Shown: positions 1 to 64,000 of the stretch, piece by piece | Position numbering within the stretch: the stretch's first letter is position 1 | Layout: every line of letters starts with the position of its first letter | NCBI GenBank assembly: GCA_002269645.1 | Contig: NIVC01002998.1 | Location: forward strand, 62,001 to 126,000 | Direction: 5' to 3' | Length of the DNA: 64,000 nucleotides | Origin: Macrostomum lignano | Taxonomy: Eukaryota | Position numbers and translations under genes: made by a program | The notes under the pieces: generated by a model | Told to the model about the DNA's origin: nothing | What the model saw: only the letters and a program-made list of their open reading frames with translations | Database searches by the model: none

Positions 1-352
1 ACATGTAAATGTCAGCTATACATTCAGAGGCAGAATGTGCTTTTTATGTTAGAAAAATCCAGCTCAGATGTGTTAAATGCTTCCTTCGCCTTGGCAAGCA
101 ATTCTTATCTAAACCGAGTCATTTCTATCGGTTAATAATGTAAACAGCATTAAATAGCTCTGCCTTTAATAGCAGCTGATGCCCCAAGGTACGGTAGAAT
201 GCTAGATTACAGGTGTAAATGTACATTACTGTCTCATAAGACTGCACAAGAGAAGAAAGAATCATTTAAACTGGATTGACAGTAGTCTAGCTGATGTCGG
301 TAACTTGAAAAGGTTTTCCACCAACCATGACTACCATCTGATTTTCCATCAG

Positions 353-5854
<5,502 letters not shown>

Positions 5855-6754
5855 AATATTCAACTTCCATAGCTTTTTCAAGTATAGTCTCAATGTTTTT
5901 CCTAATTGCTTGGGGAGTAAGATTTTGAATATTTGGAAGAGCTTAACAGTGCGTTATGAAATACATTATTAATTTTCATAATATCTATTTTTTATATTCC
6001 ATTGAAGTACCTTGATGAGTCATTTAATTCAACTACAAATTTAATTTAAAATGTTCTTTTTGTCCTTCCAAAAGACGCAACATTCATTCACTTCAGATAA
6101 AAGTGCTTATTTACTCATATAGTGCGGCACACTGCCTGATTTGCCTCGCTACTTCAAAAGTCCATATTTACTATTCAAAAAGCCGCCAATATTGCCCCAT
6201 TCAGTGCAACATCCGGCTCTGGAGACTTTAGAAATTTTTTCCAAGGAATGGCTAAGGTGGTTAGATGGTAGGGACTGCCACTCTGCAAAGGGCTTTTATT
6301 TTATACGCTTTTATTCATAAAATCTAAGAACTTTTATAGAGTTGTCAACTGAGCAATTTTTAGGTCTCCTACTACGTCAAACAATATGGATGGACAGTCC
6401 TTCTGAATATTCTGTAGACCCCAACTCGTCCCTAAATCTTCACTCTCTCTCGGCATGCTCTCCAGTCCTGAGCTTGACACATCTCTTCTCAAAGCTTGTA
6501 AATAAGCAAACTTCGAGCACGCATGAGTCCTTAGACGCTCACTTTCCTGCCAGAGTAATCAGACAGCTGTACTTGGCCTTTTTCATTTTCTTATTTAAAC
6601 TTGGGGTCTCCTTATGATCTCTCTCTCCCTTTCTGTGCTCTCATTTGGAGCAGAAAAGAAGTGACTGACTACAGGCTTGCTGCTCGGGCAGGAAATAGCA
6701 GCAAGGAGAGGGAGGGAGGGAGAGAGCGTGTGTGCCAGATTGTGTGCACCGCTC

Positions 6755-6768
6755 GTTGCCATAGCAAC
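6755..6768. promoter_or_regulatory. RFX X-box (GTTGCCATAGCAAC) upstream of the coiled-coil gene
   Basis: Near-perfect palindromic match to the RFX consensus GTTGCCATGGCAAC, in a GC-richer promoter-like stretch ~470 bp before ATG 7233. Confidence 0.7.
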
Positions 6769-7232
6769 AGCGGAGAGGTGCGCGCATGCAGGCTCTCATA
6801 GCACAGCAAGCAGTTTTAGATATGATTAAAGGCTTTCATGTCTTTTCTGGTCTGTGAGCGAGACCGCACTGAAATTCAATTGGTACTACTGGGTCTTCAC
6901 ACTGTATAGCCCAGTGTTCCATGCTCATTCTCTCACTGGCTGCTCACTGGCACACATCAACCCACCCAGCTGGGGGCCCCGATTCCATTTGCTCTTTTCT
7001 TTGCCTCGGCTATTCGTTTTGTGCAAGCAGAGCATGAGCACTAAGCATTAGAACTCTCTGTTGATTCTGGAGAGAGTTTTTCACCAAGAAAAGACGCCCC
7101 TAAGTGAATATATATATGATGCGCTGCTTGTAAAAATAGCCATCAAAACTGGAGAGAGAGAGCATCGACTGCACTAAAACAGACAACGGCCGAAACTGAA
7201 AGAAACTTCCGATAGCAGCTGAAAAGTTTGAA

Positions 7233-9096
7233 ATGAAGCGGAACATTGAACGGACGGCGACTCCGCCAGACAGACAAGCGACATACGAAGCCGACCGGGT
7301 CGCTGAAGATGACAGCACTCAGCAGCAGCAGGAGCAGCAAGCAAAGAATCCAGGAGCTGTACAAAGACCGCGAACCGCCCTTGAGGTTGCTCGGTCCAGC
7401 GGCATGTTCAAGGACTACTTAGCTGGATTAGACAACCTCCGCTCGATAGTAAACGATTGCGAGAACCGTCTCGCCCAGGCTTTGAACGAGTTCTACGGCA
7501 CAACGGAAAAAGACGAGCAGATGTTCAACGCATTTAACATCGAGGTCAACAAAGCGTTCGAAGCGTGCAACTCCTGCCTGGACAAGGCCGGCCATCAGGC
7601 TATCATTGTTGATGGCCAAGCCCCGATTGCTACGCTGGTGAACAAGCTGAAGGAATACCGATTGGCCGCTAATCCGGAGGACACTCAACTGCTGCTACAG
7701 TTTTGGGAGTCGTTCAAGCTGGCTCTGGAGCAGCTGCAGACCATCGCGGATGACTACGAGCGTCGAGTGCTGTCAAAACTGCGCACAGGGTGCCTGATTG
7801 CCTCGAGCGGCGCAATGGCGACCGCCAAATCGCCGCTGTCGAAGGCCTACGAAGCCGAGGCCGCCGCCTACTCCAAGGAGCTGGAGACCGTCCGCACGAG
7901 AGTCCGACTGCTCTGCCACAGCGCCGGCACCCACATGCGAATGGAGCTGCTAGGCAAAGCCTCTCACACCGAGAGAGTCCTCATCAACTGTAACGACGAC
8001 TTCTATCCGATCCTGTGCGTAGTGCCTGACCTGACGGTCAAGCTGGAGTCCATGGCCCGCATCGCCTACCAGTGGCTGGACAAAGACGAGACCTACTTGT
8101 TTGAGGTGTCCCGCCAACTGCGCGATAAACGAAGCGAAACACGCGAGATGGAACAGCAACTCAGAGCTGAGCGCGAGAAACACCGGCTGCTACTGAAGTC
8201 AGTGAAGTCAGCTTACCTGATGTGTCAAAACAGCAAGAAGCGACTTCGAGAAATCACGCAAGAGCTGAAAAACCTCGAGGAGCATATTGAGCACTCGGCT
8301 CGGGAACGGCGGGCCAAGATGGACGAGAAAAAGCAGAAGAAGGAGATGGCCGACTTTTTAGACTTGAGCATCACTCAGACTAAAATGAATTACGCGCTCC
8401 AGGTGAGTTCTTTCGTTGATTAGACAGATGCTTTGATCGTGCTAACGAAGTGAAGTCAAATGCGGGTAAAAACAGACCACAATTACTTTTAACTTTTTTG
8501 GGTAGCGTATTGGCTGGCTATCCAGATCCCTATGCCACACGAGCTGGTAATCAAAGTGATGTACTCTAATACTCTGTATGCACATACTCCATCAGACAAA
8601 GTGTTATTTCTTACTGATGATATTTTTCGTAATTTTCATTGATAACAAGTTTGTTGCACTCGTATTTTCTAAGAGCTAAAACATCCCATTTCCCATCTAC
8701 CAGCTCAAACGCCAGCGTCTGATGGCCCAGATTCAGGAACTGGAGGAGTTCCTGCGCAAAGTGGAGCAGGAAATCAGCTCGCTCAAGACCCAGATTCAAA
8801 CAAAGACTAACGAGAAAAAGTCTGCCGAAGACCTGTACCAGGCGCAGGACAGCAATTTCGCGAATATGAAGACCGACTTAGAAGGCTACACTAAAAAAGT
8901 ACAAGAGATGAGCAACGAACTCCGCGGCGTCCGCCAGCATCTCAGTCATCTGGAGAGCATCCAGAGCCTCAAAACCAGTCCGGAGACTGTGGACACTTTC
9001 TATGAAAGGCCTCGCAGCGTGAAGCTGGCGCCGTCGCTCATGGAGTCGATCAACATGAAAAAACGACGTCTCCTGAAGCAGTCAGTTAAAAGTTGA
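7233..9096 (+). CDS. Uncharacterised coiled-coil protein (~520 aa); exons 7233-8402, 8704-9096
   Basis: Phase-0 intron CAG|GTGAG...CCAG|CTC joins the 396-aa and 124-aa ORFs. An in-frame TGA upstream supports ATG 7233. Heptad-rich E/K/Q C-terminal half. Confidence 0.8.
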
Positions 9097-10291
9097 CTGA
9101 ATTTCAGGGAAGTGTGCATTGCGTTTACCGAAAAAATCTGCGTTGTGTAGAATTTGGTAGAATTCTAAATTTGATAAAAGAACAATTTTAATTATCATGA
9201 AACTGATATGGAAATCAGGTAGCCGAACTTCAGATGCTTTGCTCACGGCATTTACGCTCGTTAGATGCTTCTCGCTTTTGTAACGATAATATTTATATCA
9301 GATTAATTTGTTATTGTCCCAAAAATATGTATCGAGTTCTATTTTGCAGACAGGAATTTCGATACTCCTAGTTCTAAACTGTTTTGGCAGCTCGCCAAAA
9401 TTAAAACTCTCTGATTTCTAAACCAGCGAGCAATCATCCAAGACTCTCAACTTACTTTTTTGTACAGCAAGCAAAGTCAAACTTGTTTTTGTTGTAATGA
9501 AACTCCTGCCGGTTTGTCGATAATTATCTTTTGTTAGAAATTGCTTTGCTTATATTATTTGAGTCGATTTTGACTGCGTCAAAACAAAATATTAGCGTCA
9601 AATAATTAATCTTTTTTCGTTAGAGTAACTTTTATCTGTTTGCATATAAAATTTGTAGTGAATACAACAAGAAATTTGATATTGTGATATTAATACTCAC
9701 ATTTGAATATTAAGCTTTCTTGTATTTACTCAATTGCTTCGTCGAGATTGAAAATTATATCTTAGGATTTTCAAATTTGAAACAATAATTTCGCTTCTCC
9801 GAAATTATAAAGTAATGGTTTTCGCAACAATTATTGAAATCGATGTTAGAAAATTGTTGATAAAGGCTCGTTCACACCCAGGAGCGTATAGCCTGGCAGG
9901 GAGGGCAAGGGCCTTACCCTAATAAAGTGGCACAGCAGGTTCGCCGTCTCTGTGTCCATTGGTAGTAATAGATCCCCAAAAACTTATTTGGCGCTGGGCA
10001 CCCCTTGGTGCTGGCGCTCCTGGGTGCTAAAGCCCGTCGCTGGCCCCAAGGCGCCTCCCCATCAAAGAGCCTGGCTCCTCTCATGGGTACACTGCGATCA
10101 TGAGGCTTCGTTACATTGTGCGTATCTTCGTTGCACTCTTTTTATAACCATATCTCGTTAATTAGGCAACCTCACTCAGACTTTATTTTAATTGCCTAGT
10201 CATTTTAAGTGAAAACAACATTAATTTCTTGTAATTGTTATTAGGCTCACATGCTAAATAGTTAAATGTAAATGAAGCATAATTTCTTAAA

Positions 10292-10708
10292 TCAGTTGGG
10301 CCTCAATACCGGTTGAATTCGACCGCTTTGACCTTTGCGCGCCTCGCTGAACTGCCTCAGCTGCTGCACGAGCTCCCGAGAGCGCTGCCGCTGCGGGAAG
10401 TCCGGGTCCTGCACGCACTGCATCAGGTAGTCATTCTCGTCAATCAGTCGCTTCATCTCCTTCTCGATGATGCACACTTTTGATTGCAGCGAGTTTACCA
10501 ACTGGCCCTGATATTCAATCTTTGCATTGGCGGCTGCCAGCCTCGCGGACAGCTCCGGCAGGCTCACAGCCGACTGACTCGTTTCGTCAACTGTTGCTAG
10601 GGAAGCGCCGCCGATCGATGGGAGATCCCTGCTTTGGGCCTTCTTCCGGATCAAGCGTTTGGAGTCTGCAGACTCGGCAGCTGATAGCTTGACAGTCTCA
10701 GATGCCAT
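10292..10708 (-). CDS. Small single-exon coiled-coil protein (138 aa)
   Basis: ATG-to-stop ORF, GC-rich against AT-rich flanks, with heptads LSARLAAANAKIEYQGQLVNSLQSKVCIIEKEMKRLIDENDYL. Confidence 0.65.
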   Translation of the reverse strand: MASETVKLSAAESADSKRLIRKKAQSRDLPSIGGASLATVDETSQSAVSLPELSARLAAANAKIEYQGQLVNSLQSKVCIIEKEMKRLIDENDYLMQCVQDPDFPQRQRSRELVQQLRQFSEARKGQSGRIQPVLRPN

Positions 10709-11329
10709 TTAGTGCGTGCGTGTGACAAAAATGGAAAGGCCAATAGAAAAACGCAAGCTGTTATAAATCCGTCCGAGCCACTTCAGCTGCATGCAGTCGA
10801 CTGCGCACGAGGCAGCATTTTTCTAACCCGCATTGCAGTTCCCATCCGACGTATTCTGTGCAAAACAATGCAATTTCAGTCATTGTTTGCCGTACCGGTT
10901 TTGTATAGATAGAAAGACGAGAGCAATCGACTCTGGTGCCTGAGTCAGCTGATAAATTAATTGCTTCCGCTTTATCTTCTCCTGTCTGAGAGCTTACAGC
11001 AGACTTCCTATTTGTCAGTTGTTGATTCCCAGGAATTTTACATTCATTTTAAATTGTGAAACAGCCTCTGCCTGGCTCAGAGCCTGCCTATAGAGAATAC
11101 GACGGTGAAGCCTTCCGTGATGCTTGGCTGCTTGCTTCAAGACAAGCCTCAAGAAATTTTACTTGGAGTTGTTTTTCGTTCCGCTTTGTAAGCGTCACTT
11201 TCTTCGACTTTTGACACTCTTCATTTTTATTTAAACAGATCAGCTTAAAAGCTTGCGATGCCTTCCTACCTGCTACTTGAAATTTTAAATCAGTTTATTT
11301 GGACACTCAGAAAGAAGCGACGAGTTCTC

Positions 11330-12047
11330 ATGCCTCGAAACCCAAGCCTAAGCCTAGAATCGAGATCTAGCAGCGCCTCAACCGACTCCGAGTTGCTGCT
11401 TCAGCAGTATCGCAACCAGCAGCAGACGCGGAAACAGAAAGTGTTTCAGCAGCATTCAAAAGTCACCGAAAAGACGACAACAACACAACAGCACCACAAG
11501 CAGGAAACCGAGCAGCAAAAGCAGTCGAAAATGCCTCATAATCGGCAGAAGCAAGTTCACAAGCCTCGAGCCTGGGCACAAACCCACAACACGAAACTAT
11601 AGCATGGACCCTCGGAACGCCGATAGGCCGGCTGCTCGGCAGGATCATCACCGGCTGCAGCGTCAGCTGCATCAACAGCAGCGAGAGAGCCAGCAGTTGC
11701 AGGATCTGCTGGACTATCAGCTGGAGCAGCGTCGCTACAAGCGATACTCGATTCAATTGGCCAGAATGTCGGACTGCATCGCGCCTATGCGGGCGGCAAT
11801 CAGCGATAGGGAGAAAACTCTAACCTGCCTGCTGGACCAGAACGCCCTGTGCAACTCTGCCAGAATTCGCCTGAACCGGCCTGAAGCTCGAGTCGATGAG
11901 GTTCGACAGACTCTCGCTGAGGTGCGAGACGCTCTGCAGCAGAACCGAGAGAGGGCCAAAATTAAACAGCTGCAGAAAATGCTGCTGGAAAAGCAAAAAG
12001 CGGAAGATCAGAATAAGAAATTTAGGTTGTTTACGTACGTGGAGTAA
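11330..12047 (+). CDS. Tektin-like coiled-coil coding region split over two frames (11330-11602 and 11358-12047); may continue beyond 12047
   Basis: The downstream frame has AI.D.E..L...R..RP...D.V...L.EV..L, resembling the tektin signature. That frame is open from 11358 but its first ATG is at 11604; ATG 11330 is in another frame. Confidence 0.4.
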
Positions 12048-12096
12048 ATTCACTGTGATGTTTGAAATATTACACCTGACTTGAAAAGAATTTATG

Positions 12097-12663
<567 letters not shown>

Positions 12664-13368
12664 TCAAAATATATTGGGAACCTTTTTTTACCGTTTTAGC
12701 TCGTAAAAAGTTTCCTAAAATATAATTTCACTTTTCAGAAAAATTATTCTCTATCATTTTCAAGCTATCGCACTTAAAGCGGCTTTATCAGGCTTATATT
12801 TTACTATTTCATTCATTTAAACAAGACAGCGATTTGTCTTTGCGTAGGTTGTGCCAAGAAAAAAAATGCACCGACATCATCTGAAGTGTCATCAGAGTGG
12901 TGTGTCTCTAGCCATTAATTGTGTTTCGTAGTTTTCCGCCTCTTGGTGAGCATCTCAGAACGCAAATTAGAGTTCTCAGCTCGACAGAAAATCTTCTTTC
13001 TGTCTCTGTCTGCTCTTTTTTCGTTCTCGAGCGATCATGGTTCATTCAGTGTGCTGCACTCTGCAATTGCTTTGGCTGAAGACACTTCAGACACAAAATT
13101 ACTGCTTAATAAAAAAGTCTAAAATTTTCGGGACCACTTCGCTGCCATGTGGGTCTTCATTGGAAGTGCTATAAATGGACAATCAACCCTCTTAGCTGTT
13201 TAGCAGACACTAACTAAAAGCTACTTACAAGAATTTTTTCACAAGAATAATCATGATAACGAATCATAGAATATTGAAATTTGAAATCTTTTGATCGTAA
13301 GCTGAAAGTCTACAGCCTACGGTTGTCTGCCAAAAGTTTTTTGAAATAAATTTCTAAATGGATCGATG

Positions 13369-14359
<991 letters not shown>

Positions 14360-15017
14360 CGAAGATACGTAGATAGATCTTCTTCCTCAGGTCTCCTTGG
14401 CCTGCTTGTAGGTTGGTGAGAACTTGGTCGGAAATTATTGCAATGCTTGCCTTGTTGTCTTGGAGAAATAAAAAGCGCTGCTGGGAAAAAGCAGAGACAC
14501 AGAGAGATAGCAATCTTATAGTTTTACGACGCCGGCACTGTCTCAGCAGGTTTGAAAATGAGCTCTGCTCATCGGTGTGACAAGCCCACCCAGACATGCT
14601 TTCTCCCTCACCCTTGTCAACGTCGCCCACCCTCGGCTGCCTCTGTTGCATTATCCATTCATTTAGTGACAGCGAGACAGAGAGAAAAGCAAAGTGCTCT
14701 TTCTGCCGCCCAGGAGGGTCGTTTTTTTCTTTTCATTCTTATTTCTGCTTCTGCGCACCATTTTCTAGCGAAAACTCTGAGAGAATTGATGGTCTTTATT
14801 TCATAGCTTGTTTTTACTGCAAGTGTTTTTACGCCCGGCTCACTCTCCCTCTCACTCTCTCCCCAAGCTTCTCATTTCTATTGCTCAGTCGGATGTCTCT
14901 AAGGCGCAGGCTGGGAGCGGAGTGGCCCACAATCCGTTCTCCATCAGGCTCTGTCAATCTTACTTGACCAATATGGTGAGCCAGTCAGCATTAAGCCTGA
15001 TGAATGGCGTCTCCATC

Positions 15018-15025
15018 TATAAAAG
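15018..15025 (+). promoter_or_regulatory. Candidate TATA box
   Basis: TATAAAAG ~90 bp upstream of ATG 15110 of a short candidate first exon. Confidence 0.35.
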
Positions 15026-15109
15026 GACCCGTCGCATTTAACTGTAATTGAAAGAAAACTATAAGTTATCGACTAGAAGTACGTTTTCGACAGTGCAGCA
15101 ACAAGCGAC

Positions 15110-18100
15110 ATGGATTTTGACTACTCCGAGCAAATTGAAATTCGACCATCAAAAAGGTAGGTTTGTCATTTCAAGCGCTAGTAACTTGAGTCATTGTTAC
15201 CAGGCATCTTAGTCTCCCTCAGCTCGAAAATTCCCCATGAGTCTTGACAACTAAGTGATTCCTTATGAGTCTTGACAACTCAGCGATTCCCCATGAGTCT
15301 TGACAGCTCAGCGATTCCCTATGAGTCTTGACAGCTCAGCGATTCCCTATGAGTCTTGACAGCTCAGCGATTCCTTATGAGTCTTGACAACTCAGCGATT
15401 CCTTATGAGTCTTGACAACTCAGCGATTCCCCATGAGTCTTGACAACTCAGCGATTCCCCATGAGTCTTGACAACTCAGCGATTCCCCATGAGTCTTGAC
15501 AACTCAGCGATTCCCCATGAGTCTTGACAACCAGCGATTACCCATGAGTCTTGACAACTCAGCGATTCCCCATGAGTCTTGACAACTCAGCGATTCCCCA
15601 TGAGTCTTGACAACCAGCGATTACCCATGAGTCTTGACAACTCAAGCGATTCCCCATGAGTCTTGACAACTCAGCGATTCCCCATGAGTCTTGACAACTC
15701 AGCGATTCCCCATGAGTCTTGACAACCAGCGATTACCCATGAGTCTTGACAACTCAGCGATTCCCCATGAGTCTTGACAACTCAGCGATTCCTTATGAGT
15801 CTTGACAACTTAAGCGATTCCCCATGATTCTTGACAACTCAGCAATTCCCCATGAGTCTTGACAGCTCAGCGATTCCCTATGAGTCTTGACAGCTCAGCG
15901 ATTCCCTATGAGTCTTGACAGCTCAGCGATTCCTTATGAGTCTTGACAACTCAGCGATTCCTTATGAGTCTTGACAACTCAGCGATTCCCCATGATTCTT
16001 GACAGCTCAGCGATTCCCCATGATTCTTGACAGCTCAGCGATTCCCCATGAGTCTTGACAACCAGCGATTCCCCATGAGTCTTGACAACTCAAGCGATTC
16101 CCCATGAGTCTTGACAACTCAAGCGATTCCCCATGAGTCTTGACAACTCAAGCGATTACCCATGAGTCTTGACAACTCAGCGATTCCTTATGAGTCTTGA
16201 CAACTCAAGCGATTCCTTATGAGTCTTGACAACTCAAGCGATTCCCCATGAGTCTTGACAACTCAGCGATTCCCCATGAGTCTTGACAACCAGCGATTAC
16301 CCATGAGTCTTGACAACTCAGCGATTCCCCATGAGTCTTGACAACTCAGCGATTCCCCATGAGTCTTGACAACTCAGCGATTCCCCATGAGTCTTGACAA
16401 CCAGCGATTACCCATGAGTCTTGACAACTCAGCGATTCCCCATGAGTCTTGACAACTCAGCGATTCCCCATGAGTCTTGACAACTCAGCGATTCCCCATG
16501 AGTCTTGACAACCAGCGATTCCCCATGAGTCTTGACAACTCAGCGATTCCCCATGAGTCTTGACAACCAGCGATTCCCCATGAGTCTTGACAACTCAAGC
16601 GATTACCCATGAGTCTTGACAACTCAAGCGATTACCCATGAGTCTTGAAAACTCAGCGATTCCTTATGAGTCTTGACAACTCAAGCGATTCCTTATGAGT
16701 CTTGACAACTCAAGCGATTCCCTATGAGTCTTGACAACTCAAGCGATTACCCATGAGTCTTGACAACTCAGCGATTCCTTATGAGTCTTGACAACTCAAG
16801 CGATTCCTTATGAGTCTTGACAACTCAAGCGATTACCCATGAGTCTTGACAACTCAGCGATTCCCTATGATTCTTGACAACTCAGCGATTCCTTATGAGT
16901 CTTGACAACTTGAGCGATTACCCATGAGTCTTGACAACTTGAGCGATTACCCATGATTCTTGACAACTCAGCGATTTTTTATGAGTCTTGACAAACCAAG
17001 AATTCCCTACGACACTTAAAAACTCAACAATTCCCCATGATAAGTTTGAACATAGCTTGACATATTGCCTAATGATTGCCTAATTAGTGCTTCGTCATAA
17101 CTGAAAATCAATCTCTTGACTTTTAAATCCCAATGACTGCCCCTAAATTAACGACGCCAGAGAATACCCCAGAGGTTGCAGGCAACATGACTGTGACTCA
17201 ATTTTCTTGAATCAGCTGCGTGGGGCTACAGGGATGCAACGCCAGGAGGGGGGGCGTTGCCACCCATCCCCCAAACCCCTGGCGACCACGGACCCTCCGA
17301 AGAGTCCCGGAAGTGGATTGGGTCTTCCGGAGAGCCCTCAGTTAGCAGGGCTTCTGGCATCTTTGTGTTGGGAAAATTTGCATAACTTAATCATCAATAC
17401 TACTTACTGAAAGTAGCTCATAAGCCGGACTGATGGGTTCTATTACTAGACATATCACTATAGCTGTTAGAAGCTAAAAAATACATATTATAGTTTTATT
17501 TAGAATTTCGATTAAAACTATTATAAAACGAACGTTTTCGTTTGTGGTACTTTGAGTAGTGCTATTATTGAACCCAAAACTTTAGATTAAGTGGGCATGC
17601 TTGCAACATATGTTAAGCCATGCCCCCCGGGGTTTGGCCTGAATGTTTGCACAACAATCTACAAGCTGAGAGCATTGGAGGCTGAGGCTATTCAAGTAGT
17701 CAAACGGAAATAATTGATGGCCTACTGCTCACTTCCTTGTGAGCTACATTGGGTCTCTCTGTGTTGACACTGCTGCAGGGTGGCCTTGTTATGGCTTGTT
17801 GGCCATGTCCTCTCTTCTTCAAGGAGCCTGCAGGAGTCAGAAACCCCCAGTGCCCCTTGTCCCCAAACTATTGGTCGCTATAAAATTGGACGACAAGTCA
17901 GTCTGCTCCCGCCCTCTGACAGCAGACTGATCCCCGTCTAGAGCCGGAATTCTCCTCACGGACCAGCTGCTTAGCAACTGCAGGCAGATGCACAATAAGC
18001 CAGACTGCCAGGCAGAACGCTTTGAATAGCATCACCAAGCCCGGTTACTTTTTGCGTATTTCATCCAAGCATTGTGCTTCTGCGATGCTGCACCTTTTGT

Positions 18101-19237
18101 AGCTCGCACTTCTATTCTGTTCTTCCTGGATCCCCGGTCTTGAGAAACTGAATAGGCTGGGCTTAGTGCAGAGAGCCCAGCTTACAACGCAGCTTACAAC
18201 TCTGAGCAGAGTTGCATTTGGACAGATCGGAAGTTGACGGGGGATTTTCTTGTACAGTTAAAATAAGTAGAAGTTTTTGAAGAGTTAAAAAGGCCGAGAG
18301 GACCAGGTCCGTATAAATCAGGCAAAATCCCTCTACACCATTGAAATCATGTCGCAGAGATGAGGAGGCATTCAAGATGGAGGATCAAGGCTCCGCTCTG
18401 CTGCACTACTCCGAGGCCGAGCTCACGGCCAGTCGAATCAATCTAAAGGAGCGCCGGCTTCTGTCGCGCAGCTGGGCCCGCCTGGAGGCCGATCGGAGCT
18501 ACCGGATGCGCTGCCTGCAGACGGACCTGCGCCTGGCCGAGCTGGGCCGCGCACGCTTGGAGACGCGCAGCGCTCGGGTGCGCAGCAACCTGACGCAGGA
18601 CGAGCGCAGCGGCTACCGTCGATTGGACGCCGCTGGCATGCTTCGCCTGCCATCGGGCTGTAGCTATTACCGACGTCCGGCACACCTGGAGCCGGCCCAG
18701 CTCATCCAATCCGCCCAGAGACGCTTGGAGGCCGGCGGCACATGCAGTCGACTCTCTCGGAGGCAACACTCGCCGCAGCGCCTGCTGCGACCGAGCACCA
18801 GCAAAACCGCCAGCTCCAGTGCGGTGCGCTTTGTCCGCTCCGACACCGCATTCGACGCGCCAGACGTGGACGACATCAATGACGCTTCATCGACTGCATC
18901 GACTTCGTCGGCGTCGACAACGGAGAGTCTGCGTCAATTGCGCACAGCTGCAGCCGCGTCCTCGGCGCGTCAGAGGCCGCAGACGACAACAGCAACAGCC
19001 AGGAGTTCCTACAGCGCCCTTCAGCAGCAGCAGCAGCAGCAGCAACAAAGGCTTCGACTCACCAGCCAGTCCTGCCATTCCGCATTTTACACCGGCGGCG
19101 AGCAGCGGCAGAGCCACTCGATGGACGCCGCTAGCAGGCGTCGGGCTTGGGCGGAGGCTGAACGGCAGAAGCAGCGCAACTTGGACAGACCAGTGAAGGA
19201 GTTTCTGCGCTCCCTGGAGCAGCTGCGGGTCGCTTGA
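15110..19237 (+). CDS. Coiled-coil/low-complexity protein, weakly CCDC190-like; candidate exons 15110-15156 and 18358-19237
   Basis: The main exon is a GC-rich 298-codon ORF (INLKERRLLSRSWARLE..., C-terminal LDRPVKEFL). The short exon MDFDYSEQIEIRPSK ends AG|GTAGGT (phase 2) and fits the acceptor CGCAG|A at 18357. This link is inferred; ATG 18377 is an alternative start. Confidence 0.6.
15232..17040. repeat. ~28-bp minisatellite (ATGAGTCTTGACAACTCAGCGATTCCCC), roughly 60-65 units
   Basis: Head-to-tail units of 27-29 bp without spacers; internal inverted repeat TGAGT...ACTCA. Confidence 0.97.
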
Positions 19238-19462
19238 AAATGAGCTTATTTTTTCAAAGGCATTATTCTACATTTACTACTGCACTTAATATGCAAATAA
19301 TTTTTCATAGCTAATGGTTTTCTGATCGTGTGTATGGCTTTGAAGAATTTTGACTCTCTAAAATAAAGAATTTTATTCGTAATTTTTGCAGTGACAGGCC
19401 GATCCGCCTGAGAAAATTTGATAAATAACAGTCGATTTTCTCTTTCTGAAGCGTACTTTCAA

Positions 19463-20340
19463 AAGAAATGAAATGAAAAAAATGAGAATTGAGAAATGAG
19501 GAATGAGAATTGAGAAATGAGAATTGAGAAATGAGAAATGAGAATTAGGAAATTACAATTGAGAAATGAGAAATGAGAATTGAGAAATGAGAATTGAGAA
19601 ATGAGAATTCAGAAATGAGGAATGAGAATTGAGAAATGAGAATTGAAAAATGAGAAATGAGAATTAAGAAATTACAATTGAGAAATGAGAAATGAGAATT
19701 AAGAAATTACAATTGAGAAGTGAGAAATGAGAATTGAGAAATGAGAAATGAGAATCGAGAAATGAGAATTGAGAAATGAGAATTGAGAAATGAGAAATGA
19801 GAATCGAGAAATGATAAATGAGAAATTAGAAATTAAAATTGAGAATTGAGAAATGTGAAATGAGAATTGAGAAATGAGAAATGAGAATTGAGAATTGAGA
19901 AATGAGAAATGAGAAATGAGAAATGAGAAATGAGAAATGAGAATTGAGAATTGAGAAATGAGAATTGAGAATTGAGAAATGAGAAATGAGAAATGAGAAT
20001 TGAGAATTGAGAATTGAGAAATGAGAAATGAGAATTGAGAAATGAGAATTGAGAAATGCGGAATGAGAATTGAGAAATGAGAAATGAAAATTGAGGAATG
20101 AGAATTTAGAAATGAGAATTGAGAAATGAGAAATGAAAATTGAGAATTGAGAAATGAGAAATGAGAATTGAGAAATGAGAAATGAGAATCGAGAAATGAG
20201 AATTGAGAAATGAGAAATGAGAAATAACAATTGAGAATCAGGAAATAAGAATCGAAAATTAATAATGGACAATTGACAATTAAGAATTGAGAACTAAGAA
20301 TTAACAAATGAGAAATGAGAAATGAGAAATGAAAATTTGC
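19463..20340. repeat. 7-bp degenerate tandem repeat (GAGAAAT/GAGAATT)n
   Basis: Directly visible; source of the SFLISQF ORFs. Confidence 0.96.
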
Positions 20341-20673
20341 GCAAATGTGAGAATAGTGTTCCAAATTTTACCGGCTAGAGGCAAAGATTATCACCGGCAT
20401 TAACGAAATGAGACATTTTTATGCAAATAAGCCAACTACTACAAGTATATTACGTTTTGGAGACAGAAGTCTTTATTATAAAAATCAAAAAACTCTCAAA
20501 CGCTTTCGCCAAGTACGTCATTGTCTTTTTCATATTGGCCCAGACATGCTTGGGTTGCTAGTGGACAAGTTTTAACGCTGTAAAAATTTCGCACCAATTT
20601 AAACATTCCGCAAAGATTTTAAAGAGAATTCGGCTCCGCAAATCTCGAAAGCCGCTCAACTCCATCGGGTCTC

Positions 20674-20921
20674 TTTATTTTTATATAATTAGAGGCAGTG
20701 AGGCTGTGTGCACCCTGACGCACATTGTCACACAATTAACCGGCGAGAGGCATTACTCCGACTCCCCTGAGCAGGCACACAGGCTCGCAGATACGTATAG
20801 ATACGCAATCATACGCACAGGCACACACTCACACAGGAGTGTACAGCGGCCCTAACTTTATTTATCCTTAAACATGTACACCTCACTGTTTCTAGGGGTT
20901 GGCTCTCAATGGCGTTAATTG
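20674..20921 (-). mobile_element. 5'-truncated copy of the SINE at 1750-2106
   Basis: Reverse complement shares CAATTAACGCCATTGAG..GCCAACCCC, GTGTACATG, AATAAAGTTAGGGCCGCTGTACACTCCTGTGTGAGTGTGTGCCTG and the CTCTAAT/A-rich tail; no tRNA head. Confidence 0.85.
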
Positions 20922-21888
20922 CTCGAGCTGAGCCAAGCCGAGATTCCAGTTTCTTCAAATGTAGCGAAAAAGTTTCCGGTAGGATTTCTGAGCAGATCTC
21001 TTACAATTCAGAGCAACATGGATTCGACTGGTTGCATAAAACGCTTGCTTGACGAAAGCAAGCCTAAGAAAGGTCCTGGAGCTGGAGGAGATCTCCCAAA
21101 CTGTGCTCAGCGGCAGGCTACCATTCAGAAAGGAGGAAAAGGTAAAAGGCTGCTGGCTCAGGTTTTCAGCTAAGAGACCAAAGCTGAAATTTAGGAGTAC
21201 AGCGTCACGATCTCAAAGCCAGGGGCACTTGCTCATCAACTTTGAGTTCCCATTCCGTGCAGTGCCTGCTGAGCAGTCCTCAGAGAAACATGCACGTGAG
21301 ATTGAAATTGTTGAAAAATCAACTCTGATTGTGCTAAAATTGAATTCTAAAATCGGATGATGACGTGAGAAGTCGATGGTGGCAGGAGAAGCAACACCGA
21401 ATGCAAAAAATCTGCACCAGAAAAGCAGCAGAAAAAGCAGACAGTTGAGACTGAAAGACACTGACAATGAGACGCTCACGGTTAGAAACAAATTTAAAAA
21501 TCGCAAAATTCACGCAAAAATGCATTCGAACGATCCGAACGCTGCACTGAGATTCTATGCGTGGAGGAGCAGCCACCGGCAGCAACCCAGCCTCCCCAAG
21601 CCATCGCACAGCAAACAAATTTCTCTGTCGCGATGGCAACGCGATTCTAAAATCAGCACAGAAAGCAACAGAGAGACAACAAAGAATCTCTCTAAACCAA
21701 TCCAGAGCTCGGATTCATCGGGATCGACTGGCTCGACACTGCGCTCCCGCGCTACCATCGCAACGCCCGCCACCCCAAATGATGAGTTGGGAAGCTGCAT
21801 AAAGCCCACAGTCCTGCAGCAGGCGAGAGGCACAAAAGCGACAAGCAAATCCCATCTCCGTAAAAGACTCTCCACTGCCGCTCTGACC

Positions 21889-23045
21889 ATGCAGACTTTG
21901 TCAATTCTGGCGCTGATTCTCTGCTGCTGCATCGCTCTCGGCCACTCGCTGGGCGCTGAGTTCGGCCACTTGGGCTGCTTCGTGAACGCCGAAACTCGAG
22001 ATGTCAACGGTCTGGATGGCTGGACTACCATCGGGCCATACTCGGTGACGTGGGATAAAGGATGGACCGTTCTGGACTGGAGCAGAATGACTTTGGAGCT
22101 TTGCAGCGAAATCTGCACGTATGAAAAATTCCGGTACTTTGCCGTTCAGTATTCAGGTGGTTACTTCTGCGGAAACTCGTACGGCAGATTCGGCAGGGCA
22201 GCCGACAGCGACTGCAACATGGCCTGCGCTGGCAACTCCGCCCAAATGTGTGGAGGGACGTCGCGAAACTCCGTGTACCGGCAGGTCTACAATCGTTCAG
22301 GTGAGCGTAACGGAAGAGCAATCGATGCGGTTCTACTTCTACACGTACATGTACTTTCCCAGCTGCACTGGGCACAGCATCCATGGTTTAGCACGCGTTT
22401 GCTTCAGCATTGAATATTAAGATTTCAAAGCATTTCACAAAGTCAAACTAGATTTCTGATCCAACACAGATAAACAAATATAATTAATTTTCCGTAGGGC
22501 TGCCGGCACGCTATTAGAACGCTGTCAAAAAATGGTTTCACAACCAAAGGTTTTGTCAATCTTCAGCCCGTTCTGCTGATTTCTGGGCACGTATAAGAGC
22601 ACGGATAGCTGTACGAACTCATACATGAACACTCTCTGTGCCTTGGGATTTAGCACTCCTAGGTGTGAGCGCGCAACGAACACTGAGCCAATTTTCAAAA
22701 GAAAATATATAGCCAGAGTTTGAATGCAGGTTCAGCATGTGACTGACTACAGTCGACATGTCGAAGGTCTCACAAGAGTAGCGGTGCACCACTCAATGTC
22801 TTTTTTTCCTTTCAGATAGCAAGCATTTCATTTTGGCTGACCGAGACTACGTGAACGTGACCTCTACCAGCGGCCCGTTCTACCGCACCGAGCAGCCCGT
22901 CAGGAGTTTGATTGAGTGCGTATATCGCTGCGTCACAGACTGCCAGGCCGTGCTGTTCCACCTGGACGCCTGCCACCTGCTGAGATTCCCCATTCTGCCG
23001 CACGAGCTGAAGGACGTGGCTGGGATGTTCGTCACCCGCATGTGA
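21889..23045 (+). CDS. Secreted WSC-domain protein with a C-terminal PAN/Apple-like Cys module (213 aa); exons 21889-22300, 22816-23045
   Basis: Signal peptide MQTLSILALILCCCIALGHSLG. WSC pattern HLGCF...MTLELCSEIC...YFAVQY...FCGN...DCNMACAGNSAQMCGG...RNSVY. Phase-1 intron TCAG|GTGAG...TTTCAG|AT. Second exon SLIECVYRC...CQAV.F...CHLL. Confidence 0.88.
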
Positions 23046-23084
23046 GCGACCGCCTGATTCGGAGCAAGGAGACTCGGCTGCTGA

Positions 23085-23480
23085 AGCCTTCTGCTTGCTG
23101 AACTCTGTGATTTCTGACACCCTCTGATTGCTGAACTCTGTGATTTCTGACACCCTCTGATTGCTTAACTCTGTGATTTCTGACACCCTCTGATTGCTTA
23201 ACTCTGTGATTTCTGACACCCTCTGATTGCTTAACTCTGTGATTTCTGACACCTCTGATTGCTTAACTCTGTGATTTCTGACACCTCTGATTGCTTAACT
23301 CTGTGATTTCTGACACCCTCTGATTGCTGAACTCTGTGATTTCTGACACCCTCTGATTGCTTAACTCTGTGATTTCTGACACCCTCTGCTTGCTGAACTC
23401 TGTGATTTCTGACACCCTCTGATTGCTTAACTCTGTGATTTCTGACACCATCTGAGTGCTGAATATTGTGATTTCTGCAA
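23085..23480. repeat. 32/33-bp minisatellite (ACTCTGTGATTTCTGACACCCTCTGATTGCTTA), ~11 copies, just 3' of the WSC stop
   Basis: Directly visible; explains the SEITELSNQRV ORFs. Confidence 0.95.
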
Positions 23481-25299
23481 ATCTAACCACAGTTAATATA
23501 TTTACTCCTGGCGTGTCACCTGAGTTCCAAAAAAATAAATATTTTTTGCTGCCAAAAAGAAAGAATTCTAGCGGCTTCTGAGCAGTAGCTTAATGGCATA
23601 TAAATTTCTTTTTTTATCTTGATCGATCGACATAACGGCAGTAGTAGCAACCAAAGCAGATATTGCTGCCACACTATCGACTCTAGCATTATCAGGCATC
23701 AGATTTACAGCAGCGAATTAACTGAAGAAACTTCTCAATTCACACGGAGCTGCTGTATGAGCTATTGTAACACTCGAATATCACACCAGCTTCTACGAGT
23801 ATAAGGCTAGCACCCCAGATGTTGCGAAAAAAATTTAGAGTGTTATACTTCGATATACTACTTGCACAGCAGAAGCCACAATAGCTTCTGTAGGTGACAT
23901 CTCAGGTGTGTATACTATCTATTATTTACACACCTTGAAACGTATAGCACCTGTATCATTTATTTACTTTAGTACACTTACAAAGGGAATTGAGAATATG
24001 AATTGCAGCACTCGATGGATTAGAATGATAAAGCTGTTAGTTAGTTTAACAGCAGTTAGTGAGCAGGCTAAATACAGGTATAATAATTAACACCAGGAAT
24101 TCCTAACCATTTTTCTGCCCGTCGAAATACCATGGATTCAAAGGCATTTTTTGCTTCTGCAGTACGCAAGAAGGCAGATACACGAATTTCAAGGACACAT
24201 GGGCTTGTTTGCTTTTTGCACCTGGCGCCATTTCAATCAAGAACCAAGTAGTTAGACACTCCAAACAGTCGAGATATTCAACAGTTGTAATTGATGGTTG
24301 GACGTTTCTCACAAGTGATATCATGCGAGAAATTCGAAACAGGGTGTCAATAGTCACCTGGTGTCATCGAAGGCCCAGATCCTTTTGAATTCATAGCAGA
24401 TGCATGCACTTGTGGCTGAAATGCTGATAAAATTTTGAGACGTTTTGAGTGATAGTGCTTACTTGAATACACTTGTATCGAAACAAGTCTAAATATTCCC
24501 TCAACCTTTGAAGTTCTACTGTTAAAGCACCGAGTAATAAACACACCTCGCCTTGCAAACATATTGTATTGGTACAACGTAAAAACGTTAAAATCTGGTC
24601 AGACAGCGTTGTTCAACCAAGTTTAAGCGTGGTCTAAACCTGTTTGTAAGCAGAGTTAACTTTGCAAAGCTCACAAGCTACTATGTGAGTAGATTGTAAA
24701 TGAATTGTTCGATAAAATTATAAAATTCACTGTACCGGTAGATGAGCCTCATTTCGAGAAGGCTTCGAGAACTACGATTCATCTGACGAGGTTGTCATAG
24801 TGATAGTCATTGAAGTCCTGCGCTGAGAGTAGGACCTTGAGAGTAGGAATTAGGCCAATTAGGGAGGACTTCTCTCCACCTATAGTCGCGAATCTTATCA
24901 TTCAGTCGATCATCTGCAGCCAGATTTATTAATTAGGAGTTACTTTAAGAGTTTACTATAAATCTGAATTGCTGTTTAATTTATATAGTCAAGGTATATG
25001 ACTATATTAGAAGATAACTTTATCAGAATCGAATAATAATCATCACTAAATTTAAATCTCATCTGGAATTGTCTTCTTAGCGTTATTAATTTACTTTTAC
25101 CGCATTTGCGGTTATTGGAAAAGTGTGATAGGACTCGCCGACCGGTGAATTTAATCCTCCGAATCGCTCCAGTAAGTTTATCTATGGCCAAAAATATTTC
25201 CTGTGTAGCATTCATCTTTTATTGCACAAAAATTTCTGTTTTTTTATATTTTTTTAATTTGATAGCAATAAAGATGACCTACTATGTGCTGATAACGGT

Positions 25300-25970
<671 letters not shown>

Positions 25971-26391
25971 TCAGCTTGCAACGAGTTTATGGATGTTCTG
26001 GAGTTGAAGTTGGTACCATGTTAGACGAGAGACATTACGGGGGATTTACGCTAGCCTATTTTATTCATAAATAATTTCATGTAGAGGTGCGCATCTAAGC
26101 GCGTGTTTTATCGCTGTTGGAATTAGTTACTTTCTGCTGGTGTGCGCTCCTCCCGATGAACATGCTTGTGTTGTCTGGATTCCGTGATGCGAAAAGCCTT
26201 ACTCTGGTTTATTTATCGCCATTTTGTCAGTCTTATTTTTAGACATACAGTATTTTGTTCTCTGCAATTTTACAATTGAGATAGGTTTTTGAAGGCTATG
26301 AGTCGTCCTCTATATACGCTCGTGAAGAGAAATCTTAGCTCGTATTGAGCTAGCGTTCTACATTCCACGTTTACTCTCAAACACTCGTACA

Positions 26392-29301
26392 ATGGAAGTC
26401 TTTGACGTCCTGGCTCAAATTTTAGATATAGGAGAAGGCATCATCGCGACATCCAAGAATGTGGGCAAAGTCGTGGGGGCCATTGTCGGCGACGTGTCTC
26501 AGCTTCGGATGTCGCTGGATAATGAGAAGGCCAACATTGATCGGGTGCTGATGTACGAATTCAGCTCGGCTACAAGACAAGTCAGTTATGAGGGCAGCCA
26601 GACGCAGAGCATGTTTCGCAACCTGGGCCAACGATGGTGTCGAATTTCAGACGAGCTGTCTCGAGCTATTAGCTTGAAGCGACTCGAAACCTGGAAACTG
26701 AATGAATTAAAAGAGCGAATCTCTGATGCCCTGACATTCAGCAGCTCGTGTGAGCAGAGCTACAATGTATTCAAGGAGCGGCTTAACGAAGCCTTCAACA
26801 TCGCGCTCAGCCTGTGCGACAGTCTGCAGTCTGGCGCACAAAAAGCAAAGGCTGGGGCCAGGAAAGCGAAGATCGGTGGCTACGGATCTGCTGGCGTCAT
26901 GGGTGCCGGAGCTGCTGCCTGTGCTGTTGGCGCCATTTTTACCGGCGGCTTGTCACTGATTGGCACGGCTGTTCTCGGGGCCGGAGCGGCTGCGGCTGCT
27001 GTGGCTGCCAAAAGGTGAGATTAATATGTTAGGCGAGGGTAGGTTAACGTGTAGGTTATAATTAATCCAAATAGTCGAAAACTATTTACTGGAAATAATG
27101 CGCTACGGAAACACTTTTTTCAGAAGTACAAAAAATAAGTTTTTTTGTAGTAGCGCGAATGTTGAGCATTCGACTGACAAAGAGACTTATCTAGATGCAT
27201 GCATTATCTGTCGTATAGATTATCTAGATTATGGACACGACGCACAAAAAGCTGCAGAACTACAATTATGTACCTTCAGTTCTGAAGGGGATGTGAAAGG
27301 GAAGAGTCAAAATGGAGCCTGAAGAGTTGGGTCCCGGTTTCTTTGCGCTAATCTTTTTATTTGTACCCAAATATATATAGATCCCGTTATGCCGAAAACC
27401 CTACCGATTTAGCATTTGAGGATCTCCATGAGGATACATTGGATAAATGGGGATTTCATGTGATTGGAAATTTTTCTGTGTTTTTTTGGGTTTAATATGT
27501 TTTCATTTTGTTTTTTTTAGGACCCTCTAGTATGCAGGCATTTATGAAACATTATACTAAAACTTGACGTTAGTTACATGAGAATGATTCGGAGCAAGCA
27601 TGTTTCAGAGTTGCTGAAGAATGGTGAACGGTTTAAGCTGTGTTTTTACGCATACCAGTCTCAAATATCTTGAGGACTTCTTTCAGTGTATTTTTTCGTC
27701 AAGAAAGTAGATTAATCCCGAGATTAGGTGATAAGCATATACGAGTGGATAGACATGGAATGAAGCGTGCGTTCTAAAAAACAGAAATTGCGAAAGCTCA
27801 AATTCTTTAAGCTTTTCAAGCAAACTTAAGAGATTAAGAGATTATTCAGCAATTATAACGGGTGTCCCAAAAAAAGGGTAATACTTTGTGCGCTCACTGT
27901 GAGTGAGCAGTTAGGCCTATAGCACAGTAATTTAACAGGTCCACAGTAAACATTTGTAAGTTTTCCCACAAACATTTGGTTGCGAAAAATTGCTCCAGAG
28001 GCGAGTTATTGAGCACAGAAGTGTACGCTAGCTTTTCTGCCAAGCTTTGCCATACACAGCTGCCATAGACAATCTTTTGCTTTAAAAAATCTTAAGGAGC
28101 ATAGACTCTGAGACGGTGTGGTCAAGTACCAGTTTATTTGAAAAATCGTTATTGATTTTTTGAGCTTGTAAGTGTACGCTAGCTTCTCTGCTAAGCTTTG
28201 CAATAGACGGAGGCCATAGACAATCTTTTGCTTTAAAAAAATCTTAAGGAGCATAGACTCTGAGACGGTGTGTGGTCAAGTACCAGTTTATTTGAAAAAT
28301 CGTTATTGATTTTTTGAGCTTGTAAGTGTACGCTAGCTTCTCTGATAAGCTTTGCCATAGACGGAGGCCATAGACAATCTTTTGCGTAAGAAAAATGACA
28401 GAGCATGCCTAGACTCTGAGACTGATCTAACGTTAAAATTTCTTAAATTTCTTAAACGTTAAGATTGTCTATGGCAGCTGTGTATGGCAAAGCTTGCAGA
28501 AAAGCTAGCGTACACTTCTGTGCTCAATAACTCGCCTCTGGAGCAATTTTTCGCAACCAAATGTTTGTGGGAAAAACTTACAAATGTTTACTGTGGACCT
28601 GTTAAATTACTGTGCTATAGGCCTAACTGCTCACTCACAGTGAGCGCACAAAGTGTTACCCTTTTTTTGGGACACCCGTTATAATGGGGGGGGGCATAAC
28701 ATAGAAGTATTATCGCTCCTATTCTTCGTACAAACATACAAAGAGCGTTGTTTATCATGGTCATCTCGTCATTTAAGCATTTGAAGCTCCAAATGAAGGG
28801 ATTGGCGGAGAGAAACAAAGTTCACATCCCGTTTTTAAACTTTCTGATATTTAAAAAGCTTTTTAGAATCGCTTTAGTCCAACCAAAGTTATGATAAATT
28901 TAATAATATAATTTAGTATTTAGGATGATTTCAAAACTTTTCGTTTAACTTTTGCGCGTAAACTCTCAGATAAATAAATTTGGTTGTTGACTATTTGGTG
29001 GACTTTCACAAAACAAAAATTCAGTTTTTAACAAAATTTAAGACACGCAGGTCAACTGGAGAATCTCGCCAACGAGTTTCAACAGCGGCTTAGTAATATC
29101 AACGAGTCGATTCGCAACATGGAGTACCTTGATGAACAAGTAGAAGAAGCCCGCCTGCAAGGTCTGAGCGCTTGCATAGACCTAAATGAGCAGATGGAAC
29201 GGCTGCAGGTGGAAACAAACCGGCGTACGAAAGCGGAAAATATAAGGCGCAACATTCGGCAACTGCAGTCGCAGCTGGATTATCTTGACGATTCGGATTA
29301 A
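26392..29301 (+). CDS. Apolipoprotein-L-like helical protein with a Gly/Ala hydrophobic hairpin (~293 aa); exons 26392-27014, 29043-29301
   Basis: Amphipathic N-terminus, then GAAACAVGAIFTGGLSLIGTAVLGAGAAAAAVA (resembles the ApoL LAPFT(A/G)GLSL segment). Phase-2 donor AAAG|GTGAG fits acceptor TTTAAG|A at 29042 and gives a coiled-coil C-terminus. Confidence 0.6.
27858..28679. mobile_element. Non-autonomous Tc1/mariner-type element (822 bp) with ~219-bp TIRs and TA target duplication
   Basis: TA|ACGGGTGTCCCAAAA ... TTTTGGGACACCCGT|TA. 27858-28076 is the inverse of 28461-28679 with about 3 differences. Internal ~150-bp direct repeats; no transposase. Confidence 0.9.
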
Positions 29302-31215
29302 AGACGGCTCATAGACACCTGCAAATTGTTTAAAATTTTGTTCAAGCCAACAGAAATGACATCCTCTAATTATGAAGCTTGTATACAATCAATCAGCTAA
29401 TGTTCGTTTATTGAAAAAGATTTATCTTTTATAATTTCGAGTGGTGTGTCCTCGCGGGTTAGGGTACTGGTTTATGAAGTTATTTTAAGTGGATTTTAAC
29501 TGGTTTGATGTTTGGTAGGTTGCTGCCACCAGGTTCCTGACTCTATCTAACCCTAGTACATAGATAATTAAAGAATAAAAGCAGGAAATCGAAGATTTAC
29601 TCCAAAGATGTAAAACAGAAAAAAAAGTTATTTAAGCATGCAATAGGTTCACAATATTTAGCCCTTAGTTGGTGCGTACTTAATTAGGTTTTGACTATCT
29701 TTTAGTGCACTGCTATGGCATTGACTTCCTTAACAGCTTTATGCATTCCCTATACTTTATCCCCGGTTTTACCTCTTACTTTTCTTTATGTTAAAATTGC
29801 TTTTGACTGGCTTGGAAAAATGGAAGCATGCGGATTTTATTTCCCTGAGCTTCAACTGCTCGATAATTATAAGAAAGTCCCAAATTCGCGACTTAACCCA
29901 CCATTAATATTTCCCTAGCTAAAACTACTGACAGTAGTGTAAACGAATATTCTAACCCGTTCCTAAAATATCCTCTATTACAATTCTAAATTGCTTAATT
30001 TTAATTTTTATAAAAAGTCAAAAGTATAAAATCCCATTCGTACTGCTTGTGACTCTCATATATCGCCTATTGAGCTACGAGCTAGTAAATATACCTGAAT
30101 GTTGCCCGAATGTATTTGGCCTACAAAGAGACATCACTTACCTATTTTAAGCTGCTTTGCTCGTAATTGTTTAATACTTTTATTGCTCATTTTTACCTTT
30201 ATAGAATGCGGGTATTGTGGGTGCCAGCTAGATGCCTTCACCCTGTTTTGGGTCTTTCGGTTAAAAGAGATGGACAATAAAATAGTTTTTATCATCTCTA
30301 TAATCTCTCCACCTGAATTAAAAGTTTATTTTTGTCTCAGTTTCAGATTGTTTTTTCTGCACCCAGAGATAAAATGCACTGTATATAGGGGACAGCACTT
30401 GATAGTTCTGCAGGTAATTGTGAGAAAGAGTTTACAATATATTTGCCTTCTTAACTTTTTCGGACTGCTGTTGCAAAGGTAAGCCAAGTCGTATTGCGTA
30501 AGAAAATTTAGAGTTCGGTATCGCAGTTTTCAAATTTGTACTATTATGAATTCAACAATATAAATAAGCTCGCCCAGTTAAAATTTACGGTAGAAAAATC
30601 TGATTTCCATGAAATTTTGGCCTTGTGAGCAGAAATGCGATTGCAGAGCTACTCAAACTGGTTTTAGTTTTTAGACTAGCCATCTGCGCCCCCTTTTGGG
30701 GGAGCAAAAAGGAGAGGAATGATAGACTCAAAATTCCGAAACCATTCCCAGCCTTATGCCTGATGAAATTCTATTTAGATCTTGACGCTGCATTTTAAAG
30801 CACTCACCCCCTGCAGACAATAATGTGGCAGTGCTGGGCAAAAGTAGGGGTTAGGCAATGTTATATGAATAGAAGGTAGAGCCTTGTTTCTTTTTTGTGC
30901 TTCTGTACCCTGCCTGTCTGCACGCCGCCAAAAGCTGACAGTGGGGTGGGCCCTCCACTCCACTGCCCTCCCATGCCGATGGGTGGCGCCACGTTCTTAC
31001 TTCTTTTCCAGAATTTTCTGCTATCCACCCTCTCAATCTGTGAAAGTTCTACTGTTTCCTTTTTTGAAAAGTAGCCAGGTCGGCGTGGTTGACGTGTTAG
31101 TAGTATGTTTCGCGCATGTTGCTTTGCTTACTTGCATTTAACATTTCCCACATATTGCTTACATTTAACTTGCATGCAGACACTCTAGCATTAGAGAACT
31201 ACTCGGCCGCAACCG

Positions 31216-34200
31216 ATGGAGCCGGACTCTTCTAAAGGAGTCGAAGTGCCGAATGATGGCGATCCGATGGTATCGTTCGAGCCTCAGCCGACGCCGCCGC
31301 CACCGCCATCAACGCAGCCTTCGCCGCCAACACAGCCTCCACTGCCAACGCCACCAAATGACGACGACTGCAAACGTGAACTACTGCTTCAGCTGACGCA
31401 ACAGAAGAAATTTGATGACGCAAAGAAGATTATACAAAGTTTAAAGAACACAGCTGCACCTTTACGTCGAGATCAGCTGCTACGGACAGCTGTTCACTAC
31501 GCCGCGATGGATCCAAGCGGGTTTGAGCTATTGAAGGATCTCACAGAACTGGTTGGCGCAGGCTGCTTGGCAACCCCTGACCGCAATGGAGTGACTCCGT
31601 TTCACTTCGCAGCGCAATATCTGCCTGATAATGCCTGGAATACATTTATTAACCCGCTTGTAACGGAAAGCCATCTTAAGAAGAGAGATAACGCAGGAAA
31701 TACTTGCGGACACTATGCAGTCCGCGAACAGCGTGCCAATGATGGAGTAATACTTTCTATAGTCCATAAGTCGGGGCCGAGATGCCTGGATGTTTCAAAT
31801 GAGATTAAAGAGACGCCTCTTCAGCTTGCGGTAAAAAACTGCACCTCAAAAACAGTTAAAAAGCTGTTGAAAGAGCTCAATCCGAGGTGGCTTCAGGAGG
31901 CAGATGACGAAGGCAACACAGTAGCACATTACGCGGCCATGAACCCGAGAGGCGCGGTACTTAAAGTTGTAAAAAAAGTGGGCGATCCCGTTCTTTTTTG
32001 GTCTAACAATCACAAAGAAACCGTTTTACAAATAGCGCTTCAGTTCTGCTCGATTCCGAAATCGCACTTGCTTCTGAAAAAAGCTGTAGCAAAGGCTGCT
32101 AAATTGCCAGGGTCGAAAGAGTCGAAAAAACTTCGGCAGCAGGATTCGACTGGAAAGACATGCTTACACAGTACAGCGATGCTTAGCGACAGGCAAGAAA
32201 TTCTGCTTCAGGCAGTAGAGTTAGGGAAGCCACTCGGACCCGAATGTCTAGCCTGGAAGAACCAAGCCGGAAGTTCAGTGCTGCACGTTGCACTTGAGCA
32301 TGGCCGCCAGTCCGAACCCGCAAGCACAGAAGTCTTAGTCAAATTGATTTCAAAATCTACAAAAGACGTTCTAGCAAAGGTTGATGCAAACGGTAATACA
32401 TGTCTTCACATAGCCGCTAAGAGGAGAGACAATCATCGATTGTTACGTGAGGCTATCCAGAAGTGCGGAAAAGATTGCATGTTCTGGCCAAACAAAAGAA
32501 ATCAATTGGTAATGTTCTTTGCTATTGGAGTTGTCTCTTCCAAAGAACTAGAAGAGGCATTGAAGAATGACATCCCTTCTGACGATTTCGGCAACACTCT
32601 GTTGCATTACCTCCTTCAAGGCTACAGCAGCGAGTCAGTCTGTGTTGGCTTAACCGATTCTGCAATCGAAAAGCAGTCTACAACTGATATTCTTGAGAAG
32701 ATCGATATCCTTATTGCTTTTGGCGTGGATCCACTTGAGGAGAATATTGCCGCTCAAAACTTTCTACATTGGGCTAAGTTGCCGCAAAATTTGCTTAAGA
32801 AGCTTTTAACAGATTTTTCCGAATCTCATGGGCTTAAGGCCCTGTACGAAAAGCTAGATTGTGGGTCAAATGGACTCCACTTGGTTCACACGTACTCAAG
32901 AAAGTACAATTTGGAAGTTTTATTAGAGCCATTATCGAAACTGTCGGATTTAAAAGAAAATAGACTTTTGAGCTTGGCTGTTTCCAAGGGCGACAACAAG
33001 GGTGCCACCTGTTTTCATTTCGCCTGCGAAGGTGGCCAAACAAGCAGTTTTCGATTCTTATTGAAAAAAGGTCCAAATATTAGCGTCAGCATCAAGACGC
33101 TGACAGATTCCGAACTGTCTTGCATTGACTTTGCTATTGATAGAGGTCACCTCGAGCCGGTAATGAAAGTCTATACAGAATTTGAAGCTAAGGCACTTCA
33201 GAAAAAAGGAATAGGCTCCAAAGCAGCATCAAATGCCGCAAGAATTACTCTCTTGCGCCTCGTTGATCCGATTAAGAAGGCCGTCTCGCTGCCGGACCGG
33301 GTGGCAGCTCAGAAAGCGCTTGCTTCAATAATCGACCAGCTATCCGACGATTCAACTGCCTGTCGGAAGGGCAGAAGAGGCCTGCAAATACTAGAAAGGG
33401 CGATAACGCTCAACTCAACAAAACTATTTCGCAGCGCTCTAAAGATGAACTTTGTTAACGCCACAACGGAGAGACTTTTGCCAGAGTTCTTGCGCTGCCA
33501 GCAGCATCGAAATTTAGAGCTAAGCGTGATGAATTGCCTGTGCATGGGTGACAAAATTGGAAGGCACGGCTGGGTCGATGCTTTTTCTGAGTTGTCTGTC
33601 ATTGACATTACATGTTCACACTCTGAGCACTACGATGAGATTTTGTTGGACTTGGTACTCACTCGGCAATTTGAGCTGATTCCGGCCAGCATTAACCTAC
33701 TCATCAGGCTGGGCCCCGAGATCGACAAGCTACGCTCGCAGGCACGTGGCAAGCACGCTACGCTGCAGGAGTTGTACAGAAAAGTGCAGGAAATCGCTGT
33801 CAATTCTCTTGAAGAGTTGTTCGCTAGCGCTACTCAAAAGCGTCAGCGAGAGCTTCTCTTTGAGTTCCTTCAGGGTCGAATCGAAAGCGCAGAAGGCGTG
33901 TCCGGTCCCAAGTTTCCATTTAGAACTCTAAACAAGAAAATAAGGCATGGCGCCGTAACAGACATGATTGAGGAAGCTGACTGTAACGAGATTTTTGCGA
34001 CAGACTGCATCTACAGCTTGGTGCAGCAGGAGTGGAAGACTGGACGAAGGCCCTGCAGGTGTAGCACATGCTCAGTTTCGAATAGCAAACAAAGTAGTGA
34101 AGACTGCTGCTGCAGATGCACCCGCGAGTTCTATTCACCGCGAGCAAAATTCGGGACTTACTGTACCTTTTTCGCCTTTCTAATTATATACTTTACATGG

Positions 34201-35404
34201 TACACGGTTGACTTCAAAAATAGTTTCGCCCACGTTTCAACTGACATTCCTTTGATATTCTATTGGCTATCCTTCGTTTTCCAAGAAGTTGTCGACTTCC
34301 GCAGACGGAGGAAGCGGCGCAGCTATCTCGTATGCGGCCGCCTCTGCAGATGGCCCACTTATTTTGAGGACTTACTGAACTTTCTAGAATGGCTCGTAAT
34401 TGTTTTTTTACTGGTTGGTCTGATTTTGAAATGGATACTGCTTGCTAATTCGCTACCTTTAACTGCAGCATACCCCTGTCAGATGGTATTTAGCGTCGCT
34501 TTCGGCCTGCTAATGTTTCGGGCAGTGCACTTTTTGAGCCTATCAGCCGTCATTGGTCCTGTAATAACGATGCTATGGAGTCTAGTATTCAATGACTTGC
34601 TGCCATTTCTGGCAATTATCGCCGTCATCATAATCGCTTTCGGAGTGTTTTTCTTCAACCTACTTTTCTCTGTGACTGGAGTGAACACCCAGTCAACTTA
34701 CTACAACAGTCCTTGGTACAGCTGGGACGCCACTGTTGCAGCGATAACTCTACCATTTAACATACTGTTTACAAACTTTGAGAAGCTAGAATTTGGGAAG
34801 ACGTTAACGAATATCACGATTGGAAAATCAGCCCACACGCAAGGAATCGGAGTGTTTGAGAATCTGATGCTGTTCCTTTTCATGGGGCTGGTGAACATTG
34901 TTATGCTGAACCTACTGATCGCGCTCTTCAACCTTCGGGTCAACCGCATGGCTAATGAAGCTCTGGGGATCTGGCGAAGGACGTACTTCGGCATGCTGAA
35001 GGAGTACCAAAACTTGAGTCCGGTTCCGCCACCGCTGTCATTTCTGTGGTACATCTACGATTGCTTTGTGAGAAAATGCTCTTGCAAAAAATGTAAAAAC
35101 TCTGCGGGAGTGGCTCCGAAGAAGAAGGTTTGTTTTGTTTTTTTAATGGCGCGGTGACTCAGTAGGCTAATTGACAATTGTTTTGTCTCTATTTCAGACC
35201 GAAAACTGGTGGCGTGACCCTAAAAAGTATCCCGAGGAGTACATGGATTTTCTGGAGTTCCAAGCTAACCAATTAAGGCGGTTCCGCGCTTCTCTGCTAT
35301 CCAATTCCAACTCCAATAGCCGAGATGATCTCATTGATCAATTGAGTCATCGATTGAAAGTACTGGAAGAACAGACTCAGGCGGTACATGAGAAGCTGAA
35401 GTAA
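31216..35404 (+). CDS. Ankyrin-repeat TRP cation channel (1372 aa); exons 31216-35127, 35198-35404
   Basis: About 12 ankyrin repeats (G.TPFHFAA, GNTVAHYAA, GNTCLHIAA, GATCFHFAC...). Six-TM block with S6 LFMGLVNIVMLNLLIALFN, TRP helix IWRRTYFGMLKEYQNLSPVPPP, C-terminal coiled coil. 70-bp phase-0 intron AAG|GTTTGT...TTTCAG|ACC. Confidence 0.93.
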
Positions 35405-36215
35405 CCAGCTGGTTAAAACAAATATTCCATTATTTTTTCGTTTATGCAAGGCTCTTTAATGACCAATAATTTTCATTCTATAGCATATTTTGAGGAGAAC
35501 TAAGTCTTCAAAGAAAGCTATTACAGTGTAGGCTTCCAATTAAGAGTTTGCAAAGGTTACAAACAAATCCTGTTTTGAATTGTTGGCACAAGAAAAGCGA
35601 CACAAGGAACAAGGAAATATTTCAAAGGCATTGCCAGTGGCGTACGCAGGGGGGGGGGGGGCCGCGGCCCCCCTTCCTCAATCGCCCGCCAAAAAAATTT
35701 GATAGTATTGCTATTCAGGTATTCTTGTTAAAGCAAAATCCATTTACTCAGAAAAACAAAAAATTGCAAGTATTCTAGTATTCTGTTACTCAAGTGTAAT
35801 TGAGATTGAAATGGAAAATACGTTATTCATTGCAAAAAACTTTGATAATCCGCTCTTTTGACATCCGGTTTTTTCACTGTTCGAGCCATTGCTATGGTCA
35901 GTTTGAAAATATTTATATTTTAACAAATGTAGGGTATAAATTTGAACAGTAATTTTGTGATTGAAATATTTTTATTCGGTTCTGTGGACACTTCAAAGAC
36001 TTTTTGTTTATGCACAGATTTACGATTTTTATATATTCGAATGTTTATTCTAGAATTTTAGTATCAACGCTCTATTTATTGTTCGAGCAAATGCTATAAA
36101 ATTAATAAGAAAAATTCTTTTAACATGCAAATATCTTTAAATTATACTCGTAGTTTCACCTCTGGACAGTGTCTCATTAAGACAGTGTCTCTAAGAACAT
36201 TTTATTCTGCGATAT

Positions 36216-36484
36216 CCCCTGCCACCGATTTCCAGTCACTAATCCCCCTGCCACCGATTTCCAGTCACTGATTCCCCTGCCACCGATTTCCTGTCACTAA
36301 TTCCCCTGCCACCGATTTCCTGTCACTAATTCCCCTGCCACCGATTTCCAGTCACTAATTCCCCTGCCACCGATTTCATGTCACTAATTCCCCTGCCACC
36401 GATTTCCTGTCACTAATTCCCCTGCCACCGATTTCCTGTCACTAATTCCCCTGCCACCGATTTCCTGTCACTAATTCCCCTGCT
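36216..36484. repeat. 29-bp minisatellite (CCCCTGCCACCGATTTCCTGTCACTAATT), ~9 copies
   Basis: Directly visible. Confidence 0.93.
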
Positions 36485-36525
36485 AACAATTTCACGTCAC
36501 AAATTTCATGAGCGCTTCTTGTCTG

Positions 36526-36742
36526 TGGGTGAGCGCCCCTGCCTCTGGGTGGGGGCGCCCCTGTATCTTGGTGGACGCCCATATCTCTGGGTGAGCGCCC
36601 ATATCTCTGGGTGGGCGCCCCTATCTCTGGGTGGGCGCCCCTATCTCTGAGTGGGCACCCCATTCTTTGGGTGGGCGCCCCTGTATCTTTGTGGGCGCCC
36701 CTTTCTCTTGGTGGGCGCCCCTTTCTCTTGGTGGGCGCCCGT
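36526..36742. repeat. ~20-bp GC-rich tandem repeat (GGGCGCCCCTATCTCTGGGT), ~10 copies
   Basis: Directly visible; GGCGCC core repeated. Confidence 0.9.
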
Positions 36743-37158
36743 GTCTTACAGGCCGATGGACGCTACGCTAAGAACAAACAAAAATTGAGCTCCTGTCATT
36801 TGTCCAACTTGTTGGTCTATTTTAATTTAGTATTTGGAGATGCGCAATCTTTCTGGCGGCGATTGAACAATGATTGCAATGACATTGGTTGAATTCTGCT
36901 ATGAGTGACAACATGGGTTATACATGTAACAGGCAAATCTATTCCAATTACTAATATTTTACAAGCCTGAAATACTACCTAGTAGGACAAAAGCACATCT
37001 ATTTAGAAATTAGGCCTATCTTAAACTTGGTTTGTATCGAATTATTTGTTTTAATTTTTTTATTAAAATAGACAATTTTGTTTTCTTTTTCATCAAATAA
37101 CCTATTTCTATTGGTAACTGACTGACTCCCATTATTTTCATCAAGTTAAACAACCTAA

Positions 37159-37931
37159 TTAGGCCCTAGCATTGGTAAACTTGCATAACATTTCCAATAG
37201 ATCGTCAGTAACGAACATTGAAAAGAAACTTCCGACTCCATTCTCAACGTCGGCGGGAACGTGAACTTCATGATTCAGGCCTTCAACACCGAAAAATTCC
37301 ACATCAGCGCTTTCTCGTGTATCCGTCTCCTCAGTCACGCCTCGCCACTGCATTTCAGCATCATCGCCTTGTTCTTCAGTCACATCTTCATCCATAGATT
37401 CCTCCTCTAAAATCTCGTCCTCGGAGCCGTCGTCAGAATCGCTCGAGACCTCAGCTGGCCCACCACGAAGACCCACAAGAGCCTGACGAATAAACTGCAT
37501 GGCCATATTCGATACAAAAAGCTCTAATTTAAATAACTTATAATGTAACAGCGATACAAAGTAAAGCCTATAACTTTACAAACAGGGTATATACACAAAT
37601 GGAAAGTGTACTAAAATGTTCATACACAAAATAGTATAAAAAGTAACACAGGAAAAATAAATTTAACCGTAATAAAGAAACACACAAACCAGGCGGTCAA
37701 TCGGTGGAGCTGTGAATTAAAGAAGATCGAAATCAAACGATTATAAACGCCGTAAAATAATAAGCCGCTCGTAAAGAAAGAAAGATAGGCAAAGCGAAAA
37801 ATTCCCGCCTATAGCCGGCACTTAAGGGTGTGCTGCCAAAATTTTTGCGGCCACAAAATATTCTATGGTACGCTATGCGTACCATCCGTCACTTGCATGA
37901 GTGAGACCCAAATGCATCAGTGTGGAAGAGG
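37159..37931 (-). mobile_element. Truncated piggyBac-like element: left terminus plus N-terminal transposase fragment (ORF 37159-37506)
   Basis: Minus strand begins TTAA|CCTCTTCCAC. Subterminal palindrome ATGGTACGC-TAT-GCGTACCAT (37865-37885). ORF has an acidic N-terminus followed by FFSMFVTDDLLEMLCKFTNARA, typical of piggyBac/PGBD N-termini. No DDD core or second end found. Confidence 0.7.
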
Positions 37932-39768
37932 TTAACCTGTAAATTCTAAATTTGCAGATCGCTCTCGTACTGTATGGACTACTAGCAGTAGGCTGCCAGC
38001 GTTTTTTGTGTGTTCGTCCTCCAAATCTTACGATTATCAATATTTGACATACATGTAGTTTTGCTTATTAATAACATATTTTTAGGTCACATATTGTACT
38101 CTCTGAGGGATTACTTGCTCGCATTAAGATATTTTAGTTTTTGGTCTTCATGATGATGAAGTTGCCAATCATTTTTACAACGGATTTTATAAGTTTTGGC
38201 CCAGAAAGTCTCATGTGATTTTTTAATTTAGTTCTTATTATTCTTCGTTGATATGGAATCAAAGATCATTGTTCTGGTCTCACCAGACAATCACGTCGAC
38301 CTCCGCGGTAGCTGAAATTATTGATCCAGTCAATAATGAGAAGCAACATTGTTTATATTGACTAAGATCGGTAGATGTACTCGAAAAAATATTTGAGTGC
38401 AAGATTACAAACTCAATGATAAAAAACAAACATCGTTCAACAAAGTAATTTAAGCAAGACTATTTAATTAAAAATTCGATACCTGCTTATTTCATTCAAT
38501 CATAGTTTGATTTGTTCTTCCAAAAACAATAAAGCCATCGGCCTACGCGAAAGTCCTTCATCGCTAGAGTTATATTTCCAGTTCGTGATAATCATTTCCC
38601 ATGTCCCACGCACTCAAATCCCAGTTCCTATTTAGGACTTACTTATCACAGCTCTATATCGACCAAGTAATTACCGGAACTCTAATCCTACTCATTTTTT
38701 TCGCACCTATCTTACCATCCTCATCTACTTTCCACTCTTCCTCTCTGTCATTCGCGTGCAGAGTCCCACAGATCTTCCCTCAGCCCTTAGCAACAGCAAT
38801 TTTCCACGAATCCTATTCCCGATCATCCGATAGGCCTCCCAGCGTCCTCGCTTAGTGCTGTGCCATGCTTATATGGAGTAGTTTTCCATAAAAGTATCTG
38901 GCCACTTCAGGCTCTTCCGCGCAGCTCACTTCCCTCATCCTCTCTCTCTCTCTCTCTCTGTTCCTCATTCGCTCTCCCCTCCTACTTAAGCTACCTTCAG
39001 TCTCTGCTTGCGCATGATCCTGCAGCAAAAAAGTGTCTATAAGCCCTTAGGCGCTATTTCTGCTCCCCCCCTCTTAGCCTTCGTCCTCCGGAATATCCTC
39101 CGGTCGGGTCTCCCCATCTCTTCCTCTTGATCGTCCCGGCCCGTCCCCTCTTCACATCGCTCCCAAGCCCTCCATTCTTCAATTTTGCGGCCCTAGCCAG
39201 CGGCTATAAAGTAAGAAAGCGTCCAACAAACCTAATTTACTGCTGGCCCCGTTCAGGAGAGAGAATTAAAAAAAGAGCAGCATATACAACGGCTGCAACC
39301 GCGTCCTCGGCTCTTTTCCAGCAGAGCGCGGAGCCACCTGGACTTTGGCGAGTAAAAAGCTCCGTCAGAGTGTCTAGGTGGATCCAGCAACGGTGAAGCT
39401 GTAACGTTTTAACCTCCCCCTTCCCCAATTCGACTTTTTACCCCCCCCCCTCCCTGCCTGGCCGGTGGGCCATCCAGTTGTGTCCCAGCACGGCATCGAA
39501 GCTTCTCTATTTGTTCCTTTTCTTCCAGACTGAACGGTTGCACGAAATTTAAACCTTTTTTGATTACTGGATGCCCCACACAGCCTATATTTAGAGATTG
39601 CAACATGCCATGTAGCAGCAGTACGTCTAACCTTCGCTTCGCATGTAAACATTGATATATTCATCGCTAACGTACTAAGGTAAGTGTAATCATAATTTTT
39701 TCTAATTGCTAATGGGCTAGTTAGGTTATTAAGTACTGTTTCCTAAAAAAATATGTAGATGACAATGA

Positions 39769-40272
<504 letters not shown>

Positions 40273-40361
40273 GACACTATGACAGACAGTTGACCAAAAG
40301 CTATCAGCTATCAGCTAATCGCGTCAACTCACTTCCAGAACGTCAGCCGTGTATTTTGAGC

Positions 40362-40843
40362 ATGTCGAGTTCGTGTCTTCCCGAACCACCGAGTGACTGC
40401 GATAACAACACGGGTGGCGGCGACGACTTCAATGCAGCAGCTTCGAGAGGTTCACCCGTGACAGGCCTGTCCGTGCTCAACAGTCAGGACTCAGAGATGC
40501 AGATGCAGCTTGCCAGGCTATCCCGTCTGATGGCTCCAGCCGGTGGAAGCTCCACTGCGCTGCCACTAGAGTGCGACGCTGGATTCGAGAGCTCTTCTCT
40601 CTGCGGCAATTTCAACAATGTCGACCCGGAGTCCGATGATCGACCGACAGCCAAACAGAAGCGAGTAGCTCGCGTGGTGATGGCTGTCGCCTTCATTCTG
40701 CTGTCAATGTGCTTCGTGCTGATTGTTGTCACGCTGTCAATGTCTGATCACATTGACAGAATGGGTGAGTTTCCGGGAAGTGTGTTGAAATTAAAAAAGC
40801 GCATCTTTTTCTTCTGTCTACAGCATTGGAAAACGACTGTTAG
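40362..40843 (+). CDS. Small single-pass membrane protein; exons 40362-40764, 40824-40843
   Basis: Disordered N-terminus, basic KQKR, TM VARVVMAVAFILLSMCFVLIVVTLSM, then SDHIDRM. Donor ATGG|GTGAG and pyrimidine-rich acceptor CTACAG at 40823 give ...MALENDC*. Confidence 0.6.
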
Positions 40844-40852
40844 CACACTTCT

Positions 40853-41310
40853 CTCTTTACTCACCGTACTCTACTCTCTACTCACTGTACTCTACTCTCT
40901 AATCACTGTACTCTACTCTCTAATCACTGTACTCTACTCTCTAATCACTGTACTCTACTCTCTAATCACTGTACTCTACTCTCTACTCACTGTACTCTAC
41001 TCTCTAATCACTGTACTCTACTCTCTACTCACTGTACTCTACTCTCTAATCACTGTACTCTACTCTCTAATCACTGTACTCTACTCTCTAATCACTGTAC
41101 TCTACTCTCTAATCACTGTACTCTACTCTCTAATCACTGTACTCTACTCTCTAATCACTGTACTCTACTCTCTAATCACTGTACTCTACTCTCTAATCAC
41201 TGTACTCTACTCTCTAATCACTGTACTCTACTCTCTAATCACTGTACTCTACTCTCTAATCACTGTACTCTACTCTCTACTCATTGTACTCTATTTTATA
41301 CTCACTAAAC
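40853..41310. repeat. 21-bp minisatellite (CTACTCTCTAATCACTGTACT), ~21 copies
   Basis: Directly visible; produces the false ITVLYSL tail of ORF 40290-41315. Confidence 0.96.
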
Positions 41311-41796
41311 TCTAATCTCTGCTTTCGATCCAAAGATGAGACGGGATTGAAGGGTTGAGGTCTCTCTGCCCTAGACGCTTACGGAAAGGTTATTAATAGG
41401 CTTTTAGGCCATGCATTGGTTTCCATGCCTTGTTTCTATTCTACTCGTAGAGCATTGTTATAATTGTTATAATGACCAAGGAAGAAGCATTGCCAAAGAA
41501 TGTTATTTCTTCGGTGAAAAGTACCAACTAACAGAATGCAAATCGGAATGAAGGCTAAATGCTGATTACCTTATCAACTGAAGACTTATAAACGTAGACT
41601 TCTGGAAGACTCGACACTGAAGCTTAGGAATATTGGCTATAATGCTTTTAAAATCTTGAAAAAAATACTCTGGTATATTTAGCTTCTCAATCTTCTTACT
41701 AAGAAGTAGCAAGAAAAGAATATAGTTTTTCTCCTTTAGTTTCCTCAAGAAACTATTCAATCTGCATTTTATCTCTTTACTATAATTAGAGATAAA

Positions 41797-42054
41797 TTAC
41801 AAGCATTGATTGTTCATTTCAGTTCGAAAAGCTCTAATGCACAGTCTGAGCAAGGCCAGGTCGCAGTCAAGCTCTAAGTTGTCATCGGAGTTTCGACAGA
41901 CTTGGAATTTGGCTACCACTGCAGCATCAGCAACCGATAACTGATTGATGCAATGCAGATTCGTTTTAGTATATTTAAGAATACCGAAACCAAAAAACGC
42001 TGTGGGCTGCAAATGACAACATTGCTTGTTTATTTGTATCTGTGTAACGTACAT
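41797..42054 (-). CDS. Fragment of an unknown ORF downstream of PCIF1-like copy 1
   Basis: Shares VAK..VCRNS.DN.E.DCDLALL...IRA.RTEM..QC with 48400-48837; stops early here. Confidence 0.4.
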   Translation of the reverse strand: MYVTQIQINKQCCHLQPTAFFGFGILKYTKTNLHCINQLSVADAAVVAKFQVCRNSDDNLELDCDLALLRLCIRAFRTEMNNQCL

Positions 42055-42480
42055 GTACTGCTCGATTTAAACTAAATTAAGTGATTCCTGTTTTGCGGTT
42101 CATGGCTTAAAAATCATTATGAAGGTAAATAAAAAAGCTAAAGGTAATATTACTCGTAGATCGCGGCTCATTTCCCACGGTGAACTAGTAAAAGTAGGTT
42201 AAGTGTAGGCAGAAGTGTAGCTTCTGGTGTCAAGTGGTTAAAATGAATAAAAAGGTTTCTTGAGAGGCGTCTGAAGAGTCTAAGTGCCACGCATTAAAGG
42301 AAAAGTAAAACTCAATTAAACGGATACTATACTCGTATGGAATCAGCTTTGAATTTTGTTAACAAACGTAATTATTGGTTAGAGGTTACGTTTATAATTA
42401 TAGAAAACGCCTGCTAGAAAAAGAACACAGCAAATTCTATAGAGTCTTGTAAGAAAGTAAACTCTGCAAAACCACAGGAG

Positions 42481-43554
42481 CTACTGACGCTGCACCATGC
42501 ACGCCTCCAGCCAGTCGTCGCGCACCCTCGCTTCGTTCACTTGGCTAATACCATTGCGCAACTCGATAAGATCTACGTCATCCGGCAGTTGGCCAAGTAT
42601 GAAGATGCAAATTCGAGCAAGAGGCCGGTAGATAATTCCATAGTTGTCCTGCTGAAGGAATTCTTGCTGATTAAAGTCGATCCTGGCCACCTTTTGGGGA
42701 GATTCGTCCAGCCGCTGCCAGCCCGGGTTGTCATCCCAGTGCGGGAAGGTGACAAAAAACCAAAACTTGCCTGGCTCCGCATCGTCCAGAGTTTCTAAGA
42801 CTCTCTCGGCAGTGGCGTTCAGCACAGGCTCCACAAAGGGCGGGCCGAGACTCCAGCCGCCCGGATATCCGGACAGGTCGAGGCGGAAGAAGTTTCCCAG
42901 ACTGCCAAACGCGGCGTCAGTGTCATTGAACAGGCTGCAGAACTTGACGCCATCTCGTCCCAGAAGGCGGCAGTTCAGAGGCGACGAGAAGCCCTCATAG
43001 GTGACGTGGCCAACGTCGTACAGAGCGTCGAGTCCCGACACGCACATGCCAGACTCACCGCCGTAGAACTTGCACAGATGAGCGTAGCGAAGGCACATCA
43101 GCGCAGTCGCGTCAGTGCCGTATGTTTGCGCCAGGTAGCGAATTCGAAGACAATTCCGGGTTTGGAAATCACCCACGAGTATATTTCCACTGGTTCCGCT
43201 CTCGGTGTATCGAACAGCAACATCAGGCAGTGGTTCATCCTCGAGATCAGTGCCCAGAAATTCTTCGATACTGTCGAACACCTGGTTGGATATTCTCTTT
43301 GCCGTATCTTCATTCGCGCGTAAATTCTGTTGCAGCATCCTCTCCAGTTCCGTCCTGAGGTTTTCATTAAACGGTTGCTGTGGCAACAACGGATAGGCAG
43401 CTTCTTGATCCGCTGTGTTGAAGAGTTGCACGATTTGCAGAAACCTACCAAACACGTTTAATGCGGCATTCTTGTGCTTATTCTCGGGACCCCATTTAGG
43501 AAGGGCTGTTCGAAAGTCTTGAAAAAGCCTTTCGATAAAATTGTATTGTCGCAT
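42481..43554 (-). CDS. PCIF1/CAPAM-like methyltransferase-domain protein, copy 1 (intronless, no WW domain, 357 aa from the internal Met)
   Basis: LRY...EGFSSPLN...FCSLF.DTD..FGSLGNFF...GGWSLGPPFVE...F..TFPHW matches the PCIF1 catalytic pattern (ECFASPLN...YCSAF.DTD..FGS.G...ANPPF...P.W). The original ATG at 43600 is out of frame. Confidence 0.85.
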   Translation of the reverse strand: MRQYNFIERLFQDFRTALPKWGPENKHKNAALNVFGRFLQIVQLFNTADQEAAYPLLPQQPFNENLRTELERMLQQNLRANEDTAKRISNQVFDSIEEFLGTDLEDEPLPDVAVRYTESGTSGNILVGDFQTRNCLRIRYLAQTYGTDATALMCLRYAHLCKFYGGESGMCVSGLDALYDVGHVTYEGFSSPLNCRLLGRDGVKFCSLFNDTDAAFGSLGNFFRLDLSGYPGGWSLGPPFVEPVLNATAERVLETLDDAEPGKFWFFVTFPHWDDNPGWQRLDESPQKVARIDFNQQEFLQQDNYGIIYRPLARICIFILGQLPDDVDLIELRNGISQVNEARVRDDWLEACMVQRQ

Positions 43555-45505
43555 CTCTTTGGCGATTTTTTTCCGGTTCTATTCCAGCGAATTCGGCCAT
43601 TATTTTCACACGGCTTGATTGTCTCAGTAATCGTTAGGGTAGTTTAGAGTGCAGATATTTGCAGCTCGGTGTTTTTTCAATGGCCTGTATTTATGTCGTT
43701 GCTCTCCAGCCGGTAGAGATTTTCATCGTTTATATTTCCAAGAAATGAAACAAAATCTACGACAATAAAAATTCTCGCTGACGCGAGCGAGGGCAGGGAA
43801 ATGTACAGTTTTGCAACTGAGGCAAAATTCCAGGAAATGGCTACTGTACATAACTCAGATCCAAATAACTGGATGTATAGTCTCTTCGGCCCTGAAAATT
43901 GTTTTTTTTAACTAGAAACAATAGCCCAAGTGGCGCGCGCCGCCACTCGCTCATTGTAGGCAGCGCTAGAGCAGCTTATGTCCAGACAAAAAGTGCGCAC
44001 AGTTATGTTCTTACCCCAAAAAGTCTGACCCCCGGCCTCAGTTCGTCTTTATGCAAAAGAGAGAGGCATACGAAGCTGCCGTGAAATGCGCAAGTACCTG
44101 CCGCAAAGTTTTGCTAGATTAATTTTCAAAATATATGATGAGACCATCTTCAATTCGAGCACAAGAACGATGACTTAACTGGACAAGCTTTTTATCTTCG
44201 AGTACTATTAGTAGCATTTAAAGCTCGACGCTTCGAATGATGGCAACCAAAAACTTGATCAAAGTGATATTTTCTAGAATTTTGCAACAAAAAGTAACTG
44301 GTCATTTTGAACATTGATTTTAAACTAGGATGACTGTAGGAAATTATTTTGAAGACAATTTCACTTCTAGGATTATAAACTCAAAGCTGAAGTTTCTAAT
44401 CGGTGTCATATCTTAACTGCAACAGGTACGAACAAGATTAATAATTAGATTTGCAGGAGGGTTGTGGGCACCCTTGCGTAGCATCTTCCCTGACATAGCT
44501 CTACAAACAGCACTGAGACAATTCTGCCTCAGTCTTTTTGTCCTTTTGTTTTCAGTCTTTTCTGCCTCACTCCGGAGCACATTAGCACGCTTCAAACATT
44601 AGCACATTAGCACGCTTCCTGACTTTCAAATCGTCAGGAATGTAACACTATGTGCCTTGTAGGTTGGCATACATGGGTGTAAATCGCATCGGCTAATTTT
44701 CGGGAACAAGCCCTAGATGAATCAAACCAGAGGTACGCTCGTAGTGGTGCGAGAGTCAAATTAGTTTACTACTGGCTTACCATCTGGAGACAATGGCGCA
44801 ACATTTGTGAGTGCGACTCTATGACTTGCTGTAGGTTTTTGTTTTTTGTCGTAGTCCAGATTTCAGGGTGACAGATCAGGACGTGCTCAACTTAATTCAA
44901 TCAAAATCAATTGATGAAATCTATGGCATCGTCTTCGCCCTCCCAGTATGATCAGCAGCATCTCGAACGGAGATAGATTAGAGACTAAGACGCTGAAAAG
45001 ATGCAACAGATTACCATGTCTCTTTCTACTTTAAAAAAGGTCTTTACGCTCAAACCAAGCCACTGGTAACTTTTGAGCATTCTACTTTTGCCAAACAACT
45101 TTCCAAACATGATATTTAATAGCAATTAGTAGCAAAACGTCCAAAAGCACAGTTCTAGACTTTTTATGCGTAAAATAGTTGCTGAGGATCTATCGAAATA
45201 TAGAGGGTATTCAGAGAAATTCAGTACATCAGAGAAATTGTCCTTGGGTATCTGGTGCCACATGTTGAAGGCCAAGACACTCTGCTTGGGCCACGACACT
45301 CTGCTTGGGCCAAGACACTCTGCTTGCTCCCGATGAGGCATCTGCGGTGTCAGCATGGGAAGCGCAATCTGCTAATTTCAACATTTCTACGGTGCTAAAA
45401 ACACCAACTCCAAGACTTAAAAAAAAAGTCCAAGCAGACTTTTCGACGAACATATCGGAAGCAGCACCGACGCCCACAGAGCCGACTCCTCCGGTGCTCC
45501 CTTCA

Positions 45506-46829
45506 ATGAGGCTTGGGCCTGGCTACATCCACAATATGCAGCAGCAGATCCAAGGCCTTGTTGATTTTCCGTTGGAGAGCCCACATGGTCTTCTTTATGT
45601 GCAGCTGAGCATTCACCGAGAGTTTGCGATGAGAAGCAGCGCACTTGAGGCCAAAGTCGATGCGCTAACGAGTGAGATAACCGGATATCGCTCGGAGATC
45701 AAGCGGCTGTCATCTATTATTGATCCTAATAGTGAATCTGTCCAGGTGACAACTTTCGAAGCGATAGACTCGTGGGAAGACTATATCCGCTTCATTGAAA
45801 ACCCCGAGGTTTTGCACGAGAATTCGGTGAGTGTATAATACGCTTTTTGTAAAAAGTGTTTGTTTTGTAAAAATATGTAAAAAGATTTACATCTTTTGAG
45901 ATTGAGGCTGAGCAAATTGATGCATTAACTACTGTGTATATATACATAAAATACAAAAACTGAAGTAAAGTTTAAATATCCCAGCTAATTAAAAATCGCT
46001 TTGAACTCTTTCCTTTGACAGAGAAATCATTTGCGACTCTTCGCGCGTGCCAAGTGGGAAGATTCGGTACGCGACATGCTCGACTCCGCCCCAAGGCTGA
46101 AGATGCAGGCCGTGGTCAACTACAAGGGAGTCGACATACAGCAGCGAGCCACACAGGCTGGTGTACCTACCCATTTAAGTGACGATGATCTTGGACTTAA
46201 AAAAGTATTTTTGCCATTTGTTCAAGGTTAGTGCTATTTTTCACTATAACATTTATGAGCAGATCTTTAGCTCCTATGATTCAATACAAGTTAGACCGCA
46301 TGCACTGCTTAAAAAGACTTCAAGAATAAGCCAAATTATATCTCCAATCTACTACTACCCGACCATGAGTAGCAATGCAAAAATGTTTTTTCCAAGAAAT
46401 TTTAATTAAGATCTAATTGTTGCTGTTCATTTATCTTTAACAGAAGCGGTCACGAAGATCTTCGGCAAAATCGGAGATGACAAAAGGCCTCCGATCGGAG
46501 CGGTCGCAAACGCTTGCCGCGATCACCTCAAGCGCGGCGGCGATCGTTTCACACAGCGAATTCATCGCAAGGCCAGTGAAAAACCTCGGTCTACTAATAA
46601 ACCTCAGCGGCTGGTTTGCAAGTATCGACCTCAGCAACCCCAGGAGCTTTCAAAGACTGCAGCCGCTTCTGGAGCAGCTTGTGCCGTGCAGCAAAGACAG
46701 ACCCAGAAGAAAGCTGCCGCCTCTTCAAAGGCGGCTTCACGCAAGCGCCGAAGATCTAGCGACTCTGATTCCTCTGATGCTAGTTCTATCGTGGACGTGT
46801 ACTCGAATTCTAGCGATTTTGAAATCTAG
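45506..46829 (+). CDS. DUF4806/BEN-like domain protein; exons <=45506-45826, 46022-46226, 46444-46829
   Basis: GT-AG introns (phase 0, phase 1) join a coiled coil to DSVRDML...VVNYKG...LGLKK.F..FVQEAV.....I..V...LKRGGDR, the DUF4806-type pattern, followed by a basic/Ser-rich tail. The 5' end is uncertain. Confidence 0.6.
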
Positions 46830-47708
46830 TAAAGTATGAACACTTGACGTCATCTCATTGTAGTTAACAATTATTTTTGTGTAATTTTATCGAGTTAAAT
46901 TAGCTAAACAGTGAGTTTAATGTATGATTATGAGTGCATGCAAATTTGAAGGATCTCGTAAACCAGTGCTAACGGATACGATTATCAATAGTCGCTGAAC
47001 TCAGAATTGTCTATTCAGCTTGAGTGCTCACATTATGTATTTTCTATTTTGTTTAAACTTCCTTAGTTACTGGTAGTTAGAAACAAAATTATTTTGTTTA
47101 ATTTCTTGCTAATGCAAATTTTCCTTACGCTTATGTTAGTTTTTTTCAGAAATTCAATGATTAATTACTAGCATATTTTAAACATAAAGTTTTTTATAAA
47201 TATTAATAAACCTTTCGTACTCTGAAAAGTATTTGTTTGCTCATGTACTCGCTCATGGGCTAAGCTCATGTACTCGTAGTTACTAAAGAAGTCAGCTGAT
47301 GCAGACACATGTCGTCGACGTGCTGATGGCTTGGCAAGGCGCATAGAGGCTTATTAAATATTCTAGCGCTCATGAAAAAAATCCGACCTTCTGGCAGAAT
47401 CGTTCAATATATCGACGGTCCTGAGGGCTGCTGACTTGATTCTGCGTTGCTCCAGTAACGACGCAGCGAAAACGCGTTCACATAAAAACATTTAATTTTT
47501 AGCTCAACTCGAGATCATAGCACTATTTCAGCTTTCAGCATCTTTCTCTTTGCTTTTATTTGATAATCGAGCCAACCGGTGCTGGAAAATTAAATCAGTT
47601 TGAGGAGGACGAGAGGTGAGCGGGTGGGGTTGCGCTGAGCTTGCACAGCAAAATGCCTACTGAGCACTAGAGCTTAACCCAGCCCAAATGAACAAGCTCT
47701 AGGCCAGT

Positions 47709-47990
47709 GTGGTTGACACTCGAACAACCCCGGAATCTGGAGTGAGCTTCCACAGCCAGCCTCTCCAAGACGCTGCTCTTGAGAAATGGAAGCGAGAAAA
47801 CCCGAGAAGACAGTTTAAACGGGCGAAGTTCTCCAAGATTTGCTCTCGCGATTTTTATTTCCCCATGACTTTATTAAAGCATCAGCGGATACCAACGTCA
47901 CACGCAAAGAGAAGCGAGTCGCTATCAAGGAGGTGTCTGAAGCTTGAAGCGGTTCCATTCATTTTCCCAAATGCTCCCATCTACTTATGA
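47709..47990 (+). pseudogene. Degenerate THAP zinc-finger domain (P-element-type transposase N-terminus remnant)
   Basis: GVSFH..P....LEKW......F...K.SKICS.DF.....LKLEAVP.IFPN.P.YL follows THAP spacing. The N-terminal CxxxxC is lost and the ligand His is replaced by Asp. Confidence 0.7.
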
Positions 47991-48399
47991 TCTCACAAGA
48001 AGGCACAGCGAGCAACCTCAGTGACCTCAGGAGAAAGAGCTGGAATTGGAGTCTTTCTGGAAGCCGACTTCAATGCTGAGACGAACCTTCAGGAGATTTA
48101 GCTGCAAGCTGGAGCAGGAAGCAGCCAAGCCAGCTGGATTCCAGACGGCTATCCAAGGCAAGCTCTGCATCTATATGCTACAGACAGCTTCTGAATTCGT
48201 GACCTTGTTTTTTCTTGGGCTTAATTCGTTACAGAGGCATGGCCATAGAATGCTATTTTCGGGTGAAAAGTGCCAATGAACAGGAGGAAAACCGACATTC
48301 ATACGAGCGTATTGGCTGAAGGCTGATTCTCTTATCAACTGGACTTATAAACGGAGGGCTTCTGGAAGACGTGACATTGAAGCTTAAGAATGTTGACTT

Positions 48400-48837
48400 T
48401 CATACTTTGAAAATCTTGAAAAAAAACTCTATCTGAGCGTGTGAATCAGTAAAAAATGACACTTGTATGGGGAATTGTCGTGCGGAATTGTCTACTAAGA
48501 AGTAGCAAGAACAGAATATAAACTTCTTTTTCTGTATATTTTTCAATAAAATTTGAAGTCTGCATTCTTCAAACGTATGCAAGAACTCAGAAATCGATGC
48601 TGGGATTTCTTGGTCTTGAATCTCTTTACTTGAATTGAAAATAAATCGCCAACACTGACCGGTCATTTCAGTTCGACAAGCTCTTATGCGCATCATGAGC
48701 AAGGCAAGGTCGCAGTCAAACTCGAAGTTGTCGTTGGAGTTTCGGCAGACTTTTAATTTTGCTACCTCAACAATTCGGCAACTGATAACTGATTGATGCA
48801 ATGCAGATTGGCTTAATATATCTATATTTAAAAACAC
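48400..48837 (-). CDS. Unknown ORF downstream of PCIF1-like copy 2
   Basis: 145-codon frame; conserved at protein level with 41797-42054, including synonymous changes. Confidence 0.45.
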   Translation of the reverse strand: MFLNIDILSQSALHQSVISCRIVEVAKLKVCRNSNDNFEFDCDLALLMMRIRACRTEMTGQCWRFIFNSSKEIQDQEIPASISEFLHTFEECRLQILLKNIQKKKFIFCSCYFLVDNSARQFPIQVSFFTDSHAQIEFFFKIFKV

Positions 48838-49283
48838 CGAGTAACCCTTTGGGCTTTAAATGAAAATATTTTTTGTTAATTTGCACTTGTGTAACATACT
48901 GCTCGATTTAAACTGAACTGAGTGAAAAAATTACTATGAAAGTAAATAAACAAAGCTTATTACGTAATATAGATCGCGCCTCATTACATACGGTAAACTA
49001 GAAAGTGTAAGCTAAAGTGAACGCATGCCTGACTTTTAAAGAAAAAGTTGTTTTATTCAACAGGTTTTTAAGCTACGCTCATAGCTTCCGGTATTACATG
49101 TGAGAGGTTAAACTGAATAAAAAATTATTTCTGTGGTGTCTGAAGATTTTTCAAATGGCTGCTGTTAGCTAGTTGTCAGAGGTTTTTAACTATAGGAAAC
49201 TCCTGGTAGAAATATATTATATAACACAGAAAATTATATAGAGTAGAGTCTTTTAAGAAGTTAACTCTGCCAAACCACAGGAA

Positions 49284-50357
49284 CTACTGAGGCTGCACCC
49301 TGCACGCCTCCAGCCAGTCGTCGTGCACCTTCGCTTCGTCCAATTGGCTAATACGATTGCGCAACTCGATTAAATCTACGTCGTCAGGCAGTTGGCCGAG
49401 TATGAAGATGCAAATTCGAGCAAGAGGCCGGTAGATAATTCCATAGTTGTCCTGCTGAAGGAATTCTTGCTGATCAAAGTCGATCCTGGCCACCTTTTGG
49501 GTAGATTCATCCAGCCTCTGCCAGCCGGTGTTGTCATCCCAGTGCGGGAAGGTGACAAAAAACCAAAACTTGCCCGGCTCCGCATCGTCCAGAGTTTCTA
49601 AGACTCTCTCGGCAGTGGCGTTTAGAACGGGCTCCACAAAGGGCGGGCCGAGACTCCAGCCACCCGGATATCCAGACAGGTCGAGGCGGAAGAAGTTTCC
49701 CAGACTGCCAAACGCGGCGTCAGTGTCCTTGAACAGGCTGCAGAACTTGACGCCATCTCGTCCCAGAAGGCGGCAGTTCAGAGGCGACGAGAAGCCCTCA
49801 TAGGTGACGTGGCCAACGTCGTACAGAGCGTCGAGTCCCGACACGCACATGCCAGACTCACCGCCGTAGAACTTGCACAGATGAGCGTAGCGGAGGCACA
49901 TCAGCGCAGTCGCGTCAGTTCCGTATGTTTGCGCCAGGTAGCGAATTCGAATACAGTTCCGGGTTTGGAAATCACCCACGAGTATATTTCCACTGGTTCC
50001 GCTCTCGGTGTATCGAACAGCAACATCAGGCAGCGGTTCACCCTCGAGATCAATGCCTAGAAATTCTTCGATACTGTCGAACACCTGGTTGGATATTCTC
50101 TTTGCCGTATCTTCATTCGCGCGTAAATTCTGTTGCAGCATCCTCTCCAGTTCCGTCCTGAGGTTTTCATTAAACGGTTGCTGTGGCAACAACGGATAGG
50201 CAGCTTCTTGATCCGCTGTGTTGAAGAGTTGCACGATTTGCAGAAACCTACCAAACACGTTTAATGCGGCATTCTTGTGCTTATTCTCGGGACCCCATTT
50301 AGGAAGGGCTGTTCGAAAGTCTTGAAAAAGCCTTTCGATAAAATTGTATTGTCGCAT
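49284..50357 (-). CDS. PCIF1/CAPAM-like methyltransferase-domain protein, copy 2 (chimera of copies 1 and 3)
   Basis: Same motifs. The N-terminal part equals copy 1 and the remainder equals copy 3. Confidence 0.85.
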   Translation of the reverse strand: MRQYNFIERLFQDFRTALPKWGPENKHKNAALNVFGRFLQIVQLFNTADQEAAYPLLPQQPFNENLRTELERMLQQNLRANEDTAKRISNQVFDSIEEFLGIDLEGEPLPDVAVRYTESGTSGNILVGDFQTRNCIRIRYLAQTYGTDATALMCLRYAHLCKFYGGESGMCVSGLDALYDVGHVTYEGFSSPLNCRLLGRDGVKFCSLFKDTDAAFGSLGNFFRLDLSGYPGGWSLGPPFVEPVLNATAERVLETLDDAEPGKFWFFVTFPHWDDNTGWQRLDESTQKVARIDFDQQEFLQQDNYGIIYRPLARICIFILGQLPDDVDLIELRNRISQLDEAKVHDDWLEACRVQPQ

Positions 50358-52308
50358 CTCTTTGGCGATTTTTTTCCGGTTCTATTCCAGCGAATTCGGC
50401 CATTATTTTCACACGGCTTGATTGTCTCAGTAATCGTTAGGGTAGTTTAGAGTGCAGATATTTGCAGCTCGGTGTTTTTTCAATGGCCTGTATTTATGTC
50501 GTTGCTCTCCAGCCGGTAGAGATTTTCATCGTTTATATTTCCAAGAAATGAAACAAAATCTACGACAATAAAAATTCTCGCTGACGCGAGCGAGGGCAGG
50601 GAAATGTACAGTTTTGCAACTGAGGCAAAATTCCAGGAAATGGCTACTGTACATAACTCAGATCCAAATAACTGGATGTATAGTCTCTTCGGCCCTGAAA
50701 ATTGTTTTTTTTAACTAGAAACAATAGCCCAAGTGGCGCGCGCCGCCACTCGCTCATTGTAGGCAGCGCTAGAGCAGCTTATGTCCAGACAAAAAGTGCG
50801 CACAGTTATGTTCTTACCCCAAAAAGTCTGACCCCCGGCCTCAGTTCGTCTTTATGCAAAAGAGAGAGGCATACGAAGCTGCCGTGAAATGCGCAAGTAC
50901 CTGCCGCAAAGTTTTGCTAGATTAATTTTCAAAATATATGATGAGACCATCTTCAATTCGAGCACAAGAACGATGACTTAACTGGACAAGCTTTTTATCT
51001 TCGAGTACTATTAGTAGCATTTAAAGCTCGACGCTTCGAATGATGGCAACCAAAAACTTGATCAAAGTGATATTTTCTAGAATTTTGCAACAAAAAGTAA
51101 CTGGTCATTTTGAACATTGATTTTAAACTAGGATGACTGTAGGAAATTATTTTGAAGACAATTTCACTTCTAGGATTATAAACTCAAAGCTGAAGTTTCT
51201 AATCGGTGTCATATCTTAACTGCAACAGGTACGAACAAGATTAATAATTAGATTTGCAGGAGGGTTGTGGGCACCCTTGCGTAGCATCTTCCCTGACATA
51301 GCTCTACAAACAGCACTGAGACAATTCTGCCTCAGTCTTTTTGTCCTTTTGTTTTCAGTCTTTTCTGCCTCACTCCGGAGCACATTAGCACGCTTCAAAC
51401 ATTAGCACATTAGCACGCTTCCTGACTTTCAAATCGTCAGGAATGTAACACTATGTGCCTTGTAGGTTGGCATACATGGGTGTAAATCGCATCGGCTAAT
51501 TTTCGGGAACAAGCCCTAGATGAATCAAACCAGAGGTACGCTCGTAGTGGTGCGAGAGTCAAATTAGTTTACTACTGGCTTACCATCTGGAGACAATGGC
51601 GCAACATTTGTGAGTGCGACTCTATGACTTGCTGTAGGTTTTTGTTTTTTGTCGTAGTCCAGATTTCAGGGTGACAGATCAGGACGTGCTCAACTTAATT
51701 CAATCAAAATCAATTGATGAAATCTATGGCATCGTCTTCGCCCTCCCAGTATGATCAGCAGCATCTCGAACGGAGATAGATTAGAGACTAAGACGCTGAA
51801 AAGATGCAACAGATTACCATGTCTCTTTCTACTTTAAAAAAGGTCTTTACGCTCAAACCAAGCCACTGGTAACTTTTGAGCATTCTACTTTTGCCAAACA
51901 ACTTTCCAAACATGATATTTAATAGCAATTAGTAGCAAAACGTCCAAAAGCACAGTTCTAGACTTTTTATGCGTAAAATAGTTGCTGAGGATCTATCGAA
52001 ATATAGAGGGTATTCAGAGAAATTCAGTACATCAGAGAAATTGTCCTTGGGTATCTGGTGCCACATGTTGAAGGCCAAGACACTCTGCTTGGGCCACGAC
52101 ACTCTGCTTGGGCCAAGACACTCTGCTTGCTCCCGATGAGGCATCTGCGGTGTCAGCATGGGAAGCGCAATCTGCTAATTTCAACATTTCTACGGTGCTA
52201 AAAACACCAACTCCAAGACTTAAAAAAAAAGTCCAAGCAGACTTTTCGACGAACATATCGGAAGCAGCACCGACGCCCACAGAGCCGACTCCTCCGGTGC
52301 TCCCTTCA

Positions 52309-53632
52309 ATGAGGCTTGGGCCTGGCTACATCCACAATATGCAGCAGCAGATCCAAGGCCTTGTTGATTTTCCGTTGGAGAGCCCACATGGTCTTCTTTA
52401 TGTGCAGCTGAGCATTCACCGAGAGTTTGCGATGAGAAGCAGCGCACTTGAGGCCAAAGTCGATGCGCTAACGAGTGAGATAACCGGATATCGCTCGGAG
52501 ATCAAGCGGCTGTCATCTATTATTGATCCTAATAGTGAATCTGTCCAGGTGACAACTTTCGAAGCGATAGACTCGTGGGAAGACTATATCCGCTTCATTG
52601 AAAACCCCGAGGTTTTGCACGAGAATTCGGTGAGTGTATAATACGCTTTTTGTAAAAAGTGTTTGTTTTGTAAAAATATGTAAAAAGATTTACATCTTTT
52701 GAGATTGAGGCTGAGCAAATTGATGCATTAACTACTGTGTATATATACATAAAATACAAAAACTGAAGTAAAGTTTAAATATCCCAGCTAATTAAAAATC
52801 GCTTTGAACTCTTTCCTTTGACAGAGAAATCATTTGCGACTCTTCGCGCGTGCCAAGTGGGAAGATTCGGTACGCGACATGCTCGACTCCGCCCCAAGGC
52901 TGAAGATGCAGGCCGTGGTCAACTACAAGGGAGTCGACATACAGCAGCGAGCCACACAGGCTGGTGTACCTACCCATTTAAGTGACGATGATCTTGGACT
53001 TAAAAAAGTATTTTTGCCATTTGTTCAAGGTTAGTGCTATTTTTCACTATAACATTTATGAGCAGATCTTTAGCTCCTATGATTCAATACAAGTTAGACC
53101 GCATGCACTGCTTAAAAAGACTTCAAGAATAAGCCAAATTATATCTCCAATCTACTACTACCCGACCATGAGTAGCAATGCAAAAATGTTTTTTCCAAGA
53201 AATTTTAATTAAGATCTAATTGTTGCTGTTCATTTATCTTTAACAGAAGCGGTCACGAAGATCTTCGGCAAAATCGGAGATGACAAAAGGCCTCCGATCG
53301 GAGCGGTCGCAAACGCTTGCCGCGATCACCTCAAGCGCGGCGGCGATCGTTTCACACAGCGAATTCATCGCAAGGCCAGTGAAAAACCTCGGTCTACTAA
53401 TAAACCTCAGCGGCTGGTTTGCAAGTATCGACCTCAGCAACCCCAGGAGCTTTCAAAGACTGCAGCCGCTTCTGGAGCAGCTTGTGCCGTGCAGCAAAGA
53501 CAGACCCAGAAGAAAGCTGCCGCCTCTTCAAAGGCGGCTTCACGCAAGCGCCGAAGATCTAGCGACTCTGATTCCTCTGATGCTAGTTCTATCGTGGACG
53601 TGTACTCGAATTCTAGCGATTTTGAAATCTAG
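52309..53632 (+). CDS. DUF4806/BEN-like domain protein, duplicate copy
   Basis: Same exons as 45506-46829 at +6803. Confidence 0.6.
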
Positions 53633-54511
53633 TAAAGTATGAACACTTGACGTCATCTCATTGTAGTTAACAATTATTTTTGTGTAATTTTATCGAGTTA
53701 AATTAGCTAAACAGTGAGTTTAATGTATGATTATGAGTGCATGCAAATTTGAAGGATCTCGTAAACCAGTGCTAACGGATACGATTATCAATAGTCGCTG
53801 AACTCAGAATTGTCTATTCAGCTTGAGTGCTCACATTATGTATTTTCTATTTTGTTTAAACTTCCTTAGTTACTGGTAGTTAGAAACAAAATTATTTTGT
53901 TTAATTTCTTGCTAATGCAAATTTTCCTTACGCTTATGTTAGTTTTTTTCAGAAATTCAATGATTAATTACTAGCATATTTTAAACATAAAGTTTTTTAT
54001 AAATATTAATAAACCTTTCGTACTCTGAAAAGTATTTGTTTGCTCATGTACTCGCTCATGGGCTAAGCTCATGTACTCGTAGTTACTAAAGAAGTCAGCT
54101 GATGCAGACACATGTCGTCGACGTGCTGATGGCTTGGCAAGGCGCATAGAGGCTTATTAAATATTCTAGCGCTCATGAAAAAAATCCGACCTTCTGGCAG
54201 AATCGTTCAATATATCGACGGTCCTGAGGGCTGCTGACTTGATTCTGCGTTGCTCCAGTAACGACGCAGCGAAAACGCGTTCACATAAAAACATTTAATT
54301 TTTAGCTCAACTCGAGATCATAGCACTATTTCAGCTTTCAGCATCTTTCTCTTTGCTTTTATTTGATAATCGAGCCAACCGGTGCTGGAAAATTAAATCA
54401 GTTTGAGGAGGACGAGAGGTGAGCGGGTGGGGTTGCGCTGAGCTTGCACAGCAAAATGCCTACTGAGCACTAGAGCTTAACCCAGCCCAAATGAACAAGC
54501 TCTAGGCCAGT

Positions 54512-54793
54512 GTGGTTGACACTCGAACAACCCCGGAATCTGGAGTGAGCTTCCACAGCCAGCCTCTCCAAGACGCTGCTCTTGAGAAATGGAAGCGAGA
54601 AAACCCGAGAAGACAGTTTAAACGGGCGAAGTTCTCCAAGATTTGCTCTCGCGATTTTTATTTCCCCATGACTTTATTAAAGCATCAGCGGATACCAACG
54701 TCACACGCAAAGAGAAGCGAGTCGCTATCAAGGAGGTGTCTGAAGCTTGAAGCGGTTCCATTCATTTTCCCAAATGCTCCCATCTACTTATGA
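54512..54793 (+). pseudogene. Degenerate THAP domain, duplicate copy
   Basis: Identical translation to 47709-47990. Confidence 0.7.
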
Positions 54794-55202
54794 TCTCACA
54801 AGAAGGCACAGCGAGCAACCTCAGTGACCTCAGGAGAAAGAGCTGGAATTGGAGTCTTTCTGGAAGCCGACTTCAATGCTGAGACGAACCTTCAGGAGAT
54901 TTAGCTGCAAGCTGGAGCAGGAAGCAGCCAAGCCAGCTGGATTCCAGACGGCTATCCAAGGCAAGCTCTGCATCTATATGCTACAGACAGCTTCTGAATT
55001 CGTGACCTTGTTTTTTCTTGGGCTTAATTCGTTACAGAGGCATGGCCATAGAATGCTATTTTCGGGTGAAAAGTGCCAATGAACAGGAGGAAAACCGACA
55101 TTCATACGAGCGTATTGGCTGAAGGCTGATTCTCTTATCAACTGGACTTATAAACGGAGGGCTTCTGGAAGACGTGACATTGAAGCTTAAGAATGTTGAC
55201 TT

Positions 55203-55640
55203 TCATACTTTGAAAATCTTGAAAAAAAACTCTATCTGAGCGTGTGAATCAGTAAAAAATGACACTTGTATGGGGAATTGTCGTGCGGAATTGTCTACTA
55301 AGAAGTAGCAAGAACAGAATATAAACTTCTTTTTCTGTATATTTTTCAATAAAATTTGAAGTCTGCATTCTTCAAACGTATGCAAGAACTCAGAAATCGA
55401 TGCTGGGATTTCTTGGTCTTGAATCTCTTTACTTGAATTGAAAATAAATCGCCAACACTGACCGGTCATTTCAGTTCGACAAGCTCTTATGCGCATCATG
55501 AGCAAGGCAAGGTCGCAGTCAAACTCGAAGTTGTCGTTGGAGTTTCGGCAGACTTTTAATTTTGCTACCTCAACAATTCGGCAACTGATAACTGATTGAT
55601 GCAATGCAGATTGGCTTAATATATCTATATTTAAAAACAC
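55203..55640 (-). CDS. Unknown ORF downstream of PCIF1-like copy 3
   Basis: Identical translation to 48400-48837. Confidence 0.45.
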   Translation of the reverse strand: MFLNIDILSQSALHQSVISCRIVEVAKLKVCRNSNDNFEFDCDLALLMMRIRACRTEMTGQCWRFIFNSSKEIQDQEIPASISEFLHTFEECRLQILLKNIQKKKFIFCSCYFLVDNSARQFPIQVSFFTDSHAQIEFFFKIFKV

Positions 55641-56086
55641 CGAGTAACCCTTTGGGCTTTAAATGAAAATATTTTTTGTTAATTTGCACTTGTGTAACAT
55701 ACTGCTCGATTTAAACTGAACTGAGTGAAAAAATTACTATGAAAGTAAATAAACAAAGCTTATTACGTAATATAGATCGCGCCTCATTACATACGGTAAA
55801 CTAGAAAGTGTAAGCTAAAGTGAACGCATGCCTGACTTTTAAAGAAAAAGTTGTTTTATTCAACAGGTTTTTAAGCTACGCTCATAGCTTCCGGTATTAC
55901 ATGTGAGAGGTTAAACTGAATAAAAAATTATTTCTGTGGTGTCTGAAGATTTTTCAAATGGCTGCTGTTAGCTAGTTGTCAGAGGTTTTTAACTATAGGA
56001 AACTCCTGGTAGAAATATATTATATAACACAGAAAATTATATAGAGTAGAGTCTTTTAAGAAGTTAACTCTGCCAAACCACAGGAA

Positions 56087-57205
56087 CTACTGAGGCTGCA
56101 CCCTGCACGCCTCCAGCCAGTCGTCGTGCACCTTCGCTTCGTCCAATTGGCTAATACGATTGCGCAACTCGATTAAATCTACGTCGTCAGGCAGTTGGCC
56201 GAGTATGAAGATGCAAATTCGAGCAAGAGGCCGGTAGATAATTCCATAGTTGTCCTGCTGAAGGAATTCTTGCTGATCAAAGTCGATCCTGGCCACCTTT
56301 TGGGTAGATTCATCCAGCCTCTGCCAGCCGGTGTTGTCATCCCAGTGCGGGAAGGTGACAAAAAACCAAAACTTGCCCGGCTCCGCATCGTCCAGAGTTT
56401 CTAAGACTCTCTCGGCAGTGGCGTTTAGAACGGGCTCCACAAAGGGCGGGCCGAGACTCCAGCCACCCGGATATCCAGACAGGTCGAGGCGGAAGAAGTT
56501 TCCCAGACTGCCAAACGCGGCGTCAGTGTCCTTGAACAGGCTGCAGAACTTGACGCCATCTCGTCCCAGAAGGCGGCAGTTCAGAGGCGACGAGAAGCCC
56601 TCATAGGTGACGTGGCCAACGTCGTACAGAGCGTCGAGTCCCGACACGCACATGCCAGACTCACCGCCGTAGAACTTGCACAGATGAGCGTAGCGGAGGC
56701 ACATCAGCGCAGTCGCGTCAGTTCCGTATGTTTGCGCCAGGTAGCGAATTCGAATACAGTTCCGGGTTTGGAAATCACCCACGAGTATATTTCCACTGGT
56801 TCCGCTCTCGGTGTATCGAACAGCAACATCAGGCAGCGGTTCACCCTCGAGATCAATGCCTAGAAATTCTTCGATACTGTCGAACACCTGGTTGGATATT
56901 CTCTTTGCCGTATCTTCATTCGCGCGTAAATTCTGTTGAAGCATCCTCTCCAGTTCCGTCCTGACGTTTTCATCCAATGGTTGCTGTGGCAACAACTGAT
57001 AGGCAGCTTCTTGATCCGCTGTGTTGAAGAATTGCACGATTTGCAGAAACCTGCCAAACACAGCAAAAGTCGCATCCCTGTGCCTTTCCTCGGGACCCCA
57101 TTGAGGAAGAGCGGTTCGATAGTCTTGAAAAAGCCTTTCGATAAAATTGTATTGTCGCATCTCCCTGGTGAGTTGGTCCGGTTCTATTCCAGCGAATTCG
57201 GCCAT
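56087..57205 (-). CDS. PCIF1/CAPAM-like methyltransferase-domain protein, copy 3 (full frame, 372 aa)
   Basis: Intact from MAEFAGIEP; motifs EGFSSPLN, FCSLFKDTDAAFGSLGNFF, WSLGPPF. Confidence 0.87.
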   Translation of the reverse strand: MAEFAGIEPDQLTREMRQYNFIERLFQDYRTALPQWGPEERHRDATFAVFGRFLQIVQFFNTADQEAAYQLLPQQPLDENVRTELERMLQQNLRANEDTAKRISNQVFDSIEEFLGIDLEGEPLPDVAVRYTESGTSGNILVGDFQTRNCIRIRYLAQTYGTDATALMCLRYAHLCKFYGGESGMCVSGLDALYDVGHVTYEGFSSPLNCRLLGRDGVKFCSLFKDTDAAFGSLGNFFRLDLSGYPGGWSLGPPFVEPVLNATAERVLETLDDAEPGKFWFFVTFPHWDDNTGWQRLDESTQKVARIDFDQQEFLQQDNYGIIYRPLARICIFILGQLPDDVDLIELRNRISQLDEAKVHDDWLEACRVQPQ

Positions 57206-59578
57206 TACTAACAGAAGGCTTGATTATCTTAGTAATTGTGAGAATAGATGTTGAATGTTGAGGTTTTCAGCCCAGGATTTTTTCATAACCTGCATTTATA
57301 TCGTTGCTTCCCAGCCCATAGAGATGTCATTGTTTAAACTTCCAAGAAATAAAAAAATCCACGAAGTACGAGGGCAGGGAACTGTACGGTTTTACAGATA
57401 GAGCGAAGGTCTCCAGGAAATGTCTACCGTACATAACTCAGGTTCAGGAGCGTAGAGTAGGGTTGGAGCGCCTGGGGGAGCTCAGTGCTGCGTTTGTTTC
57501 CTGTCCTCCTGTGCGGGCCGGCCCACGCATCCACCCCTCCGTTGCCATGTCAGGTCGGGGTTGGGCGTCGGTCCCGGGCCTGCCCGCGGCTCCTCCCCAG
57601 AAGTGGCCTCCGCGCCGGGCTCATTTAGAGTTCTCCGGCCGGCCGTCCCGGCCTGTCAACCGTCCAGGTCAAACTGCTGTCTCGCCTTTGATGTCTGCCT
57701 GAAATCGATGGAAGCTGCTGTAGCTTTGCTATGCGCTGCATGTACTATTTGAAGGCTGAGCCTATTTGCCCATTTCTATTATTCTAGCTTGTTTTCTAAG
57801 GCATATTTACATTTTAACCGCAGCAAAGTTCTGACCACCAACTATTTATAAGCAAAAGAGAGAGGCCTACGGAGCTGTCGTGAAATGCATAAGCACTTGC
57901 TGCAAAGTTTTCCTCGACTACTTTTTAAAAGATGAGACCAACTTCAATTCCAGTATCAGATTTCTATTTTCTGCATCTATGTTCTGCAGTCTACTTTTAG
58001 TAGCATCGACACTTAAAGTGATAACCACAAACATCTTGATCGAAGTCGTATTTTAGGCAAAAAGTATCGGTTTTTTATTGGCAATTAATCTTTCCAAAAC
58101 ATTAATTTTAAACTAAGAGAAAATAAAAAGCTAAGAATCAACATTTAGTTAATTAGTATTTTAATTACGACGCGTTTCGCACTTTGAGAGGTGCATATTC
58201 AGGTTTTTTGGTAGCGAACGAAACGAACGAGGTAAAAAATAATACAATGAGGGTATGAAAATCAATAGCATTTGTTAAGATGGCCAGGTTTAGGCGGGTT
58301 AAGACGGTTCTTGAATTAATTCAAACAAAACTAATAAAATCTATGGCATCATCATCGCCATCCCAGCATGATCAGTATCGTCTTGAACAGAGATAGATTA
58401 GAGACAAAGACGATGAGAAGATGGAACAGATGACCAGCCTCTTCCTACGTCCGAAAAAAGACCTTGCGCTCAAACCAAGCCACTGACAATTTTTTGCAGC
58501 GCCGGATAGAGCAACGCAGACACAAGAAGTTCAAGAACGCGAGCTAACTTTTTGTTGTTGCACTCCTTCTCAAACAAGAATCAAGTTGCCAGCTCTCCGG
58601 ACCGTCGAGATATTCAACAATTCTGCCATTTTCCATAAGCGCCAGTCAGGGCCATAACTGCCCCTCAGTGCCGTCTTACCAAGCTAACAAAGTTCATCAG
58701 CACTTCGATGACATGTGTCTGCATCAGCTCTGACTCTGTTGGTCACTACATGGGCTGAACCCAGACCGAGTTTCTGGGCTTTCTAGGAAACTATTTCAAA
58801 TTTCCCTGATGTCGCTGACCAAGATTCAATAATGGACAAAGTTAAACTGCTGGACATCCTCAGCTATATATAGCCTTTCAAGCATTCTATCATCACCCCG
58901 AGACCGTCGCCAACTTCAGCGTCCCCCGAACGTGATTTTTCATCACAACCTTTACATTTCTTAAGGTCTTAAAAAACTCTTTTACTCATAAAGAAGGCTA
59001 CAAGTATGCTTTTAAAGGTAATTGCTACCTATTTCTATTAATAAAATTAGTGGAAAGTTGTTTTCTTAAGGAGAATCTTCAAATCAAAACGCGTTCACTT
59101 ACAAACATTTAATTTTTAGCTCAACACAAGCTCATAGCACTTTTTCGGCTTTCAGCATCTTTCCCTTTGTTTTACTTTGATAATTGAGCCAGCCGGCGCT
59201 GGACAAACAAAACAGTTTGAGAAGGACGATCGAGAGAGGTGAGCGAGTTGGGGTGAAGCGTTTTAAATGAGCCGACTGACTCAGCATGCACAGCAAAATG
59301 CCTAGTGAGCACTAGAGCTCGACCCAGTCCGACCGAGCTATCCATAGGCCAGTGGGGTTGACCTGTCCAGCATCACGTGCTGTGTGGATATACACTGGCC
59401 ACTCTTGAGCTCTGACCGAGCTGCTTAGCCAGTGCATTTCTATTACTCTTCGTTGTCGCTATATTAGCTCTGAGCAATTTTACAATGCTTCACCTCTCTG
59501 AGCACAAAGGCTAGTGGTCAATTGCTTCAAAACTTGCTTGTGTGCTACAACGCAGCAAGGTGCAGAAGCGGCTTCATC

Positions 59579-60913
59579 ATGCAGCTTCACTTACCGCCTA
59601 TGCCAAGTAACTATTTTGATAAGCAGTTTCTGCCTACCCAAGGATACCACCTGGGCGACGATGTCAAACTAATCAGCTGCGACATGAAGCCAGATATGGT
59701 TGAGCAAGTTGTCGGATCGGCCAGAGAGATTCTCAGTCGCAGAATTGTTAACGAACAGGTGAGGATTGAGGACGCGAAATAAGTTAGCTTTAATATAGAG
59801 TGAATTAAGAATAAAAAAGATGTATTAGAAAGGATTCGAATTAAATCTTTTGGTGGTCCGATTAATTCTATGTGTAGTGTTTTGTGTGTGGTGATTTTTA
59901 TACAGCTACATGGCTACATGTGCATGTACAATTGTACACCTGTAAATCCATATTTTTCTATAGCGGGTCAATCTAAATGTAGCACAGATAGTTTTTTATT
60001 ACTGCTATTACATGTCACTCAGCATGAGAGTGCTAAAAGATCAATAGCACTAATGTTGCCCCATGACTACAAAGAGGATCAAAAGGGGAATGGAAGTGAA
60101 AGAGGACAAAGTTAGAAGATGAAAGGAGAACAAGACAAAGGAAAAGAGAAGCCAAAAAACTGATCAAGGTGATCTTTGAGATGCCTGGTTCTAGAAAACG
60201 GCTGGCTTGATACCAGGATTAGCTAGTGCTGCAGGTAGAGCATTCCATAATTTACTGTAATTGTAATAAATCACTGCTTCTGTTCTAGAAGAAGGAACTT
60301 GAAGGAGTAGCTTTGCTGTATGTTGTTATCTCCGTTCTGGAGACCATAGTATGACTTCATAGTGTGAGTTCAAATTTTCTCTTCTTGTCTGAATAGGCTT
60401 TGAACGGCAGGGTGTTAACTGTCGAAATGCTTGCGATAGTCCAGGGCGGGTTTACTGAGCATTCTGACAGCTCAAACGGGCCTGGCTCTTGCGTCACCAG
60501 ACAAGACGATTATAAAGTCAGGGCAGCTGTACACCCTGTGTGAGCGTGTGCATGAGTACAGCATCAGTGCGCTTGCATGTGCTCAGGGGACAGCTGGTTG
60601 TGAGACGATGTCTCAAAAGGCGTCGGGACAGGGTGCCCGCAGACCGACAGATAATAATCGTTTTTTTCTGTCTGCGGAACTTTTCTAGAGTCTCAACAAC
60701 TATTTCGTGCACCCAACTCAATTCAAGATTCTTCCTCGCGAGCTCAAGGAGGAGCTGGACGAGAAATTCGGCCACAACTGGCAAGTGGTGGTCACTTCAG
60801 GCCAGTTCTGGGCCTGGTTCACCCACCTCGCTGGCTACTGCGTGGTGTTCAAGCTGCAGAGGTATTGCTTTCTGGTGTGGCGTACCAAGACTTGTTATTA
60901 CAGAAAAAGTTGA
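59579..60913 (+). CDS. Dynein light chain (LC8-type)-like protein, 134 aa; exons 59579-59758, 60689-60913
   Basis: VKLISCDMKPDMVEQVV...LKEELDEKFGHNWQVVV..GQFWAWFTH...VFKL..YCFLVWRT matches the LC8 fold. Phase-0 intron CAG|GTGAG...TTCTAG|AGT. Confidence 0.88.
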
Positions 60914-60947
60914 AAAATGAATGCAACAACTACCTCACTGTGCTATG

Positions 60948-61292
60948 CGGGGGCGTCGCCATGGAGTTTATGGTGGGGGACAAAACCAACAACTCTACAT
61001 GTACATGTACATAATTTTCAGAATCGGTGTTGTCAGCGCTCAATTGACGCCATAGGCACTCATTTAAGCGCCGCAGTCACTCATTTAAGCGCCGCAGGCA
61101 CTCATTTAAGCGCCGAAGGCACTCATTTAAGCGCCGCAGGCACTATTTTCTGTCACCCTGAAACAAAATTATTGATTTTAAAAACGGGTCATGAGGTTGG
61201 GTGGGGGAGGGGGACAAAGCATTGGCATGTCCCCAGCTTTTACTAGGGGGGGGGACATGTCCCCCCTGTCCCCTCCCGGTGGCGACGCCCTG
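60948..61292. mobile_element. hAT-like MITE
   Basis: Termini CGGGGGCGTCGCCA / TGGCGACGCCCTG. Flanks GTGCTATG and ATGCTATG (7/8 match, 8-bp TSD). Four internal 21-bp repeats CACTCATTTAAGCGCCGCAGG. Confidence 0.7.
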
Positions 61293-62573
61293 ATGCTATG
61301 CTTTTAATAATTTTTGCCTCAGTTATTTTTAAAATTTTATGTAAACTGAATATGCTCCTGTACAATGCTGCAGTTTGGCTAGCTTTTCTTGTTTTTGACC
61401 TTTGCACGATGTTCTAAGTACGCTCTTACTACTATTGGTATTGATATATTAAATTAAGTCGAAATAATTACGACAGTAGAAACTGTTCACCAGTCTTCAT
61501 GACTTTCAGTTTTATATTTCTTTGCGTACATTTCGGAATTAAGAAACTGAAAAGTGCTGCATTAGAACGGTAGCTCCAAAGCTTTTCTTGCTAAGTTTTG
61601 TATGCCGGTGCCAAAAAAGTACTGTTGACAGGTATTTTGATGTTTATCAACATCTATAAACTGAGTTTTGGTTATCTTGTAACTTGAACTTCTGAAAAAC
61701 ACATTTTAATGCATATGATCGAATGCTAATTTTATTCAAAGCTCGTAAAAATCGTTCGTTATATATTTTTATTTCTGTATGGAGCCAAACATCATTTATT
61801 AAACAAATCACAGCACTGCAAACAAGGTTAGTCAGAATGATGTTTAAAATTTTGTGGACAGAATCTCGCTGGCTACGGTGAATTCGAGTCAAAAAATTCC
61901 AGCAAATCGTCATCAGGAAAATGTAGCAAAAGTGGGAACAATGTTTTTGTCTTTAATTTTGTAAGAAATCTATATAGATTAACAAAATAAAAAGCTGTGA
62001 AAAGTACGTATACATTACGGTATGCTAGCCATAGCTACTGTCATATAATTTAAAAAACAGGAAGAAAAAGTGAATAGTGAAAGTGACACAGAAAAATGTT
62101 CAGCATTTAAAACACTACAAAAAGCTAAACTATTTTTAGTCGTGGCTACTAAAAACTACAGCAGATGGTGGAAATCGTTATATTATTTTTACCGTCTAAA
62201 GCTGAAACTAAAACTAAAACTAAAACTAACGGAAATTTTTTGTTAATTTTGTCGTCCTTTTTGATTTGCATGTAAAAGTAGCATCTAGCTAGTTGTAGAT
62301 GATGTAGTGGAGCCCCTGTCTATCACAGGCTCATTTCTCTCATGAGAAATTTTACTTTGATTTATAGAAACGATGGCACTTCGGTATTTGCGTAGACCCT
62401 CATCCTTAATGATCAATTTAGTAAAAAATATCTTCATGATTTTAATTATTGGGGTATAGTTGTCACTAAAAGTTTTTGCAATAATAAAAATTGATAAGTT
62501 TTGATAAGATAACTTTCAAAAATCTTTTCTGGTGTAAAAAAGCAAGCGAATCTTTAGCGAATCAGAGCTATCT

Positions 62574-64000
62574 TTAAGATGATTCGACTTTTTCTAGGCC
62601 ATCTGGGGCAGCTTCTGGTTCATTATCAAAGTCTCGCTTTCGATGGAAATTGGCCTTTCTATTCTTCTTTCGCTTGCTGAGAATCTCTTCCATTGACTCG
62701 ATTTTGGTCTCCAGCCGTTGCAGATATTCAACCAGGTTTTGGCTCGCGGTGGCAGAAACATTTACTGCGTGCGACTTCAGTATCTCAGTATCGCTCTTGT
62801 TTCGCGTTATTTCGTTTAATAATTTCGGTCGAATTTCACGAAAAATAGCCGCTTGAAATTTTAAGAACTCCAGATAATCTTCCGGGTATTCGATTCATGA
62901 CTCCAGTAGCCCCTCTGCAACGAAGATTTGTTAATATAAACTAATGAGACAAGCAAGACAATAAAATATTCAGTTTTACAAGTTTCGTGCTTATTCAATA
63001 CAGTAGAGGAAAAAATCTAGTTTATTCCATTATAATCCGTCCTGTACAACTGGGTCGTGACTGCCCTCTCAGCACAATGATCTACAGGATCTCCCAGAAT
63101 TATGTGACAACCTTAGAAAAAGATCCTGACCGCACCTACTGGCTACATCTAGAACAAAATTCAAAATATTCCGTGGGAGCCTTACCGGTTTTGTCCAACT
63201 TTTGATCTTCGAATATGCTGCTTCTTGCATCGGATTATTATTCTGATCGGATATTCCAGAAAAGAAAATGGAGGCGGCAAAAAACTGATGTTCTTGTACT
63301 CCTGCAGCATTTCATAGTACGTCCTCCTCCAGATTCCCAAAGCCCTGCTGTGCATGCTGATCACAGTGAGGTTGAACCGAGCTATCAACAGATTGAGCAT
63401 GACAATATTAGACAGAGTCAAGAACACGAACATGAACAGGTTGTTAAACCAGCCGAAGCCGTCTGGATGGGCAACTCGGCCCACATCCTGGCTTTCAGTA
63501 CTACTGGTTGTTTCAAATCCGATCTTGTCAAAGTTTGTGAACAGCAGGTGAAACGGCAGTGTCAATATCTGCACGGTAGCATTCAACCTGTATTCTGTCG
63601 TGTTTGTTTTCGATGACAAAGCTGCGACGACTGGGAACAATAAATTGAAGAAAAACACCCCAAACAAGTAGAAAATCACCAGCAGAATCAGTAGGAAAGG
63701 AACCAAATCCTTGACGAGCAGGCTCTTAAGCATCGAGATGACCGGTCCAGTTCTTTGAAAACGATTGAGGAATGACACTGAACGAAATCCCCACAGCAGA
63801 AACGAGGTGGTCAGAATCATCTGGCAGACGTATTGTGTTTGTGGAGAAACAAACCATTGCGTTTCCAGCAGCTGTGCATTGTTGCGATTAAAAAAGCAAA
63901 AATCATTTTTAGTCACGGTTTGCAGGAAAGCATCCCCACGTAAGCCACAGTTTCAGTGATAAACCGGCCCACATGAAAAGAAGGGCCAACATGTCGAAAT
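62574..64000 (-). pseudogene. 3' part of a second TRP channel paralogous to 31216-35404, with apparent frame disruption; exons ~>64000-63940, 63871-63186, ~62914-62574
   Basis: GPVISMLKSLLVKDLVPFL, LTLPFHLLFTNFDK, LSNIVMLNLLIARFN, ALGIWRRTYYEMLQEY...LPPPFSFL and YPEDYLEFLKFQA align with the first gene. The last-exon frame is blocked by a TGA just upstream of YPEDY. May be an assembly error rather than a true pseudogene. Confidence 0.75.

Follow-up and report, generated by a model that had tools for sequence, protein, structure and literature searches.

TRPM channels are defined as a family without sequence-detectable ankyrin repeats (Himmel et al. 2020), and TRPS (soromelastatin) proteins, which carry SLOG and Nudix domains, have no ankyrin repeats either (PMC7306681). 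TRPM-MCLZ (Smp_333650), a meclonazepam-activated cation channel of schistosomes with its ligand in the VSLD cavity (PMC10788528), is without MHR1/2-SLOG, bears N-terminal ankyrin repeats and falls in a 'TRPM-like' clade adjoining the other TRPMs (PMC11731825, PMC10788528, PMC12861061). Its gene in Schistosoma mansoni has 3 exons, against 36 in that of TRPM-PZQ (PMC11731825), and these two channels are the validated flatworm drug targets of TRPM type. The TRPM-MCLZ clade comprises Smp_333650 of S. mansoni together with orthologues from trematodes, cestodes and monogeneans; in the literature searched, TRPM-MCLZ was described in parasites only, and the origin of the ankyrin architecture was not discussed.

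We analyzed a 64,000-nucleotide stretch of DNA from the free-living flatworm Macrostomum lignano (contig NIVC01002998.1, hereafter the window) and detected an intact two-exon gene on its + strand, encoding a predicted 1372-aa subunit of a TRPM-like ion channel (Table 1). We consider it likely that this is a flatworm TRPM-like cation-channel subunit in which an ankyrin array stands in place of SLOG/MHR1-2 and the other parts of the TRPM plan are kept, and that it represents a divergent, expanded subfamily within the TRPM-MCLZ lineage. Judged from sequence and structure model, the retained plan appears to comprise a divergent MHR3/4-like linker, the pre-S1 helix, S1-S6, an EY..P.PPP box, a rib-type helix and a coiled coil. 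A preliminary description of the locus had listed ankyrins, pre-S1 helix, Cys clusters, TRP helix and terminal coiled coil, all of which we found within one ORF architecture, and had placed the end of the gene at 35404, the TAA of our spliced model. It had also proposed a hybrid TRP subfamily; the architecture, the TRPM module and the paralogues bear this out, but not the novelty of the hybrid or a TRPA origin of the array. The flatworm source at which it hinted was correct. Its premise that TRPMs lack ankyrins overlooked TRPM-MCLZ, already ankyrin-bearing and SLOG-less, of which the window protein is a relative, and the link that it drew to praziquantel concerns TRPM-PZQ, a different and canonical TRPM. 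The basic ankyrin-TRPM architecture is thus already published and TRP classification is not overturned; what is new here is a divergent, much-multiplied and undescribed branch of this design in a free-living worm, as we found no description of the window subfamily in the literature searched.

Table 1. Features of the channel gene and its neighboring paralogue, in window coordinates.
Feature	Position	Strand	Residues or codons	Remarks
Exon 1	31216..35127	+	codons 1-1304	Pro-rich N-terminus, ankyrin array, linker, S1-S6, TRP helix, post-TRP Cys cluster
Ankyrin-repeat array	31468..33180	+	~85-655	~12-15 degenerate repeats from two-repeat unit of ~80 residues
Helical linker	33244..33975	+	677-920	motifs LRLVDP...LPDR and LLDLVLTRQFELIP; read as divergent MHR3/4
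Pre-S1 helix	33976..34035	+	921-940	ADCNEIFATDCIYSLVQQEW
Cys-rich loop between pre-S1 helix and S1	34054..34119	+		CRCSTC 34054-34071, CCCRC 34105-34119
S1-S6 transmembrane domain	34138..34950	+	~975-1245	from PDB searches, alignments, AlphaFold helices, Foldseek
Pore-helix end and putative filter	34750..34794	+		LPFNILFTNFEKLEF; T-N where canonical TRPMs have G-E/Q
TRP helix and TRP box 2	34969..35043	+		IWRRTYFGMLKEYQNLSPVPPPLSF; aligns with TRPM2 IWKFQRY.LI.EY..RP.LPPPF
Post-TRP Cys cluster CSCKKC	35077..35094	+		candidate S-acylation site; alternative GTGAGA donor 35067|35068 would skip it
Intron	35128..35197	+		GT...AG, 70 nt, phase 0
Exon 2	35198..35404	+		WW..YPEEY..FLEFQA helix, then C-terminal coiled-coil helix, TAA
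C-terminal helix	35321..35401	+		RDDLIDQLSHRLKVLEEQTQAVHEKLK; helix predicted by AlphaFold
Second paralogue	62575..64000	-		S3 or S4 to C-terminus; remainder past window end

The N-terminus is where the window protein departs from the TRPM definition. Pfam scans gave it no match to SLOG/MHR1-2 (LSDAT_euk, PF18139) at E values up to 10, with the canonical TRPM P0144 scoring 1.3e-61 as a control, and none to NUDIX. Neither LSDAT_euk nor the TRPM2-like family matched any of 13 subfamily members, and phmmer with the N-terminus of the canonical TRPM P0048 found nothing in the subfamily. TRPS identity was ruled out, as the protein has ankyrin repeats and no SLOG or NUDIX match. Canonical TRPM identity suits the channel module, but SLOG/MHR1-2 (and NUDT9H) are missing, and the protein carries an ankyrin array.

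From the pre-S1 helix to the coiled coil, the best sequence and structure matches were to canonical TRPMs (TRPM2-like; 6co7, 6drj). A single-sequence PDB search with the channel module returned Nematostella TRPM2 as the best match (8.5e-14); TRPV1, NOMPC and Chlamydomonas TRP1 scored about 1e-3 to 1e-4 (NOMPC 3.7e-3), and TRPA1 was absent from the best 60 matches of S1-TRP. The best 60 PDB sequences for the family profile were all TRPM1-8 (E 3e-41 to 2e-21), and the profile alignment did not stop at the TRP box but extended over the C-terminal helix, as far as residue 1208 of zebrafish TRPM2, in what is taken to be the C-terminal coiled coil of TRPM2. Foldseek with an AlphaFold model (pLDDT 86.3, pTM 0.84) gave a top 50 made up entirely of TRPMs (614-799 alignment columns, query TM-scores 0.49-0.60), with no TRPA or TRPN among them, for a model whose input alignment held canonical TRPMs and was biased towards a TRPM fold. 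By these sequence and model comparisons the channel module is clearly TRPM-type, not TRPA, TRPN, TRPV or TRPC, and TRPA/TRPN identity was ruled out for the module and the post-S6 region by the NOMPC and TRPA1 results above. The TRPM call of the preliminary description therefore holds, with the PDB searches favoring TRPM over TRPA, TRPN and TRPV for the transmembrane region. Pfam Ion_trans was reached by five of the 13 subfamily members scanned, the window protein not being among these five.

Individual positions show what the module shares with canonical TRPMs, namely oxygen ligands at VSLD Ca2+-site positions, the S4 arginine and the TRP helix, and where it differs. E1024, D1027, N1055 and E1058 sit at the Ca2+-site columns (canonical: E and Q in S2, N and D in S3), giving a putative site of four oxygen ligands, two of them substituted; S4 has R1103 and H1106, with the TRPM S4 Arg conserved. 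For a TRPM, it is unusual that the filter motif reads FTNFE, without Gly, and that the TRP box has WRRTY in place of WKFQR. The pre-S1 helix aligns with the TRPM segment FishxxcQxlLxxiW.G, and TRPM4 alignments start at the same profile position. AlphaFold helices at the C-terminus (fragment residues 641-662 and 671-695, pLDDT ~90) and the profile alignment agree with the TRPM succession of a rib-type helix and then a C-terminal coiled coil, though Pfam TRPM_tetra had no match in the window protein. The CRCSTC...CCCRC loop is an insertion seen in some paralogues only and is unstructured, at low confidence, in the AlphaFold model (pLDDT ~50). For S-acylation of the candidate site CSCKKC there is a precedent in TRPM7 (C1143/1144/1146) and in TRPM6, where cysteines at the C-terminal boundary of the TRP domain carry this modification (PMC10903462).

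The linker between array and pre-S1 helix ties the subfamily to TRPMs less directly. It had no Pfam match in the window protein, and the TRPM2-like domain (PF25508) matched none of the subfamily members scanned (0 of 13). In hhalign, the window-subfamily linker aligned with the region that precedes the TM domain in ankyrin-TRPM relatives (Prob 84-88%, E 3.5e-6 to 8e-6), and that region with the canonical TRPM MHR (Prob 98%, E 1.8e-13); direct comparison of the linker with canonical MHR was marginal (E 0.009 when the pre-S1 helix was included, 0.22 when it was left off). The AlphaFold model folds the linker into ~11 helices, and its Foldseek alignment to TRPM spans them, in a model whose input alignment contained TRPMs. 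On sequence grounds, we read the linker as a divergent MHR3/4, linked to canonical TRPM via intermediate sequences only. The bridge is the pre-TM region of M. lignano's own, unnamed TRPM-MCLZ co-orthologues (P0049, P0055, P0056, P0083, P0102, P0149), which share species and domain order with the window protein; the first five have Ank repeats, PF25508 above gathering score and Ion_trans, without SLOG. Unlike the window protein, the co-orthologues pass the PF25508 threshold, carry His-His in S1 and G-D/E-Y in the filter, and have an N-terminal ankyrin block that is short (2-5 stretches, by Pfam and our own repeat profile); they are 32% identical to TRPM-MCLZ-type proteins and 23% to the window subfamily. 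The resulting graded series, from canonical MHR through PF25508-positive ankyrin-TRPMs to the window subfamily, appears to record remodelling of the TRPM N-terminus.

We built an unrooted NJ tree (110 sequences, 290 columns, 200 bootstraps, no outgroup), in which one split separates all sequences with detected ankyrin repeats, plus some co-clustering fragments, from the rest (86.5% bootstrap). The window protein, TRPM-MCLZ and the closer Macrostomum co-orthologues lie on the same side of this split, and no other deep split is well supported; branching order among the three ankyrin subclades has low support (38%), and the ankyrin-type sequences attach deep in the canonical cluster, beside no particular canonical group. 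The parasite clade in the tree is TRPM-MCLZ, because P0220 (1380 aa) has H827, H831, Y864, E868, R943, H946, Y1038 and Y1117 exactly as published (PMC10788528, PMC12861061). S1-TRP identity of the window subfamily to TRPM-MCLZ-type proteins (24%) is barely above that to canonical TRPMs (22%), so the grouping could owe something to long-branch attraction.

Comparison with TRPM-MCLZ supports membership of the lineage and not orthology. Both have N-terminal ankyrin repeats replacing SLOG/MHR1-2, TRPM-type S1-S6, a TRP helix with an EY..PPP box, C-terminal helices and few exons (two in the window gene, three in TRPM-MCLZ), and the window protein has equivalents of E868, R943 and Y1117, with His also at the H946 position. 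Across the lineage, exon counts were two in the window gene, two in its paralogue P0012 and three in P0055. At the H827, H831 and Y864 columns, however, Y, F and F stand in the window protein; the S1 His-His pair is present in parasite TRPM-MCLZ sequences and in Macrostomum P0049, P0055, P0056 and P0102. TRPM-MCLZ orthology was rejected on the absence of this pair and of S2 Y864 from the meclonazepam pocket. The window protein further differs in having ~12-15 degenerate repeats (Pfam finds ~3 ankyrin stretches in the two orthologues scanned, P0047 and P0065), no Pfam-detectable TRPM2-like domain, a T-N putative filter in place of F-E-V and an extra Cys-rich pre-S1 loop, and its subfamily has tens of paralogues in M. 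lignano where one orthologue was found per parasite species. By sequence, the window protein is a member of the flatworm ankyrin-bearing 'TRPM-like' lineage, as a divergent subfamily.

The same tree could be read as an old sister family, in which an ankyrin TRPM-like lineage split before canonical TRPM gained or fixed SLOG and kept an ancestral TRPC-like plan of ankyrins, helical linker, channel and coiled coil. The separation of ankyrin-type sequences from all SLOG-bearing TRPMs and their deep attachment fit this reading, as does a published flatworm TRP tree that has TRPM-MCLZ 'next to' the other TRPMs and not among them (PMC12861061); the architecture also parallels TRPC, and TRPC4/5 structures were among the matches of our first, poor model. 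We nonetheless regard it as doubtful: every named member found is a flatworm, so an ancient origin needs losses in other phyla, the TRPM/TRPS ancestor was inferred by Himmel et al. to be ankyrin-free (PMC7306681), a secondary, lineage-specific origin would explain the intron-poor genes just as well (PMC11731825), and an NJ tree without outgroup carries the argument. With a similarly low expectation, we suggest that ankyrin-TRPM-like flatworm channels might form a separate family-level lineage beside TRPM, either keeping the ancestral plan or derived from a 5'-truncated, intron-poor TRPM retrocopy behind an ankyrin gene, and that in Macrostomum this lineage might have radiated into tens of long-armed sensory receptors (thermal, mechanical or chemical) with pockets unlike that of the drug-target channel. 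If true, an ancestral ankyrin-plus-linker plan would contradict the 'ankyrin-free TRPM/TRPS ancestor'.

The array itself bears on whether the fusion arose within the TRPM-MCLZ lineage, as we prefer, or by capture of the array from a TRPA1- or NOMPC-type gene through exon shuffling, independently of TRPM-MCLZ. Ank_2 and four other Pfam Ank families matched the window protein (Ank_2 E 3.3e-23 in 8 stretches, Ank_4 1.6e-19, Ank 1.9e-14). Motifs of the G-x-T-x-x-H-x-A type lie near residues 90, 125, 161, 199, 233, 264, 313, 352, 393, 459, 596 and 635, and further degenerate repeats near 430, 505 and 545, without a scan match, were read from spacing alone, which suggests about 12-15 in total and makes the earlier count of 'about 12' a fair one. 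Like TRPA1 and NOMPC (TRPN), the protein has a long N-terminal array, for which a PDB sequence search ranked NOMPC (6.7e-17) first and a TRPA1 (1.3e-13) next, above generic ankyrin proteins. The cysteines of its pre-S1 region resemble the electrophile-sensor cysteines of TRPA1 in placement, whereas its channel module, post-TRP region and TRP box are of the TRPM type. Similarity between repeats is a poor guide to descent, since multi-repeat matches inflate significance, and nothing beyond the PDB search links the array to TRPA, the origin given in the preliminary description. Self-similarity of the window array peaks at an offset of 80 (z = 4.1), and periods of 71-80 residues, or two repeats, across the subfamily point to tandem growth inside the family. 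This periodicity and the different best matches of the TRPM-MCLZ array (ordinary ankyrins and DARPins) argue against descent from TRPA1 or NOMPC. As linker similarity and tree both join the subfamily to the other ankyrin-TRPMs, a single origin of the fusion is the simpler reading, and an independent chimera is improbable.

An uninterrupted ORF at 31216-35157 (+) spans 1313 codons, and the intron links it in frame to the last exon. Exon 1 is 99% identical to M. lignano protein P0001, and the intron position is common to P0012. The public models of the locus (P0001-P0003) are truncated, fragmentary or internally deleted; in P0002 and P0003, ...YDCF is spliced straight onto TENWW, which would need the GTGAGA donor at 35067|35068 and would skip the CSCKKC segment. 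The longer form is plausible because paralogues keep a Cys-rich segment at this place. That ankyrin and channel genes were joined by misassembly or read-through, or that this is a non-functional copy, is very improbable, for although public models are defective, the neighboring paralogue has an apparent frameshift and recent duplicates abound in this genome, a stop-free 3.9-kb ORF is not chance, the ankyrin-linker-channel order is found again in >15 paralogue clusters, which lie on different contigs, and also in other species, functional positions are kept (13 paralogues have 44 invariant columns) and the intron is shared with P0012.

Under the TRPM-MCLZ-lineage reading, four subunits joined via the C-terminal coiled coil would form a cation-permeable pore, with gating governed from the S1-S4 cavity, where the four oxygen ligands and the conserved S4 arginine are kept. 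From these residues at TRPM Ca2+-site positions, the likeliest trigger would be intracellular Ca2+ and/or a small ligand in the cavity. The ankyrin arm may serve as a cytoplasmic docking module or as one that transmits force or temperature, and the membrane-adjacent Cys clusters may be S-acylation, possibly redox, sites. An expansion of this size suggests that these channels have a sensory function in a free-living animal. The ankyrin-TRPM design is present also in a flatworm that is basal, lives freely and is open to genetic manipulation, and this worm has close TRPM-MCLZ co-orthologues as well as a subfamily that is much more divergent and has expanded greatly. With RNAi and transgenesis, M. 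lignano offers a laboratory model for the role of the ankyrin arm in a TRPM-type channel, and the locus with its relatives provides a range of natural S1-S4 pockets on which ligands could be studied.

By sequence, the subfamily is very divergent, and tens of copies of it have arisen in M. lignano, two of them in the window, in line with the at least two paralogs noted earlier. The genome is rich in recent duplicates. The second window copy, on the - strand, has exons at 63995-63185 and 62891-62580 and an ORF at 63916-63182; it is 52% identical to the window protein (tblastn), and reading of the sequence suggests that its last exon contains a 1-bp frameshift.

The ankyrin array and the channel are carried by one gene, as the preliminary description had observed. 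The spliced product of 1372 aa is 99% identical to protein P0001 (BOX15_Mlig010193g3) of the free-living flatworm Macrostomum lignano, the model ends exactly where the gene had been proposed to end (35404), and every motif named in that description was recovered in the product (see table). In the public models P0002 and P0003 the first exon ends earlier, at a GTGAGA donor between 35067 and 35068, so that 20 residues, CSCKKC among them, are skipped; a Cys-rich segment is kept at this place in paralogues of the window subfamily, the divergent ankyrin-bearing TRPM-like channels to which the gene belongs, which makes the longer form plausible. A gene-fusion artefact was rejected on the strength of the single 1313-codon ORF and of the same ankyrin–linker–channel order in paralogues.

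Sequence and predicted structure both point to a TRPM-type channel module. Residues 641–1313 searched against PDB sequences matched Nematostella TRPM2 best (8.5e-14), followed by TRPM8, TRPM4, and TRPM5; the scores of Chlamydomonas TRP1, TRPV1, and NOMPC were far weaker (1e-4 to 4e-3), and the best 60 matches included neither TRPA1 nor TRPC. A profile of 13 subfamily members had TRPM1–8 as all of its best 60 PDB sequences (3e-41 to 2e-21), with an alignment to TRPMs that starts upstream of S1 (in TRPM4, at the pre-S1 helix), takes in the TRP box and the PPP motif, and reaches into the C-terminal helix. With an AlphaFold model of residues 677–1372 (65-sequence alignment; pLDDT 86.3, pTM 0.84), the best 50 Foldseek matches in the PDB were all TRPM structures, with 614–799 aligned columns spanning linker and membrane domain, a result that is supportive rather than independent because canonical TRPMs were inside the input alignment. 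A first run on a 6-sequence alignment gave a poor model (pLDDT 50.6), whose matches to TRPM and TRPC at TM-scores of 0.2–0.3 carry little weight. Single-sequence, profile, and Foldseek matches were all led by TRPM, which upholds the TRPM-like module proposed earlier, and a TRPA/TRPN-type channel was rejected on these results; in these searches the transmembrane region did not side with TRPA, TRPN, or TRPV.

Neither SLOG/MHR1-2 (LSDAT_euk) nor the Pfam TRPM2-like domain was detected by Pfam scan in the window protein or in any of 13 subfamily members scanned; a canonical TRPM control scored 1.3e-61 and 1.2e-26 for these domains. The 250-residue linker between the ankyrin array and the pre-S1 helix was only marginally similar to the canonical TRPM homology region (MHR) in direct hhalign comparison (E 0.009 when the pre-S1 helix was included and 0.22 when it was left out), so homology is claimed through intermediates only. 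Window-subfamily linkers matched the pre-transmembrane regions of intermediate ankyrin-TRPMs (Prob 84–88%, E 3.5e-6 to 8e-6, LPDLILTRQFELIP motif included), and these regions matched canonical MHR (Prob 98%, E 1.8e-13). Via these intermediates, a divergent MHR3/4 is the best reading of the linker.

What revealed the family was exhaustive searching with HMMER, which drew 855 relatives from 1.84 billion representative proteins; word-indexed searches did not get beyond close Macrostomum copies, with 7 matches for a linker plus transmembrane query and 5 for a 20-sequence S1–TRP profile, whose candidate list was probably swamped by hydrophobic words. The top tier (E < 1e-30) held 38 proteins, roughly tens of paralogue clusters at 50% identity, and its named members are M. 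lignano proteins with the ankyrin–linker–channel order, the one exception being encoded on a marine contig of 5 kb that was deposited in a bacterial MAG. These M. lignano clusters and a second copy within the window bear out the earlier suggestion of at least two paralogs. The second tier was ankyrin-bearing as well and included M. lignano P0049, P0055, P0056, P0083, and P0102, which have a short ankyrin block, a PF25508 TRPM2-like domain above the gathering score, and Ion_trans, with no SLOG found by Pfam. Proteins of two trematodes (Opisthorchis, Dicrocoelium) and of the cestode Schistocephalus also fell in this tier. Canonical TRPMs with SLOG, among them lamprey TRPM2 and a TRPM2-like protein of a hemichordate, ranked beneath both tiers.

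A search with the Dicrocoelium protein gave one orthologue of ~1380 aa per trematode or cestode species. The Schistosoma member (P0220, 1380 aa) has H827, H831, Y864, E868, R943, H946, Y1038, and Y1117 at the exact published positions (PMC10788528, PMC12861061), and by sequence the parasite group is identified as TRPM-MCLZ. TRPM-MCLZ (Smp_333650) is a schistosome channel activated by meclonazepam that has multiple N-terminal ankyrin-like repeats, lacks MHR1/2-SLOG, and forms a 'TRPM-like' clade adjoining other flatworm TRPMs (PMC10788528, PMC11731825, PMC12861061). The hybrid architecture was therefore already known, and what had been proposed as a new hybrid TRP subfamily is not a new kind of channel; the premise that TRPMs are without ankyrins reflects the older view of Himmel et al., in which both TRPM and TRPS lack such repeats (PMC7306681). 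With Y, F, and F at the H827, H831, and Y864 columns, the window protein is not a direct TRPM-MCLZ orthologue. Closer kinship with TRPM-PZQ than the general TRPM fold implies was considered and rejected. The Macrostomum PF25508-positive proteins have a His-His pair in S1 that otherwise only TRPM-MCLZ has. We found no description in searchable papers of the ankyrin-TRPM architecture in a free-living flatworm or of the window gene's divergent, expanded subfamily. We conclude that the window gene belongs to a known lineage, the ankyrin-bearing TRPM-like channels, and represents in it a novel form that has diverged and expanded.

In a neighbor-joining tree of the S1–TRP region (110 ankyrin-type and other TRPM sequences, 290 columns, unrooted), the window subfamily, the Macrostomum PF25508-positive group, and the parasite group were each monophyletic with 100% bootstrap, and one split (86.5% support) set all ankyrin-type sequences apart from every other TRPM. 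The branching order among the three ankyrin subclades had 38% support in this tree, and the window subfamily shares 22–24% identity with everything else, a divergence that makes long-branch effects possible.

Pfam matched only ankyrin families in the window protein (Ank_2 3.3e-23, 8 stretches), leaving the channel part without a match. A relaxed repeat scan gave 12 matches within residues 90–647, in agreement with the earlier count of ~12, and three further degenerate units read from spacing would bring the array to about 12–15 repeats. These counts are based on Pfam and the relaxed scan; a single consensus repeat as phmmer query recovered none of the window's degenerate repeats, and an iterated repeat profile recovered just 3–4. 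The dominant period is 80 residues, or two repeats, and paralogues are alike at 71–77 residues, indicating that the array grew by tandem duplication inside the subfamily. Its best PDB sequence matches were NOMPC (6.7e-17) and a TRPA1 (1.3e-13), which are poor evidence for descent, and ordinary ankyrins were the best matches of the TRPM-MCLZ array. Given these two observations, duplication and ordinary ankyrins, TRPA derivation is not demonstrable; the part of the initial interpretation that stands is a TRPM-like channel with ankyrin repeats.

The simplest reading of the origin is one ankyrin-TRPM fusion within the flatworm lineage. Ancestral retention of the ankyrin plus TRPM plan is possible, as is a 5'-truncated retrocopy, which is suggested by the few exons: the window gene has 2, its paralogue P0012 has 2 with the same intron location, and P0055 has 3. 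TRPM-MCLZ has 3 exons versus 36 in TRPM-PZQ (PMC11731825), and the few-exon structure of the window gene fits the ankyrin-TRPM lineage.

Homology with TRPM channels and TRPM-MCLZ predicts a cation channel of four subunits joined by the C-terminal coiled coil. The S1–S4 cavity has the oxygen ligands E1024, D1027, N1055, and E1058 at the four TRPM Ca2+-site columns and retains the S4 Arg (R1103), which is followed three positions on by a His that S. mansoni TRPM-MCLZ and TRPM2-like channels also have; the ligands and Arg suggest that Ca2+ and/or a ligand in this cavity would be the likeliest gating input. The putative filter, F-T-N-F-E, has no counterpart to the Gly found in canonical TRPMs. The position of the post-TRP Cys cluster corresponds to that of S-acylation in TRPM7 and TRPM6 (PMC10903462), and the pre-S1 Cys loop, an insertion of low confidence in the AlphaFold model, may serve acylation or redox sensitivity. 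A possible role for the ankyrin arm is to dock partners or to relay force or temperature.

Features of the window gene and of the rest of the window
Feature	Position	Strand	Basis or remark
ORF, 1313 codons	from 31216	+	ORF scan
Intron, 70 nt, GT-AG	35128-35197	+	splice model
Last exon	35198-35404	+	splice model; whole product 1372 aa
ADCNEIFATDCIYSLVQQEW	residues 921-940	+	motif location in product
CRCSTC and CCCRC	residues 947-968	+	motif location in product
IWRRTYFGMLKEYQNLSPVPPPLSF	residues 1252-1276	+	motif location in product
CSCKKC	residues 1288-1293	+	motif location in product
C-terminal amphipathic helix	residues 1346-1372	+	motif location in product
Second paralogue of window subfamily	62575-64000	-	sequence reading
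Tandem duplication, 42440-57364	42440-50565 vs 49244-57364		6804-bp period; 98.6% identity over 8.1 kb
PCIF1_WW ORFs, 357-372 aa, one per duplication unit, three copies	42481, 49284, 56087	-	E 2.5e-25
177-aa ORF, two identical copies	45305, 52108	+	no family match
345-aa ORF, Ser/Thr-rich region and hydrophobic segment, then C-terminal WSC domain	21376-22413	+	Pfam E 5.4e-15
Other long ORFs	7233-8423, 18341-19237, 26392-27018		no family match
Long micro-/minisatellite tracts	385-1230; 2570-4100; 13320-14650; 25240-25980; 39720-40280; 40900-41300

Several further observations concern individual sequences. At the H946 column, which falls in the S4 segment MFRAVHFLSLSAVIGP (window 34513-34560), a His stands both in the window protein and in P0011, its closest paralogue; H946 sets meclonazepam sensitivity in schistosome TRPM-MCLZ. 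This column holds S, A, R, or E in most other subfamily members and His in canonical TRPM2-like proteins, and the His probably reflects an ancestral condition rather than drug sensitivity. P0035, an Opisthorchis viverrini TRPM-MCLZ orthologue model of 1906 aa, has two consecutive S1–TRP modules (residues 687-1000 and 1362-1690), as expected if the gene predictor had strung together exons 3a and 3b of TRPM-MCLZ, which are published as mutually exclusive. P0026, the sole top-tier match without a Macrostomum label, is a 1537-aa window-subfamily member (MEE4247282.1) on a 5.1-kb contig deposited within a MAG named 'Kangiellaceae bacterium'; the contig is almost certainly a eukaryotic (flatworm-like) contaminant of the bacterial bin. 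A ferritin gene of 171 aa was called on the same strand within the 2.5-kb intron of P0012 (L003 7684-8199, M. lignano contig NIVC01000137.1). The second paralogue in the window reads ...RGYWSHESN in one frame near ~62880 and YPEDYLEFLKFQA... in another; one base is seemingly missing between them, with gaatcgaatacccgg in place of the aat tac expected from the family pattern, and as written the copy has a stop upstream of the coiled coil, reflecting either decay of this copy or an indel in the assembly. Spurious ORFs arise from the satellite tracts, which comprise trinucleotide runs (poly-Y/S/T/L), a GA-rich ~24-nt repeat (RGERGSREE..., GC skew 0.6), several stretches of (GACA/TGTC)n ('DRQT'/'CLSV'), and a repeat of 27 nt ('LITVLYS').

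Follow-up and report, generated by a model that had tools for sequence, protein, structure and literature searches.

Why does a stretch of flatworm DNA carry, in tandem, several compact genes that resemble the methyltransferase PCIF1/CAPAM? An earlier note had described them as a tandemly amplified cassette with transposon-type neighbours, and had proposed that the module was horizontally acquired or carried by a transposon. We examined this question in a window of 64,000 nucleotides from Macrostomum lignano (GCA_002269645.1, contig NIVC01002998.1, positions 62,001-126,000 of the forward strand). As the note had reported, the window holds three intronless ORFs of 357, 357 and 372 aa, exactly 6803 bp apart; all are uninterrupted and on the minus strand. 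The parts of the array are as follows.

41553..42084, no strand: conserved non-coding block 3' of copy 1, homologous to 48314-48925 and 55117-55728 (77-83% identity with indels)
42481..43554, minus strand: PCIF1-like copy 1 (A-type paralogue), 357-aa ORF, PF12237 E 4.3e-25
43555..49283, no strand: spacer between copies 1 and 2, with the orphan 177-aa ORF, the THAP remnant and the conserved downstream block, without a supported gene
45305..45838, plus strand: orphan 177-aa ORF, with an identical second copy at 52108-52641
47709..47990, plus strand: first copy of the THAP-domain remnant, PF05485 E 1.5e-7, profile positions 13-87 of 87
49284..50357, minus strand: PCIF1-like copy 2, 357-aa ORF, a recombinant judged from the exact-identity run and binned differences
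50059..50135, no strand: 77-bp tract shared by all three genes without a mismatch (other occurrences at 43256-43332 and 56862-56938)
50358..56086, no strand: second spacer, base for base the same as 43555-49283, with the THAP remnant at 54512-54793 and ORFs at 52108-52641 and 55203-55640
56087..57205, minus strand: PCIF1-like copy 3 (B-type paralogue), intact 372-aa ORF, PF12237 E 1.3e-25
57206..59362, no strand: upstream flank of copy 3, with four collinear blocks that match the spacer at 81-88% identity

The motif order of PCIF1 is present in these proteins (EGFSSPLN, FCSLF, GNFF), the PF12237 profile matches at 90.5 bits (E 1.3e-25; cut-off 31.1), and 27 of 32 family-conserved positions are retained, including the motifs around the cofactor pocket. 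Likewise, a family profile matches only the CAPAM chains 6irx (E 1e-44) and 6irv (E 2e-41). The AlphaFold2 model of copy 3 is confident (pLDDT 91.7, pTM 0.91), and its best six matches in a Foldseek comparison with the PDB were all CAPAM/PCIF1 crystal structures (E 6e-14 to 4e-11; next match E 0.02), making CAPAM the only PDB match below E 1e-10. On this model, the copies are confidently predicted to encode a compact, single-exon form of the CAPAM/PCIF1 catalytic-core fold, with a helical domain and a Rossmann methyltransferase domain. Vertebrate CAPAM, a cap-specific adenosine N6-methyltransferase (PDB 6IRV-6IS0), shares with them the PF12237 domain, the two-domain fold and the conserved cofactor-pocket motifs. 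In contrast to CAPAM, the flatworm protein is about half the length, comes from a single exon in a multi-copy gene, has neither the WW domain nor the linker, has about five extra residues between the SPLN and FCS motifs, lies outside the canonical clade, and has GPPF in place of NPPF at motif IV. Neither the 3 kb upstream of copy 3 nor the scanned 4.8 kb of spacer upstream of copies 1 and 2 held a WW domain.

We then asked where in the family these proteins belong. The idea that this WW-less, intronless, half-length form is closer to compact homologues from giant viruses and uncultured eukaryotes than to animal PCIF1 was borne out by the tree, the scores, a shared insertion and structural superposition. 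In a neighbor-joining (NJ) tree, human and zebrafish PCIF1 form a canonical clade in 187 of 200 bootstraps with the flatworm proteins outside it, while the Macrostomum paralogues form a clade of their own (182/200); the tree was built on about 200 columns, and within the short-form set, the placement of the Macrostomum clade has support of at most 32/200. Moreover, fast-evolving paralogues can be drawn away from their true relatives in such a tree. The best bit scores were about 100 to giant-virus contigs, about 72 to canonical protist and fungal PCIF1, and 39-44 to vertebrate PCIF1. The insertion between the SPLN and FCS motifs is common to flatworm and short-form proteins, and the whole-protein TM-score was 0.68 to the 362-aa protein of Cafeteria roenbergensis virus (CroV) and 0.52 to human CAPAM.

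Outside M. lignano, the short-form branch comes mostly from giant-virus (Nucleocytoviricota) contigs and from uncultured aquatic samples. Relatives are encoded on 29 IMG/VR giant-virus contigs, the gene contexts of two contigs (L002 and L032) are giant-virus-like, and most short-form sequences are metagenomic, without known taxonomy. Matches in BFVD were to Bodo saltans virus, Pithovirus LCPAC, CroV (TM 0.68/0.69), Hokovirus, Tetraselmis virus 1 and Salmon gill poxvirus. These compact viral proteins (CroV E3T4I2 among them) have the same stand-alone 300-400 aa architecture and insertion signature as the flatworm proteins, score above canonical PCIF1, and give the best whole-protein superposition found (TM 0.59-0.69). 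They differ in that the flatworm gene sits in an animal genome among host genes, that the sequences are just 14-27% identical (reaching about 42% at most in the best core segment), and that most viral and metagenomic members retain Asn at motif IV, where the flatworm copies have Gly.

Additional M. lignano PF12237 paralogues are on record at other loci. Mlig030305 (361 aa), Mlig000263 and A0A1I8HAP9 fall in the same 182/200 clade with the same compact domain, keep NPPF, and are 30-40% identical to the window's proteins, as the Macrostomum paralogues are to each other. Mlig030305 is intronless like the window's genes, whereas Mlig000263 has introns and three tandem PF12237 domains in one gene model, and adjoins a ferrochelatase gene. 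We conclude that the PF12237 family in Macrostomum is old and diversified, and that the window's proteins are part of a Macrostomum-specific expansion within the short-form branch, which is distinct from the canonical branch with its WW domain.

How did Macrostomum come by this form? A viral or protist origin is plausible, and any horizontal transfer would be ancient; the composition of the PCIF1-like genes is host-like (GC3 0.60, with neighbouring ORFs at 0.50-0.74) and one paralogue has introns. We infer that a macrostomid ancestor probably obtained the family long ago from a giant virus or a protist, without a transposon as carrier. Alternatively, there may have been no horizontal transfer, if the short form is an ancient eukaryotic PCIF1 paralogue that Macrostomum kept by vertical descent, that most animals lost, and that giant viruses took from their hosts. 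Such retention would fit the deep divergence of the Macrostomum paralogues, the spliceosomal introns of one of them, the host-like composition, the eukaryote-like contigs that carry the closest non-Macrostomum relatives (P0025, P0027, P0028), and a tree that does not place the flatworm clade inside a viral clade. However, among source-named matches, the short form occurs in no animal but M. lignano and the named carriers are giant viruses, and vertical retention would require many independent losses across Metazoa. We thus consider it somewhat unlikely, and favor ancient acquisition.

The history of the array itself is written in its repeats. At an offset of 6803, there is an unbroken 6880-bp identity (43256-50135 = 50059-56938), and binned differences along the middle gene reveal a chimera, in which the 5' quarter is that of copy 1 and the 3' three quarters are those of copy 3. 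From the exact repeat and the chimeric gene, the locus consists of two old paralogues (92% nucleotide identity, dS 0.12, dN/dS 0.33) and one very recent recombinant middle copy. Since the exact run exceeds the period by 77 bp, the unequal crossover must fall within the 77-bp tract. An older tandem duplication thus produced the two paralogues, and a very recent crossover in the tract duplicated one 6803-bp unit and created the chimeric third gene; we take the crossover to be biological, rather than an assembly artefact. The blocks upstream of copy 3 that resemble the spacer are a trace of the older duplication, and a 2.4-kb segment (~45066-47470, containing the 177-aa ORF) is absent from this older unit. 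Copy 1 is allelic to the public gene BOX15_Mlig015920g3, copy 3 is 99.5% identical to an unannotated ORF (3280-4398) of public contig L001, and the public Mlig_3_7 allele has two genes only. Thus, there are indeed three tandem copies, but "tandemly amplified" overstates what looks like a step from two to three by a single recent crossover.

Alternatively, the middle copy could be a false tandem duplication introduced in assembly, the true locus having two genes as in the Mlig_3_7 contig. Consistent with this idea, the 6880-bp duplicate shows not one base of difference, two copies are seen in the only independent assembly available, the M. lignano genome is highly redundant, repeat-rich and difficult to assemble (PMC5730564), and the same region has a homopolymer length difference typical of long-read errors. 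Specifically, copies 1 and 2 have the same single frameshift relative to the 372-aa form, a one-base homopolymer length difference, such that their 357-aa ORF begins at an internal Met; the public allele of copy 1 encodes the 372-aa form without the frameshift. This frameshift may be an assembly error, or, lying near the start, it may mean that some copies are decaying. On the other hand, the junction looks exactly as a homologous unequal crossover would leave it, a clean chimera with one switch, inside the tract common to both paralogues. Moreover, the window differs by about 2% from the public contig throughout, and may be another haplotype or homeologue in which copy number truly differs. 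We consider a false duplication unlikely, and retain the recent crossover.

Are these proteins active methyltransferases? Motif IV reads GPPF, not NPPF, in every window copy; the codon is GGC in each of five gene copies across two assemblies (AAT in the paralogue Mlig030305). Of 213 family domains, 195 have Asn here, other Macrostomum paralogues among them, as do 97% of 94 other aligned members. Since the sister paralogues keep Asn, the change to Gly is derived and specific to the window's gene. Mutation of NPPF-motif residues inactivates CAPAM (PMC8287941). With Asn replaced in every copy, the protein is probably a non-catalytic or altered derivative, most likely catalytically dead or strongly weakened, a loss of activity predicted from one residue. 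The gene nevertheless appears to be under moderate purifying selection, as the dN/dS between the old paralogues indicates moderate constraint; the higher values of 0.4-0.6, seen in the most recent comparisons, are based on very few substitutions. The A-type gene is annotated in the Mlig_3_7 gene set, which is based on RNA-seq-based transcript assemblies (PMC5730564), and we count this annotation as indirect support for its expression.

If GPPF were tolerated, these proteins could instead be active stand-alone cap-adjacent adenosine N6-methyltransferases that supply or supplement m6Am without tethering to the Pol II CTD. The fold and all other conserved motifs are intact, purifying selection is detectable, CAPAM catalysis does not need the WW domain (PMC8287941), and a small protist group has GPPY at the same place. 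Nonetheless, we find this doubtful, given the conservation of Asn across the family and in the sister paralogues, the inactivation of METTL16 and METTL5 as well as CAPAM by mutations of NPPF residues, and the lack of a side chain on Gly to contact adenine N6. We therefore keep to a non-catalytic or altered derivative as the probable state of the protein.

The transposon-type neighbours proved less substantial than the earlier note had suggested. The THAP remnant is present in two units (47709-47990 and 54512-54793), as claimed, but it is a truncated domain fragment between stop codons, and the two neighbour-carrying units are one segment, exactly duplicated. The supposed DUF4806/BEN-like gene is the 177-aa ORF, which has no Pfam match save a sub-threshold bZIP (E 0.037) and no homologue in a word-indexed search of 5.8 billion proteins. 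Similarly, the "conserved unknown ORF" said to follow each gene dissolves into a conserved stretch of about 310 nt, roughly 80% identical, in which indel lengths are not divisible by three and the overlying ORFs differ (85 aa versus 145 aa, only 38 codons in common). Pfam scans of the first spacer (plus frames from ~44.9 kb, all three minus frames) yielded nothing but THAP.

We also considered that the PCIF1-like gene was cargo of a DNA transposon (THAP/P-element-like or other) and was multiplied by transposition, as might be read from the THAP fragment in the spacer and the 2.4-kb segment of unassigned origin in one old unit, absent from the other. However, the THAP piece is decayed and lies on the opposite strand, with no transposase domain nearby in Pfam scans of the spacer; terminal inverted repeats are absent around the genes (the best candidate pair, 35 nt, is part of a small inverted block); and the copies are head-to-tail with a homologous-recombination junction. 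Furthermore, the paralogue loci have no sequence in common outside the coding core, contrary to shared flanks, and the spacer has no other copy among the M. lignano sequence compared. Transposon carriage is not supported, and we regard it as very improbable.

The array is a resident M. lignano locus. A 96-kb public M. lignano contig (Mlig_3_7; ~98% identity over window 32.4-60.5 kb) runs collinear with the window and has the same ankyrin/TRP-like neighbour, and the array is flanked by animal-type genes (a dynein LC8 exon, a TRP-like channel and a WSC-domain ORF) and, on both sides, by host microsatellites. Thus, as M. lignano DNA with animal genes on both sides, it is not contamination. Although, beyond Macrostomum, the nearest relatives that carry a name come from viruses, we regard contamination or an endogenous giant-virus island as extremely improbable in view of this collinearity and these flanks, the host-like composition, the absence of other virus-type genes from Pfam scans of the window, and paralogues that adjoin host genes such as ferrochelatase.

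Taken together, a resident short-form locus, of ancient acquisition, enlarged by a crossover and encoding a non-catalytic derivative, is the best explanation overall, and one we hold to be probable. A functional, catalytically dead family member has precedent in the fly: insect Pcif1 has a mutated catalytic motif, and Drosophila Pcif1, a PF12237 member that is still retained, is inactive yet demonstrably functional (PMC10158991). However, Drosophila Pcif1 is a 920-aa canonical orthologue that has retained its WW domain and is believed to work via Pol II CTD binding, a mechanism not open to the flatworm proteins since they have no WW domain and would not be tethered to the CTD. The flatworm protein probably still folds and binds SAM and the capped RNA 5' end as CAPAM does. 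Its predicted role would be that of a cap-proximal RNA or SAM binder or, alternatively, of a partner or competitor of the NPPF-bearing Macrostomum paralogues.

An earlier note on this DNA had described three ORFs with the motif order of the PCIF1 catalytic domain. We find these ORFs, with the motifs in the order quoted, and each scores above the PF12237 threshold:

42481-43554, minus strand: PCIF1-like copy 1 (A-type), a 357-aa ORF with PF12237
49284-50357, minus strand: PCIF1-like copy 2 (a chimera), a 357-aa ORF with PF12237
56087-57205, minus strand: PCIF1-like copy 3 (B-type), a 372-aa ORF with PF12237

The matches to PF12237, a profile that is named PCIF1_WW yet models the catalytic region, are far above the threshold (90.5 and 88.8 bits, compared to a curated gathering cut-off of 31.1 bits; E ~1e-25), which bears out the assignment to the PCIF1/CAPAM family. 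Similarly, a family profile compared to PDB sequences recovered only CAPAM chains (E 1e-44 and 2e-41). Structure prediction likewise yielded a confident model with the fold of the CAPAM catalytic core: AlphaFold2 with a 97-sequence alignment gave a pLDDT of 91.7 and a pTM of 0.91 (a single-sequence prediction, with a pLDDT of 36, was discarded in favor of this model), and in the predicted protein a helical part at the N-terminus precedes an alpha/beta (Rossmann) methyltransferase domain. When we compared this model to the PDB with Foldseek, the top six matches were CAPAM/PCIF1 entries (E 6e-14 to 4e-11, over ~400 columns), followed only by generic methyltransferases (E 0.02 or worse).

PCIF1/CAPAM, which N6-methylates cap-adjacent 2'-O-methyladenosine, is regarded as a single-copy animal enzyme that is tethered to the Pol II CTD by its N-terminal WW domain. 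The ORFs in the window have no WW domain, and we found no WW-coding sequence in the three minus frames of the scanned upstream DNA (3 kb for copy 3; 4.8 kb of spacer for copies 1 and 2). Moreover, an in-frame stop codon lies immediately 5' of the first ATG, and the public annotation gives the A-type gene one exon only. Thus, the description of these genes as a stand-alone, WW-less form stands.

We then considered to which branch of the family these proteins belong. The informative search was an exhaustive one of representative proteins; a word-indexed profile search gave mostly matches of the canonical, WW-containing type and missed close paralogues. The exhaustive search found 1643 relatives (E ≤ 0.001), the nearest of which were other M. 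lignano proteins (Mlig030305, Mlig000263 and A0A1I8HAP9; 32-44% identity), followed by three eukaryote-like sequences (P0025, P0027 and P0028) and then by a large set of metagenomic proteins of 300-400 aa. Where the context of these metagenomic short forms could be read, the contigs were giant-virus-like (short, densely packed genes; Rpb5 and RNase III are present, and a GT8 glycosyltransferase is either adjacent or fused). Relatives are also encoded on 29 giant-virus contigs in IMG/VR, with one locus (L003) matching residues 9-355, and a metagenome scan added 154 further relatives, the closest at ~42% over the core. On the metagenomic giant-virus-like contigs, we noted that a family-8 glycosyltransferase is often fused to, or directly before, the PCIF1-like domain (P0035, P0040, P0041, P0048; contig L002, 8892-10999).

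Four kinds of comparison support the view that the window proteins are of the compact protist/giant-virus type rather than the animal type, as the earlier note had suggested. First, the matches in a library of viral structures were named giant-virus proteins; the best superposition was with a 362-aa protein of Cafeteria roenbergensis virus (TM 0.68/0.69 over the whole length), with lower values for a Hokovirus protein (TM 0.61/0.59) and for human CAPAM (TM 0.52/0.40). Second, all short forms, including those of the flatworm, have ~5 extra residues between the SPLN and FCS motifs, whereas PCIF1 from human, zebrafish, chytrid, diatom and dinoflagellate lacks this insertion (spacing of 4-5 residues). 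Third, the best bit scores of copy 3 were 200 to the eukaryote-like P0025, about 100 to proteins of giant-virus contigs, 72 to canonical protist or fungal PCIF1, and 44 and 39 to the human and zebrafish fragments. Fourth, in a tree built by neighbor joining only (200 core columns, 200 bootstrap replicates, with human and zebrafish represented by fragments from a PDB search), the canonical clade of human, zebrafish, fungal, diatom and dinoflagellate PCIF1 (187/200 bootstraps) leaves out the Macrostomum-type clade of 14 sequences (182/200), which does not group with metazoan PCIF1 here. Among the short forms in this neighbor-joining tree, the placement of the Macrostomum-type clade has support of 32/200 at most, and most of its neighbors are metagenomic.

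The genes reside in flatworm DNA. The closest protein to copy 3 is BOX15_Mlig015920g3 of Macrostomum lignano (90% identity), and the 96-kb contig that encodes it (assembly GCA_002269645.1) matches 32.4-60.5 kb of the window at ~98%, including the neighboring ankyrin-repeat gene. The flanks are of animal type and include a WSC-domain ORF as well as the following:

31216-35157, plus strand: intronless 1313-aa ORF with ankyrin repeats and a TRP-like channel
60707-60913, plus strand: exon for an LC8-type dynein light chain (C-terminal part; PF01221, E 1.3e-11)
63182-63916, minus strand: second TRP-like ORF, which shares its C-terminal channel motifs with the 1313-aa ORF

Thus, two TRP-like paralogues flank the PCIF1-like array. 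Moreover, GC3 of the PCIF1-like genes (0.60) falls within the range of the neighboring ORFs (0.50-0.74), and the paper on the M. lignano assembly counts 180 Mb of non-repetitive blocks with identities of 95% or more (PMC5730564), a redundancy that fits the window being another haplotype or homeologue. The collinear M. lignano contig, the animal-type flanks and the host-like GC3 rule out, for practical purposes, both contamination and a giant-virus island.

Several other features of the window were noted along the way. Very long GACA/GTCT-type tetranucleotide microsatellites (13300-14650, 25200-26000 and 39650-40280) yield long pseudo-ORFs ('CLSV...', 'RQTD...') in several frames. A minisatellite array with a 28-bp period and copies ~90% alike occupies ~1.8 kb (15229-17041), and a 29-bp minisatellite spans ~0.5 kb in the window (36211-36744) compared to ~2 kb in the public contig L001 (15214-17289), so its copy number differs between the two haplotypes or assemblies. 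A 341-aa ORF (40290-41315) enters a 21-bp tandem repeat (40748-41419) that encodes in-frame 'SLITVLY' heptads, and the public contig carries this same ORF with fewer repeats. An inverted pair of 245-bp repeats, 96% alike and ~350 bp apart (27852-28096 and 28442-28685), may be a foldback or MITE-like element. Neither Rfam families nor tRNAs were found within the window.

The arrangement of the three genes records how the array grew. The period between the ORFs is exactly 6803 bp, and in a self-alignment 42440-50565 recurs at 49244-57364 with 98.6% identity. At an offset of 6803, 6880 bases are identical without a break (43256-50135 and 50059-56938), and the copies differ beyond this run. Within copy 2, the first ~200 nt are identical to copy 1 and the remainder to copy 3, with a single switch point. 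Returning to the unbroken 6880-bp run, its length places the junction. Since this run extends 77 bp past one full period, the crossover must lie in a 77-bp tract common to all three genes. Furthermore, between these flanks the public contig carries just two genes:

L001 3280-4398: B-type gene, 99.5% identical to copy 3
L001 10001-11119: A-type gene

Thus, what is expected of an unequal homologous crossover is found here: head-to-tail units, a chimeric gene at the junction, a junction inside a tract of shared identity, and an allele that lacks the extra unit. The simplest history has two steps, in which an old tandem duplication would have produced the paralogues A (copy 1) and B (copy 3), and a single, very recent unequal homologous crossover would then have produced the order A, spacer, B/A chimera, spacer, B. 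The A and B paralogues have diverged (dS 0.117, dN 0.038, dN/dS 0.33), and their flanks are still 77-88% identical. The synonymous divergence of the genes is below that of the flanks, which hints at gene conversion between the copies. As an alternative to the recent crossover, the exact 6.9-kb identity could be an artefact of assembly. Relative to the 372-aa form, copies 1 and 2 each have one frameshift, caused by a homopolymer run that differs in length by one base, and the resulting 357-aa ORF begins at an internal Met; this frameshift may itself be an assembly error. Returning to the two-step history, the locus went from two to three copies by ordinary unequal crossover and holds a resident, old, lineage-specific gene family; it offers a clean, datable case of a chimeric gene made in this way in a neopolyploid genome.

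This history replaces the proposal that the genes are an amplified, transposon-carried cassette, for which we found no transposon evidence. There was no credible pair of terminal inverted repeats around the genes (none of at least 100 nt; the best short pair was 35 nt), and no transposase domain in any scanned frame, where only a truncated THAP fragment appeared. At the two paralogue loci we compared (L035 and L036), only the coding core is shared with the window locus, with no flanks in common, and no further copies of the spacer were found in the other M. lignano sequence examined. Transposon carriage is therefore not supported. The THAP remnant reported in two units is a genuine fragment (Pfam E 1.5e-7; profile positions 13-87 of 87), truncated and on the strand opposite to the PCIF1-like genes; its two 'copies', however, are not independent, as they are a single sequence doubled by the recent duplication. 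Apart from THAP, no Pfam domain turned up in the spacer, of which all minus frames were scanned along with the plus frames starting at about 44.9 kb.

The remaining neighbors of the earlier note did not survive. Pfam scans of the plus frames of ~44.9-48.4 kb and of all minus frames of the spacer gave no DUF4806/BEN match; the ORF concerned, of 177 aa, has only a sub-threshold bZIP match, and no homologue was found for it in a word-indexed search of 5.8 billion proteins. This orphan ORF lies in a 2.4-kb segment of the spacer (45066-47470) that is missing from the older homologous unit upstream of copy 3. The 'conserved unknown ORF' corresponds to a block of ~310 nt with ~80% identity and frame-breaking indels, over which the ORFs (85 and 145 aa) have just 38 codons in common; this block is better read as conserved non-coding sequence, perhaps a 3' UTR.

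How the compact form came to be in this animal is a matter of weighing. The Macrostomum paralogues share only 30-40% identity, lie at separate loci beside host genes and have host-like composition, and the gene model of Mlig000263 has introns inside the domain. Thus, any transfer must be ancient. We lean towards acquisition from a giant virus or protist since, among the hits with names (a minority), the short form is found in no animal other than M. lignano. The data fit equally with the short form being an old eukaryotic paralogue that was lost elsewhere. At its own locus (L035 8519-15017), which adjoins a ferrochelatase gene, the annotation shows Mlig000263 as a single protein of 1283 aa, with introns and three PCIF1-like domains, all with NPPF; it could be genuine in this three-domain form, or the annotation could have merged three genes in tandem.

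We also examined the catalytic motif, and found that the NPPF of CAPAM aligns with GPPF in the window proteins. The Gly codon is GGC in all five gene copies (three in the window and two public) from two assemblies, while the paralogue Mlig030305 has AAT (Asn) at this position. Across 213 family domains, Asn occupies this motif IV position in 195 and GPPF is confined to the window gene group. The window proteins keep 27 of the 32 columns that are conserved at ≥85% in 94 other members, and the change of Asn to Gly is their sole unique departure at a column conserved at 97% in those members. The NPPF loop is catalytic, with mutated residues inactivating CAPAM and mutation of the Asn inactivating METTL16 (PMC8287941); in insects the catalytic motif of Pcif1 is mutated, and the fly protein, though inactive in vitro, has a biological function (PMC10158991). 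Based on GPPF in place of NPPF and on these published mutants and insect proteins, the window proteins are most likely non-catalytic or much weakened. The motifs of the cofactor pocket are intact, and the dN/dS of 0.33 reflects moderate constraint. Our best guess is that these proteins would bind cap-proximal RNA and/or SAM without Pol II tethering, possibly acting together with, or against, the NPPF paralogues.

Indirect evidence for transcription of the A-type gene comes from its presence in the Mlig_3_7 annotation, a gene set derived from RNA-seq-guided transcript assemblies in which gene names reflect transcript clusters (PMC5730564). Our literature search found nothing relevant on PCIF1 in Macrostomum, flatworms or giant viruses, and no paper found mentions the gene identifiers. 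The proteins are already public as uncharacterised PF12237 entries, and the system is not of a new kind.

Of most interest are two points, namely that an animal gene family shows viral-type affinity and that a conserved sub-lineage has lost its catalytic Asn; we offer both as leads. Here, a compact form that is otherwise encountered on giant-virus contigs makes up a diversified family in the genome of an animal, and a sub-lineage of that family has swapped its catalytic Asn yet stays conserved. If the origin was viral or protist, then an RNA-cap-modifying module entered an animal and diversified there. If the GPPF proteins are non-catalytic, they would be a second natural 'dead PCIF1', this time without a WW domain, and would help to separate cap- or SAM-binding roles from Pol II-tethering roles. 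A bolder proposal, which we consider improbable, is that a giant-virus-type gene for a cap-adenosine methyltransferase was domesticated in this free-living flatworm and gave rise there to a family with both catalytic (NPPF) and non-catalytic (GPPF) members, a writer and pseudo-writer or decoy system that would act at mRNA 5' ends free of Pol II tethering. If true, an animal would possess a virus-derived pathway of cap modification, with a copy number that is still changing today.

Follow-up and report, generated by a model that had tools for sequence, protein, structure and literature searches.

The window, a 64,000-nucleotide stretch of Macrostomum lignano DNA, contains three single-exon open reading frames on the minus strand, which are tandem copies of Mlig015920 (the copy 1 protein is 98% identical to M. 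lignano BOX15_Mlig015920g3). The genes and the features around them are as follows.

42481..43554, minus strand: PCIF1-like copy 1, single-exon ORF, 357 aa from an internal Met; parental copy
42835..42846, minus strand: GPPF codons GGC CCG CCC TTT of copy 1, at the motif IV position
43555..43600, minus strand: 15-codon N-terminal extension of copy 1, frameshifted (ATG kept at 43600-43598; A7 run at 43572-43566)
49284..50357, minus strand: PCIF1-like copy 2, single-exon ORF, 357 aa; chimera of copies 1 and 3
49638..49649, minus strand: GPPF codons of copy 2
ATG at 50403-50401 and A run at 50375-50369, minus strand: N-terminal extension of copy 2, likewise frameshifted
56087..57205, minus strand: PCIF1-like copy 3, single-exon ORF, 372 aa, N-terminal extension intact; second parental copy
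56441..56452, minus strand: GPPF codons of copy 3 (Gly252)
42440..57364, no strand: tandem array with a 6,803-bp period, from self-blast
42440-43762 and 56047-57364: older ~1.3-kb duplicates (gene plus short flanks), 91.7% identical by self-blast
43555..49283, no strand: spacer A, 100% identical to spacer B at 50358-56086

At 42835-42846 the plus-strand sequence is AAAGGGCGGGCC, so that the minus strand has GGC CCG CCC TTT (G-P-P-F). The original prediction, made from the letters of the DNA, was that every copy has these codons within the peptide WSLGPPF, and they are indeed found at 42835-46, 49638-49 and 56441-52. Each copy's protein contains GGWSLGPPFVEPV, with GPPF encoded by GGC CCG CCC TTT; the translations of all three copies contain GGWSLGPPFVEPVLNA, and EGFSSPLN and F(N/K)DTDAAFGSLGNFF are retained. 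The pattern GGNCCNCCNTTY matches four times in the window against 0.46 matches expected by chance, and three of the four (42835, 49638 and 56441, all on the minus strand) are exactly 6,803 bp apart and inside the three ORFs. The fourth, at 8304-8315, is an unrelated chance match, since tblastn across the window gave no gene copies beyond these three. The spacer ORFs had no recognisable match in Pfam, and a mobile element or viral insert was rejected as the nature of the 6.8-kb unit at the present locus. Elsewhere in the window, the ORFs recognised by Pfam are ankyrin-repeat, WSC and ion-channel-like.

Copy 2 is identical to copy 1 over CDS nucleotides 1-343 and to copy 3 from nucleotide 267 on, with zero private substitutions, which places the crossover between nucleotides 267 and 343. 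It is the exact product expected of an unequal crossover between copies 1 and 3. Because copy 2 holds no difference of its own and the 5,729-bp spacers match each other with 0 mismatches, GPPF has been observed independently twice, not three times: the earlier statement that all three copies carry the motif is right for three ORFs, only two of which are independent. One extra, perfect 6,803-bp unit thus sits on top of the older 1.3-kb duplication, either through a very recent crossover or as an assembly artefact. Over this region, another M. lignano contig (NIVC01003467.1, locus L001) matches at ~98% identity and carries the two parental copies only, both of 372 aa and both with GGC CCG CCC TTT. 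Two copies, as in L001, is the arrangement that preceded the extra unit. All five ORFs on the two contigs are intact over 357 codons. Copies 1 and 2 have an A7 run where L001 and the protein record P0001 have A6, so that the 15-codon extension is frameshifted in these two copies and Met16 is left as the start; in P0001 and in both L001 copies the frame stays open for 372 aa.

The copies belong to Pfam family PF12237 (PCIF1_WW), with scores of 88.8 and 90.5 bits against a cut-off of 31.1 (E ~1e-25; for copy 1, E 4.3e-25 at 88.8 bits). Canonical animal PCIF1 proteins also carry an N-terminal WW domain (PF00397), the part that binds the Ser5-phosphorylated CTD of RNA polymerase II, for which a Pfam scan of the copies at E ≤ 1 gave no match. 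The ORF begins ~150 residues ahead of the core, the same point at which the short-family homologues begin. The description of the gene as PCIF1-like therefore needs narrowing: membership of PF12237 stands, and the sequence comparisons identify the gene not as a canonical WW-domain PCIF1 orthologue but as one paralogue of a short, WW-less, giant-virus-related subfamily.

An exhaustive HMMER search returned 1,643 homologues. The closest are other M. lignano genes, Mlig000263, Mlig030305 (P0023, 40% identity) and A0A1I8HAP9 (P0025), all of which have NPPF; M. lignano has at least four paralogue groups of the short family. Mlig000263 consists of three units that share one reading frame, each with an intron following FVTFPR. 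The next-closest homologues are many metagenome proteins of ~310-370 aa. A scan of IMG/VR gave 25 loci, most of them on contigs of 10-950 kb from giant-virus metagenomes, with motif IV reading Asn-Pro-Pro-Tyr/Phe in at least 22 and Gly in none. Gene neighbourhoods at two loci, L002 and L029, are giant-virus-like; the L002 contig has Rpb5, RNase III, Skp1, OTU and SMC-like genes packed on both strands. In a neighbour-joining tree, the short family and the long PCIF1 proteins are split with 99% bootstrap, and Mlig015920 pairs with the NPPF gene Mlig030305 with 89% bootstrap, on a branch no longer than that of this sister. The short-subfamily assignment also agrees with length (~310-370 aa) and with common sequence blocks, namely EGF(A/S)SPLN, FCSLFxDTDxxFGSxGxFF, GxWx(V/L)xPPF and PxWxD. 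Literature searches found no paper on Macrostomum together with PCIF1 and no expression, SAM-binding or activity data for Mlig015920; Mlig015920, Mlig030305 and Mlig000263 were not found in the supplements of the M. lignano papers searched.

Motif IV of amino-methyltransferases follows the rule (D/N/S)PP(Y/F/W). For PCIF1, a preprint by Boulias et al. predicts that the Asn side chain, together with the prolines after it, primes the target N6 amine and that the aromatic residue stacks against the base. The original prediction held that mutating the Asn inactivates PCIF1, and the human single mutant N553A is by itself inactive (PMC9178792), as are the double mutants APPA and SPPG. Point mutations in NPPF reduce activity (PMC6318281), and METTL16 is inactivated by mutation of N184 (PMC8287941).

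GPPF had been taken to be motif IV, and phmmer, an AlphaFold model and Foldseek all place it on NPPF and not elsewhere. In a phmmer search of PDB sequences, GPPF aligned with NPPF column for column in human PCIF1 (6irv, E 1.5e-10) and in zebrafish PCIF1 (6irx); the alignment is gap-free around the motif, and the upstream blocks ECFASPLNC and FPDTDGYFGS also line up. Modeling with a 23-sequence alignment gave a pLDDT of 67, so an alignment of 84 family members was used instead, giving a pLDDT of 90.3 and a pTM of 0.90. In this model of copy 3, GPPF (residues 252-255) lies between a strand (247-251) and a helix (257-273), which is the placement of motif IV in class-I methyltransferases, after strand 4. 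The sole significant Foldseek matches in the PDB were the PCIF1/CAPAM structures 6irw, 6irv, 6irx, 6iry, 6is0 and 6irz (E 2e-13 to 7e-11, TMq 0.49-0.52). The model and these matches indicate a CAPAM-like architecture, with a Rossmann methyltransferase core and a helical domain; the global rmsd to the CAPAM structures is large because the helical domain is smaller. As judged from the alignments and the predicted structure, GPPF is motif IV, with Gly on the catalytic Asn of NPPF.

Every copy thus has GPPF in place of the canonical Asn-Pro-Pro-Phe/Tyr. A substitution at a residue shown to be essential, here Asn to Gly at the position of N553, is one mark of a pseudo-methyltransferase. In contrast to typical decayed pseudo-enzymes, the protein keeps the SAM-proximal motifs EGFSSPLN and DTD..FGS, as had been noted, and all 14 of the 14 core and SAM-proximal residues checked. 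In the flatworm protein, the strongly conserved columns are altered at N252G, A205S, S210C and loop 181-186, the counterpart of the end of the PCIF1 active-site loop (human Q490-P494). The loop change and S210C are also present in the NPPF sister Mlig030305. A205S apart, N252G is the only lineage-unique departure among these columns.

How often Gly occurs at this position was examined with HMM-guided alignments, used in place of a regex motif tally by which 58 of 169 proteins went undetected. Of the 169 proteins closest to the flatworm gene, ~88% have Asn at motif IV position 1, and Gly occurs in the Mlig015920 lineage, in one giant-virus-like protein (P0121, GPPF, on an AT-rich, giant-virus-like contig) and in four dinoflagellate proteins (GPPY). 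Relatives of the dinoflagellate proteins have GPPY in 44 of 116 cases, the carriers including Tripos, Durusdinium, Polarella, Cladocopium, Breviolum, Platyproteum, Polyplicarium and Paratrimastix. Motif IV reads NPPF or NPPY in the canonical animal proteins among these 116, apart from a few insect variants (HPPY, NPPIH, NPPM). Effrenium voratum P0262 is of the NPPF type, so both Asn- and Gly-types exist within the Symbiodiniaceae sampled. Pooling gave an alignment of ~300 domains, of which 237 are Asn-type, 42 Gly-type (41 of them GPPY) and 19 other, the query's own row not being counted. The Pro-Pro-aromatic part of the motif is kept in 100% of Gly-type domains (42/42), 95% of Asn-type and 37% of the others, and the 14 core residues are kept at 96%, 97% and 88%, respectively.

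The flatworm Gly grouped with either other Gly lineage with 0% bootstrap, and its origin is, on this tree evidence, independent of theirs; no compensating residue common to the three Gly lineages was found in the alignments. Gly is rare near the flatworm gene but recurrent, a variant not unique to M. lignano. The original prediction had named GPPF being common among active homologues as a case that would speak against it. The recurrence of Gly, mostly as GPPY and with one viral-like GPPF, goes part of the way to that case, in homologues that are known by their sequences. Our literature searches found nothing that treats GPPY together with NPPY methyltransferases and nothing relevant on PCIF1 in alveolates; the GPPY group is apparently large and undescribed.

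Copies 1 and 3 had been described as older, diverged copies with many synonymous changes between them. Over the 1,071 nt compared they show 57 differences, 26 of them synonymous and 31 non-synonymous, and their duplication is older than the extra unit, but the divergence is shallow, with a dS of ~0.12. The proposed comparison of dN/dS between these copies gave 0.33 over the whole CDS (dS 0.117, dN 0.038; binomial p ~9e-5 against neutrality), 0.43 over codons 1-150 (dS 0.131, dN 0.056), 0.11 over codons 151-300, the methyltransferase core (dS 0.103, dN 0.012), and 0.53 in the C-terminal tail (dS 0.117, dN 0.062), and is thus not near 1. All four cross-paralogue pairs, L001 included, gave 0.33-0.43; recent allelic or homeologous pairs gave ~0.58 with very few changes. 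The gene has been under purifying selection over a period in which Gly was already present. As copies 1 and 3 are only dS ~0.12 apart, the unchanged Gly codon says nothing on selection at Gly itself. Neither a disrupted ORF nor a dN/dS near 1, as in a decaying pseudogene, was found, only the 15-codon extension being frameshifted in copies 1 and 2, and a relative-rate comparison found no rate acceleration of the GPPF lineage over its NPPF sister.

Because the gene is otherwise intact and under purifying selection, we regard it, from the alignments, as a real active-site variant of a known family, with one lineage-specific substitution in one paralogue. The original prediction offered two options, a conserved pseudo-enzyme (cap-binding decoy or dominant negative) or a methyltransferase with altered chemistry or substrate; the data are compatible with either, and the decoy or dominant-negative role is conjectural. 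As to function, we tentatively favor, at a little under an even chance, a selected paralogue that may still bind SAM and RNA, with catalysis impaired, and that is kept for a non-catalytic or weakly catalytic role. After the split from Mlig030305, the motif IV Asn (AAT in this sister) would have become Gly (GGC) in two non-synonymous steps, via Asp or Ser, both of which are permitted in (D/N/S)PP(Y/F/W) enzymes. This change would have preceded the local 1.3-kb gene duplication (dS ~0.12), with the chimeric copy 2 presumably added later by a very recent unequal crossover, or by misassembly. By analogy with PCIF1, the Pro-Pro-Phe loop would be the base-stacking part of the catalytic loop, and the protein may retain binding of SAM and of an RNA 5' end or adenine. 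N6-adenine methyl transfer would be abolished or strongly reduced because the Asn side chain, predicted to hydrogen-bond the target N6 amine, is absent; lost or much reduced methylation is the most likely outcome since removal of this side chain abolishes activity in every published test considered. The paralogue would be retained for binding, competition or partnering, while the NPPF paralogues Mlig030305, Mlig000263 and A0A1I8HAP9 would supply catalysis.

This reading of impaired catalysis draws on the retention, under purifying selection, of the predicted fold, the SAM-proximal motifs and the Pro-Pro-Phe loop, on the NPPF paralogues in the same genome, and on the precedents of N553A, APPA, SPPG and METTL16 N184. 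Drosophila Pcif1 is reported as a natural PCIF1 without catalysis. Against it, Gly-type domains do not look like decaying pseudo-enzymes, given their complete retention of Pro-Pro-aromatic (42/42) and 96% of core residues. GPPY is fixed across a deep alveolate/metamonad group, and Gly is therefore compatible with long-term function of the whole pocket, possibly with catalysis. Conservation of Gly in Mlig015920 rests on two copies at dS 0.12, and a partner role of the METTL14 kind has no structural basis because PCIF1 needs no partner to methylate in vitro.

In the chief alternative, the protein would be an active methyltransferase whose motif IV is a variant, and Gly252 would open or loosen the catalytic loop and alter chemistry or substrate; a backbone carbonyl or water could replace the Asn, for example, or there could be room for an N6-methylated adenine or for another acceptor atom or base. 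We consider this possible, if on the unlikely side. The full retention of the SAM motifs and PPF under purifying selection agrees with it, as does the contrast between the 42/42 Gly-type domains that keep Pro-Pro-aromatic and the 37% of other non-Asn variants that do so. GPPY is conserved in dinoflagellates, Platyproteum, Polyplicarium and Paratrimastix down to ~30% identity, Gly has at least three independent origins, and the Mlig015920/Mlig030305 pair and the GPPY group each have a remodelled loop 181-186. Set against these points, the side-chain removals in PCIF1 (N553A) and METTL16 (N184) all abolish activity, the three Gly lineages have no compensating residue in common, and we know of no characterised amino-methyltransferase with Gly as the first residue of motif IV. 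We hold to be doubtful a broader version, that GPP(F/Y) marks a recurrent functional class of the PCIF1 family with changed chemistry or substrate, evolved independently in the flatworm, in a giant-virus-like homologue and in the alveolate/metamonad group.

The copies could instead be redundant young duplicates drifting to loss, with Asn to Gly neutral or slightly deleterious in a surplus paralogue that has no function of its own. M. lignano is described as neopolyploid (PMC10733133), the genome has at least four paralogue groups, the N-terminal extension is frameshifted in copies 1 and 2, and a dN/dS of 0.33-0.43 is merely moderate (~0.58 in recent pairs, on very few changes). Drift of this kind is nonetheless improbable: five ORFs on two contigs are intact over 357 codons, the core dN/dS of 0.11 was measured after Gly arose, 14 of 14 core residues persist despite ~60% divergence from the sister, and the branch is not longer than that of the NPPF sister. 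Much the least probable is that a sequencing or assembly error lies behind the Gly codon or the three-copy arrangement. In favor of an error, the added 6,803-bp unit shows 100% identity and has no counterpart in NIVC01003467.1, and the A6/A7 homopolymer difference is typical of long-read errors. An error could explain the copy number only, not the motif, since AAY to GGC takes two substitutions and GGC recurs in five copies across two contigs that were assembled independently. With 57 other sites distinguishing copies 1 and 3, these two are not collapsed reads.

No writer of cap-adjacent m6Am other than PCIF1 is known, and the catalytic Asn of PCIF1 is regarded as indispensable. The flatworm paralogue and the GPPY group of dinoflagellates, apicomplexan relatives and Paratrimastix are without that Asn and keep the other active-site features. 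If inactive, they would be natural, selected PCIF1 pseudo-enzymes, usable for studying methylation-independent roles in M. lignano, where RNAi and transgenesis are available. If active, the (D/N/S)PP(F/Y/W) rule for amino-methyltransferases would need extending. Taken alone, the flatworm gene supports a modest claim, one substitution in one paralogue of an expanded, uncharacterised subfamily; the recurrent Gly motif of the protists raises the wider question of whether Gly is compatible with catalysis.

Among known systems, the closest in structure is human and zebrafish PCIF1 (CAPAM; the cap-specific m6Am methyltransferase, PDB 6IRV-6IS0), which has the PF12237 domain, is the only significant structural match, and has one-to-one motifs E-x-F-(A/S)-SPLN, DTD-x2-FGS-x-G, xPPF and P-x-W behind a helical N-terminal region ahead of the Rossmann core. 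The flatworm protein differs in its length (~360 aa against ~700), in having no WW domain and a much smaller helical domain, and in its ~16% identity over the structural alignment; it has Gly at the position of Asn553 and a remodelled end of the active-site loop (human Q490-P494), and it falls in a separate "short" clade (99% bootstrap). The short giant-virus GVMAG proteins (L002-L027) and the M. lignano paralogues share its length, architecture and conserved blocks, with 25-44% identity over nearly the full length, and the sister Mlig030305 is single-exon like Mlig015920. What separates them is motif IV, NPPF in three M. lignano groups and Asn-Pro-Pro-(Tyr/Phe) in at least 22 of 25 viral loci against GPPF in Mlig015920.

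The GPPY-type proteins share the change from Asn to Gly while the SAM motifs and the remainder of motif IV are undamaged, and at least in the sampled Symbiodiniaceae they occur alongside Asn-type paralogues (Effrenium voratum P0262, NPPF), as in the flatworm. However, they are long (~400-870 aa), have Tyr at position 4 followed by a conserved Thr, are ~23% identical to the flatworm protein and appear to have arisen independently (0% bootstrap). Drosophila Pcif1 is also a natural family member with a substituted NPPF (NPPH) that is retained in the genome; it is described as catalytically dead while still binding the phosphorylated CTD, with m6Am not detected in flies, and so offers a precedent for methyltransferase-independent roles. 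The fly change is at position 4 (Phe to His) whereas the flatworm change is at position 1, and the fly protein is a single orthologue that keeps its WW domain and binds the Ser5-phosphorylated CTD. METTL14, the non-catalytic partner of METTL3, is likewise an N6-adenine methyltransferase paralogue with a substituted motif IV (EPPL), kept for a structural or RNA-binding role. Unlike the flatworm protein, METTL14 belongs to the MT-A70 family and is part of an obligate heterodimer; it retains neither the aromatic residue nor a functional SAM pocket.

Within the window, the PCIF1-like array occupies positions 42440-57364, and one of its three gene copies recombines the other two without a single mismatch. 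This recombinant copy sits within a perfect 6,803-bp tandem duplication, with mismatches at 0 of 5,729 spacer positions. Only two PCIF1-like copies are present on the Mlig_3_7 contig NIVC01003467.1 (locus L001, 3121-11160). The extra copy arose either by unequal crossover in the very recent past or as an artefact of the assembly. A homopolymer run in copies 1 and 2 frameshifts a 15-codon N-terminal extension, with the upstream ATG still present:

43566-43572 and 50369-50375, minus strand, A7 homopolymer (A6 in L001 and in P0001, a homologue that reads through)

Either a long-read error in the homopolymer or a genuine polymorphism could account for the difference between A7 and A6.

Three other ORFs neighbor the array:

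21376-22413, plus strand, ORF with a WSC domain
31216-35157, plus strand, uninterrupted 1,313-aa ankyrin-repeat ORF
63182-63916, minus strand, ion-transport-domain fragment (weak match)

None of these three is viral-looking, suggesting that the array lies in an ordinary host chromosomal context. Micro- and minisatellites are dense across the window:

633-890, 2700-4095, 13369-14357, 15230-17040 and 19480-20337, satellite tracts
23090-23477, 25301-25968, 36215-36505, 39768-40276 and 40853-41320, further satellite tracts

The repeat units include CTA (86 copies), a 24-mer (58), GACA (247) and a 28-mer (64), together with 21/35/49-mers, a 33-mer, a 29-mer and a 21-mer. The GACA tetranucleotide, written as AGAC, recurs at 25.3 and 39.8 kb. 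Many long 'ORFs' within these tracts are artefacts of the repeats.

The NPPF paralogue Mlig000263 (L031 3001-9499, M. lignano NIVC01002568.1) is annotated as a 1,283-aa protein consisting of three PCIF1-like units in a single continuous reading frame. Units 1 and 2 appear identical when the sequences are read by eye. Each unit has a ~1.2-1.3 kb intron after FVTFPR. Neither Mlig015920, the gene of the array, nor its NPPF sister paralogue Mlig030305 contains an intron. Older M. lignano models of the Mlig015920 locus (P0022 and P0028; UniProt A0A1I8J898 and related) are chimeric or frameshifted: P0022, for example, is fused to ~900 unrelated residues, and EEFWALISRMNHCLMLLFDTPRAEPVE in these models looks like EEFLGTDLEDEPLPDVAVRYTESG read in the wrong frame. 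Database entries for Mlig015920 need to be treated with caution.

Members of the short, WW-less PCIF1-like subfamily occur widely on giant-virus metagenome contigs (loci L002-L027 and L029), where neighboring genes include Rpb5, RNase III, Skp1, OTU and protein kinase. Sister to these proteins stand the M. lignano paralogues as a group. Among the long PCIF1-family proteins, a large group outside the window (P0015-P0018, P0176-P0212, P0218, P0223, P0239 and P0271) has GPPY(T) fixed instead of NPPF and retains all remaining core motifs. It ranges over dinoflagellates, Platyproteum, Polyplicarium, Paratrimastix and metagenome or JGI sequences; in the literature library searched, no paper combines GPPY, NPPY and methyltransferase. 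Four two-domain PCIF1-like proteins, P0100, P0123, P0148 and P0161, have a degenerate motif IV in both domains (VPPY/FPPF, APSY/HPPY, VPPN/FPPN and IPPH/HIPY, respectively), as would be expected if they were genuinely decayed pseudo-enzymes.
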